A stretch of 64,000 nucleotides of DNA, taken from the NCBI RefSeq assembly GCF_030144855.1, contig NW_026781489.1:1-64000 (forward strand), given 5' to 3'. The stretch is from Hypanus sabinus. Lineage: Eukaryota. Within the stretch, counting starts at the first letter, position 1. Every line of letters starts with the position of its first letter. The notes beneath the pieces are model-generated. The model was not told where the DNA came from. It worked only from the letters and a program-made list of their open reading frames with translations, and searched no databases. The translations under genes were made by a program, and so were the position numbers. This document shows, one piece after another, positions 1-64,000 of the stretch.

Positions 1-44
1 TGATGAGAAAACCAGATGGAGATGAGGTCAGTTCCCCCCCAGGG

Positions 45-269
45 NNNNNNNNNNNNNNNNNNNNNNNNNNNNNNNNNNNNNNNNNNNNNNNNNNNNNNNN
101 NNNNNNNNNNNNNNNNNNNNNNNNNNNNNNNNNNNNNNNNNNNNNNNNNNNNNNNNNNNNNNNNNNNNNNNNNNNNNNNNNNNNNNNNNNNNNNNNNNNN
201 NNNNNNNNNNNNNNNNNNNNNNNNNNNNNNNNNNNNNNNNNNNNNNNNNNNNNNNNNNNNNNNNNNNNA
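45..269. other. Assembly gap (N run)
   Basis: Continuous run of n characters. Confidence 0.99.
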
Positions 270-704
270 GAAGCATCTGCTACAGATGAGAGAGAGAGAG
301 ACATGATTTATGTATTATGGCTTCTTCACTGATTATTTACCTTTTGCTGCAAGGACACTTCTTTGCTCGTTAGCATTCCTGGTGAGGCAGCATGGAGTGG
401 CCTGTTTGATGGATGGCTGATACCCTGTCAGGGGAGATAAAAAACGGGTCTGCTGAGACACCGGGAGACACGCCACAAGACACAGTAAGAGTGTTGTGCA
501 CCCACAGGAAGGTGGGGGCTTGGAGGACTGAATCAGGGGATCGGTCACAAAGCTCACAGTGTGATGGCTGGATCGGTGGGGGCTTGTGTCAGAGTGATGA
601 GTCCACCACGGAAGAACAGTTTAGCTGAGAGCAGAGGGGTCATAACCGAATGACCACGTCAGTGCAATGGAACAAGAAGACAACGGAAGGTTTGCCTGCT
701 GCAG

Positions 705-735
<31 letters not shown>

Positions 736-990
736 ACGTCACAACAGCAGCTACCTCGACTTAAACTGAACTGAACTCTGCATTATCTTAAGACTATTCA
801 TTTACCCCTAGACTTTGATAGAGCTTGGTTTTGATTCTTCTTTTTAAACATCTGTATGTATTACTGCTAACCTGTTTTATATGTATATTTGCATTTTTGA
901 TACTGTATTACTTAGTTTACTAATAAACACCTTTAGTTACAGTACCAGCAGACTCCAACATATCGTTCCATTTCTGCTGGTTTGGTAACC
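270..990 (+). mobile_element. LTR-like segment of a Gypsy-type retrotransposon (5' part lost in the gap)
   Basis: Contains a (CT)n tract, AATAAA at ~922 and a 3' motif (cagactcc...ttccatttctgctggttt) resembling the end of the LTR at 12403-13643; it abuts a Gypsy RNase H remnant. Confidence 0.55.
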
Positions 991-998
991 TGGTTTAT

Positions 999-1210
999 TT
1001 GGCATTACAGCATTTTGAGGTTTACATTTCTCCGGCACAGAAGCCATTGATAGTTTATACTGATCACAACCCATTGGTATTTTTGACTAACATGAAGAAT
1101 AAAAATAGGTGTTATTAAGTTGGAGTCTGTTGTTACAAGAATTCAATATTAAAATACAACATGTAAAGGGGACTGACAATGTAATTGCTGATTGTTTATC
1201 CAGGTGTTAG
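999..1210 (+). mobile_element. Ty3/Gypsy pol remnant: RNase H C-terminal half ending in a stop
   Basis: Manual translation with one frameshift: LALQHFEVYISPAQKPLIVYTDHNPLVFL...LLSWSLLLQEFNIKIQHVKGTDNVIADCLSRC*, containing the TDH..L and N..AD.LSR motifs of Gypsy RNase H. Confidence 0.9.
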
Positions 1211-1929
1211 ATTTGAAAGTATATCTGTGTTACTCTTACCTTGACCATCATCCAGGGCCCCAAACTCTGCCTTGTGCAGACCCACCTCTGGTTTCTGACC
1301 CTGTTCCATTGACCATCCGACTAATGGTTTCCCATTCTGCTTTCAGTCTTTAGAGGACAGTGGTGTTTTCCAGCAACCCTATAGAAGCAGGCAAAATGAC
1401 TCATAATGTGGAAATGAGCCATGAATAAGGAGGTTAAGTCCAATGCCATTCTTCCACAGTGCAGAGATTTGAGGGCAAAGAACACCTCAGGCAGAACTGC
1501 AGCCAGCTCGACTGCTTCAGTCTGCAGAAAATTCAAGGGAAACCTCTTCACCCAAAGTTTGGTGACTGTTTGAAAAACATCTCACAGGTAGAGCAAGCAG
1601 TGAACAACAGGGGAGGATTTCAAAGGCCTGTTGAGGAACTCAATCACTTACAGGACCCAGCCAGCCTGAGTACACTGTCTACTGTACACTAGTTGTGTTA
1701 TAAATTCACTAAGTACCAGAGACAGAGTTTAAAATACAACTGATTTATTTGTCTCAGGTCCAGCATATTAAACTCCAGTCACATTAAAGGTGAATGTGCA
1801 GCAGAAGAAACCCCTCCCATGCCCAGTGACCAGGGCTGATTGTGAGGAGCAGCAGCAACAGTTGCAGAGTTCAGCACCAACAATCACTCTCGAAATTACA
1901 TTCAGCAACGGTGATGGACAAATATCCAG

Positions 1930-4072
1930 CATGCAGCTTATTGAAACTTTCTCCCTAGTGTGAACCTAGTAGTGTGTCACAAGGTTAGATTACTGAGTGA
2001 ATCCCTTCCCACATTCACAGCAGGTGAACGGCCTCTCCACAGTGTGAACCCAATGATGCACATTTGGTTGATTTGGCTGAGAGAATCTCTTCCTGAAGTC
2101 TGAGCAGGAAATAGGTCTCTACCTAGTGTGAACTCGCTGGTGTTTCAGTAGATTGGATGACCGAGTGAATCCCTTTCCACACACTGAGCAAGTGAATGGC
2201 TTCTCCCCAGTGTGAAGTCGCTGGTGTCTCCGTAGGTGGGATGACTGAGTGAATCCCTTCCCACAGTCTGAGCAGGTGAACGGCCATTTCCCTGTGTGGG
2301 CTGACTGTAGTGTCTGTAGGTGAGATGACCGACTGAATCTCTTTCCACAGTCTGAGCAGGTAAACCGCTTCTCCCCAGTGTGAACTCTCTGATGTACCTT
2401 CAGTTGGGATGAGCAAGTGAATCCCATCCCACAGTCTGAGCAGGTGAACGGCCGCTTCCCAGTGTGAACTGACTGGTGCGCAATTAGGTCAGATAATCAG
2501 ATCAGATAATCGAGTGAATCCTCCCGCACAAAATCAGCAGATGATCAGCCTTTGCCCAGTGTGAATTGACTGGTGGGAAGATCATCGGAATCCCTTCTCA
2601 CAAACAGAACAGGTGAATGACCTTGTCCAGTGTGAACTCGCTGATGTACCTTCAGTTGAAATGACCAACTGAATCCAGTCCCACTGTCTAAGCAGATGAA
2701 GGGGTTCCCCCTTTGTAAAATGATGGGCGTGCCAGTCAGTCAGATGACTGAGTGAACCAGGTGAATGGCCTCTCGTCAGTGTGAACTGACTGGTGTGCCT
2801 TCAGTTCAGATGAGCGACTGAATCCCTTCCCACAGTCTGAGCAAGTGAACGGACTCTCTCCAGTGTGAACTAACTGGTGTGCAAGTAGGTCGGATGACCG
2901 AATGATTCCCTTCCCACACTCTGAGCAGGTGAACAGCCTCTCCCCAGTGTGAACACGCTGATGTACCTTTAGGGTCGATGACCGAATGAATCCCTTCCCA
3001 CACTCTGAGCACGTGAATGTCCTCTCCCTGGTGTGAAATCGCTGATGTGCCTTTAGGTGGATGACCAAATTAATCCCTTCCCACAGTGTGAGCAGGTGAA
3101 CGGTCATTTCCCTGTGTGGGCTGACTGGTGTGTCTGAAGGAGAGATGACTGATTGAATCCCTTCCCACAGTCTGAACAGCTGAACCGCCACTTCCCAGTG
3201 TGAACTGACTGGTGTCTCTGGAGGGAGGATAATTCAATGAATCCTTTCCCACAGTCTGAGCAGATAAATGGCCTCTCTCCGGTGTGAACTGACTGGTGTC
3301 TCAGTAGCTGAGATGACAAAGTGAATCCCTTCCCACAGACTGAGCAGGTGAATGGCCTCTCCCCAGTGTGAACTGACTGGTGTCTCTGGAGGGGAGATGA
3401 CTGAGTGAATCGATTCCCACAGTCTGAGCAGGTGAATGGCATCTCTCCAGTGTGAACTGACTAGTGTCTCTGGAGGGGAGATGACTGAGTGAATTGCTTC
3501 CCACACTCTGAGCAGGTAAATGGCCTCTCTCCAGTGTGAACTTGCTGATGTAACTTCAGCTTAGATGAGCAAGTGAATCCCTTCCCACAGTCCGAGCAGG
3601 TGAACGGCCGCTCCCCGGTGTCAACTCGATGGTGAGCCATTTGGTCAGATGTTCGAGTGAATCCTCCCGCACAAAATCAGCAGATGATTAGCCTGTGCCC
3701 AGTGTGAATTGACTGGTGTTTCCACAAGTGGGAAGATCAACGGAATCCCTTCTCACAAACAGAACAGGTGAATGGCCTTGTCCAGTGTGAACTCGCTGAT
3801 GTACCTTCAGTTGAAATGACCAACTGAATCCAGTCCCACTGTCTAAGCAGATGAAGGGGTTCCCCCTTTGTAAAATGATGGGCGTGCCAGTCAGTCAGAT
3901 GATTGAGTGAACCAGGTGAATGGCCTCTCGTCAGTGTGAATTCTCTGATGTACCTTCAGTTGTGATGACTGAGTGAATCCCTTGTTCCACTTCTTAAGTA
4001 TCTGGGCATTGACAGCAAAACTGGTGTGTTGTGTTTGAGATTCCCATAGACAAATTTCTTGTCATTTTTAAC
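1930..4072 (-). pseudogene. C2H2 (Kruppel-type) zinc-finger array exon, disrupted
   Basis: Repeated CxxCGKGF...[11 protein letters not shown] fingers (ORFs 3104-3442, 2736-3191, 2119-2427). Splice acceptor tttttccag|g at 4072. Possible start MAHHRV at 3640; in-frame TAG ~3461, TGA ~3104 and a frameshift ~3065. Confidence 0.9.
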
Positions 4073-4409
4073 CTGGAAAAAGATTTACAAAATCCATCAG
4101 TGGGTGAAGGTCAACATTTCAGATGAGATCATTTGAGTTGCCAAGGTGCAATCTGGCATCACACTGTTACAGTTATGTTCAACACATGTTGGAGAAGTCA
4201 TCTTCTAACTGGGCATAGTGCTGGTATCTGGAATGACCATCAAATTCTCTGATGCTCCTCCTGTCTCTATAAGAATGGTGCTTTTCTGCCATCTCCAATC
4301 TGTGACCTGGCTCAGTTTGACTCTCTAAATTGGTATTATTCCCAATTCCCACTGAGCTGCATGGGTACCTGGCCTCACAGTAACTGGAAAACTCTCACAC
4401 AAATAGCCG

Positions 4410-5300
4410 GCAGTGCATTCCATGCACCCACCACTCTCTGGGTAAAAAAACAACCCCTGACATCCTCTTGGTAACTATTTCCAAGCAGCTTAAAACTATG
4501 CCCTCTCGTTTTAGCTGTTTCAACTCTGGGAAAAACCTCTGGCTATCCACACACTTAATGCCCTTCATCATCTTATACTTCTAAAACATGCTCTAAACAT
4601 AAACAAGGAAATTATACATTGCTTTGAGGATTTGCTGGAAGTATACAAAACTATATGGGTATGGATAGGGTAACGGCAAGCAGGTTTTTCCACTGAGATT
4701 ATGTGGGTTGGTCATGGGTAAGTAGGGAAGGTGAAAATTGAATGGAAACATTTGGAAAAGCTCTTTACTGAAATGGTCGTGAGAGTGTGGAATGAGATGC
4801 CAGCACAATTGGGGAACATAGCACGGTTTCACTGTTTCAAAGAAGTTTGGATGGGAGCCTGGATGGTAGGGGTATGGAGGGCAATAGTCACAGAGGCAGG
4901 CAGTTGCATTAGACAGCTTAAATGTTTTTTCAGCAAATAGCCAAATAGCCTGTTTCCATACTGAACTTCTCCATGTTTCTATGACAGAGAAGCTGGACAA
5001 ACTTGTTTGGAAGGGAAAAGTGAGAATGGAGCAGCAATGACTGGAGTTTCTGGGAGCAATTCGGGAGCTGAGAGATAGATACATCTCAAAGAAGTGGAAG
5101 CATTGAAAGGCAGAAGGACACAATTGTGGCTAAAATGAGAAGTCAAAGCCTACATAAAAGCCAAAGAGAGGGCAAACAAAAGAGCAAAAACTACTGAGAA
5201 ACATTTAGAAACCAACAAAAGTTGACTAAATAACAAGTCAGATGAGCTCAGTGCGTGGAATCATGATATTGTAGTCATTAATGAGTCTTGGTAGCACCCA
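4410..5300. mobile_element. CR1 LINE fragments (3' end pieces in both orientations plus an internal piece)
   Basis: ORF 4731 ...FTEMVVRVWNEMP... is a CR1 RT C-terminal motif; 4990-5220 resembles the CR1 ORF2 linker. Confidence 0.7.
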
Positions 5301-5339
5301 ACAGTCTGATGCATTCAGAGGAACAAAATATCCGGGGCC

Positions 5340-7060
5340 TCAATATATCTTGAAAACCAAGGTACCCTCCACCAGGTACCTTTCAGCTATTATTTTGACA
5401 GGCACATACAAACTCCACACCCTCAAAATTTCTCTTCTGAAGGCCTCCCACTTACCAAGAACTCCTTTGCCAGAAAACAGCCTGTCCCAAACCACACTTG
5501 TCAGATCCTTCCTGATATCATCAAAATTGACCGTTCCCCAATTTAGAATCTCAACCCGTGGTCCAGACCTCTCCTTTTCCATCTTTATTTTCAATTTCAT
5601 GGCATTATGATCACTAATTTCTGTCACCAGCCCTGGATCATTTTCTAATAGCTTATTGCACACCTCTACTTTGGGAATTCTATGTATTGATTAAGGGCAC
5701 ATTTGACAAACTCTATCCCATCTAGTCTTTTTTACAGTATGGGAGTCCCAGTCAATATATGGAAGTTAATATATACTGGATCAACCTTCGTTTCTTGGCA
5801 TGGTCTGCGTTCTCTCTACAAATTTGTTCCTCTAAATCCCTCAGACTAAATCCTAATTCACAATAATGGATACAATATCATTATTCCCTGTCCTGAGCTC
5901 ATCTGGCTTTCCTACGATGCTTCTTGCATTGTGATATACACAGCTCAGCACATTCATCGGACCATGCTCAGCCATTTGATTGCTGACTCCATCTGAGGTC
6001 TGAACAACATCTGACTGGTGTCAAGAAAACAACCTCTCCCTCATTGTCACAAAAACAAGGGAACTGATTGTGAGGACACGAGGAATGGATACAGGCTAAC
6101 CCCTTTTGATATCAATGGATCTGGGGTTAAGAGGGTGAACAGCTTTAAGATCCTCGGCATAAACATCACCAAGGATCTCACATGGTCTGTACATGCCAGC
6201 TGCGTTGCGAAAAGAGCGCAGCAGCACTTCTTTCACATCAGACAGTTGAAGAAGTTTGGGATGGAGCCCCAAATCCTCAGAACTTTCTACAGAAGCACAA
6301 TTGAGAGCATCCTGACTGGCTGCATCACTGCCTGGTATGGGAACTGTACTTCCCTTAATCACTTGAACTTGCAGAGAGTGGAGCGGACACCCCAGCACAT
6401 CTGTAGATGTGAACTTCCTACTTTTCAGGACATTTACAGAGACAGGTGTGTAAAGAGGGCCCAAAGGATACTGGGGACCCAATTCACCACAACCACAAAC
6501 TGTCCTGCTGCTCCCATCCAGGGAACAGTACCACAGCAAAAGGACCAGCTGACTCTGGGCCATCATCTTCCACCAGGCCATCAGACTGATTAATTCATGC
6601 TGATACAATGCATTTTTATGTTATATTGACTGTCCGAAGTACAAACTATTTATTTTAAATTCCTATAAATTACACAATGCACATTTATTTAATCCCCTCT
6701 TGTCCTGTTCCCCTAAGTAATGAATCCCCGATCATCCCTTTGACTCTCCTCTGAAAGGTAATCCTACCAACAGTTTCTAAAGTGGTCCACCTGCTGTTGT
6801 GCGAGATAGCAACAAGAGTACTCTGCAATGTTTATTTAACCTCATTCCCCTTACTGACTCTCAGCCAGTTTCCTGTGTCCTGCACCTTGGGGGTAACTCA
6901 CCTCTTTTCATGTCATACCTATTACCACCTCCAACTCCTGGATGATCGGGAATTCATCCATTTCCAGTTCCAACTCCTTAAAGTGCAGGGTTACAAACTG
7001 CAGCTGGATGCACATCTTGTAGGCAAGGGCACCAGGGACACTGGAGGTCTCCTCACCTTC
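5340..7060 (-). mobile_element. CR1 LINE 5' portion (ORF1 coiled-coil region and endonuclease/linker), interrupted by a Rex-type LINE
   Basis: ORF 5340-5663 (SDHN...LNWGTVNFDDIRKDL..VVWDRLF.GK) is CR1 ORF2. Minus strand ~6930-7015 reads CIQLQ...KELELEMDE, like CR1 ORF1. Confidence 0.7.
6018..6690 (+). mobile_element. Rex1/Babar-type LINE 3' fragment (RT C-terminal, DUF1891-like region)
   Basis: ORF: VNSFKILGINITKDLTWS..KRAQQ.FF.IRQLKKFGM...FYRSTIESILTGCITAWYGN, followed by an AT-rich tail. Confidence 0.85.
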
Positions 7061-7465
7061 CCACCAATGTCCCCTCTAATTTGTAATGACCAGTGTGCAC
7101 ATAAATCTTGTACAGTGCTTTTTATTAACCCAGTGACAACATGTGCACGGTGGATTTTATACAGAGAGGTATTCATTTTAACAGCTAGCAAATCACTGTT
7201 GATAAGAACTTCGATCTCCGACTGGTTCGATCCAGTTCATCTGCACTCTGTAGCAGGCCTGTAATGGGGAATAAAGGATTTTATCCTTTTGGACATTGTT
7301 CATCTGTGGTTTCCTTGCTAAATTACACTTTAAAAGTCAGATTTCCAAATATCAGTCCACTTCCCACTTGTAAATTCCAGCAATATTTGCATCACCACAA
7401 TACACGCAGTTAACACCAGTTTCTGCATTAGACATAAATGTTTCCACTGAGCCCTCATGAGGAAT

Positions 7466-8103
7466 TGAGAATATACGGAAATATACAGAATATACAGATC
7501 ATTTTGAACCTATGTAACCTCTGGCTCAAAGAATAATTGAGAGTGAAAAGGAATTTTTGATCTGTCTTCAACAGTTAGCTAAAACAGGCTCATTACCAGT
7601 TCTCTGCAGCTTGCAGGGAGACACACTGAGAGCTGATAACATTATACATTGCACCGTCATTAGCTGATAACGTTATAGATATTGTACCCTCGTTTGAGTA
7701 AAGGGAGGAGGGCTTGACGATAAGGACAGGAACGAACATCTGTCTGTAATTAAGTCAGGGCCTTGCAAAGGGAATAACTGATAAGGACTAGACAGTACAT
7801 CCATCTGTAATTAAAACCTTCATTTAGTGAACTCTCTTATCTACGTAATAAAGGTTTGCACCAACAGACTTGGTGGGCGTACCAATTCAAAAACCATCTT
7901 GCAATAGTAATGTATGGGGTTTAATTATGTATAAATATATGGCTGTAACCTGACTAAGTCAGTCCATTTCTCAGACGGTGGCAGTGCTTACGTGCCTTTC
8001 CCTTTGACATCTGGGTCTCAGACTCCTGCAGGAAAATGCGCAAGAAACTGTATTTATGATAAGAAGCTGGTCTTCCGAGGTTTATTCAGATTCAAATTTA
8101 ACA
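7466..8103 (+). mobile_element. ERV 5' LTR (left boundary approximate)
   Basis: Ends ...TTTAACA two bases before an 18-nt PBS; TATAAATA at ~7930; internal short duplications (gctgataac; tgataaggac...catctgtaatta). Confidence 0.7.
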
Positions 8104-8105
8104 TT

Positions 8106-8123
8106 TGGCGTCACGAACAGGAT
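8106..8123 (+). promoter_or_regulatory. Retroviral primer binding site complementary to tRNA-Ser (CGA type) 3' end
   Basis: TGGCGTCACGAACAGGAT is the reverse complement of ATCCTGTTCGTGACG-CCA, recalled as the 3' end of a vertebrate tRNA-Ser(CGA). Confidence 0.8.
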
Positions 8124-8424
8124 CCCAATATAGGGAGTGCCAGGCAGACGGGATGAGTAAGAGGCTGGACAATTCTGGGGACTGCTGAGACTGACTGGGT
8201 GCCCAATAGATATTTTATCTTTTGTTGCTCTCTGTTAGTTCCTTTGGAGGTACGGTCCCTCACCCAAGGCTGTTCTCATACCTGTATGAGATCGGGAAAG
8301 AATCTGTCGGGACTCTTGAATAAGGTAGGCAAAATTTTACTAAGTGGGCAGGAGGTTGGCAGATGTGCTGGGTAAATTTATTACGTGGGCAAGAGGTGCC
8401 AGCAGGGTATATTACTTGGAGAAC

Positions 8425-9921
8425 ATGGGTCAATTGCTGTCTATTGATACAAGTGGGCAAGGAGCAGCCTTACACAATATGAGTGAGAGTTTTCCAGACA
8501 AGGAAAAAGATTTGCGAATGTTTAGTGCAGCGCTGAATAAGAAATTGGGGAACAAAATGTTGCCACTTAGGGGTGGGTGGGGCTTGGAACCTGGGATATT
8601 ACCTCATGAGAACAAGCAGTAAATATGGTATGGAGAAAGAAATGTGGAAAGAAGTGGAAATTGTTGAAAATTGATTTGAAGAAAAAGGCAGAAGTAAAGT
8701 GGAACAATATATTATTAGCAAGTTGGAGGAATAATGCCTGTGAGAAAGGGGGAGAGGTATGTACAGCAGAAGGAACGCCAAAGGTTGGGAGACGCTAACA
8801 GCAGAAAGTGAATGGGTGGATGGGCGCCACAAACGTAGCAGGAAAAACAATGTAATCAAACCAAGGCCGGCCTAGGTAGGAGAGAAGGGCAGGAACGTCA
8901 GTCTGAAGTTCGAACTGATAGGGAAACAAAGGATCCCGAACCCATGTCTGGCATACCGAACCTGTTTGAGGACAGTGACCGTGATGAGGAGTGGGCACCC
9001 ACTGTACCCCCACCTCAGACATGGAGACGGATCGGGTAAAACAGCGGTGACCGGGAAGGGGAGTTCCCTAGACCCTGAGATCCAGAAAGGGAACCGAGGA
9101 TTTTGCTGAGACAGGGAGGAAAGAATCCAATAAAACCCCAGTTAATGGCTCCACAAAGATTGCCCACCCGAATGCTGCCCAATCCGTGAGCAGGAGGAGG
9201 GACGGCCCTCAGTGATTCCTGTGTATGCATCCTGGAAGCCTCCAGAAATGATAATGATCATGAATGAAGCCCCAGATAGAAAAGAAAAACCAGCACAGTT
9301 TGCTCAGTGTGTCCGCAGTACTATACAAATGTGTAATGCCTCCCCGCAAGATTTATTCGGTCTCTGCTGCATGATTCTCTCAGCTGCTGAGGGGTGGAAA
9401 TGGAAGGCAGAATTGAGATACCAAACCTATCTGGAGTTACAGTGGGAATCCATAATGAGAATGAACAGACAGACCATTTCATTCAAGCCTTGGAAAGGGA
9501 TTTCCAGCAACCTGTAAACATCACTAAAGTACTTGAGTACAAACCAAAGCCTGGGGAATTGAGACCAGACCTTTGGGAGAGATTTGAGGCCTGCTATGGC
9601 CCTTCTGCAGGAGACCACGACTTTAAAGATGGGAATCTGTCCCCCAGGTTTAATGACTTACTGCTCCAATGCTTATTGACTAAGTTAGCCAACATGATTA
9701 AAACAAATTATTTGGATTTGCCTGACAATGACCGAAATCAAATGTGATGAGCTTTGACATATTATTGTGACCGGGCTTTCGAATCCCGATCAACCCCGAA
9801 GAGAACTAATATTAAAGGTGAATATATTCAGTGGGAAGAAGGACACGAGAGGGTTATATCTGGGGATCAGAAATGGGAACAAAAACCTACCAAGGGACAG
9901 GTGGGGACAACAACCCATTAG
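8425..9921 (+). mobile_element. gag: ERV gag (degenerate; no NC zinc knuckle visible)
   Basis: MGQ start (myristoylation-type) ~300 nt after the PBS; capsid-like segments (WKPPEM...PDRKEKP; VLEYKPKPGE...ERF); several stops and frameshifts. Confidence 0.7.
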
Positions 9922-9937
9922 AAAATGACAAGCAAGG

Positions 9938-10290
9938 ATGCTTCCTACTGTGAGTACCACCCCTCAGGAAGAGCCCAATGTAATATTGCAAGTTGCTGGA
10001 ATTCCAATTCTATTTATGATTGATATGGGGGCAACCACAACCACTCCCGATCAGGAAATAGTATCGGAAAAGGGATTCCAGCTATCCGATGCTACAATCA
10101 CTCTGTCTGGGTACGTATTCACGCAGTCAGCCACTGCAGATGGAATTCCAGGGGAACCACTGTGAGGTTTCATTTACAGTCACTACCATTGGGGGGTTTA
10201 ATCTAGCAGAGAGAGACTTGCTCTGTCTGTTGGAAGTCGAGATTCTCTGCGTGGACAAGGGTATCACCCTGGGAATAGTGAACAACCGAC
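9938..10290 (+). mobile_element. pro: ERV aspartic protease (degenerate)
   Basis: P.V.L.V.G.PI.FMIDMGAT (DTGA to DMGA) and NLAERDLL..L (NLLGRD motif) across a frameshift. Confidence 0.85.
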
Positions 10291-10329
10291 AGCTTCCCCA
10301 GTTACCGACTCCACCCCCCCCCCCCCACC

Positions 10330-10700
10330 CCAGCGGCGGACACTTAATCTGGACTCCATTGCGATTAAACCCCTAATGACAGAGGCTGACCCTCATGTGA
10401 CTCTGTGCTATGACCCTCCGGGGTGCTCAACTGAGGAAAGCCAGTAATATGCACCCCTCGAGGGACAGAAGTTCCCAGTCATGGTGATTGGAGAGTTTAA
10501 AGGAAAAGAGGTCAGTGCATTACTGGACGAAGTTCCAGATTACCTTTGGCGACAGACAGGACTGGTGGTTCATACACCGTTAGGGTTTGCCCTGGGGTCA
10601 AGCCGAAGAGCCTGGGTTCCTTGCCTACAACTTGACAAAACAAGCCTCCAGCACCAAGGGAGAACAGCAAGACATGGCCATGGGCCAACTCCAATATTGG
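10330..10700 (+). mobile_element. Putative 2H phosphoesterase (CNPase-like) domain between protease and RT
   Basis: DPHVTLCY at ~10388-10411 and VVHTPLGFA at ~10565-10591, about 60 codons apart in one frame, then GVKPKSLG after a frameshift. Confidence 0.6.
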
Positions 10701-10794
10701 AAGGAGTCTGAGATGAAGATGGAACATCTGGTAAGAAATTCTTTAAATGTTGATCGAAGCTAAGACATTGTACTCCATCTCTGTGCAATTTTAG

Positions 10795-11290
10795 CCATGA
10801 GGTCGGCCGCACCAACTGTCCCCTGTCCGGATCACCGTGATAGAAGGACAGACTCTCCCATCTATTTCACAATATCCCCATATTATGAAGATGAAAGCCC
10901 TTTCGTGGATCCAGAAGGAAACAATATTTTGGCTATGCGATAGTGATGGACAGTGAAGCAATTGAGCAGGCCTCTTTTGAAGCAGCTGCCTCTGCCCAGA
11001 AGGCTGAGCTGTTTGCTTGGACTTCTGACTGTATCCTAGCAACAGAGAAAAGTGCGAATGTTAACACAGACTCCCGTTATGCATTTGGAGTTGTACATGA
11101 CTACGGGGCTCTCTGGGAACATGCGGATTCCTGACTTCCTCTGACCACCCCATTAGTAATGCTAACTTTGTGAACAACTCACACAGCTACCACGAGTTCT
11201 GTCTATTATTAAATGTGCAGCCCACACCCACATGTTCGACCAGGTCAATAAAGGCCTTTAGCAGATTAGACAGTGAAAAGTGCGGCACAA
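10795..11290 (+). mobile_element. pol: ERV pol: RT N-terminus fused by deletion to RNase H
   Basis: EVGRT..PVRITV....LPSISQYP is followed at ~10880 by Y.DES.F.D..G...GYAIV...SAQKAEL...NVNTDSRYAFGVVHDYGALW...IIKCAAH. Confidence 0.85.
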
Positions 11291-11349
11291 TCCTCCGTAG
11301 GTCTGTTCCCCTCGGGTTCCCGTCAAGCAGCCTTCCGTGACTTAAGCAG

Positions 11350-12402
11350 AATGGGTTTGCCAGACATGCGGGACGTACGTACTTTTCAGGGGGACGCCTC
11401 TGAGGAGGAGCGCAAACAATGCTCCTAGATGGGGTGCCAGAAAGACCCCGACCTAGGATTTTAGATCACCCCAGCAGGACAGGGTTGTGTTCTTACACAG
11501 TATTTACCAATATTGGTCGATTATATACACAATTGTACACACCTGGGAAAGGAGGGAATGAGTGGTAACCTGTACCCTGCATTCCGGGTACGACTCCCTT
11601 GACAGGTGGACCTTCTTCAGGTCTACAAGTTGATTTTATTGAATTGCCTAGAGTACATTGCTATAGATACTGCTTAGTTATTATAGGTGTGTTTAGTAGA
11701 TGGATTGAAGCTATTCCAACTACCAATAATACTGTTATGAATGTTGTAAAGGTATTATTACAGGACATAACTCCCAGGTATGGCCTGCCAGAGATGCTGA
11801 GCTCTGACAATGGCCCACACTTTGTAAACAAAGGGGTATGAAACAAACTAGCTATCAAGCAACAGTTCCACTGTGTACACCACCCACGGGCCGCTGGAAT
11901 AGTGGAAAGAACCAAAGGTATTCTGAGGAGCAAATTGGCCAAACTAGCAGCGGAGACTGGACACACTTGGTTGAAGGTCCTACCATTAGCACTGTTCTAC
12001 ATGTGGGTCACCACACACGGGAAAACAGAGTTGTCATCAATTGAAATCATTTCTGGACGGCCCATTAAGACACCCTGTGGACCAAGACCTTGTGTACCAT
12101 TGCTCCCAGAAAGTCTGCCAGCAAAATCGGATATGCACACCCTAGGGGGAAGAGATGGGGAAATACATATGCCAACTAACCAAGATTTTCCAAGCATTAC
12201 ATTCACAGATTCCACAGGCTTACAAGAAAGAAAACTACCCCGCAGAGAGCAGAGACTATCCCACAAAAGCTAGGAATTTTGTCCTGATTCAAGAGAAACT
12301 TGTAAATCGGTGGAGATGACCATATCAGGTGTCACTGACCGCTCCCACGTCTGTGAAAATGAAGGGGCAATCTTGGTGGATACATTGAACTGACCACAAA
12401 CG
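11350..12402 (+). mobile_element. pol: ERV integrase (degenerate)
   Basis: H..THLG; LQVDFIELP...LVI..VFSRWIEA.PT; SDNGPHF; HP.AAG.VER.KG.L..KL.K; C-terminal PYQV.L...T.VK..G...WIH. Confidence 0.9.
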
Positions 12403-13643
12403 TGTTACTGTAGGAACTGAGTAGTTGGACTCTCTCGGACTAAAGTAAAATGCATTGGTTGATAGTAGAGTGATGAACCCCTCGGTTTCTTGCCATGGAC
12501 TGTCACTTTAAGAGAGATTGCCTGAGTGTCATCAACGGCCGGTTTTCTCGGCTGCTGTTTGATTCTTACTGAGAGAGAGGGAGGGGTGGAACTATTTGAC
12601 TCTGCAGCGTGTTTACACTTGCTCACAGCTTGTGTTTACATAACTCGCAGTTTGCTTTCTTTAAGCAAGGACAGTCACAGACACACAGTCAGACGGAGAG
12701 AAAGAAAGAAGAAGGAAAGTTCGAAACAAAGAACCTAGTGGCCAAAGGTCAGTGTTTGCCGTTTCCTGTGCCCACAAGGGTGGGTTGATTATTGATCCAG
12801 CATACACCGAATTTTGTCCTGATTAAGAACTGGGATCAAGAGAAACTTTTTCTGATCCACTGGAGTGGATCTGTTGGTTTGGGAGTATCCTGTGAAGACC
12901 ACTTGTGCTAACCCTTGCCTGGGTGTGGTAATTCACTTGCAGAGGGTACCCCTGTGACAAATCACTGTTGATGCTAATTCCTATAATCCATATGTGGATT
13001 TTGTTGGGAGTATCCCGTGGCTACCACATTTGTTAACTCTTAGCTGGATTCAGGTGTGTTATGTGGTAACCATTTGTGAGAAGGGATATTCAGTGGAAAT
13101 CACTGTTGGTTATACTTTGTGCATTGGATCTGGATTGTGGATTGTGGAATCTACCTGTGTATTAACCCCTGTCTGTGTGGTAGTTCCCTTTGAAGACGGT
13201 ACCACTGTGATAAGCTACTTCCGGTGATAATTCGTATGTGGATTTGGATCGATGAAAGATATGATCTTCACCGAATGTTATCCTGTTTTATCACCGTGGA
13301 ATTTGACATAATTGACTCCTCTTGACTTTCACCCTGGATTACAACTATCTCTCTCTCATCATTTATTCCATGGATGAACTGAACTTTCATACTTCTGAAT
13401 CTCAGGATTTAAGCTTGATATTCCCTGAGCTCAATGGTTTGTGAGTAAAATTTACACAGATGTATACTCATAACACTTAACTTTTGCTTGTCTTGCTTAA
13501 GTTGTTATATTATAAGTAGATACACATAAAGATATTGGTGTTAACATCAAAACCAGACTTACCAAAACCAGACTTTTGGTTAACACCAAAATTGGTGTGT
13601 TCTATTGCTGCTGGTTCATTTAAACTGTTACAGGTACATAACA
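12403..13643 (+). mobile_element. Gypsy-type solo LTR inserted at the ERV pol/env boundary
   Basis: TGTTA...TAACA termini; non-coding; interrupts the ERV between integrase end and env; 3' motifs shared with 270-990. No TSD found. Confidence 0.6.
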
Positions 13644-14460
13644 TTGGTGTTGGTGTTTATGTCTTTGAGAGGGCTGACCCCAGCTTCCAGGGTCCCCATG
13701 TTAACAGATTTCTGTCTCTCTGTCACGCCGATGCCAAACAGGTAAAACTAGGGGCCTGCTGGGTTTGTGCCAAAATTGCGCAGCACAGTAAAACTATGAT
13801 TGCAATGTCAGGAATCCCGCTCAACCACAGTGAGGAACTCTCAGCCTGGGCTTTCTCAAACAACACCCGGGAAAGTGAGGTGAGGAAATGTGGTTCAGTC
13901 AGAGATGACTGTGGCTGTCAGTGTTCTGAGGGATGGTATCTCAGGCTCCCACCAAACACAACTTCCTAGACTGGGAAACATGCATCCTGACCAGACTTGC
14001 AGGTGCCCGGCAGCGGAGAGGAATAACTGAGACTGAGCGATTTTGAATGATGACTTTTCTCTCCTATGGAGTAGCCAGGAATTCACGAGATATAATCAAT
14101 TTGGCTACAGTGCTTGAGGAGCTGGCCACAATACTGCAGGGAGCCTGACAGAAACACAGGCCCAAGTAACAGAAATATCCACTGAAATGATTGCAATCCA
14201 GAAAACAGTCCTACAGAATCGTATGGCTTTAGATTTTATCCTCACTGAGAAAGGGGGAACCTGTGCTATTATTGACACAGAATGCTGCACCTATATCCCT
14301 GATGAGTCTACTAACTTTACGTCCCTCTCCGAGCACACTGCCAAGGAGATTGACAGCATCAAGAAAGTAGGGCAGGATTTACATGGGTTCACCGAAGGGT
14401 TGAAGACCTGTTAGGTAATATTGTGCGCATGATATTGCATTATGGCCCAATAGTTGTACA
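13644..14460 (+). mobile_element. env: ERV env, gamma-type, internally deleted
   Basis: N.FLSL....A......CWVC (SU CxxC); furin site RQRR at 14008-14019; immunosuppressive domain LQNRMALDFIL; CX6CC (CAIIDTECC). Confidence 0.92.
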
Positions 14461-14468
14461 TAATGATC

Positions 14469-14760
14469 AAAAGGAGGGAACGATAATATATGTAAAAGTG
14501 TTAACACTTAGTTAAACAAGAGCAGCCTGTTTTTCTGAAAGAAACTGCTGATGGTCAACAGATGTGCTCAGCCATGCTGAGCCATATTTCGTCTTGAGGG
14601 AAACTAGCTAGGGCTTCAAGATGGTTATCTCCTTGGACACTCGTGCTTAGAGATAGAACAGCTTCAACTGTTCTGTGTGTGTAAGTCAATATGACTATTT
14701 TGTCATTTGCTTTAGGGACTGTCATGTAGTAAGTAGCTTTGGCTCCAGTCTGTCTTGTGT
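14469..14760 (+). mobile_element. Polypurine tract and presumed partial 3' LTR
   Basis: AAAAGGAGGGAA at 14469-14480 right after env; the downstream sequence is not visibly similar to the 5' LTR. Confidence 0.5.
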
Positions 14761-15048
14761 GGGAGGGTGGGTGGTGGGTATCTGTGGTGTAAGGGGAATT
14801 GTTAGTCAATGAATGGATTGGGCAGGACAGTCAAGGAAGTCATGGAAGACTTCCACAGAATGGGAGAAGTTTTAAAGGGCTGCGCTTCTGGAAGCACATT
14901 ACCAGACCTGCAGTGATTCCAACTGGGTCTGACAGAGGCATAACTGGTTCTTCTGGGCACATTCAGTCTCACTCTCAACTATTTCCTACCTTCCTTTGTA
15001 CCGGTGTGTAATGGCTGAAGGACCAGAGTTTGAGTAAATGAGACTCAC

Positions 15049-15194
15049 CAAACTTTCTCCTGACTGAATCACAGGAATCTCTGAGTCAGATGGTTTCTCT
15101 CCAGTTGATGCTCTCAATCCTCGGGCTGGTTCACTTGTTGCAGTTCCCTCGTCTTCAGTCGTGGTTTGCTTCCAGTTCTCACCGCAGGTGTAAC
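15049..15194 (-). other. Candidate internal exon (possibly of the ZNF transcript)
   Basis: Minus-strand ...aaag| acceptor and |gtgagt donor; one open frame (..NWKQTTTEDEGTATSEPARGLRASTGEKPSDSEIPVIQSGESL). Confidence 0.35.
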
Positions 15195-15389
15195 TTTAAC
15201 ATGAAAGATAATGAAGCACTTTAACAATAGAAATGAGAACCAAACGTTTCTGCTTAATGTTACTAAGAACAAAACTCGCTGAAATTTAAACGTTGAAGGC
15301 AGATATACTGATCTCAGTGAACAATCTTTTATTGTCCCTCACCCGTCACAAAATGATATGGGATAAGAAGGAGCCATAAATCAGTCATG

Positions 15390-15860
15390 GTAAGACATAA
15401 GACACAGGAACAAAATTAGGTGATTCGATCCATCTGGTCTGCACCACCACTCAACCAAGGCTGATTTTCATTCCAACACCATATTCCTGCCTTCCTCCTG
15501 TAACCCTGAAGCTACTTAGCAATCATGAATATATTAATCTCTGTCATAAATATACCCAACCAACCTCTGCAGCAACAAATTCGATAGATCAGACATCTTT
15601 TCAACAAAACAAACATTCACAGTTTTAAAGGGAACAACTTTATTCTGAGACTGTGCTGCCAGATCACAGACTCCCAATCTAATGGAAACATCCTCTCTGT
15701 GTCCACTGTATCCAGGCTTATCAGCATTCGGTAGGTTTACTTAACCGTACATCCCTCCACAACCCCCACCGTCCCTCTGAACTCCATTGAGCACAGGTCC
15801 AGAACACAAATACTCCTCATACATAAAGCTGATCATTCCTGAGAGTACTCTTCTAAACCT
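15390..15860 (-). mobile_element. CR1 LINE 3' fragment
   Basis: Starts with the reverse-complement CR1 tail (acataagacacaggaacaaaattagg..attc) followed by degenerate RT C-terminus. Confidence 0.65.
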
Positions 15861-17109
15861 CATTAGCAACAACTGTACTGAACACATTTCCAGGAAGAAC
15901 AGACAGATTGGTACCAGGATTATGTTACAGGTAAAAGCTGTGTTTTATTTACTGTTCTACCATCACAGAACGAGCCATTTCCATTTCCAGGTTAAAACAG
16001 GTCTATTTCAGGAAATATAAACCATTACATGGTGACAGTAATAAAAAAAAAAACTGGAGTTACCAGAAACGCTCAGCAGGTAAGGAACACCTGTGGGGAG
16101 AGGAACAGTCTTTCCCATTCAGGTTAATAACATTTTGTCAGAATGACTTCAAACATTTTCAGTTTTTAATGCAGATCTCCAGCAACTTGACTTCCACCGA
16201 GTGACAGTCTTGTGACAGTGGGGGGAGGGGCGGGGGGTAGATTTCCAAACATAGATTGAACACAATACTCATGGTCTCTTTCTACTGTTGTAAACATGAA
16301 ACAGACCATTTACTCCTAGCCTATCCCTGTGAGAATGGAATGGGAACTAATCCTCTCCTCAGATTAGCAGTCATTGCTTCCAAAGGAACTCCAGTAACAA
16401 ATGTTTGATCCTAACAAGAAATACTCATTCAACACTTCATAAGCCCAAGCAGCTCAATCCCCAGGTCCAATTTACCTGGATCAAAAACTGTGATATCCCA
16501 GGACCCAAGCTTACAGAGTCACACAGCTGAATCTGCCACTCACCGACCCTGAGATTCTCACACATCGTCCATGCATCTCACACTGGGTAGTGCAATCAGA
16601 GATTTCCCTACAACTAATATCCAGCTGCTCAAAATGTCTGCTTCATTTCAGAAGGAAACACCATCTATAGAAGCAGTAACCAATGTCAAAGCCAAAACAC
16701 CGACAGTTCCATATGCTGGGAATGTCGATCACGAGATTATAGCCCAAGCACCAACTGTTCCAGTTCTCTTTGCAGACAGTCACAGTTTGAAAACGAGCAC
16801 TCCCACAGCAATGCACAACACAACTCTTGCCTGATGACCCTCCGGCATTCCAGCTAAGAAAAACCTATTCAGGAAATAACTCAGCAAGACCAAAGTTGCA
16901 AAAGAACATTTCACAATGAAGACAAGGATTAGAAGAAAGATTGCTGATATATAACATTGAGATGGTGCGATATAGGGTGGACCAAGTTTGTTCTAGATGC
17001 TTGATATACATCACTGAAGCTGGGGGAGAGAGAAACTGGACAGAGGTTGAACAAGATGGGCAGGGAATGAGCAGATGGAACCAGGTGGGAGAAGAGATCA
17101 AGGGCAATC

Positions 17110-17760
17110 ACTGATGGTTCTCCAGCAATACGCAGATACTGAATGAATAGTACATAATACTGTATAAAAAAATTCTAAAATGACAAAGTTAGAACAAACA
17201 GCAAGAACTTTGCCATATACACTTTGACCCTCACCAATTTTTTATCAACACACCAGAGAAAGTTTCCCATCCGGACACTTCACGCTCTGCATGGTAACTG
17301 CTCTGCCCATGACTGCAAGGAAAAGCAGAGAACTTTGGATCCAAAACAACATCCAAAGTTCTCTGCCCTCTCCCCTCAAAGAACACTTTCTAGACTTCCC
17401 AGTCCCTTGGTAAAGCAGGCATTGAAATCAAAAATAGAAACATAGAATCATAGAAAACCTACAACACAATACAGGCACTTCGGCCCTCAAAATTGTGCCA
17501 AACATGACCCTACATTAATGACTAGGCTTACCCATAGCCCTCCATTTTTCAAAGCTCCATGTACCTATCCAAAATCTCTTAAAAAAAACCCTATCATTTC
17601 TGCCTCCACCACCATTGCTGGCAGCCCATTTCGTGCAATCACCACTCTCTGAGCAAAAAACTTACGACTGACATCTGCTCTATACCTACTCCCCAGCACC
17701 TTAAACCTGGGAGGCAACCATTTCAGCCCTGGGAAAAAGCCTCTGACTATCCACATGATC
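17110..17760. mobile_element. Rex-type fragment (+, ~17110-17430) followed by CR1 3' end (-, ~17435-17760)
   Basis: TLTNF...GNCSAHDCK..QR matches the Rex C-terminus; (atagaa)n tail and RKFFAQRVV..RNGLP on the minus strand match CR1. Confidence 0.6.
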
Positions 17761-18514
17761 CCTATAACCTGGAGCGTTCTCCATTTTTACCCACCCCAAT
17801 CAGGGAGAAGACACAACAGCCATAAAGCTCAGGACAAATGCAAGGAGCCTCAGGAAGTGAGGAGAGTTGGGGGAAGTTACGGGACTCAGTGGCCAACATC
17901 AGATTTCCCCAACACAACATGGAGGAAGCATCACCACCCATCTGGGAACTGTGCACACTCCACGTGATCTTACATCACAAAGCCGAAGGTGGGGCAGATC
18001 TGCGGTCAGCAGCCTGATGTGAACCGTCGGCAGGACTTCCATTTCAATTCTGCGGAAAAAGACAGCCTGGGCTCCTGGTTTGGATTGTTCAATGCAGATT
18101 AAATGAAGTCTACATATTTTTGATGAGCCCAGATAACTGGAAAATAAATGAGTAACTGGCCCTCAGTTCAGGGCTCACGGCCAACACCAGATCTCCCCGC
18201 TTAGGATCGGTCTCAATACTCACTGATGGCAAAGTGATATCTTCGACCCACAGACAGTGATCCCGACCCAGGAAGTGAGGATCCCTTCCAATTCCGCAGA
18301 CTATCCACTTCAGCAGTGAGCGGAAAGGAAATCACCATCCATCCGAAGAATGTGAGCATGTGCGCAAAGATTGTTACATCATCCAGAGGGCGGGGCCTCA
18401 AGAAACAGACACGCATATGCTGCCCATCTGCAGTTAAATGGGAGGGGCAAATGTGAACACATAACCAGAGGGGACTCCCAACCCAAGCAGAGCACCCCAA
18501 CTAACCTCCCACTC

Positions 18515-19199
18515 CAGACATCCCACCTATCCGAGAAGTTCTGGGATTCTCCCACATATTGATAGCGGCTCCCTGATGCCCCCAAATTATGTACAATATC
18601 CTGGAAACAATCTTTTTGAGAGTGACCAAGCAAGAGGGAGAGAGACACAGTGACAAAGAGAGCATCCTGATTGGTCTCTCTTTGTGTTAAGTAGACCTAT
18701 CAGTTTTCTCTGTGGGCTGGCTTTACAGTCGACCACTCTCTCTTTTATTGTCCATCAGTTCTGATCAGTGTGTCAACTAACCTTGAGGGACGGTGCCAAA
18801 CTACAAAAGTTTGCCAGTTGATGAGTTCTGGTGGAAGCTGTCCAAAGTAAAATCTGTGAGCACAGGGCAGTTGAGATTCAAAGAGCTCTGCCAGTTGATG
18901 AAGCTGCTTTTGGTGCTGCCAAATTCTGATTGTGAAGTAGAAATTGCACTCAGAATGGCGCGTCACATTAAGACATAATTCAGAAGTCAGCTGTCTCACA
19001 AAACACTTGTGAATCTTATAGCCTGCAAAATTAACAATTTCATTAACACAGACTGCAGTGAGGTTAAAACTTCTGGCAAAATGCTCCAATTTGCCAAGCA
19101 AGCCACATCACAGTGTAAGGAATGTTTGCAAAATAGAAAAGCTCTTTGCATTAGTATTTAGTTATTAGCATTGAGACTGCCTACAAAATACTCTACAAG

Positions 19200-19236
<37 letters not shown>

Positions 19237-19460
19237 CACACACACATATATATACACATATACATATATATATATATATGTGTGTGTATAAATAGATTCA
19301 ATATGTGATCTAATAAATTGTTATGCTCTTTCATAATCAATTCTCCTGTATGCATACACTCTTGGAATCGGTGGGGGGAGGTGAGGGCATATGGGGTTGT
19401 GAGAGACAGGGGTGGTGGTGCTACCTCCCTGAAATTAGTTTTTGCAAGGTGGGATGTCTG
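18515..19460 (+). mobile_element. Internally deleted hAT DNA transposon with 14-bp TIRs and transposase dimerisation-domain remnant
   Basis: CAGACATCCCACCT (18515-18528) and AGGTGGGATGTCTG (19447-19460) are perfect inverted repeats. ~18790-19040 encodes DEFWWKL...F.EL..L...LLVLPNS....E...R....KT..RS.L...TL..L. Confidence 0.85.
19201..19290. repeat. (TA)n/(CA)n/(TG)n compound microsatellite
   Basis: Directly visible dinucleotide tracts. Confidence 0.95.
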
Positions 19461-19479
19461 CCACAAACTTGTCCCTCAC

Positions 19480-19980
19480 ATCTCCTCTCACCTTAAATGC
19501 ATTAGACATTTCATCCCCTAGGTAAAGATATCATATTTCACTCTATCTATTCCTCTGGCAATCTTATAAACGTACATCCAGTCTCACCCCAGCCAGCGTC
19601 GCTCTGGAGAAAACAACACAAATTTGTCCAAACTCTCATTATAGCTCACGCCCTCTAATCCAGGCAGTATCCTGGTAAACCTCTTCTATGCCCTCTCCAA
19701 AGCCCCGACATCCTTCAGAGAATGGGGGGCGACCAGAACTGTCTGAAATACTCCAGATGCGGCCTAACTAGTTTTATAAAGCTGCAACACAACTTCCTGA
19801 CTTTTGAAAATGCTTCAACTAATAAAGACAACCATGCCATTTGCCTTCTTAGCCACCCGATCAATCTGTGCAGATCCTTCAGGCAGCGATGAGTCTGAAG
19901 ATCCCTCTGATCATCGACAATGCTCAGGGTTTTGCATTTAACAGAGTCCTGTCTCCCGACATTCCACTCACCGAGCTACC
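19480..19980 (-). mobile_element. CR1 LINE RT C-terminal fragment
   Basis: Reverse complement reads LYKTS.RPHLEYF.QFWSP.....DVGALERA..RFTRILPGL. Confidence 0.75.
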
Positions 19981-20199
19981 AAGATGATCATCACTAATCA
20001 AATCTCACTGGGCTTTCTCAAGTCCAGTAGAATTTGGTGGCAAGAGAGCAAGTACGGGAAGGTACAGGCACAGAGAAACACTGACGTGTAGCAGCATCAC
20101 AGGCAAGTACATTCAGATAACACACGGAACAAAAAAAAATAATACGATTCTCCAACAGTAATAATATAGAAATATGTTTTACGTCCTCTGCTAATTGGA

Positions 20200-20800
20200 C
20201 CAGAACAACAGGGGCTGAGCGGCGGCTCATCTCAGACGGTTCGGTGTGAAGGTCTCAAAACCCGGACCGACCCAGGCAGATTCTGTGAAGGAAGCGAGGC
20301 GAGGCCGCCAGTTCAGGAAAGTTCACCCCTCTCCCTTCAGGATTCACCGATTGCCTTGTGTTTCTCTCTCCATTCCACACCACCACCTTTTATTCTCCAG
20401 TCCGGTAACGGTAACTCTTTTCCTAGATGCTACCCGGCCTGCTGAGTTCCTCCAGCATCTTTTGCGTGCTGCTCGCATTTCCAGCATCTGCAGATTTTCT
20501 CTTGTTGGATTTCGGGAAAGTTCACGGGACATCAGAACTCCCCTCTCGAGACCGGCTTCAGCACTCACCGAAGGGAATTTGTTGGTGTCGCCCGGCAGAG
20601 AATAATCCGTCCCCGGCTCCACGACCGATTTCGATCCCTCCGCCGACCCGCTTCCGCAAAGAACAAGAGATACACCGATCATCAAGGACTGAGCATGCGT
20701 GATGTCGTCAGCGCGTCAAACGGGCGTAGCCTCGGAAACAAACCCGCGGATGCTGCGGATACGCGGTAAAACGGGTTCTGGTGACGGTGGAGGGTCGCCC
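20200..20800 (-). promoter_or_regulatory. CpG-rich island, candidate promoter/first exon (possibly of the ZNF locus)
   Basis: High CpG density; GCATGCG (NRF1-like) and TGATGTCGTCA (CRE-like) at ~20693-20710. Confidence 0.45.
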
Positions 20801-20849
20801 ATGTGACCCAGTGACTCTGCTCCTCGTCCCTCACACTCAGCCCGACCCA

Positions 20850-21053
20850 TGTGGTGAACTACATATACCTGTCTGGGCACGCTCCCCTGCTGACTGCTCC
20901 TGTGGCTCCTTCCTCAGACCCCGATATAAAGGCGATTGAGGCCTGAGCCCTGCCCTCTGTCTCCAAGAATGTAGCATGGTGGTCAATTGCTGCTTGTTCT
21001 TTCTGCCAGACAATTAAAGCCTCACGTCGCTGAGAGTTATTGATGGTGCATCA
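20850..21053 (+). mobile_element. 204-bp solo LTR with perfect 5-bp TSD
   Basis: TGT...TCA termini; ACCCA on both sides (20845-20849 and 21054-21058); TATAAA ~20925; ATTAAA ~21013. Confidence 0.85.
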
Positions 21054-22299
21054 ACCCATGCTGCATTTCCTCACGTTAATTCATTATTTCCCACGCCAGA
21101 TACATTTTTAAATTACCCTCTAAATCTTCCCCGTCCTCACCCCTCCACCCTACTGGTTACAGAGTTAAGCATTCCATTCCCATCCAAGCCACAAAATTCA
21201 AACCCAAACCAGAAATATGCAGGTTTCGTTTAAATCATTTCTGTTTATAAACACTCATTTCTATTCACATTTCTCCGGAGCCTCACTGGACAGGAACACT
21301 GAAACATCCAGTGAGAAATAGCCGGAGTAGGCCATTCAGCCCCTCTAACCAACAACATGATGGCGACTGCTCTCCCATCTCAGCCATATGTTTCGGCCGG
21401 ATCCTCGTTTCCTCGATTCCTTCAGTCCCCACACACCTGCCGGCTTCTGTTTAATGCGAGGAAGGTCACGGCGTCTTCACCGCCCTCGGTGTAGAGACAT
21501 TTCCCCTCTTCTCAGTCCCAGACAGTCCACCCCCTTTTTCAGAGACTGGGATCCCTGGTTCAACCGGTAACGATGTTATGCATTTCGATGCGTTCACCCC
21601 TCAGTCCTCGATTCTCTAAATGAAAGGGTTATCACATTTGATCTTTCTTCATATGATGACCCCACCACTCCAGGGATCAGTCTGGTGAATCTTCACTGCA
21701 CTCTCTACAACAAATACTCTCTAACCTCTTTATTAATCCTGTATGGAATTACTTTCCATCTTCTGCAGCCCCCTATTGCTCCAACCACTCACCTCCCACC
21801 CCTGTCACTATTTCCACCTTCCCACCTCTCCCTCACCTAGATCCACCTCTCACTCCCCTGCTCTTGCCCCATCTGCACACCTCAGTTCTTTTCTCTGACT
21901 ATTTCCCGTCCACCCTCAGTCCAGATGGAGGGTCTCGGCACGAAATGTTGACGGTCCATTTCCCTCCACAGATGCTGCCCGACCCATTGAGTTCCTTCGG
22001 CAGTTTGTTCGTTGGTCTGTATAACCCGTGTTAGTATGGGGAGCGGGATTTTACACTATATTCCAGGTACAATCTCAGCAAAACCCGAATAATTGTCACT
22101 TTGTCCGGACCATTGACCCCGCTTGCAGGTCTACAGTCTGCCAGTGTTTGCCTCCAATGTGGTGAATCCCTCTGCTCGGAATCACTGTGGGCTCACACAT
22201 TTCCACAGATGTGCCCCTCCTGTCCCCACCGGGACAAACATCCTGTCCACGCGTTCTCACACCATATTTATCACACCATCAAATCCCGCTCCCTAAACC

Positions 22300-22640
22300 C
22301 CACCACGTGGAACAGGCATCAAACCGACAGGCCGAGCGGTCTCTTCCTACCTCTCAGCGATACATCAGACTCAGGCCGCAGGAGACGCTTCACAAACGTC
22401 CCAACTTCCCTCCGAGGGAAATGGAAATAAATCAAAAAGTGGACATTTACTTTGGGATTTATTCCGCTTTTCGGGAAGTTTAGCACTGGAGCAGGAGACG
22501 GCTTCACTGTGGTTTGCGCCCTCTCGGCTGATCCACTTCGGCGAGTGTAACCTGTGATTGACATGTCTGCGCACCAATGGGAATAGCGCAGCGCCTGAAT
22601 CCTCTCTTGACAGCGGTGGGGGCGGGGCTGAAAACGTGAT
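22300..22640. promoter_or_regulatory. Second CpG-rich patch with CCAAT and GC box
   Basis: CCAAT at ~22574, GGGGCGGGGC at ~22619, elevated CpG. Confidence 0.35.
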
Positions 22641-23303
22641 TAGTTGCCGATGATACTTTATTAGTCAACGTCTATCCAAATACTTCTACATCAGGTCCCT
22701 TGGAATAATTTCCAGTCACGTTTCCTCAACTGATGTCAGAAATTCCTGTTTATAATTTCGTGGTTTATGTTTAAAGCCTTAAAAACAGCGGAATAACTTT
22801 GGTTGTCCTCTCATCCTCTGGTATCTCCCCGATTGTAAAGGATGTTTTAAATGTTTCTGCTCAGGCCCAAGCAGTGACTGAGTTGGCTGCCTGTGGTGTC
22901 AAGGTATTGTCAGGTACTGGGTATTTTTCCACTCTGGTATGCCTCAGGTTAGAAAACGCCTCTTCATCTGTAATCTGTTTCTGCCACTTCGCTCACTTCC
23001 ATAGAATCCGTGCGCAAATCTTCAGGAAAAACAAATATCCCCCATCTGTTATGGCTCTACACATGGATTGTAATCTTCCAGCGGAGAAATTCTGGCCCTT
23101 GGCAATCCCTTTGCTCTTTACATTTCTGTACACTTGGATAGGGTTCAACTTGACTACTCGTTATGCCTTCGTTTAGCCCTCCAGAATCCTTTCTCAAGAG
23201 TTATCTTGCAATTCCTGTACCCATAATCATCTCATTGGTTCCTACCTGGCTATACTTGTGAAGTACATCTTTTTTCCTTTTCTTAATCATGGCCTCAATA
23301 ACT

Positions 23304-24055
23304 TCAAGCTGCGTCTGACTCCACAGTACTGAGGGATAAGCAGCTCCATAGTGCTGCCTCACCTGGAAGGTCTGTCTGGGGGCCCTGAATGGAGGTAAGA
23401 GAAGGGGTATAGGGACAGGTGTAGCACTTACGCTTGTAGGGATAAGTGCCAGCTGCGAGATCTGTGGGGAGGTACGTATGGATCAGGCAGTCGCGGAGGC
23501 AATGATCCTTGCGAAAAGCAGAGAGGGGTAGAGAGGAAAAGATTTCCTTAGTGGTGTGGTCCTGTTGAAGGTGGCGGAATTTGCGGAGGATAATATGCCG
23601 AATCGGGAGGCTGATAGGGTGTAAGGTGAGGACAAGGGGGACACGGTCCCTGCTGTGGTGACGAGAGGATGGGGTGAGGGTTGAAGTGCGGGAAATGACT
23701 CCCATAACTATCTTGATTATACTTCTTTCCAACCTGCCAAATGCAAAAATTCTATTCCCTATTCCCAGTTCCACTCTCTCCGCCGCATCTGCTCCAAGGA
23801 TGAGGCTTTCCATTCCAGGACATCTCAAATGTCCTCTTTCTTTAAGGGTCGTGGTTTCCCTTCTACCGTCATCAATGATGCCCTCATCCGCATCTCCTCC
23901 ATTTTCCACTGGGTGGACTTCCTGATGAAGGGTATCGGCCCGAAACGTCGACAGTGTTTCTGTTTCTAGATGCTGCCTGGCCTGCTGTGTTCCACCAGCA
24001 TTTTGTGTGTGCTGTTTGAGTTTCCAGCATCCGCAGATTTCCTCGTGTTTGCTCT
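23304..24055. mobile_element. Penelope-like element fragment with internal inversion and hammerhead-bearing tail
   Basis: Plus 23700-23905 reads HNYLDYTS..P..CKNSIPYSQF..LRRICS....F...RGFP. The continuation ISRTS.L.P....RDRVPLVLT.HP...C.TCP is on the minus strand 23697 to 23330. Tail ctgatgaagggtatcggcccgaaacgtc at 23922. Confidence 0.85.
23922..23949 (+). ncRNA. Minimal hammerhead ribozyme motif (Penelope-associated)
   Basis: CTGATGA + stem II (GGGT/GCCC) + GAAAC-GTC. Confidence 0.65.
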
Positions 24056-24199
24056 TCAAATCCGAGCGGGCAGGTTTAACAGCACTGTCAGGGAGAGTAT
24101 AAACTAAATCGCCAGGGGGATCGAACAGGAGTGATAGGGCTGAGGAAGGGTTGAACAAAATTAAATCAGCGATAGCGTGCAACAAAGATAGAAAGGACA

Positions 24200-27125
24200 G
24201 CCATGAGATGAGGCATAATCACAGCCAGTGGAATGTGTTACAGGGCCATAGAGTCGTGGTGCAGTTAAAACAAACAGCAACAAATATTAAACTGAAAGAG
24301 TTATTTTTGAATGCATAAGAAAGAACATGGAAGATCTTGAAATTCAACTACAAACTGGCAAGTATGACGTTGTGGCAATCTCCGAAACATGGTTAAAGAA
24401 TGGCTGCTATTGGGAGCGGAACGTCCAAGGATGTATTATATATCTGGAAGACAGGTTAGTATGCAGAGGCGGTGGTGTGGACCAGTGTATAAGAAATAAT
24501 ATTAAACATTAGAAAGGATGACGTAGGATCGGAAGGTGTAGAGTGTCTATTGATCGCATTAAGAAATGACAAGGGTAAAAGGACCCGAATGGCAGTTGTA
24601 CACAGGCCTCCAAACAGCAGCCGGGATGTCGATTACAAGTTACAGGAGGAGATAGAAAAGGCCTGTCAGAAGGTTAATCCCATGATAATCGTTAGGGATT
24701 GAAACATGAAAGTGGGAAACCAGGTCTGTACTGTACGTCAAGGGTGAGAACTTGAAGAATGTCTAAGAAATGGCTGTTTAGAACAGCTTGCTCTCGAAAC
24801 CAGGAGGAGATCGGCTATACCAGATTGGGTGTTGTGCAATGATCCGGAGATGATAAGATAAGTTAATGTTAAAAGAAATTATCCTTTGGGAAATGGAAAG
24901 AAGTTCACTTTGAAATTTGAGAAGCAGAAAACTAAATTCCAACGTGTCGGTATTTAAGTGGAATAAAGGAAATTACGATGGCATGAGATCGAAATTGCCC
25001 AAAGTTGACTGAGGAGGGACACTAGCAGGAAGGACAGCAGAGCAGCAATGGCTGGAGATTCCGTGAAAAACTGAGGGACGTGCAAGACAGATATTTCTTC
25101 TTATTTGGAAGAATGGAAGAATGACACTACCGTGGCTGACAAGTGAAGCCAGGGCCAAAGAAAAAGCAAAAAAGAGCGAATACGTGGAAAGCAAAGCCAA
25201 TGGGAAGACAGAGGAGTGGGAAGTTTTTCTAAACTTACAGAAGGAAATTAAGGAGGTCATCAGGAAGGAAGAGATGAATTGTGAAAAGAAGCGGGAGACA
25301 TTTATCAAAGAAGATATTAAATGTTTACAAGTATATAAGGTGTAAAAGAGAGTTGAGGCTGGATATAGGATCAACACTAAATGACACTGAAGATACTGTA
25401 ATGAGATGAGCAGAGAAGGCAGAGGAACTGAATGCGTATGTTGAATCAGTTTTCACACTAGAAGCCTTCTGCAGTGTCCCAGACATTTATGAGTATCAGG
25501 GATGTGACGTTTGTGCAGTGACAATTACGACTGAGCAGGGGCTGAGGAAGCTTAATGGTGTGAAGGTGGATAAAGCTCCTGGACCTGATAGAATGCACCG
25601 TCGAGTTCGAGAAGGACGTAACTGGAGAGATTGCGGAGGCAAAAAGAGCGATTGTTCAGGAATTGATACATTCTGGATTGAGCGGATATCTGGAGAACTG
25701 CAAATATTACGACACTATTTAAGAAGGGTGGGAGGCAGCAGAAAGGTAACTATCGATCTGTTTGCCTGACATCAGTGTTCGGGAAGTAGTTGGAATCGAT
25801 TGTTAGGGATGAGATTATGTAGTACCTGGAGGCACATGACAACGTAGGCCAAAGCCCGCATGGTTTCCTGGAAGGAAAGTCCTGCCTAACAAACTTTCTG
25901 CAATTCTTTGAAGAAATTAAAAGCAAGGTAGACAAAGGAGATGCAGTAGACGTGGTGCACTTGGATTTCCAGAAGGCCTTTGACAAGGTGCCGCACAGGA
26001 GGCTGCTTAGTAAAATAACAGCCATTGGAATAACAGGGAAGTTTCAAACATGATTGGAGCATTGGCCGATCGGCAAAAAAAATAGAGGTTGGGAATAAAG
26101 GGATTCTCTTCTGGCTGGCTGCCGGTTGCCAGTGGAGTTCCACACTAGTCAGTGTTGGGACAGCTGCTTTTTACGATGCATGTTAATGATTTGAAATATG
26201 GATTTCTCCGTAAATTTGTCGACGTTACAAAGCTCGGTGGAGGAACGAGTATCTGTTGAAAAAACAGAAGGCCTGCAGAAAGCCTTAGATACTTTAGGGG
26301 AATAGGCAAAGAAGTGGCAAATGAAACACGACGTTTGGAATGTGTATGATTATGCGCTTTGGGGGAAGAAGTAAACGGGCAGAATTTTTTTTTTAGATAG
26401 GGAGAGATTTCAAATTCAGAGATGCAAATGGACTTGAGAGACCTTGTGCAGGGTACCCTAAAGGGTAACTTCTAGGTTAATCCGGTTATGCGAGGCGAAT
26501 GCAATGCTGGCATTCATTTCTAGAGATATAAAATATAAGAGCAAGGATGTGATGTTGAGGCTCGATAAGGCACTCGTAAGACCACACGGAGTATTGTTTG
26601 AAGTTTCGTGCTCCTTTTTTGAAAGGATATACTGACCTCGGAGACGGTTCGGAGAAGATTCAGGAGAATGATTCCATGAAGAACATCTGGCAGCTCTTGG
26701 GCAGTATTCCCTGGAAATCAGGAGAATGAGTGGAATCTCATAAACATTCCAGATGTTAAAAGGTTTGAAAAGACTAGATACGGCAAAGATAATTTTCTTG
26801 TTAGGGGATTCTAGAACAAGAGGGCACGGCTTCAGGATTGAAGGACGTCCATTCAGACAGAGATGCGGATAAATTGCTTTAGTCAGAGGGTGGTAAATCT
26901 GTGGAATTTGTCGCCACTAGAGGCTGTGGAGGTCAGTTGATCAGTTATATGTAAGGCAGAGATGGATAGGTTTTTTGATTAGCCAGGGCATCAAAGTAAA
27001 TGGGGAGAAAGCATGGGAGTGGGGATGGCTGGAATATTGTATCAGCACATTATTGAGTAAGGGAGTAGATTTAATGTGCCGAATGGCCTCCTTCTTCTCC
27101 TATATCTTATCGGCTTATGGTCTTA
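24200..27125 (+). mobile_element. Near-complete degenerate CR1 LINE ORF2 and 3' tail
   Basis: YDVVAISETWL and DR...RGGGV (APE endonuclease); KAPGPD.MH; CLTNFLQFFE...VDVV.LDFQKAFDKVPH (RT); tail cctatatcttat..cttatggtctt. Confidence 0.92.
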
Positions 27126-27199
27126 ATGTTGCTGAAAAAAAGAAAGTTGTGTTCGTAGTTGATTTTAAATTTGTACTGGAACTCTGATACAGTAAAGGA

Positions 27200-29470
27200 A
27201 TCGATGGGAAATAACTTGCCAAACGTTCAAATGATGCTTGATAAATGAAAGCCATCATAGTAGTATTGAGAGTACAATGCCCCTAAGGTCCTGTTAGAAT
27301 AAAATGCAAGACCACCAATCTTACAGTACCTTGGTAGTCGAGTGGTATAGAAACGTTTCGTAAGCAGACTGGGCTGCACAGCAGGTATAAGGAACAAACG
27401 GGGAGCTTGAGAACACAGGGGGGATATCAGCTTGTTTAAAAGCCGTCATGACGATACTTTGGCAGAAAACTGGGGGGCGGGCAGAATTAGATAGACTTAC
27501 AGATGGATAGATAGAGAGATTACAGACAGATAGTTGGACTGATTGATTAATAGTTAGATGTATAGACGGTTAGAGAAATCGATAGAGAGGTAGATAAATC
27601 TGTCTTGAGACAAATTACTGCGGATACGTTCCAGATCCATGAAAAGGTGACTACACGGACCTTATGGGAGGCAGGTCCAATCATTTCTGGGGTGTTGGCA
27701 AAGATATTTAACAGTTTCTTAATCAAGGTTAACGTGCCATGAGACTGGAGTATAGATATTGTCATTTTCCTGCTGGGAAAAGGCTCGTGAACTGTCGGAA
27801 AATTGTAGGCCTGTGAGCCTGCCGCCTGCAGTGGGTAAATCATGTCATGTTACTCGAAGGGACAGGATGAATCTGGACCGTATTTGGAGAGATATGGTAA
27901 CATTTTTGAAAGTCGAGGTGTTTTTTTTTTGTTAGTACGTCGTATCTATGTGTAAAACGCGCTCCGGCTCGCGGCTTAATCTTGTGAACCCAGGCCCGAT
28001 CAGCTTAAAAATATTGTTTGGGTGCATCATGCTTGATGTTTTACCTTGTTACAAATAAGTAGCACAAAACAACAGACAGTATACAATATACAATTAATCG
28101 ATGGACCTTTATAATTGTTAATATGACTGCATGGTTCGTAAAGAAACTGAAAAGGAAAAGGGCCCATTCTCATGAAATGGTCCACTGCGCAGCGTTGGAG
28201 CTCACGGTTCCGTCCTTTCGTTCCCCGCCGACCCTCGGGCACTCACCGTAAGTCCACTGCGTACAATGTCCCACCAACTCTCTCCATTCGCGTAATCTCT
28301 CTTCATTTATCGCCGACAAAAAGAGCGTGAATCCCATCTTTCAGAACCAAAAGTAATAAACAACATGCCTCACATTGGATAGCACCTATTCCAACGCCCC
28401 CTTGTCTCTGGTTATAACCCAAACACTGCTGCTACAGAGAATCCATTAGAGCAGCAGAGAAACCTTACATTATGGCCATTGCATTGGCAGTGAGACCATG
28501 CAGCGCGTTACATAAGCAATGTTACAGAATAGTCCTAGGAGTTCTCAAGAAAGATGATGAAGACCTGTTAGTGGATCTTGTCGACTTGCACATTAACTGG
28601 GTTTTGATAAAGCCCACGTGGGAGGTTGCCCTTTCATTCAGTGGAAAGTAGCAGACCGCAATCAACATGACTCTGCGACCGAAGCAAGAGAGAGAAGTGA
28701 AATGCTTCCCACTGTGAATAGAGGCCTGAAAATAGTAGAGTGTCCCAGTGATCACTGCTGACTCAGTTGTTAATGGGGACGTATGGGATGTTGTACTCTG
28801 GGGGGACTGACAAGTGTGGGGCGTGCACATGGAATAGTATGGCAGAGAGTAGGGCAGTGGAACAAAGTGGTCAGTGAGGACAGATCCATTATTCATTGAG
28901 AGTGGCGTCTGAGGGAGATTGGGTCGTAAAGCGAGTTTTGGGCTCATTGGCCCAAAAATCAAACTCTTCAGTTCAGAACTTGTTCAAAGTTGCATTATAC
29001 TTTGGTAAGGGTCAATTTGGAGTATCGTGTGGAAATCTGATAGCCACCAGCTCAAAAAACATCACTCAAATTGAAGGAGTACAGAGCAAATTTACAAGGA
29101 GGTGGGGAGGACTTGAAGGTCTGATTCATAGAGAACATAAACCTCGAGCGCAGCAGAATGTTTGGAGATTTCCTAGAGGCTTACTAAATTATGAGGAGTA
29201 AATGGAAAGAGGCTTTTGTCACCCGTTGGGTGAGACTGGAACTATCTGTCATAGATTAAGGGTGTAAAGTGAAATATTTAAGGGAAACCTGATGGAGAAC
29301 TTTATTCAGAGGCTGGGGTGAGGGTGCAACTAGCTTCCAGCGACAGTGGTGTACGTGGTTTTGATGTAACAGTTAAGACAATTTTGGGTAAGTACCTGTA
29401 TGGAACTGTATGGAAGTCCAAGCAGAATTAGACACCAACTGGATAGGTCCTGCGTTCCGTGCTGTAGTGC
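27200..29470 (+). mobile_element. Old fragmented CR1 LINE (interrupted by the 27951-28512 LTR)
   Basis: Degenerate RT motifs (IEGVQSKFTR; FDK.PRGRL) and a CR1-type tail near 29450. Confidence 0.55.
27951..28512 (-). mobile_element. Solo LTR inserted into CR1 debris
   Basis: TGTAA...TTACA termini; flanks TATG/TAAG (4-bp TSD, one mismatch). Orientation tentative. Confidence 0.6.
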
Positions 29471-29647
29471 ACTATTTCTCTGACCCCTCTAAAATACATT
29501 GAATAAACATCGAATCAATTGTATGTGATGCCCCACGAACAGCTAAGTGCGTGACACAATGCCACAATGAGTAAAAATAGACTGAAACAAACAAGGATTG
29601 TTTGTTCACTGTCCTGTAGCTAATGCAACTAAAGGTGAGAGGGGCAT

Positions 29648-29685
29648 TAATTGGCTTAAGGGACATTCCTTCAGGAGTATAAGGG
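29648..29685 (+). promoter_or_regulatory. Putative core promoter of the GPCR gene (ATTGG and TATAAG)
   Basis: TAATTGG at ~29648 and TATAAG at 29678-29683, ~70 nt before the inferred ATG. Confidence 0.4.
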
Positions 29686-29752
29686 CTCATTGAATGAGTT
29701 CATCTGGAGAGTTGGCACTTTTCGTACAAATGATCGCTGCTTCTGGCAGAAA

Positions 29753-29822
29753 ATGGGATTTTCAGCAATTTATTATCTCGTCCGTATTTACTATCCCGTA
29801 CTGGCCGCTGTTGCTATTCCAG
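29753..29822 (+). CDS. GPR139-like GPCR, coding exon 1
   Basis: MGFSAIYYLVRIYYPVLAAVAIP + G|gtaagg donor; phase-1 junction joins exon 2 in frame (V-NLAAIVILSR). Not in the ORF track. Confidence 0.8.
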
Positions 29823-30199
29823 GTAAGGTCGCGGAAATGCCGTGATGTGATACATAGTATAGTCCTTAAATATAGCCGCTTTCATTTAGAGCGGTCGTGA
29901 TTTCCTCTCGAAATCTTTTATAACAACACACTCGGTAAATATTGAAAATAGAAGCACGATTCATTCTTTTTTTAAAAATATGATTTATGTGACTTTCATC
30001 TTTCTGTTAGTTTTGTTTGATTTAATGTACTTTATTATAATCTTACAAAATTATGTTTCGGGTGGAATGAACTCAACGTCATTTTCCGTTGATATTAAAC
30101 CTGATTCTTGTTCAGATTCTAATGCTCAGTGAATGCGGTTGATTCATGATGTCTTCAAACAGGAATATTTATGATGGCTCTGCTGTGCATTCCGCCTAA

Positions 30200-32000
30200 T
30201 GTTGTGTTCTGTCATCGGTGTTGGGACCACTCCTTTCATGTTATATATCAATGATTTGGATGAAGTAACTGATGATCTTGTGGACATGTTTGCGGAATTT
30301 ACGAAGAAAGGTGGTGCGGCAGATAGTGCTAAGGGAGCAGGGTGTATGCAGAAGGCACTTGACAGATGGGGTCAATGCACAGCGCAGTGCCAGGTGAACG
30401 TTAGTATAGCGAAATATAGCAATAAGGAATAAAGGCGTGGATAATTGTCTATATGAGGAGGACATTCAAAAATCAGATGTGCAAAGGGACCCGGGAGTCG
30501 TAGTTTGGAATACCCTTCAGCTCAAATTGCAGGATGAGTAGCTATTAAAGAATGTATATGCAACATTAGCATTCATTTGCTGACAACCAGAGCTCAAGCG
30601 CAAGGATGTAACACTGACGCTTTGTAAGGCATTCATCAGAATGCATGGAATATTATGCGAAGCTTTGAGCCCCTAATCGAAGAGACATTTAGAAAAGTCC
30701 ACAGGATGTTTAGGAGAATGAGCCCAGGAACAAATGGGCTAACGTATAAGGAAAGTTCGATAATTTACAATTGTTTTGCAATTGTTTACAACAGTTTACA
30801 ATTGTTCGAAAGTTTACAATTGTTATGAACCACGTAACTGGGTCACTTACCAGCAAAGATAGAGAGCTCCGTTGAAGTCTGATGGTACTATCTTTAACAG
30901 CATTTATTGGTAAAAATACACAGAAATAATTTCAATGCAAACATACAGATACTATACGTTGTCAATACTAAATCTAAAAGTTCGGGTATAATAATAATCA
31001 ATAAGAAATAAACTCTATTGTTGTCTAGGGGATAATGTATTGTCCGATGGAAATATAAAAATCGCTCAGTTCATTCACGCTGCAGCCTTTGGTTGGAGTC
31101 AAGAGAGAGATTTTTAGAAACTTGCCAATTCCTTTTATGTTTCCGATCCTTCGAGAGTTCCGTGGGTGTGGCCGGTCACTTATGGCCTCTCCGTTTGCTA
31201 AAGCCGTTCTTCCGTGGTGAGGCCCTAATTCCAGGCAAGGGAAAAGGACGCACGCCAGCCCCCCACCGGCTGTCGCTATTAAACGCTGTCACGGGATTTC
31301 CAGTGTCTCTCCTGGTGCGTCTGAAGGGGTTGTTCCCCAGACCCTCTTTTATCTTGACTCACGGGGTCTCAGATGTCAATCAGGTTGTGATGATGCAATC
31401 CCTCAACCAGCCCACTCTGGTCACCCCCTGAGGGCTTCAATGAATAGTACAGTACTCAATACACAATTCCGTCTCCAAGAGACAATAGCCGTTATCAATG
31501 GTTCTGCCTTGCTGAGGCCAGGACACATTCCAAACTCTGTGTATTCTAGATTTCTCTCTCTCATTTCCTGGGTCCCAGACCCGAATTAATAGCGATCTTG
31601 CCATTCTCAAAAATGAGGGGGCTACTTTGCACTATTCGGCCCCTGAGAGTTGTGGCACATTCGTAACACTATAAATAGATTGATTTCAATAAAATATATC
31701 GAATATTGAAAGGTCAACAGTGCGTGATTGTGGAAAGGGTGTTTCCGATAGTGGGAGAGTCTAGGAGCAGAAGGCCCAGCTTCAGCAGCGGACATCCAAT
31801 TTAAACAAAAATTACAAAAAAAAGTCTCGTGGCTGATGAATCTCTAGAATACTTTGGCACGGATGACCGTGGTGTTCAAGACTTTGTTTATATTCAATCT
31901 GGAGGATGACACGTTCTTGTTTAAAGTTTACCGGGAGAAGGCATAAGAAAGGGTTTGAGGAATAATAGAAACAGTGATAATGGAATGGCTGAGCAGACTC
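30200..32000 (+). mobile_element. CR1 3' fragment in the GPCR intron, split by a solo LTR
   Basis: FMLYINDLDE....V.MFAEFTK.GG (FADDTK motif); resumes after 31668. Confidence 0.7.
30821..31668 (-). mobile_element. 848-bp solo LTR
   Basis: TGTTA...TAACA termini; flanks CAAT/CTAT (4-bp TSD, one mismatch); reverse AATAAA at ~30903. Confidence 0.75.
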
Positions 32001-32988
32001 TGTGGACTAATTCTCTTTCTATATTATATTCTCCTTCTCCTTCCCCTTATTACATTATCCTTCTACATCTCCGTGGCCTAATTCTACTTCTATATTTTAT
32101 GGTCTTATTCTCTTACATTCTTCCTTTCCGCATTGTTTCTGTAATGGGCATAATATCAGGATAGTGTGTTGCTAACCCCTCTCTGAAAACATTCCATTCA
32201 CTTTGCCCCAGTCATTACCTTGCTGTTGCCTTGTTTGATTGCTAAAGGTAATCCGACTGACCTCTGTATAACCTTCCTGCTTCTTTTGCCTTCCTTGTCC
32301 TGCTGAACCCATTATTGCTCCTCTGCCATACAAGTGCAAACTATCCTTCTTATGCAGTTCACCTGTAGAATAAAGAGATGCCAATATTAAAAAATAAAAC
32401 CTGTCTTCGTGCTTTCCAATTTTTTTTTAGCCACTGTTTCATCTGACAACCTGCAATTCTTAACTTCTCTCGCAAAAAAACACTCGTATTCATCCAGTTG
32501 GATTGAATGATTCCAATACCATTTACATGGCATGATACTAATTTATTTAATGGAACATTACTTTCTCTCCTAACTACTTTGTCCCCTCGTCTGCTGTGCC
32601 TTTTGTCCAATTATGTACAACCAGTCCCCACTAAATGTGGAGAAAGAAATCGACACCAGAGAGAAGGACATGGAGCCAGGAGATTTACTGAAGGATGCCC
32701 TCATCTGATCTGAACCTAATATACCCTGTTGTTTGTTCTCTGATAATAAAGCCATCGGAGGTCGAACCGCTTTCCCTCTTGTCCGTTGTTTCGCGGCGTG
32801 AAACTGGCACTGAATTGTTTCAGGGTGATCGAACACCAACACCCCATCGCAGTCAGCGCAGGCGCACTCGCGCACGGGCGGTCTCTTTGGGCAGTGGAAC
32901 TATCTGTAATCCAGCCTTACCATTCAAATATATTCACACTGAGCACATGAGACCCATTAAAAAATTACTCTTTTTTCTTTTGGTTCAG

Positions 32989-33857
32989 TTAATTTAGCGG
33001 CGATTGTGATCCTGTCTCGCAGAAATTGTGGGCTCTCCAAATGTATCACTCGCTACCTCGTGGCCATGGCGGCGTCTGATCTGATGGTCGTTCTCTTTGG
33101 TGTTGTATTGTATAAAATCAATACTCTCTACTTGTATGCTGTCTTCCTGATGAAAACTCGGCTGCGTACTCTGGGACCAATTCTGGGGATTGCCGCATTG
33201 GATTGTTCCGTTTGGCTGACTGTCGCTTTCACTTTCGATCGCTACGTCGCGATCTGCCTTCAGAAGCTGCGGACACGGTATTGTACGGAAAGAACAGCGA
33301 ACATGGTGATCGTGGCAGTGGTCATATGTAGCTGTGTTCAGTCATTTACGTTTTATTTTGCAGGAGAGTCAGGGAAACCCAAGCCCGAGTACTATACATC
33401 ATCCCTGTGGAGAGGTTACGAATTATTTGACACCATCATGAACCCATTATTACCAGTTGTTTTAATTCTGCTGTTCAATGTTTTAACCACTAGATCTGTT
33501 ATAGCAGCGAATATGGTTCGCCTTGGGTTTCGGAGAAATACTGACAGCAAAAGTGATCCAGAGGTTAAGAACCGGAAAAAGTCAATGGTTTTGTTGTTCG
33601 CTCTATCTGCAAATTTCATATTATTGTGGATAACCAATATTGTGCATTCCATGACGTGGGCAGCGGTAAACGTGTTTTTCACAGACAAATATTACAACAC
33701 GCCAACATTTATCCTACAAGAGTCTGGATATATGTTGATGTTGCTCAGTTCCTGCACCAACACGTGTATCTATGGACTGACACAGAGGAAATTCAGGGAA
33801 GAGCTGAAGAATGGGGCGAAATATCTGTTTACACTAAATGGGAAACTCTGTAAATAA
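32989..33857 (+). CDS. GPR139-like class A GPCR, coding exon 2 (full protein ~312 aa, ORF intact)
   Basis: Polypyrimidine-cag acceptor at 32988; YLVAMAASDL (TM2), SVWLTVAFTFDRYVAIC (DRY), NRKKSMVLL, SSCTNTCIYGLTQRKFR (TM7/H8). Confidence 0.9.
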
Positions 33858-35679
33858 AATGTGAATACAATTATTCCTGATTGTGTTTTGCTATATATAT
33901 ATATGTAGAATTTTGTTGTTCAGTGGTGTACTGATTTCAACTTTCATTCGATAACTCACTGTTGTGCATAGAAACGTAACCAGCAGATTTAGCAGCAGCA
34001 AAGGAATAATTATTTTTGCGCACCACATGAATATTCATACGTATAATATCAGATTAAAGTCCTCTGTGGTAGATGAAGAACTGAAACTCACAACTAAGAA
34101 TGACTAAAGTCAAATTTCACAGTCAATTTAATGAAAGAAGTATGCCGATGTCACGAGATATGATAATGCACATGTAAAATAAGACAAAATGTACAAACCG
34201 CTCTGAGTCAGTAGAAGTTTGTAAAAGTTTAAATGCCGAATCTGGGGAAACTTTTAAGAAGGCAGAGCCGCTGTTCTTTATTTTGACACCTGCAATATAT
34301 GGTCTCGAATGGTACCACGTTACTTCACTCTGACCTCTGTCCCTTCCTTTCCATTCCTAATGAGGTTGAGAGTCTCACCTGCAAATTTCCCGCCATAGAT
34401 GCTGCCTGACTTGCTTAGCTTTTCTTTGCAAGTAAAAAAAAATCTCGGCTGAATGCAAAATGCGTTCTGTACGTTGTGGTTTCAAATGCATGGGCAGCTA
34501 TCAATGATGACTTTGTCACGTGCTGAACTTCTGTGTTGTGACGTCAATATGTATTCTTGCTGGGGGTGTGGGGTGTGATTGGGGACATCACATTCTCTTC
34601 ACAAACACTTCATACGGATGCCAGGAATTTATGACCATATATAGGTTTTAGGCACCCGCAGAATTCCTACCTGGTGCCTTTCGTTACCCTTGAGCTATAT
34701 GACGTCTTTCCTCCGCGTTTACCCAAACTCATTGGGAATATAGTACTGTGTAACTTAGTTTCCTTCCATTAAATCAAATGAAACAATGTTCTAGTCCAGG
34801 GGCATCCACACGTTTTTATGCCTCTATCAATGCCATTGTACTTATGCCTCTATCAATGGTACGAGTACATGGACTCCAGAATTGAAACCTCTCATACAAC
34901 AGAAAATATTCCGGTTGAATCTGCATTATGTTTACTTGATTTCAAAGTAGATCATGTCTTTTTTTTCAAAATCCTCTTACCAGGGTTCTGACCCAGCAGC
35001 ACAGAAGTCTTTGCAAAACACAAAGTCCTTACTAATTCCAAGGTGAAATTAATACCCCCGGCTGTAAGTTTTTCCAACAAATGAATAATGCGTTTATATC
35101 TGCATCTTGCCTTAGTTTTGAATAATCAGGGCGATTTTATTTCAAACCGTAGGTTTGAATTGAGACAGAAAATATGTTGAATAGTTTTCAGTTGTCTGCC
35201 AGGCATGAACAAGAGAGATTTCTGACTAAAATATGATTGTACTTGAATTGCATTCAATGGAAGATCATTAGAAATAGCCCAGGCAAATTAAAAACAACCA
35301 AACAACCAAACAACCTGCAGTTAGACCTATAGCGAGTGCTTCGGAAGAGGTATGAAAGGGCTGTGGATCCCGGCACAGTTCAATTATTACTGAGGCAAAT
35401 ACTGATGTAGGCGTTTGTGTCCTTTTGACACACTTCTCGTGTTGTCTTCTTATGTTCTGTCTGTCTGGCCCTTCCACTCGTAAGCACTTAAGAAATCTGA
35501 AAGCTGATATATCAGAGAGCATGCAGAATATGAGAATAACGCCCATGAGACTGAAAAATAAAGCTCATCAAACATTTCTGAAATGAACCGCATACCGAGC
35601 TAATAAATGTTGTGTAAGGTAAAACAAGAGTAACAAATACTAAACCAGTTTAAGTATTTGGAAAAGATCAGTTATAGAC

Positions 35680-36950
35680 ATGTCTGATGAAGTTCAATTC
35701 AGGCAAGTACGGGTGATGCACTTAGAATTGCAATTTGTGGAAGTATGCAATTAATGACAGACCGTTAACAGAATTGTGCACTATTGCTTTACATAGTAAT
35801 CTGTCCGCCTAAATATTGAGCTCACCGACATGTGTAGGCAAGCTGGAAGAAAGTTAAATGTGCAAATGGCATGTTGGCCTTCAGTGTGACGGCTAGTGAG
35901 TGGAATAGACAGGAATTCATATACACCTTTGGTAGGATTTCTGTTACAGTTTTGTAGTCAAAGACAATTACCGGGAGAATAGGACATAGAACATTACAGA
36001 ACATTAAAGGCCTATCGGCCGACGACGTTATTCTGACCTTTTTAATCTGCTATAAATTCAATCTAACCATCCGCTACAACACAGCCTACTATTTACATAA
36101 CCAATGTGCCAAAGTGAGAGTTTGTAAATAAGCCGAATATATCTGCCTCTACAAAGACTTCTAGAAAAGCGTTCCATGCATCCACCATTCTCTGTACAAC
36201 GAACATGTCTCTAACAAACCCGTAGAGGCAATAAGACAATAAATAATGGGAACAGTTTCAAGTCATTCAGCCCATCGCGTGTACCCTGCCATTCCATCAT
36301 GGCAGATCCTACATCGCACTCAACCCCATTCCCCTGCTTTCTCCCGATATCCTTTGATGGTCCAACCCATCAGCAGTGTCCAATTCTAACTAAAATAACC
36401 CTCCACGTTGTCGTCGACTCAATCAACTTTCGTATCATCTGCAAACTTTCCAATCCAATTCCGCCCCCAGTAGCCCAACCAAGTCATTTTTTTAAATCGT
36501 AAGGGACAGTGATCTCAGAACAGGTTCCGCTAAAGGCACCAACGGTTAATGACCTTCACGCAGAATACTCTGCAACTACTACCGTCCTCTTCCTTCTCGG
36601 CGAAAGCTAATTCTGTATCCACGCAGCTACATTTTCCGGCTTGCATGTCTCCAGAATTTATGAATGACTCTATCAAACGCCTTACAAAATTCCATAAGAA
36701 CCACTTCCACTGCTCTTCCTTCATCAATGTGCTTCATCACACCATCACAAAATTCAGCCAGGCTTGGGATTGATGAGCAGAACCATGAACAGAAAGCCAT
36801 GTTGACTATTCCTAATCAGTCTACATTTCTTCAATGCTGGTAAATCCTGTCTGTCCAATAATTCAGCCACCGCTGAAGGGAGACACTGTTCTGTAATTCT
36901 CAGCTTTACCTTTATCCCATTTCCCGAACAAAGGAGTAACATGTGTCACT
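35680..36950. mobile_element. CR1 fragments in mixed orientation
   Basis: KANGMLAF (+); reverse CR1 tails at ~35985 and ~36230; reverse K.ADDTK and IRNSQHGF motifs. Confidence 0.6.
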
Positions 36951-37724
36951 CCCCCCCAGCCCAATCGTCTTGTACCACTGCTCTGGCAAATGGGAATGCG
37001 GCTGATTTTGAAAGTGCGCTTTACAAGGATGCTGTCGGAATTGCAGGGTATGGCCGGGAAAACAAGGAATCGATCTACAGGAAATCCCGTCAGTTTCGGA
37101 GACAGGATTGCAGGATGAGTACGTAAAGGAAAGCAGCAGAGGAATAATCGAACGAGTGTCACGTGTCGACTTGGAAGAACTTCGTATTATGCACCGACTT
37201 TGCGTATGACCAACTCTTTCCGTGCTCTTCCTCATCCAGCGTGGCTCAGTGATTAATATCGGGAATCACGTGATAAAGCTTATACGTCGCGTGCCTGGAG
37301 TGTGGACAAATTCCATCCTCGCAATTAATCAGGCCAAAAGAGAAGATTCTGGACCACTTGAGAAGCTTACTATGGGAAATATAGTGTACCCGTTAGGGCG
37401 TCACTGTGAAGGGATACACATTCAATATAATACTTGATTCATGTCAAATATAATAACAATACTGCCCGCTTGCTTTGGACATTGTTTCTATCCAAATGAT
37501 TCTAGTGCAACCCCTTCAGTTGCCCCTGTTTCATGTATCCCTCATCGTACAGCGGAAGAGAGTAATATGGCTGTATTTGCGACTGATTTTATGTCGATTA
37601 CGATTCACATTGGGCCTCAGCACAACTTACTTGTCCAGTGATTTCCATTTCTTTTCCTGTAATGCAAATTACGTTGACCTCTGCATGAGAAGCCCAGGGT
37701 GATTTCCCCATAATTTACACAAAC

Positions 37725-37940
37725 AGGAGGAAATCTACAGATGCTGGAAATTCAAGCAACCCACACAAAATGCTGGTGAACGCAACAGGCCAGGTAGCAT
37801 CGATAGGGTGAAGTACAGTCGACGTTTGGAACGAGACCCTTCAGCAGAACTAACTGAACGAAGAGATAGTAAGAGACTGTACTTCTTCCTATAGATGCTG
37901 CCTGGCCTGCTGCGTTCCACCGGCATGCTGTTTGCGTTCC
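37725..37940. mobile_element. Two Penelope tail copies in inverted arrangement
   Basis: Minus copy 37735-37850 includes ctgctgaagggtctcgttccaaacgtcgac; plus copy ~37875-37940 (atagatgctgcctggcctgctgcgttccacc). Confidence 0.7.
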
Positions 37941-38419
37941 CCATAGTTCCGGTTGCTGCTGCAAAATATTTCCCTACTCTCTAGTTGGGAATTGGCTGAA
38001 ATGTCTAGTTGTGGAAAACACTCCCTCAGATTCCAGCTGTAACTCCCGAAATGATTTATTTTCTAAACAGTTCTTCGAAATTGAGTGCCGCGCTGCCGTC
38101 GGCAGTGGCAGAAGAGACCCATTTACCATTTGTGATCTGATCCAAGTTCTCAGCGCACAGGGGTGAATGAGAAAGATTCAGATGTGTTGGCACTTCAACA
38201 TTACTCATTTTTGTTTCCGGTTCCATGATGTTTTATTACTGTCGGGGTCAAACCCAGATTGGAAAACTGCATAATCACAGAAACTTTATCGGTTCTTGAT
38301 GCTGAACGAATATTTTGAGCTGAAGATGCTAAAAGCGTCTTCCAAGTTGCTCGGACTCGTCACAATTTCTTTGTCGCAGTGCATTACTGATTAGCCATTG
38401 ATTTTGTCTCCAACTGTTC

Positions 38420-38510
38420 ACATTCGGATCTGATGACAGTGCTAATTAAATTCGGATCTAATGACCCTGCTGTTTGCATGCGAATCTGTTGATCCTGCAG
38501 TCTGCATTCA
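38420..38510. repeat. 28-bp minisatellite, left part
   Basis: Three degenerate units of ttcggatctgatgaccctgctgtttgca. Confidence 0.75.
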
Positions 38511-40611
38511 ATAGAGAATAGATAATAGTGCAGGATTAGGCCATTCGGCCCTTCGAGCCAGCACCGTCATTCAATGTGATCATGGCTGATCATCCATAAT
38601 TAGTAGCCTGTTCCTGCCTTCTCCCCATGACCCCGCTATCTTTAAGATCCACAACTCTCTGGGTGAAAAAGGTTTTCCTGAACTCCTTTCCAAATGGACT
38701 ACCCATTATTCTTAAACTGTGGCCTTTGGTTCTGGTCTCCCCCAATATCGAGAACATGTTTCCTGCCTCTAGCGTGTTCAATCTGTTAATAATCTTAGAT
38801 GTTTCAATCAGATCCCCTCTCATCCTTCTAAATTCCAGTGTATACAAGACTAGTCGCTCCAATGTTTTATCATATGAGAGTCCCGCCATCCCGGGAATAA
38901 AACTCGTTAACCTGCGCTGCACTCCCTCAATAGCAAAAATGTCCTTCCTCAAATTTGGTGACCAAAACTGATCAAAGTACTCCAGGTGTGGTCTCACCAG
39001 AGCCCTATAGAACTGTTGAATGACCTCTTTGCTCCTACCCTCAACTCCTTTTGTTATGAAGGCCAACATGCCATTAGATTTCTTCACTGCCTGCTGTACC
39101 TTCATGACTACTTTCAGTGACTGATGTACAAGAACACCTAGATCTCGTTGTACTTCCCCTTTTCCTACCCTGACTCAATTCCGATAGTAATCTGCCTTCT
39201 TGTTATTGCCACCAAAGTGGATAACATCACGTTTATCCATATTAAACGGCATCTGCCATGCAACTGCCCACTCGCACAACCTGTCCAAGTCTCCCTGCAT
39301 TCTCCTAACATTCTCATCAAATTTCACACTGCCACCCAGCTTTGTGCCATCTGAAAGTTTGCTCATGTTACTTTTAATCCCTTCATTTAAATCATCAATG
39401 TATATTGTAAATAGCTGCAGTCCCAGTCCCAGTAGCCTTGCGGTACTCCAGTAGTCAACGCCTGCCATTCTGAAAAGGACCCGTTAATCATCACTCTTTG
39501 TTTCCTGTCTGCCAACCAATTTTCTGTCCATGTTAATGACCTACCCTCAGTGCCATGTGTTCTAATTTTTCTCACTAATCTCCTATGCGGGACCTTATCA
39601 AAGGCTTTCTGAAAGTCAAGGTACGCTACATCCAGCGGCTCTCCCTTGTCCATTTTCATAGTTACATACTCAAAAAATTCCAGAAAATTAGTCAATCATC
39701 ATCTCACCTTTATAAATCCATGGTGACTCGAACCAACCCTGTTACTGCTACCCAAATGTACCGCTATCTCATCTTTAATAATTAACTCCAGCAACTTCGC
39801 CACCACTGCTGTCAGGCTAACGTCTATAATTCCCTGTTTTCTCTCCCTCCTTTCATTAAAAGTGGGATAACATTAGCTACCTTCCAATCCTCACGAACTG
39901 ATTCTGAATCTATAGAACATTGGAAAATGACAACCAATGCTTCCACGATTTCTTGAGCCACCTCCTTAAATACCCTGTGCTGCAAACCATCTGGCCCTGG
40001 AAATTTATTAATCTTCTGTTCCATCAGTATACCAAACATCATATTGTGCCTAAAGTGAACTTCCTTCACTTGCTCTGATAGCCTAGGTCCTCTGGCCTCT
40101 ATTACATCTGGGAGATTGTCTATGTCTTCCCTAGTGAAGACATTTCCAAAGTAACTGTTCAACTTTTCAGTCATTTCCATGTTCCCCATAATAAACTCAC
40201 CCGTTTCTGCATTCAAGGGCCCAACTTTGGTCCTAATAATCCTCTTCACATACCTAAAGAAGCTTTTATTATCCTCCTTTATATTCTTGGCTAGCTTACC
40301 TTCGTACCTCATATACTTTGTCCGTATTGCCTTCTTAGTTATCTTCTGTTGCTCCTTAAAAGTTTGCTAATCCTCTGTCTTCCCGCCCATCTTTGCTATG
40401 CTATATTTTTAAAGTGTCCTTGATTTCCTTTGTTAACCACGATCGCCCACTACTCCCCTTAGAATCTTTCTTCCTCTTTGGAATGAAATGATCCTGCACC
40501 TTCTGTATTATTCCCAGAAATACCTGCAATTATTGCTCAACTGTCATCCCTGCTAGGGTATCCTTCCAGTAAACTTTGGCTAGTTCCTCCCTCATGGCTC
40601 CATAGTACCCT
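38511..40611 (-). mobile_element. 5'-truncated CR1 LINE inserted into the minisatellite
   Basis: ORFs 38590-39105, 39387-39695 and 39824-40312 carry LDFQKAFDKVPH, LVRPHLEY..QFWSP and KFPGPDG. Confidence 0.93.
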
Positions 40612-40775
40612 ATTCAGATCAGATGATCCTGCTGTTTGCATTCGGAAATGATAATCCTGCTGTTTGCATTCGGATTTGATGAGCCCGCTGTTTGCATTTG
40701 GATTTGATAACCCCGCTGTTTGTATTCGGAGCTGATGACCCCGCTGTTTGCGTTCGGATCTGATGACTCTACTCT
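40612..40775. repeat. 28-bp minisatellite, right part (~6 units)
   Basis: Units such as ttcggatttgatgagcccgctgtttgca. Confidence 0.85.
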
Positions 40776-41159
40776 GTGGGATTGTGATTCTAAATTTCAG
40801 CAAATTTGCTGATATTTTCTTACCATTCTTGAAGCTGAAAATATTTGAATTGATAAAGTGTGACAGCTTCTGTATTATATTGAGTTGCACTCCAGTTGTG
40901 CTGTATAACGTTATTTCTGTGTGTTTCGAATTCATATAAAATACATCACTATTCAGAGCAGAAAAAAATAGGCGTGATGCATTTTTGTTTATTTTTGTTC
41001 TGATTTTTATTCTTACTAAAATGTGATTAACGATGATTTTCGTCTTTTCAGATTTTCTCCGACACCGGAATCTCCGAAAACACGTACAGCGTGAATTATT
41101 TGAATGATTCACTCTGCGTGCGGCTCCATCCATTTCGATATTTCAAATGTTTTAAAGAA

Positions 41160-41191
41160 AAGTAATTCACCAGATGCAGGAAATCCAATGC

Positions 41192-41227
<36 letters not shown>

Positions 41228-42055
41228 ATGCCGTATAAATGCAGCAGGGCGGGCAGAATTTAAGGAAAAATATAAGCGGTTGGCGTGTTGGGCCGAGACT
41301 TTTTTCAAGTCTGGAGAGCAAGGGGGAGACGCCAGAATAAAAAAGCGTGAGGAGCGGAAGGTGATCGATGAAGCCAGGTGAAAAACGAAGGGCTGGAGCG
41401 GAAGGAAGCTCATCAGAGAGCACAGTGGAGTAAAGGAAAACCGGAAGCTTTTAAGGAAGGGTGTGAGGTGATGCGCGGGTGTGAATGGGCATGAAGCCAG
41501 AGCAATGAATAGAAGAAGAGGGGTGGGGGGGGTTATTTTTTATCGAAAATCATGATACGAGTTTGGAGGTCAACTAGATGGAAAATAAGTTGTCGCTCCT
41601 GCGTCTTGAGGTCAGCCTCACCGTGGCACAAGCGGAAACAATGGACCAAACATGTCCGATCGGGAATGGGAATCCGAATTAAAATTAAAAGCTCGGCTTT
41701 TTACGAATGGAGCTGTGATGCTCGACGAAATGAGTCCCGGTTTGTCCCGGGTCTCAGCAATGTACAGAAGGCCGCACCAAGTGCTCCAGACACAACAGAC
41801 GACCACAGCAGATTCAGAGGTGAAATGCTGCCTTACCTGGAGGGAACTGTGTGGGGACTGCACTAATGGTGAGGAAAGAGATGAATGCGCGGGTGTAGCG
41901 CTTTGGGTGCTTGCAGGGATAAGTCCCGCGAGGGAGAAAGATGCGGAAGGCTGAATGAACCTGGGGATTATGGAGAGAACGATCCCTGTGGAAAGCCGTA
42001 GATGAGGTTGTGAGGTAATGATATCTTTGTCCTATTCTGTTCCAAATGGGCATCA
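41160..42055 (-). mobile_element. Penelope-like element 3' portion (GIY-YIG region and tail) with (CA)n at 41192-41223
   Basis: QVRQHFT.ES..VVCCV....CGLLYI.ETR (GIY-YIG-like) and AFHRDRSL; degenerate tail at 41160-41320. Confidence 0.8.
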
Positions 42056-42737
42056 CCCCATCCAAGGCCCATAATAGTGTGAAATTTTCCGAGACGACCA
42101 GCAGTAAAGCGGGGCATTTCCTGCGGCTCAGTATCCCCGGGTCTCTGGAACTCTGACCAGTGTTGGGACCCCGGAGTCTCCCGCGGTCTCTACTGGCTAG
42201 TTGATTGATCCAGATGGTAAAAGCATTGAGCAGGATAAGGGCGAGGAATAGGATCAGAGTCGAAAAAACGGAACGAAGTACATCGATTACTGTCCAGACA
42301 AGGGACCCCCGTAATTCTCATCTCTGCATGCAAGGCCACGCTATGTTAGAGGAATTATAGACATCTTGGACCATGAAGAGCTAGAAAACGTTCTTTAAAC
42401 AACTCAGTGCAGTCACTGTGCTCAGAACCACAGCCGCCGTTCTCCCAGTCCAATACTTAGCGTTTAGATCCTGGAAGCAAATGGCCACAAATCGATCAAA
42501 GGTGAAGGCGACGGTGAATCAAACAGAGCAATCTGTGGCGGCCTGCAATAAGAAGACGTGGGTTCTACACACGCGGACGTAAAGGAACGGAAAATCATTT
42601 CGAAAAGCCATCGGACTTTTCATCAATATAACGTCGAGGAAACCGACAGTTCGGTCTGCCGTTGACACGGCCAAAAGTGACAGTTTTAGTTTTTGCACTC
42701 TGTCCCCGTGATAGTATGACAATCGTCAGCACGTTCA
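42056..42737 (-). pseudogene. GPR139-like GPCR pseudogene, 3'-truncated by the Penelope element
   Basis: NVLTIVILSRG..; VCRTHVFLLQAATDCSV*FTVAFTFDRFVAIC; WPC in ECL2; RDP.I.SRRK...LLLVVS.NFTLLW; several stops and a frameshift. Confidence 0.85.
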
Positions 42738-43564
42738 GTGCGAAAAGCAGATCTACAGAAATTAGACATCAAATGAGAGCACGTATGTGCCAGTGTCTGC
42801 TTTATCACCCCAATATATCAGCTTCCATCTTCATCTTTAGCAGCACTATCTCCGCACTTACCTCTCCTTGCATAAAAAAAACTATAACCACCCACCCGCT
42901 ATATTTTTTCCCGTCATATTAGTCATTTCCGTCCGGGAAAAAAAAAAGACACAAGTGGTTGAGTCTACCTATGCCTCGTACGGTCCCATACAGCCCTATC
43001 AAGTCACCTCTCATCCTGCAAAGAGGTAAGCCCCTGCACGCTCCAGTGCTTTCCAATCCAGAACGGTTCGATTATTGCTTCGCAGCAGCAATGTATCAAC
43101 CAACATCAAGAACTCATGTTTTCCCGTCATTATGCCATAGAATAAACAATTTTAACCCTTAGATACTGTTCGGCTCACATTTGGCAAGTTTTGAAATTTG
43201 GCAGCGGTAAAAACACCATAAATGCTATTTCAGCCGAAATTTGATGAGCTTTCCTAAAGTAACCCAAATTGCACGAAAATGGAAATATTTAATAATGTTA
43301 TAATTTTGTACAGGTGCGAAACATTTTTTGTACATTGAGGATGCTCCTGGGCAAATTTGGCCCGTACCTATTGAATTGGATTTTGGATCTTTGAAACATT
43401 AATTAAGTATTACTGTACATTGAAGCTGTTCCGGGGATATTTATACATTTTTGTCAGCACAGTACAGACCCTTCAGCCCTCCATGTTGTGCAGACCCATA
43501 CAATCCTTTAAAAAAAGTACTAAACCTATACTACCCCATAACCCTCTATTTTCTTAATCTTTTA

Positions 43565-44310
43565 GACTCCAGCACCAATATAAGGGCAGGGATGTAATGT
43601 TGAGGCTCGATACGGCACCCGTGAGACAACACTTGAAGTATTCAATGTAGCTTAGGGATCCTTAATTTAGAAATGATATACTGAAATTGGGGAGGGTTCA
43701 GAAAAGATTCCTGAGAATTATTCCAGGAATAAAATGGTTACTGTATGAGCAATGTCTGGCTGCTCGTGGCCTGTATTCCGTGGAGTTGTGAAAAATGACG
43801 GGGGAAACATATGTTCAAATGCCTGAACAGATTAGAAATAGCGAGGTTAATTCCCATGGTAGGGGATTCTAGGAAAAGAAGGCATGATTTCAGGATTGAA
43901 GAACATCCATTTAGAACTGAGATGCGGAGACATTACTTTAGTCAGACGATGATAAATCTGCAGAATTTGTTGCCACAAGCAAGAAGGGCAAGTCGTTGGG
44001 TGTTTTTAAGGCGGAGATAGATGGGGTCTTGATTAGCCAGGGCATCAAAGAGTATGGGGTGTAAAAAAAAGGGGGAGTGGATTTGACTGGATGAAGTGGA
44101 TCAGACTATGATTGAATATCGGAACAGACTCGATGGGCCAAATGGCCTACTTCTGCTCCTATATCTTATCTTATGGAATTAAGCAAATGGGTGAAAAGAC
44201 ATGTAGTTGAAGATGAGTCCATGGTCAGATTGCCATGAACTTATTGAGTGGCGGAACAAGCTCGATAAGCCAAATGACCTACTCCTGCTCCTATTTCTTA
44301 ACTTTTTTTT
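43565..44310 (+). mobile_element. CR1 3' fragment(s) with tails
   Basis: RVQKRFLRIIPG; FRTEMRRHYFSQ; tail cctacttctgctcctatatcttatcttatgg. Confidence 0.8.
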
Positions 44311-44419
44311 ATTACGCTCATTGCTCATCTGATTACATTTGTTTAGCATATCCAGAGGTATTCTCTTCTCATACCCAACAACAATTTACCGAACAATTCA
44401 ACTGCCGGTTTTTCCCTTA

Positions 44420-44850
44420 TCCTTGTATTTTCGGCAAATTCGAGTATTATGGATGTAATTCTGAGGCTTTATAAAGCTGATATGTGTTATGGCCTTCTGA
44501 TATGTTCGCGTAGAAACACAGTCCAATCAATTTCTGCTCTCCGGTGATCAGTAGTCTGTAACAGCTGACTCTGGTTGTCGCGGACTGCAATCCCCAGTAT
44601 CATGATAAATATCTCTCAGATGCTGAGGCACCAACGAAATAGTGGATTTTCTTTTTCATATTTCTGCCCCTGCTTCCTTCCTTTGCGCCATTTTCTCTGG
44701 TCACAAACGCGGAGCGGGGGTGGTTTGTGGGACTGATAACAATAGTACTGGGTTGTTTGCTTGCATGCTGGCAGGAGATGTTTGAAAGTGTGCTGCAGAT
44801 CATCGTCAGAATGATGCAGGGATGAGTAACTATGTACAGCACCAACGTCC
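44420..44850 (-). pseudogene. Highly degenerate GPR139-like fragment (TM5-TM7)
   Basis: Frameshifted reading gives PCIILTMICS-TFKHLL.A.K ... KRKSTISL-LSI*.IFIM, paralleling TVRHIL.ASR and NRRKSIVLL in the paralogues. Confidence 0.35.
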
Positions 44851-46649
44851 TATTTCAAATCTAGCCCCTGTTTACGATTTATTTCTGAATGGGAATTTCT
44901 ATCTGCTTTGGACACATTCGATCTCCAGTGTTACGTTTCTTTTCTGATAATAAGTTTTGGCGTTGCACACAAAGTGTTTAAAAATCAGTATACATTTTAC
45001 TCAATCCTCCCACTTACTTAGCACTTATTCTATTCACAAGCCTTCTAAAACTCATTCAAATGCACTATTTACACGCTTCCCGCCGCCACCCTCTTCGGCA
45101 AAATGTTGACTTCTCATTAAGATGGACGGATTCATCACATCATGTAAAAGACGATACTTCGAATCAGTCCCTGTGCATTTCAGCTTGCTGTCGCCATTCT
45201 AACCAATTCTCAATTTAGCATTCTTTTGCGCTGGTTTCGTTTACGTTCGTTGACTCACTTTGTCCCATGTGTAATCATCCAAATCTTTATCGCAGCGTTT
45301 TTATTTTCCTTCATAAGGCCGTGATCAGCGAACTCTCCAACTAGGATAATTCCGCCTTACCCCCTTCTCCATCAGAACACTAAAAATGCAAGTTCTGTGG
45401 GTAATGTTATAGTAATGGGGAACTTTAGTTTCCCAAATACTGAGTGAGAATACTGAGTGGCTAATGGATTACAAGAAATTTAATTCATTTAGTTATTGAA
45501 TTGTTATATTTGGACACCAACAAGAGGGGAGTTCTGTCTAGATTTGTAATTCTGTAACAATCAGGATATAAGTTTGAGTAAGGAAGATGTTGAACACTTT
45601 GGAACAAGCGATCTTAAAATTCTTAGTCTCGATTTTTTTCGGAGAGTATCTCAATAAAAAACAAATATATTAAATTGAATTTTATAAACATTTGTGCAGA
45701 GGAAGCTAGGATTTCAGAAGGTGGACTGGAATGAACTGATTGACGTTGAGTAAGTTGAGGAAGAATGGGGTCGATTTAAAATGGTAATATACGCTCTGCA
45801 GGAAGCATTCAAACCCAATGTCGTAAAAAGCAAAACTATCAATAGATCAGAATACAAAATTCAAAGTAAAATTTATTACCAACGTACAAACACGTCACGA
45901 TAAAAAAACTGAGATTCGTTTTTGCCGGCATTGTAGCTAATTTATAGACGTGTACATGGATGAACAAAGTTATACGCAAAGGATCGAAGAACAATTAGCG
46001 ATATAAAGATTAGAGGAAAGATAGTACTGATGTTAACCGTAGGGTGTATGGAAATATGGGAGCTATAGCCAAGTGGAAAATTCGGAGCGCCAAAATTAAG
46101 TGAAGAAAGATATTGCTGATAACAATAAAATTGAACCAACAGACCTTTTCCCTATAAATTAGTAATAAAAGAAGTCAAGGAGAAAGTTATGTTTATTAGG
46201 AATAATAGAGTGGTGTTAAATTATGCAGCAAAGGATACAGCGGATTCTCCTAAATCATATTTTGCTACATTGTTCATCTGTAAAAATGTTAGAAATATGC
46301 CAGCAAGTGCAGAGAAATATAAGGTTGTTTTAATATTGGCCAGAAGAAGCTGCAGTCTAATCAAGGACAGGGGCGGTACACAAACCAGTAGTCGTTGCTT
46401 CGCTCCTGTTTGTGGACTGTGAACTGATTTTTACTATTGCATAATCTAGTCGGAATATATGAATGTGAACACAAGACACTTTCGTTAATGACCTTCTAAT
46501 TCTGAGACCACACCCAGGCATGTAAAGGCATGCTATTGAAAGGGTGTGGACTCTAAACTGAATTTGGCCCTGAGACAATCTAATCAGAGCAACTGAATTT
46601 GGTTACAAGGGACTTCAGTTAATGATCTGCTAAATTTGAGACTGTTCTC

Positions 46650-47675
46650 CAGGTGATCTGGATGATGGGGTGGTAAATTGGATAAGTAAATATGCAGATG
46701 ATACTAAGGTAGGTGGTGTTGTGGATAATAAAGTACGTTTTCAAAGCTTAAAGAGAGATTTAGGCCAGTTAAAAGAGTGGGCTGAACGATGGCATATGGA
46801 GTTTAATGCTGATAAGTGTGAGGTGGTATATTTTGGTAGGAATAATTCAAATAGGACATACATGGTAAATGGTAGGGCATTGAAGAATGCAGTAGAACGG
46901 AGCGATCTAGGAAAAATGGTGCATAGTTCCCTGAAGGTGGAATTTCATGTGGATAGAGTGGGGAAGAAAGCTTTTGGTATGCTGGCCTTTATAAATCAGA
47001 GCATCGAGTAAAGGAGTTGGGATGTAATGTTAAAATTATATAAGGCATTGGTAAGGCCTGATGAAGTGTCTCGGCCCGAAACGTTGGCTACTCGTTTCTC
47101 ACGGATGCTGCCTGACCTGCTGAGCTCTTCCAGCATAAGGTACGTATACACTGGTAAGGCCGACTTTGGAGTATTGTGTACAGTTCTGGTCACAGAGAAG
47201 ATTTACTAGAATGTTACCTGGGTTTCTACACCTAAATTACAGGAAAAGGTTGAACAAGTTAGATCTTTATTCTTTGGAGCGTAGAACGTTGAGGGGGGAC
47301 TTGATAGTGGTATTTAAATTTATAAGGTGGATAGATAGAGTTGACCTGGATAGGCTTTTTTTCCATTCAGAGTTAGAGAGATTCAAACAAGAGGACATGA
47401 GTTGAGAGTTAGGGGGCAAAAGTCTAAGGGTAACATGTGGGAGAATACTCAGAGAGTGGTAGCTCTGTGGAACGACGTTCCATTAGAAGTGATAGAGGCA
47501 GGTTCGGTATTGTCATATAGAGTAAAATTGGATAGGAATATGGACAGGAAAGGAATGGAGGGTTATGGGCCGAGTGCGGACCAGTGGGACTAGATAAGAG
47601 TAAGCGTTCGGCACGGACTAGAAGGGCCGAGATGGCCTGTTTCCATGCTGTATTTGTTATATGGTTATATAGTAA
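46650..47675 (+). mobile_element. CR1 3' portion (RT C-terminus and tail)
   Basis: ISKYADDTKVGG; W.MEFNADKCEV; KKAFGMLAFI; EYCVQFWS; tail ctgtatttgttatatggttata. Confidence 0.92.
47059..47151 (+). mobile_element. Short Penelope-tail/hammerhead module inserted in CR1 with a 10-bp TSD
   Basis: TGGTAAGGCC at 47049-47058 and 47152-47161; insert begins (c)tgatgaagtgtctcggcccgaaacgtt. Confidence 0.75.
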
Positions 47676-48530
47676 TAACTAGGCATTATGTAATATGTTG
47701 TACTCACTATCGAAACAATCTGTAATCTCCTTGCCTCATTTAACTGGTTAGGACAAGTCACCTTTTTAAGAGACAGATACGCAAGGCTATGAAATAGTGA
47801 TGGTTGAGCCCTGTGCAATGACCAGTAAGAAGGTGACGCAGTTAGAGCAGGTGACCTTGAGCCAATGAGATACAGATCCAAAAGTTCAATTGATGAGCAA
47901 CCCTATTCGTGACATAAGGGGGCGTCGGGAGCGGACCCAAATGCAAGACAGAGACACAGAAGTACTAGGAAACGGACTAGGTTTATCGAGATAGCAAAGT
48001 GAATAAGGAAGAAACGACGCTGGACATTGACACAGGTCGTGGACCAGACTAGGCATGGGCTAGGACTTGGACTAGAAAGACGTGTCCAGGACGGGGAACT
48101 AGGAAGGAGGAGCGAGGAGCCTGGACAAGGAACACGGAACTCCGGAACTAGAGCCTGCACAAGGATCTGGAAACTGGGTCTTCGTTGCGACTCGGAATCG
48201 GAAGCCGGGTCGAGGCTAGGAATCGGGACTAGGATCTTGGCAAGGACTGGACTTGGCTATATGACCGTACGTGATACCTCAGCACATGACGAGGAACCTC
48301 CCAACACCGGGCTGGGCGAGGAACGCCTGGGCTGAGGGAGACACCGGAGTTGGGTGAGGACACGAAGCTCAGATTTGGACAGTGCTGGAAAACTGCGCCT
48401 GGACTTGGTGTCAGAACACAGAAACAGGCCTCGGACTTGAACTGGATGCTCAGACTCTTGGACGTGGACTGGACCCTCAGAGCCTGGGACTTGTAATTGT
48501 GGACAACTCCAAGGCAGGGCAAGGTACTCC

Positions 48531-51500
48531 ATAAAAGTGCGAAGTTCTCCAGGACAGGGCGAGTTACTCCAGGACAGTGCGAGTTACTCCAGGACAGGGC
48601 GAGTTACTCCAGGACAGGGCGAGTTACTCCAGGTCAGGACGAGGTACTCCAGGAATGGACGAGATAATCCAGGAATGGACGAGGTACTCCAGGACAGGTC
48701 AAGGAATTCCAGGACATGACGAGGTACTCCAGGAATGGACGAGGTTCTCCAGGACATGAAGAGGTACTCCAGGTCAGGACTAGGAACTCCAGGACAGGGC
48801 GAGTTACTTCAGGACAGTGCGAGGTACTCCAGGACAGTGCGAGGTAATCCAGGACAGTGTGAGGTACTCCAGGACAGGACGAGGTTCTCCAGGACAGGGC
48901 GAGGTACTCCAGGACAGGACGAGATACTCCAGGACAGGACGAGGTACTCAAGGACATGACGAGGTACTCCAGGAAAGAGCGAGGTTCTCCAGGACAGGAC
49001 GAGGTACTCCAGGACAGGGCGATATACTCCAGGACAGGGCGAGTTACTCCAGGACAGGACTAGGTACTCCAGGACAGGGCGATGTACTCCAGGACAAGGC
49101 GAGGTACTCCAGGACAGGGCGAGTTACTCCAGGACAGGACGAGGTACTACAGGACAAGGCGAGGTACTCCAGGACAGGGCGGTGTACTCCAGGACAGGTC
49201 TAGGTACTCCAGGACAGGACGAGGTACTCCAGGACAGGACTAGGTACTCCAGGACAGGACGAGGTACTCCAGGACAGGACTAGGTACTCCAGGACAGGGC
49301 GATGTACTCCAGGACAAGGCGAGGTACTCCAGGACAGGGCGAGTTACTCCAGGACAGGACGAGGTACTCCAGGACAGGACGAGGTACTCCAGGACAGGAC
49401 TAGGTACTCCAGGACAGGACGAGGTACTCCAGGACAGGACGAGGTACACCAGGACAGGACTAGGTACTCCAGGACAGGGCGATGTACTCCAGGACAGGAC
49501 GAGATACTCCAGGACATGACGAGGTACTCCAGGACAGGACTAGGTACTCCAGGACAGGACGAGGTATTCCAGGACAGGACGAGGTACTCCAGGTCAGGAC
49601 TAGGTACTTCAGGACAGGACGAGGTACTCCAGGACAGGACTAGGTACTCCAGGAGAGGACGAGGTACTCCAGGACAGGACGAGGTACTCCAGGACAGGAC
49701 GAGGTCCTACAGGACAGGACGAGATACTCCAGGACAGGGCGATGAACTCCAGGACAAGGCGAGGTACTCCAGGACAGGACGAGGTACTCCAGGACATGAC
49801 GAGGTACTCCAGGACATGACGAGGTACTCCTGGACAGGACAATGTACTCCAGGACAGGACAAGGTACTCCAGGACAGGACGAGTTACTCCAGGACAGGAC
49901 GAGGTACTCCAGGACAGGACGAGATACTCCAGGACAGGGCGATGTACTCCAGGACAAGGCGAGGTACTCCAGGACAGGACGAGGTACTCCAGGACATGAC
50001 GAGGTACTCCAGGACATGACGAGGTACTCCCGGACAGGACGAGATACTCCAGGACAGGACGAGATACTCAACAACATGACGAGGTACTCCAGGACAGGAC
50101 GAGGTTCTCCAGGACAGGGCGAGTTACTCCAGGACAGGACTAGGTACTCCAGGACAGGGCGATGTACTCCAGGACAAGGCGAGGTACTCCAGGACAGGAC
50201 GAGGTACTCCAGGACAGGACGAGGTACTCCAGGACAGGACGAGGTACTCCAGGACAGGACTAGGTACTCCAGGACAGGGCGATGTACTCCAGGACAAGGC
50301 GAGGTATTCCAGGACAGGGCGAGGTACTCCAGGACAGGGCGAGGTACTCCAGGACAGGACGAGGTACTCCAGGACAGGACAATGTACTCCAGGACAGGAC
50401 AAGGTACTCCAGGACAGGACGAGTTACTCCAGGACAGGGCGATGTACTCCAGGACAAGGCGAGGTACTCCAGGACAGGACGAGGTACTCCAGGACATGAC
50501 GAGGTACTCCAGGACATGACGAGGTACACCCGGACAGGACGAGATACTCCAGGACAGGACGAGATACTCAACAACATGACGAGGTACTCCAGGACAGGAC
50601 GAGGTTCTCCAGGACAGGGCGAGTTACTCCAGGACAGGACTAGGTACTCCAGGACAGGGCGATGTACTCCAGGACAAGGCGAGGTACTCCAGGACAGGAC
50701 GAGTTACTCCAGGACAGGACGAGGTACTCCAGGACAGGACGAGGTACTCCAGGACAGGACTAGGTACTCCAGGACAGGACGAGGTACTCCAGGACAGGAC
50801 GAGGTACACCAGGACAGGACTAGGTACTCCAGGACAGGGCGATGTACTCCAGGACAAGGCGAGGTACTCCAGGACAGGGCGAGTTACTCCAGGACAGGAC
50901 GAGGTACTCCAGGATAGGACGAGGTACTCAAGGACTTGACGAGGTACTCCAGGACAGGACGAGATACTCCAGGACATGACGAGGTACTCCAGGACAGGAC
51001 TAGGTACTCCAGGACAGGACGAGGTATTCCAGGACAGGACGAGGTACTCCAGGTCAGGACTAGGTACTTCAGGACAGGACGAGGTACTCCAGGACAGGAC
51101 TAGGTACTCCAGGAGAGGACGAGGTACTCCAGGACAGGACGAGGTACTCCAGGACAGGACGAGGTCCTACAGGACAGGACGAGATACTCCAGGACAGGGC
51201 GATGTACTCCAGGACAAGGCGAGGTACTCCAGGACAGGACGAGGTACTCCAGGACATGACGAGGTACTCCAGGACATGACGAGGTACTCCTGGACAGGAC
51301 AATGTACTCCAGGACAGGACAAGGTACTCCAGGACAGGACGAGTTACTCCAGGACAGGACGAGGTACTCCAGGACAGGACGAGATACTCCAGGACAGGGC
51401 GATGTACTCCAGGACAAGGCGAGGTACTCCAGGACAGGACGAGGTACTCCAGGACATGACGAGGTACTCCAGGACATGACGAGGTACTCCCGGACAGGAC

Positions 51501-52430
51501 GAGATACTCCAGGACAGGACGAGATACTCAACAACATGACGAGGTACTCCAGGACAGGACGAGGTTCTCCAGGACAGGGCGAGTTACTCCAGGACAGGAC
51601 TAGGTACTCCAGGACAGGGCGATGTACTCCAGGACAAGGCGAGGTACTCCAGGACAGGACGAGGTACTCCAGGACAGGACGAGGTACTCCAGGACAGGAC
51701 GAGGTACTCCAGGACAGGACTAGGTACTCCAGGACAGGGCGATGTACTCCAGGACAAGGCGAGGTATTCCAGGACAGGGCGAGGTACTCCAGGACAGGGC
51801 GAGGTACTCCAGGACAGGACGAGGTACTCCAGGACAGGACAATGTACTCCAGGACAGGACAAGGTACTCCAGGACAGGACGAGTTACTCCAGGACAGGAC
51901 GAGGTACTCCAGGACAGGACGAGATACTCCAGGACAGGGCGATGTACTCCAGGACAAGGCGAGGTACTCCAGGACAGGACGAGGTACTCCAGGACATGAC
52001 GAGGTACTCCAGGACATGACGAGGTACACCCGGACAGGACGAGATACTCCAGGACAGGACGAGATACTCAACAACATGACGAGGTACTCCAGGACAGGAC
52101 GAGGTTCTCCAGGACAGGGCGAGTTACTCCAGGACAGGACTAGGTACTCCAGGACAGGGCGATGTACTCCAGGACAAGGCGAGGTACTCAAGGACAGGAC
52201 GAGTTACTCCAGGACAGGACGAGGTACTCCAGGACAGGACGAGGTACTCCAGGACAGGGCGAGGTACTCCAGGACAGGACGAGGTACTCCAGGACAAGGC
52301 GAGGTACTCCAAGACAGGGCGAGGTACTCCAGGGCAGGGCGAGTTACTCCAGGACAGGGCGAGTTACTCCAGGACATGACGAGGTACTCCAGGACAAGGC
52401 GAGGTACTCCAGGACAGGGCGAGGTACTCC
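48531..52430. repeat. 20-bp tandem array (~195 units; consensus AGGACAGGACGAGGTACTCC) with higher-order repeats
   Basis: Exact 20-nt phase throughout; near-identical ORFs recur at a 1460-bp offset (49516/50976, 49842/51302, 50124/51584). Confidence 0.97.
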
Positions 52431-52694
52431 GGGGCAGCATGTGGCTCCTGAACTATGTTTGGCTCGGCTCTTGGACTCGGCTTAGTCAGGCTCTGGGGTA
52501 TGAAGCCGGGTCACCTCCTTGATGACCGCCGAGATAAGCTTCCATGGGTAAACCGCCTTGGATTGGGATGGGACTGATCCAGCACGGTCGAGGAATATCC
52601 AGCAGCAGCCGGGGCGAGAACACGAAGCCTTGACTTGAACGGAACTGCAACACGGCGCATGGAACTTGCAATACTGAAAACAGATCCGGGAAAC

Positions 52695-53220
52695 TTCCTT
52701 GCGAACAGGACATAGGGCCGAGGCTTTACACAGTGTCAGTACCCCTCCTTGCGAACAGGACCTAGAGCAGAGTCTTTACATAGGGTCAGTACCCCTCCTT
52801 GGGAACAGGGCCTAGGGCCGAGGTTTTACACAGCCTCAATACCGCTCCTTGGGAACAGGACCTAGGGCCGAGGCTTTACACAGGGTCTGTACCCCTCCTT
52901 GGGAACAGGACCTAGAGCCGAGTCTTTACAAAGGGTCAGTACCCCTCCTTGGGAACGGGTCCTAGGGCCGAGGCTTTACAAAGGGTCTGTACCCCTCCTT
53001 GGGAACAACACCTAGGGCCGAGGCTTTAAACAGAGTCGTTACCCTTCCTTGGGAACAACACCTAGGGCCGAGGCTTTACACAGGGTCGGTACCTCTCCTT
53101 GGGAACAGGACCTAGGGCCGAGGCTTTAGACAGAGTCAGTACCCCTCCTTGGGAGCAGGACCTAGGGCCGAGGCTTTACACAGGGTCAGTACACCTTCTT
53201 GGGAACAGGACCTGGGGCCC
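52695..53220. repeat. 50-bp tandem repeat (~10.5 units)
   Basis: acccctccttgggaacaggacctagggccgaggctttacacagggtcagt recurs at 52741, 52791, 52841 and onward. Confidence 0.95.
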
Positions 53221-53470
53221 GGACTCTTCTTTGATACGGACTCTGAACACGGGGACACAAAGAGATAATTCAAAACTCAAAGATAGATAGTTCCCTACCT
53301 TGGGGTGGTAGTGCTCCGGTCTCACTCCGGTGTTTGAATTGACGTGGATGCAGGCGCGGACACAGACGAAAGTAACAGACGAAGATTACAGACAAAGATT
53401 AGTGCCAAAGTAACTGTTGAGATATACTACTAATGTAACTTCTGGGCGTTCAGATGGGGAGAGGAGGGGA

Positions 53471-53779
53471 ACAGTCCAGCAGGAACTCCTTGGTGTGAGA
53501 GGTATTTATCTGCCAGCCGAAAGCGAGAATCAGGTGCCTCAATGAAGGCACCCAATGGACCAGGGGAAAGCAGACAGTCCAGCAGGAACACCTTGGTGTG
53601 AGAGGTATTTATGTGCCAGCCGAAAACGAGAATCAGGTGCCTCAATGAAGGCACCCAATGGACCAGGGGAAAGCAGACAGTCCAGCAGGAACACCTTGGT
53701 GTGAGAGGTATTTATGTGCCAGCCGAAAACGAGAATCAGGTGCCTCAATGAAGGCACCCAATGGACCAGGGGAAAGCAG
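53471..53779. repeat. 103-bp tandem triplication
   Basis: acagtccagcagg starts at 53471, 53574 and 53677. Confidence 0.95.
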
Positions 53780-54129
53780 GACCGAGGGAATAAGGAGTCG
53801 ACGGACCGGAACGTGAACCGGAACTCGGACTTCACAGACGGCACCATGACAATCAGAGTCAGGAGTTCCATATACACAGGGCTGCTAACTCTTCAGGAAC
53901 CAGATATACCACGGCCAATAAGGAGTAGCCCACAGACACGTGGAGATCCGGACCAAGAGGAACTGCCGGCCATCGTGGACTCCTTTCTTGGGTAATACCT
54001 TTTCTCTTCAGTGACTCTTCCTGGAGGGCCAGAGACTCTAGTAGGGGACACAGCAGTAGAATGTTTTTGAACACACGGGCTTTTCAGTTGAGGCAATATA
54101 AGTTACTTGTCGGTAAATAAAGATTTTCT

Positions 54130-55020
54130 ATGCCTTACTGATCATGATTACAATGGGTGATTCTTGTAAGCTTTTCTACCTCGTCCTGAATATCTGTTCC
54201 TTCCCTATTGACCTTCATTCCTTGGGAGTAGAATTCTCATTCAATGGTAAACTCCACCCTGCAATCGGTCTGAATACTCCGAAAGAATCCATTAATTCTC
54301 CTATCAATCTAAGAGAATAGAGCCCCATCTCACTCACCATCCTCTCACACAAACAGACTGCTGTCACTGAAACCAGTCTTGTCACTGCAAGGAATGGTGC
54401 TTGCACTTTCTCTGCTGCAATGATACATTCCCATAGGAAGTTTGATAAAAACTGGGAATAATATTGAAGTGTATTCTCACCAATGCCGTGAAAGACTCTT
54501 ACCAGTAAGATATCTCTACCCCTCTTCTACTATCCTATGGCATCACAGGACAAAACACAGGTTTCCTTCCTAATTACCTGTTGGATCCGAAAGTTAACAC
54601 GCCATAATTTAATTCCAAGAAACTTTAGGTCCCTCTGAAATTTGTACTGTGCCACTACGTTAAACTGATTTTCCTAGTTTGTTTCTCACAGTGTGGAATG
54701 GCCTCACATTCCGTACATCCTCAAACCTGTCGGCATCCACGAACCCTTCTGCGCCTTTCACACTAATGACCCTACCACCGCGCTCCATAACAGCAACAGG
54801 CTTCGATATAATATACTTAAGCTCACATACAAATCACTGCTGCAGACTGTGTATAGCCGGTGTCTTCTACCAATCCCTGTGCTACGCTACCTTACTGCTC
54901 ACAGCTTCCAACGTCGAAAATAGCCCATTTATTTCCTCTCTCTGCCTTAGACCTGCTGATTATTTTTCAGTCCGCACAAGAATATTACATACAACCTTAT
55001 CAGAAACTTATCAGAAACTT
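54130..55020 (-). mobile_element. Old CR1 fragment
   Basis: Reverse reading gives MGLYSL.LIGELM..F and L...LQYYSQFLSNF-type degenerate RT C-terminus. Confidence 0.5.
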
Positions 55021-55739
55021 ACTTAAATTCCACCCACACCAGTTCCTTATTTTGCATCAGTTTTTCCGTGTCTGAAACAAAACTGACTCTGCAAGCAGTG
55101 CTTTTGCTGTCCTTCCAATCCGTACTTTTGGATGTGGTGTCTGAATCGGTGTGTCTGCCGGTACAACATCGTTGCAGAATACAATGGATATAGTGGCTGT
55201 CTGCGGTTCAGTGTAACGGTTGCATTGGAAATGTATATCTGTGTTGGGCTCAGTGTGAGACAAAATGTCGTTGCTGTCTGGAATGATAGCATTCATGAAC
55301 TGTCGTGTCAGCGGCCTCTTTGAGAACAGTTCCAAGAAGAGACACTTTAACTGTTTTCTCACATATTCCGTTTTGCCTGGATGAGTGTTTGCAGAATTTC
55401 ATTTTTCTGTTCCATCCTTCGGTGCTCTGTCGCTGACCGGGAGCACCATGAAAGGTCATGATTTTCCAGTGGAAAAATCCCGTCATCGGCTACCGGAATT
55501 ATTCACTTCATCTTCACGAGATGGGGAAGGCGCAGGTAGAAAATATGCCATCCATTATTCACACCAGGGAGGAATTTACCGGCTCGTAGCTTTCCACTCC
55601 CACATCAAATTGCGGTAATCAGTGTGGAATACGAATTCAAATCATATTGACTTTAGTTTACTGTTTCAACTTCTTCTTTGTTTGCACGGTCGATCTTTGC
55701 GCCCTTTCTCGATCTTTCCAGCACCAATTGCAACACTAA

Positions 55740-55840
55740 TTTGGGAACACACACACAATGCTCGTGGAACAACAGGCCAGGCAGCATCTATAAGGAGAAG
55801 ATTTGTCGACGTTTCGGGCCGAGACCCATCGTTAGGACTC
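55740..55840 (-). mobile_element. Penelope tail copy with mutated hammerhead core
   Basis: Reverse complement: gtcctaacgatgggtctcggcccgaaacgtcgac...gatgctgcctggcctg. Confidence 0.7.
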
Positions 55841-55964
55841 CCCATTTTCCAATTAATTCGCAAATAATTTGGGAATAGTACAGGATCCACCCCTCCCCCA
55901 CAAACAGTAGCATTGGCTTCTACTCAGTATTTTCTCAACTTGCTGTTCCCTGTCTCTCTTCCAG

Positions 55965-56774
55965 CGAAATAGATGGCGATTGTGGTTCTGTCCGGGGAAA
56001 GTGAGGTTTCTCCAAATGAAAAGACTGCTTCGTATTATTTTTCCCCGGTAATTCCTGTTATTCAACCCTGCGTGCAGACTCGATATGCGAGCACTGCAGC
56101 CTCTGTCTGGCTGACTGTCAGTTTCACCGTCGGTCGATTTGTGGTGATTTGCTGTGAGAAGCTGAAAAGAAAAATATTGCTCCGAGAGAACGGCGGTTGT
56201 GGTTATCGGGACGGTGAGTGTGCTGACCTGTTTGGAGAGTGTCCCCTGGGGATTTATATACAGCCATTTCGTAATAATTGCTAGTGTACCCTGGTATTGT
56301 GTTTATACAACGAGCTTCCAAAACCCTCCATCATGGGCGGCATTTGAGATGTTTCACCGCATTTTAACCCCTTGTGTCCCATTCTTTCTTATTTTCCCGG
56401 TCAAAATTCTGGCTGTCAGGCGGATTTTAGTGGCCAGTCCAGCCCGCAAGGGGCTCCGGGGACAGAATAGTGACAAGGACCGGGAGATGGATAACCGACG
56501 CAAATCCATCGTTTTGCTCTTCAGTATTCTCAAGTTGTTGTAGGTTACACAAGTGACGCTTTATATCTATCAACGGATTTCACTGAGCACTGTTTATTGT
56601 TCTGTCACGGATCCCAGTTACTGCACAGAAAAGGCAGCGGGTATGCTGCAGGTTCTCAGTTCCTGCACCAACACGTGTATTTTCGCCGTGACTCAAAGAG
56701 AATTCCGAGAGAAACTGAAGAATGCGGTGAAATACCCACTGATTCGGGTTGTGAAACTCATTAAACGTTTGTAA
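55965..56774 (+). pseudogene. GPR139-like GPCR pseudogene (exon 2)
   Basis: Acceptor ttccag at 55964; AIVVLS.GK*GFSK*; TM2 largely deleted; SVWLTVSFTVGRFVVICC; VPWYC; NRRKSIVLLFSI; LSSCTNTCIFAVTQREFR, spread over three ORFs. Confidence 0.9.
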
Positions 56775-57349
56775 TTTGCACAGTGAAATATTACAATCCA
56801 GCTGCCTTCATGCTTCTTATTCTGTACCCCTACTGGTGGATTAATGTAAACAAAGTGATGCACAGAGGTAGAAACAAACTCGAGAGATTCTGCAGATGCT
56901 CAAAGTACAAACCATCCCACATAAAATATTTCATCTTGTAGGCTGTCGGACCGAATAGTCGACTGTTTACTCTTTTCCATGCCGCCGCTTGGTCTGCTGT
57001 GTTCCTCCAGCAGTTTGTGCGTGCTACCTTAGAGTTACAAAACAGCTGCTTACGGCTGATCCCGGCGGCACGACAAGCCTCAACATTCCTTTTGCACCTC
57101 CGCTCCCGCTCTACTCAAACTGAGCGAACCTGTTTCCCCTGTTTCTCCGTTTGACAAAACTGCCTGATGTTGCTGTATATTTTCCATCTGTATGCAGTAA
57201 TCCTGCTCTAGTCTTAGCCCGTCCTTCTCATCGCCCTCCTTTTCTCTTTTTAATCGTTCTCGTCCTGTCATTTCTCCTCCTCCCTACATCTTCAACTATC
57301 TTCTAGTAAAAGATGGTTAACTGTTTACAGATAACGACAGGGTACCCAA

Positions 57350-57730
57350 GGCATCACCAGAATCAACAAACCCATTCGCAAGGCCAGTAATGTTGTGGGG
57401 GTGGAACTGGACTCTCTGACGGTGGTGTCTGAAAAGAGGATGCTATCCAATTTGCATGCCACCTTGGACAACGACTCCCACCCATTCCATAATGTATCGG
57501 TTAGGCCCAGGAGTACATTCAGCCAGAGATTCATTCCACCGAGATGCAACACTGAGCATCATAGGAAGTGATTCCTGCCTGTGGCCATCAAACTTTACAA
57601 CTCCTCCCTCGGAGTCTCAGACGTCTGAGCCAATAGACTGGTCCTGGACTTCATTCCACTTGGCATAATTTACTTGTTATTATTTGATTATTTCTGGCTT
57701 TATTTTGCTATATTTCTACTCTATTCTTGG
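57350..57730 (+). mobile_element. Rex1/Babar-type LINE 3' end
   Basis: RINKPIRKASNVVG..L.SL..V.EKRML.NL.A.LDN.SHP.H and FLP.AI.LYN motifs. Confidence 0.75.
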
Positions 57731-58299
57731 TTGTGTGTGTTTAATGTTGAGAACCACCGACCCAGGACTAAGAACAATCGAATACTGCATGAAACGGTCT
57801 GTCTGATATATTGCAACGTCAGTAACAGACATATGATAATTAATGCAGCAATGGCGCAGTTAATTTTGAATTCACGTAAGCGGAAAGTAGGACGATGGCC
57901 TACTCTGCCTTTGTGATTCAACTGTTCATAGAAAAGGTACTTAAATAGCAGTCTACACTGTCCATTCAGGCAGCGTGCCAGGTTGTTACCTTCATAAGAA
58001 TGGACCTCGGCACACTGTACAATAACCCGGTTGTGGCTGTCATACAGTTGAAAGAAATAGCGGGCGAACTGAATGACTACTTTGCATCAGCCTTCATTGT
58101 GAAAGATACGAGTAGCATGCTTAAACCTCGAGCGTGTCAGTGCTCATTAGGATGTGCTTTGCTCTTGCTCATGTGAAGGTGCTTGGGGTGCTGTAAGTTT
58201 TGATGATAGATATGTCATCTAGACAAGATGTACTACACCCCAGGGTTATGAAAGTGATTGCTGATGAGAAGCTACAATCATGAGTAATGACTTTTGAAT

Positions 58300-58560
58300 G
58301 TCCTGTCAAGGTCCCGAATTTAACGCTATCAAGCCATTCTAAGTTCTGAGGATGCTGTGCACTGGCGACTAACTGACCTGGTGCAGCTTGAGCAATTTTG
58401 CAAGAGGGAATGGGGCAAGTCTTCCTTCATTCAGTTGTGTAACGCTAATAGAGACTTAGTCAAAAAAATCTTCTGGCTGTAATAGCTTCCAGAAGTGATT
58501 CAACTGGGTAATGAGCGATAATTTTGAACTGATAACATTTCAGATTTTGAGTCTTTACAT
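58300..58560 (+). mobile_element. Tc1/mariner transposase C-terminal remnant
   Basis: L.QLEQFCKREW.K....C..LIET*.K.L.AVIA.R..ST.* matches the Tc1 C-terminus. Confidence 0.7.
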
Positions 58561-58599
58561 TTATATTCTTTTCAAAATTACCTATTTTGGGTTATATAC

Positions 58600-61470
58600 A
58601 TAGAACATAAAAACACAGAACACCTACAAACAATACTGGCTCCTTCGGCCCACAAAGCTGCTCCAACATCTCATTACCTTATAACTACCAAGGCTAACCC
58701 ATACCCCTCTATTCTTCTAAGCTCCATGTATCTATCTAGGAGTACACAGACATCTCATCTGTACCTACATCAAAGAACCTTAAAACTATGCCCTCCCGTG
58801 CTAGCCATTTAAACATCGGGAAAAGGCCTCTGACTATCTACACGATCAATGCCTCTCGTTATTGTGTACGCCTGTATCAGGTATTTTCTCATCCTCCGTC
58901 ACTCCAAGGAGAAACGGCTGTGTTCACTCAACCTATGCCCCCAATCCAGGCAACATCCTTGTACACCTCCTCTGCACCCGTTCTATGATTTCCACATCCT
59001 TCCTGTAGTGAGGCGAACACAATTGTGCACAGTACTCCAGGTGGGGTTTGAACAAGGTCTTTTCTCGTTACAACATTACCTCTCGGCTCTTGAACTCAAT
59101 TCCACGATTGATGAAGGCCAATGCACCATATACTTTCTTAACCACCCAGTCAACCTGCATAGCAGCTTTGAGTGTCGTGTAGACTAGGACCCCAAGATCC
59201 CTCTGATTCTCCACACGGTCAAGAGTCTTGTCGTTAATGATATATTCTGCCAGCATAGTTGACCTACCAAGACGAACCACCTCACCCTTATCATGGTTCA
59301 ACTCCATCTGCCATTTCTCAGCCCTGTTTTCCCTACTATCAATGTCCCGCTGTATTCTCTGACAGCCCTTCACACTGTCCACAACACCCCCAACCTTTGC
59401 GACATCAGCAGATTTACTAATCCATTCCCGCATTTCCTCATCCAAGTCATTTATAAAAATCATAAAGAATGCAGGTCACTGAACAGATCCCTGAGGCACA
59501 CCTCTGGGCACTGGCCTCCATGACCCGTCTACATCCACTCTTTGTCTTCTCTGGGCAAGCCAGTTCTGGATCTACAAAGCAATGTCGCCTTGGATCCCAT
59601 ACCTCCGTACCTTCTCAATAAGCCCTGCATAGGGTACCTTATCAAATGCTTTCCTAAAATTCATATACACTGTATATGTCTTTACCTTCATCAATGTGTT
59701 TAGTCCTATCCTCAAGAAATTCAATCAGGCTCTTAAGCCACGACCTGCGTTTGACAAAGCCATGCTCACTGTTCCTAATCATATTATGCCTCTCCAAATG
59801 TTCATAAATCCTGCCTTTCAGGATTTTCTCCATCAACTTACCAAACACTGAAGTAAGACTCTCTTGTCTATAATTTCCTGGGCTATCGCTACTATCTTTA
59901 TTGAATAAGGAAACAACATCCATAACCCTCCAATCCTCAATAACATCTTCCGTCCTCATTGATGAAGCAAACATCCTTGCCAGAGGCTCAACAATCTGTT
60001 TCCTCGCTTTCGACAGTATCCTGCGGTACACCTCGTCCGGTCCCGGTAACTTACCCAATTTGACGCTTTCCAAAACTCCAGCATATCCTCTTCCTTAATA
60101 TCCCCATGCTCAAACTTTTCAGTCCACTGCAAGTAATCCCTACAATCGTCAATATCTTTTTCCGAGTGAATGCTGAAACAAATAGTGCATTAAGTACATC
60201 AGCCATCTCCACCGGTTCCATACACACTTGCCCACTGTCACTCTTGGATTGGTCCTATTCTCTCACAACTTATCCTCTTGCTCTTCACGTTCTTGCGGAA
60301 GGTCTTTGGGGTTTCCTTAAGACTGTCCGTTAAGGCCTTCTCATAGCCCCTTCTCGTTCTCTTGATTTCATTTTTAAGCTCCTTCCTGCTTGCCTTATAA
60401 ATTTCCCAATCTGTACAATTACTTAGTGTTTTTTGAAACTTTCGATAGCTTTTCTTCTTCACTGGGTTTACACCAGCATTTGAAAACCACGGTTCCTATA
60501 CCCTACCATCCTTTCTTAGTCTCATTAAACGTATCTACGCCGAAGCCCTCGCAGATATCTCTGATCATTTGCCACCGTTCTTCCGTACGTTTAGCTGAGG
60601 ACATCTGTTTCCAATTTATGCTTCCAAGTTCCTGCCTGATCGCCTCATATTTACCCTTACCCCAATTAATCGTTTCCCTAACTTGTCTGTCGCGATCCCT
60701 CTCCAATGCTATGGTAAAGGAGATAGAATAGTGATCACTATCTCCAAAATGCTGTCCCACTGAGAGACCTGACACCTGACCTGGTTCATTTCCCAACATC
60801 TGATCGAGTCCAACCTCTCCTCTTGTAGGCTTATCTACTTATTGTTTCAAAAACATTCCTGAACACACCTATTAAACTCCAGCCCATCTAAACCCATCAC
60901 TCTAGGGAGATGCCAATCAATAATTGGGAAATTAATATCTCTCACCACAAAAACATGTTAGTCTTACTCCTTTCCAGAATCTGTCCCCCTATTTGCTCCT
61001 CGATGTCTCGATTGGGTGGCTTATAAAAACACCCTGTAGAGTTATTGACTCCATCCTTTTCCTAACGTTCACCCACAGCCACTACGTAGACAACTCCTCC
61101 ATTACTTCCTCCTTTTCTGCAGCAGTGACACTATCTCTGACCAACAGTGCCTCCCTCTCTGTCCTTTCTGAAACTTCTACAGCCTGGCCCTTGAAGTAGT
61201 CAATCCTGACTCTGCGCCCTCCAAATCTCTGTAATGGCTACAACATTTTAGCTCCAAGTGTTGATACACGCTCTAAGCGCATCCGCTTTATTCAGAATAC
61301 TCCTCTCATTAAAATAGACACATCTCAAACCATCGGTCTGAATGTGTTTCTCTCTATCACCTCCCTATACCCCGTTTCCCACTGTCTCCAAGCTTTCTCT
61401 ATTTGTGAGCTAACCTCCCGTCCCTCCGTCACTTTTGTTCAGTTCCCACACCCCAGCAATTCTAGTTTAA
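58600..61470 (-). mobile_element. Near-complete degenerate CR1 ORF2 with tail
   Basis: IFINDLD..ISKSAD..KVGG; K.PGPD; IRNSEHGFVK.RS.L; HFGDSDH (APE); reverse tail at ~58600. Confidence 0.92.
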
Positions 61471-61759
61471 ACTCTCCCTAATTGCCCAATATTTTGTGGA
61501 AAATAAGAAATAAATGAATAAATATTCCAGTCGATGTAACCTCTCTCCATCCACACTTGCCAGATCCTGCATATGATAATGGAATGGGCAGTAATTTCCA
61601 AATTATACATCTCCCTGACCCAGAAATGATTTGAAACATCGTGACTTCTGTGTGGACGAGTCGCAAAGTTCTTGTCCACTGACACTTTACTCACCAGCTT
61701 GTCCAATGCCTAGTGGGACCATCCATGTACAGGCACTGAACGCCCTCCAGTATGCATAA

Positions 61760-63560
61760 TTTAATAATCATCTCCATTCTTTATACATATATGCAATCCA
61801 ATCAGATCTCTCTCCTCTGAAACATTTCAAATCTCTTGGTTTTATTGCTGCATCCGTTGTTGTCCTGATTTAATCACCTTCTTCTTGGGGAAATACCTGT
61901 ATTTTCACATCATCCATATCTCTCATGATCTGGTATACCTGTATCAGATCATAACTCAACCTTCTACAGTCCGTAGAATTTGCAACACTCTTGCAATTCA
62001 GGCCCAAAATTCCAGCAACATATTGGCAAATTTTCTCTGCAGTCTTATTTATTATTTAATACAGTAATTCCTACCACAGAATGATAAAATCTGAACAGAA
62101 TTTTCAAAGAGTCGATTCACCCATATGTTGCATATAAGCAACAAAGCTTCCTAATTCCTATCACAAGCGAGAGATAGTTTGCAATAGCTAGAAGTGCAAA
62201 CACCACAGTCTGCTTTCTGTGAACAATGTACTTGCACTCCTCGGTCCCTCTGTTCCACAGCACTTCCCAGGGCTCCATCCTTCATTGTATATGTCCTACA
62301 CTAACTTGATTTCCCAATATGCAATGTTTAACATTTTTATCATTAAAGGTCATTGGCCAACCGTCAGCCCACATTGTTAGATGTACCTCTTTGATTTTTC
62401 ATTGTCAGCTATACTAACAACAAAAGATGAATACTCCTTTAGTATCATTTGCTAACTAAGTATGCCTCACATATCCACATCCAAATCATTCCTGACGCAT
62501 CATCAAATACAAGTTCCTGTATGATAAACAACTTTCAAATATCATCCTCTGCTACCTACCACTGAGGTAATTGAGAATTCTATCAGCTTTCTCTTTCTCG
62601 ATCCCTCTCAAACTAACCTTTTAGACTAAACTGCCAGAGGGACTTTTCTCAAAGTCCTTGTTGTGATCCACACAGAGAACATCCACAATGCTAGATTAAC
62701 TTACAATCCCAGTTACCCCCTTGAAGTAATCTAAGGCATTTGTCAGACATGTCTTTCCCCACACTGTCATGCAGACTGATCCAAATCGGACACTGTCTCT
62801 CAAAATGTTGTTGGATCTTGTCCAATAGAATCTCTTCCGGCAATTTACCCACCATCGATTTCAAGATGCCAGTTTTATGGATTGATTTTGCTACTCTTTT
62901 TAAACAGTGGAAGCAGGTTAGGCTCTCTACAGTTGTCCTAAATCTCAGATATGAAGCCAAAATTTCGAAGGGGTTCTGTAAGATCTTCTCTAATTTGCCA
63001 CGATGTCCTATTTGGCCATGCCCTGGAGAGCTATCTATCTTAATACACTGCAAGGGGCTAGCACTTCGTCCCTGCTAATTCATATGTGCCCAAGACATTA
63101 TTTCATGAATTTACTTCAACCCCGTCAGTTTTAAGACAGATAAAAGAGAAGAGAAATATGCATTAGAGATCTTTCATTTTCTTTCGTTCCACATAAAGTA
63201 GTCAAGCTGATCTTTAACATCACCTTTTATTTACCTAATGCCCCTTTAGCTCATGAGATGCATAAATAATCACTTGGTCACTTGTCTCATCTCGCTTCTC
63301 AGATCCTTCTCATCACCACTTTTTACACAACCCACCCCTCCCGCTAACTTTAAATACCCGTGTATGTTTGTAGTTATCCAGAGATTAACTCGTACAAAAT
63401 TGTTGGTGTGCAGTGTTTGACACTCACTTGTCAACTGCAGCCTGGGAATCTCTAACGAATCAGGTTCCTGAACCTTGCCAGTCATGTCCTTCACCCTGTT
63501 AATCACTGTATGATCGCTTCCTCCTCCCAAACCGCTCTGATCCTCCTCAAGACTTTTAGG
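61760..63560 (-). mobile_element. Older fragmented CR1 (ORF2 pieces and possible ORF1 region)
   Basis: IKIDSSPG.GQI...S.VGKL.E.IL.D.I..H.E in ORF 62691-63053. Confidence 0.55.
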
Positions 63561-64000
63561 GGATTGCATTATTGTCCATAACAATTTTAAGCAGTTATGA
63601 TTCTGGTCTTTGAAGAATAAGTGCTGACCAATAGAACATTCTGCATTTTACTCTAACTCATTATCTCACCTAGCTTTAGCCACCTCCATCCACGGAAAAT
63701 AAAAGTCTCCTTCTCTTCACTCGATTTCTGCTTCCTGTAATATTATATAACTCGTTCAAGTCATCTCATCATACTTCCCTTCAAAGTGAAAAACCCTATC
63801 TTACACAGCAGTCCTCACAAGTCATGCTCCATGCAGTTCAAAGTTTAATGTAAATTTATTGTCAAAATTTATTTGTCACCATTTATCACCCCGAGATTTA
63901 TTTTCCCTTGGGCATACACAATGAATAGCTAGAAACACTATGGAATCAATGAAAACTACACACAGCAAATCCGGACAGAAGACCAATGTACAAACGACAA

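What the first reader, a model, noticed from the sequence alone, without database searches (positions are those of the whole stretch)
10330..10700. ERV pol carries a 2H-phosphoesterase (CNPase-like) module between protease and RT
Seen: ~150 codons separate the protease end from the RT start (PVRI..QYP), where most retroviruses have a short linker. One frame holds PHVTL (10391) and VHTPLG (~10568) about 60 codons apart, followed after a frameshift by GVKPKSLG. Established: paired H-x-T/S motifs define 2H phosphoesterases (CNPase, tRNA-ligase CPDase, viral 2',5'-PDEs that antagonise OAS/RNase L), and CNPase-like domains have been reported in some teleost ERVs. Inference: a cartilaginous-fish ERV lineage packaged a phosphodiesterase in its polyprotein, perhaps to open 2',3'-cyclic phosphates on RNA or degrade immune second messengers. 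The second motif is degenerate here and there is an in-frame stop, so this copy is dead.
Basis: partly seen in the sequence, partly recalled or inferred. Interest (0 to 1): 0.72.

Follow-up and report, generated by a model that had tools for sequence, protein, structure and literature searches.

The report
Dead fish retrovirus, CNPase-like domain
A broken endogenous retrovirus carries, behind its protease, a domain predicted to fold like the host enzyme CNPase; such domains were already reported in fish retroviruses, and this copy belongs to a family that lost its reverse transcriptase and likely carried the domain only as a passenger.

Summary
The insert is real. Models of two natural copies from this genome (one from the window's own family) match mouse CNPase at Z 14.6-14.7, next 2H family 7.5-7.8, including the helix that is unique to CNPase. 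The top viral fold hits are walleye retrovirus proteins. Both His motifs are conserved from skates to sharks, in frame in an uninterrupted 1225-aa skate Pol. Two corrections. (1) 'VHTPLG' is a misreading: the frame breaks just after the His, and sibling copies read H-x-T/S there. (2) RT is not there: its first residues are joined to RNase H in the window and in the sibling copies read. This RT-less family moved (4-bp target duplications in 3 of 3 two-LTR copies) but shows no codon-position signal in the domain (ratio 1.04, P 0.36), whereas RT-bearing families do (1.5-1.6, P<0.001). Reviews already report 2H/CNPase domains in teleost ERVs and walleye dermal sarcoma virus, and this scan noted the same on two other genomes. 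Substrate untested; a 2',3'-cyclic phosphodiesterase is likelier than a 2-5A antagonist. New member of a known kind; interest 0.33.

The parts
7458..8103 (+). 5' LTR (TG...CA)
   Evidence: Ends match the paired LTRs of sibling copies L054, L059, L060
8106..8123 (+). Primer binding site for tRNA-Ser(CGA)
   Evidence: Complement of the 3' end of a genomic tRNA-Ser(CGA) gene plus CCA
8426..9925 (+). gag remnant, many stops and frame breaks (start approximate)
   Evidence: Weak Pfam Gag_p24 at 9146-9514 (E 0.055, below cut-off); position between PBS and protease; 65-67% DNA match to RT-bearing relative L097
9926..9928 (+). TGA stop in frame just before the protease, likely the gag-pol read-through codon
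   Evidence: A stop stands at this codon in 18 of 24 sibling loci that matched, of 26 tried; read-through is inferred
9929..10290 (+). Aspartic protease remnant (reads DMG at the catalytic motif, broken frames)
   Evidence: Pfam Asp_protease_2 E 0.014; sibling L002 RVP E 0.008 in one open frame with both His motifs
10331..10745 (+). CNPase-like 2H phosphoesterase domain, about 140 codons, broken by a stop (10445) and two frame breaks (after 10573, near 10615)
   Evidence: Sibling alignment; folds of natural copies L068 and L006 match CNPase
10391..10405 (+). First His motif, PHVTL
   Evidence: Sequence; His in 15 of 17, Thr in 16 of 17 rows of alignment A4
10571..10573 (+). His codon of the second motif; the frame breaks right behind it
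   Evidence: His in 17 of 17 and Thr/Ser in 17 of 17 rows of A4
10822..10878 (+). Stub of the RT N-terminus (PVRI..QYP); about 440 codons of RT and tether are deleted behind it
   Evidence: tblastn against skate Pol P0007: residues about 312-754 uncovered; same junction in 8 of 8 siblings read
10880..11290 (+). RNase H remnant
   Evidence: Pfam RNase_H E 4e-7
11400..12330 (+). Integrase remnant, with a shared deletion and frame change in the zinc-finger part (bounds approximate)
   Evidence: Pfam rve E 4e-8 at 11575-11811; frames of 8 siblings
13645..14410 (+). env remnant: short SU piece and TM with LQNRMALD and CX6CC
   Evidence: Pfam TLV_coat E 4e-7 at 14085-14402; frames
14469..14480 (+). 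Polypurine tract; no 3' LTR follows
   Evidence: Same tract precedes the 3' LTR in L054, L055, L059, L060; no second LTR match in the window

Best explanation
The stretch is the decayed gene for a compact domain, predicted to have the CNPase fold, that fish retroviruses of this group carry in Pol behind the protease, and that likely worked as a 2',3'-cyclic-phosphate phosphodiesterase in the RT-bearing ancestor but rode as a neutral passenger in this RT-less family. Shown: fold match, conserved His motifs, in-frame position in an intact Pol, purifying selection in RT-bearing families, RT deletion and neutral divergence in the window's family, integration of RT-less copies with target duplications. 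Inferred: the ancestor made Gag-Pro-2H-RT-RNaseH-IN by stop read-through, so the domain entered particles and was cut out or stayed on RT; His1/His2 and the N-terminus of the CNPase-type helix position water to open 2',3'-cyclic phosphates to 2'-phosphates; the likeliest substrates are cyclic RNA ends or 2',3'-cNMP left by host endonucleases during infection. A Lys in place of Val321 and the loss of Arg307 suggest that the preferred ligand is not exactly CNPase's. The RT-less family would have been copied in trans by helpers such as the sister family L097/L106, and later multiplied by segmental duplication.
For: Model of L068 (pLDDT 95.5): Foldseek top rows are all CNPase/RICH (best E 3e-6); VIA over 48,161 chains CNPase 2xmi Z 14.7, rmsd 3.6, 148 aligned, next 7.8. 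Model of L006, the window's own family (pLDDT 88.8): Z 14.6, rmsd 2.4, 141 aligned, next 7.5. A helix follows the second motif strand in both models; its spacing (His+15 Gly) equals that of the host CNP exon and human/rat CNPase; PMC4643303 (passages) calls this helix unique to CNPase and tied to stereospecificity. Aromatic at the Phe235 position in 16 of 17 rows. Skate XP_055501356.1: RVP, HVTL 143, HLTL 203, RVT_1, RNase H, rve in one 1225-aa frame. Domain found in 17 of the 20 best RT-bearing loci fetched. Codon-position divergence p3/p12: 1.53 (15 copies, P 0.0006) and 1.60 (9 copies, P 0.0002) in two RT-bearing families; 1.04 (15 copies, P 0.36) in the RT-less family, like its protease, RNase H, integrase (0.95-1.06) and an LTR control (1.04). 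RT core uncovered in the window and 25 of 26 loci. 4-bp target duplications in L054, L059, L060. Tree joins the RT-less family with RT-bearing L097/L106 at 100/98.
Against: No activity data exist here; a fold shows no function. Sequence identity to CNPase is only 14-18%; Pfam CNPase did not match any of 17 rows, and the other 2H families matched only below cut-off; profile comparison with the host CNP exon failed (probability 0.9%); PDB sequence searches found nothing relevant. Arg307 is absent in 17 of 17 rows and Val321 is Lys in 15 of 17, so CNPase's substrate preference cannot simply be carried over. The ESM Atlas gave a GATase_2 cluster (0.94) for the decayed copy L006 and only sub-0.9 leads for the skate domain. 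Some of the 15 RT-less copies share flanks with the window (segmental duplicates), so they are not all independent. Protease cleavage sites around the domain were not tested.
Confidence: 0.6

Rival explanations
1. The domain is an immune antagonist that degrades a second messenger (2-5A, cGAMP or ADP-ribose cyclic phosphate), as the 2H enzymes of coronaviruses, rotaviruses, poxviruses and phages do.
For: Viral 2H domains have this role (PMC9503650, passages). This genome holds a tandem cluster of OAS genes on C31. The conserved Lys at the Val321 position could bind an extra phosphate (inference). Weak Pfam Acb1 matches in 8 of 17 rows (best E 0.012).
Against: Rotavirus VP3, MHV ns2, Acb1 and poxvirus cGAMP PDE score Z 5.5-7.5 against 14.6-14.7 for CNPase. 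The CNPase-type helix sits where it narrows the cleft (PMC4643303). Both KEN-domain matches in this genome are IRE1 (2 of 17 candidates), so no RNase L was seen; this exon-wise search is weak evidence of absence.
Confidence: 0.2
2. The domain acts without catalysis being the point: a mimic or decoy of host CNP, which binds retroviral Gag and blocks particle assembly.
For: Mammalian CNP binds Gag/MA and inhibits lentivirus assembly (PMC5434554 and PMC7471995, passages). The host has a CNP gene. The domain would sit in the Gag-Pol polyprotein at the assembly site (inferred).
Against: All four catalytic residues are kept across families only 30-45% identical, which argues for catalysis. The viral domain lacks CNP's N-terminal domain and tail. 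Nothing here shows that fish CNP restricts retroviruses.
Confidence: 0.1
3. The domain serves the replication cycle itself: healing cyclic-phosphate ends on the packaged tRNA primer or genomic RNA so that reverse transcription can proceed.
For: It abuts RT in Pol; 2H domains heal RNA ends in viral RNA-repair systems (PMC9503650); a tRNA-ligase CPDase cluster was a weak Atlas lead (0.81).
Against: CNPase chemistry leaves a 2'-phosphate, which would need a further enzyme to remove. Walleye virus entries with the same fold are labelled envelope polyproteins (matched range not shown), which suggests no fixed tie to RT. Most retroviruses do without it (general knowledge).
Confidence: 0.1

Closest known systems
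CNPase-encoding epsilon-like ERVs of ray-finned fish (Basta et al. 2009, as cited in PMC4977317) and the 2H domain of walleye dermal sarcoma virus (Mazumder et al. 2002, as cited in PMC9503650)
   Same: CNPase-like 2H domain inside a fish retrovirus; BFVD top fold hits are WEHV1 Q9WHI8 (E 2e-8) and WDSV A4GTG3 (E 2e-5).
   Different: Host is likely a cartilaginous fish (named homologues: Mobula, Amblyraja, Leucoraja, Scyliorhinus, Heptranchias). Here the domain is in Pol, while the walleye entries are labelled envelope polyproteins. This copy is in an RT-less family. Neither primary paper was held; that Basta placed the domain between protease and RT is recalled, not read.
Vertebrate CNPase / fish RICH catalytic domain (Pfam PF05881; PDB 2xmi, 1woj, 2i3e)
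   Same: Best fold match by a wide margin; both His-x-Thr motifs, aromatic at Phe235, helix after the second motif with the same spacing to Gly324; Trp at the Tyr168 position (inferred from the aligned range ends).
   Different: About 140-150 aa against 216; His-to-His 60 against 79; no N-terminal domain or tail; Arg307 absent, Val321 is Lys; 14-18% identity; no Pfam match.
Viral 2',5'-phosphodiesterases and anti-CBASS/cGAMP 2H enzymes (rotavirus VP3, MHV ns2, Acb1, penguinpox PDE)
   Same: 2H fold, small size, carried by a virus.
   Different: Z 5.5-7.5 and 104-112 aligned residues against 14.7 and 148; they lack the CNPase-type helix (PMC4643303 states it is absent in other 2H enzymes).
Non-autonomous, internally deleted ERV families (general class, recalled)
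   Same: LTRs, PBS, PPT kept; RT lost; moved in trans; coding remnants diverge neutrally.
   Different: Keeps most of gag, protease, the 2H domain, RNase H and integrase as remnants; later amplified with zinc-finger gene blocks.

Membership tests
2H phosphoesterase superfamily | Two His-x-Thr/Ser motifs | tested here: met
   His1 15/17, Thr 16/17; His2 17/17, Thr/Ser 17/17 in A4. In the window's copy motif 1 is whole and motif 2 is cut by a frame break.
2H phosphoesterase superfamily | Two-lobed 2H fold | tested here: met
   Predicted models; the 17 best VIA rows for L068 are 2H proteins; same for L006.
2H phosphoesterase superfamily | Phosphodiesterase activity | not testable with these tools
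   Needs an enzyme assay.
Vertebrate CNPase family | beta5-alpha7 loop and helix alpha7 | tested here: met
   Helix 101-114 (L068) and 96-107 (L006) after the motif-2 strand; Gly at His+15 in 15 of 17, as in CNPase.
Vertebrate CNPase family | Aromatic residues Phe235 and Tyr168 | tested here: met
   Tyr at His1+5 in 16 of 17; Trp at the Tyr168 position in 15 of 17; the second assignment rests on aligned range ends only.
Vertebrate CNPase family | Arg307 and Val321 | tested here: not met
   No Arg in 17 of 17; Lys/Arg/Gln in place of Val in 17 of 17. Positions set by spacing from His2.
Vertebrate CNPase family | Sequence match to Pfam PF05881; N-terminal domain and C-terminal tail | tested here: not met
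   No PF05881 match in 17 rows or in P0007; flanks are protease and RT. So CNPase-like, not a member of the host family proper.
Viral 2',5'-PDE / Acb1 / cGAMP PDE | Closest fold among 2H families and cleavage of 2'-5' or cyclic dinucleotides | tested here: inconclusive
   Listed at Z 5.5-7.5, half of CNPase's score; activity not testable.
Endogenous retrovirus | LTR, PBS, gag-pro-pol-env order, PPT, target duplication | tested here: met
   3' LTR missing in the window, both LTRs and 4-bp duplications in L054, L059, L060.
Epsilon-like (class I) retroviruses | RT phylogeny with epsilonretroviruses | not tested
   This family has no RT and no named reference RTs were at hand; the label rests on the walleye fold hits, the TM motifs and PMC4422223/PMC4977317.
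Autonomous provirus | RT gene present | tested here: not met
   0 of 167 RT-core residues in the window and 25 of 26 loci; the 26th is an opposite-strand 23% match outside the element's pol.

The most novel reading that the evidence does not exclude
Fish retroviruses took a minimal CNPase from the host lineage, changed its ligand pocket (Lys for Val321, no Arg307) and kept it under selection in most RT-bearing lineages, in Pol here and in Env in the walleye viruses. It would be a virion-borne counter-defence enzyme against a nucleotide signal or RNA-cutting defence of fish that is not yet described, and a handle on the unknown natural substrate of CNPase.
Probability: 0.25. Interest if true: 0.7.

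Novelty: new member of a known kind. Interest (0 to 1): 0.33.

Why it matters
The domain's presence in fish retroviruses is in print, so the finding itself is not new. What this work adds is modest: structural support that it is CNPase-type rather than 2-5A-PDE-type, a selection test showing that replicating lineages needed it while an RT-less parasite family did not, and its wide presence across the RT-bearing ERV families of one genome. I found no functional test of the retroviral domain in the searches made. As the physiological substrate of CNPase is still unknown (abstract of PMC3290555 in the listing), a small natural viral version is a cheap enzymology target.

Tried and rejected
Pfam on window pieces and on five sibling frames: no 2H family. 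Word-index protein searches: 0 hits with the decayed copy L006, 2 with the skate domain, 3 with alignment A3; no teleost Pol came up, which reflects low sensitivity, not absence. The HMMER scan of 1.84 billion representatives gave 9 hits, of which P0009 (beetle repeat protein) was dropped as spurious. PDB sequence searches: nothing relevant. hhalign against the host CNP exon: no match. Atlas GATase_2 lead for L006 rejected: both models give the 2H fold. Nei-Gojobori dN/dS gave 0.55-0.72 for all RT-less regions and 0.14-0.38 for RT-bearing families; it lacks a neutral baseline, so the codon-position test was used. The idea that the RT-less family kept the domain by selection was tested and rejected. 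The tree had shifted labels and 16 of 17 rows; discarded and redone. No RT-bearing copy close to the window family was found; the nearest are 65-72% identical in DNA (that search used a stricter first look, 68 of 27,522 candidates scored). No RNA run was listed for the stretch. Basta 2009 and Mazumder 2002 are not held. PMC4422223, PMC12690878, PMC5434554 and bioRxiv 2021.11.23.469661 hold no passage on a retroviral phosphodiesterase (term look-ups only). PMC6307210 passages name elephant-shark OAS but did not settle RNase L in fish.

Full report
Observation. The window lies in a 4.04-Gb genome (G000:C2622). A DNA search gave 545 first-look candidates (40 scored) and a protein search 731 (150 scored). 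Aligned with 10 siblings, the window's copy breaks frame directly after the second His codon and again near 10615. 'TPLG' is therefore out-of-frame reading; siblings read H-x-T or close variants. The window alone has no in-frame motif pair (45 loose motifs, 0 pairs).

Anatomy. The element has a 5' LTR (7458-8103), a primer binding site for tRNA-Ser(CGA) matching a genomic tRNA gene, gag, a TGA in frame before the protease (a stop in 18 of 24 matched siblings), protease, the insert, RNase H, integrase, an env remnant with a TM match and a polypurine tract without a 3' LTR. Against the skate Pol, 0 of 167 RT-core residues are covered in the window and in 25 of 26 ten-kb loci; the exception is an opposite-strand match away from pol. 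Three loci hold both LTRs (73-87% alike) and all three have 4-bp target duplications, so RT-less copies integrated on their own. 13 of 26 loci share flanks with the window and are segmental duplicates.

Relatives. A profile of nine natural sibling frames found 9 proteins among 1.84 billion representatives; 8 are ERV Pol pieces, one was spurious. Named ones come from Mobula, Amblyraja, Leucoraja and Scyliorhinus, and Heptranchias. XP_055501356.1 is one 1225-aa frame: protease, HVTL at 143, HLTL at 203, RT, RNase H, integrase. In this genome several RT-bearing families carry the domain in frame; 17 of the 20 best RT-bearing loci fetched have it. A domain tree joins the RT-less family to RT-bearing L097/L106 at 100/98 (19 rows). 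That the host is a cartilaginous fish is inferred from these names and is not shown.

Fold. Two natural single-frame copies were folded. L068 (RT-bearing family; pLDDT 95.5): every listed Foldseek PDB row is CNPase or RICH (best E 3e-6); VIA gives CNPase Z 14.7 over 148 residues, next 7.8. L006 (the window's family; pLDDT 88.8): Z 14.6, rmsd 2.4, 141 residues, next 7.5. Among viral models the best hits are WEHV1 Q9WHI8, the unnamed Q2VF30_1 and WDSV A4GTG3. Sequence methods barely see this: Pfam gives only sub-threshold 2_5_RNA_ligase2 (4 of 17 rows), LigT_PEase (4 of 17) and Acb1 (8 of 17), no CNPase, and hhalign to the host CNP exon fails. By spacing from the His residues the rows keep His230, Thr232, His309, Thr311, an aromatic at Phe235 and Gly324, but lack Arg307 (17 of 17) and have Lys at Val321 (15 of 17). 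Both models have the helix after the second motif that PMC4643303 (passages) describes as unique to CNPase.

Selection. Third versus first/second codon-position divergence in the domain is 1.53 (15 copies, P 0.0006) and 1.60 (9 copies, P 0.0002) in two RT-bearing families, and 1.04 (15 copies, P 0.36) in the RT-less family, the same as its other remnants and an LTR control. Replicating lineages kept the domain under constraint; the window's family carried it passively. Three of the 15 RT-less copies (window, L045, L065) share flanks, so they are not all independent insertions.

Mechanism. Most likely the autonomous ancestor made the domain as part of Gag-Pro-Pol by read-through, packaged it, and used CNPase chemistry to open 2',3'-cyclic phosphates on nucleotides or RNA ends made by host nucleases (inferred; 0.6). 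Rivals: degrading 2-5A or cGAMP (0.2; the host has an OAS cluster, but the two KEN domains found are IRE1, and those viral enzymes fit half as well); a decoy of host CNP, which binds Gag in mammals (0.1; PMC5434554, PMC7471995); healing of primer or genome ends (0.1).

What is known. PMC4977317 (passages) reports CNPase-encoding epsilon-like ERVs in ray-finned fish after Basta 2009; PMC9503650 (passages) lists 2H domains in fish retroviruses and walleye dermal sarcoma virus after Mazumder 2002. Neither primary paper was held. Term look-ups in PMC4422223, PMC12690878 and bioRxiv 2021.11.23.469661 found no phosphodiesterase passage. Searches showed no report for cartilaginous fish, no functional test and no description of this RT-less family, but the library lacks most subscription papers and no supplements or repeat databases were seen. 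This scan noted the same domain on two other genomes; those notes came after my own reading and did not change it.

Verdict. A real CNPase-like 2H domain in a dead provirus; a new member of a kind known since 2002-2009. The additions are the structural assignment, the selection contrast and the RT-less family. Interest 0.33; the bolder reading, an altered virion-borne CNPase aimed at an undescribed fish defence, has probability about 0.25 and would rate 0.7.

Noticed in passing
L024, L027, L029-L040, L047, L048 (just behind the second His motif): A subfamily of copies has a Tc1-like transposase piece joined to the 2H domain right after the second motif, replacing the rest of the domain and the RT stub (Pfam DDE_3 E 6e-10 in L024). 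In several copies the join keeps the frame.
   Followed up: partly
G000:C39:23761138-23765331 (L111), L112, L113 and some 45 further places: A more distant ERV family with long open frames (up to 1506 aa) also carries the domain (HCT and PHV/ITL motifs; E 6e-12 to 4e-9).
   Followed up: partly
BFVD entries Q9WHI8 and A4GTG3: The best viral fold hits are labelled envelope polyproteins of walleye retroviruses, so the module may sit in Env there and in Pol here; the matched range was not shown.
   Followed up: no
window 3988-19955 against L041-L043, L045, L047, L048, L051, L052, L057, L058, L061, L064, L065: 13 of 26 fetched loci share flanking DNA with the window beyond the provirus, so many copies are segmental duplicates of one insertion, spread over several large contigs.
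   Followed up: partly
window 1950-4010, minus strand: Tandem C2H2 zinc-finger gene remnants with frame breaks (84-bp period).
   Followed up: partly
window 32961-33857, plus strand: Open 298-aa frame of a rhodopsin-family GPCR (Pfam 7tm_1 E 2e-14).
   Followed up: no
window 48506-52430: 20-bp minisatellite, 196 copies; it explains the many long overlapping ORFs there.
   Followed up: partly
G000:C31:79654985-79853208: Tandem cluster of about eight OAS genes; no RNase L-type KEN domain was seen, only two IRE1 genes.
   Followed up: partly
window 12466-13645: About 1.2 kb between integrase and env that many siblings lack; likely a later insertion, not identified.
   Followed up: no
P0004 (XP_032872110.1, Amblyraja radiata): A public gene model fuses this ERV's 2H and RT to a zinc-finger array; likely a gene-prediction artefact in a similar zinc-finger neighbourhood.
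   Followed up: no
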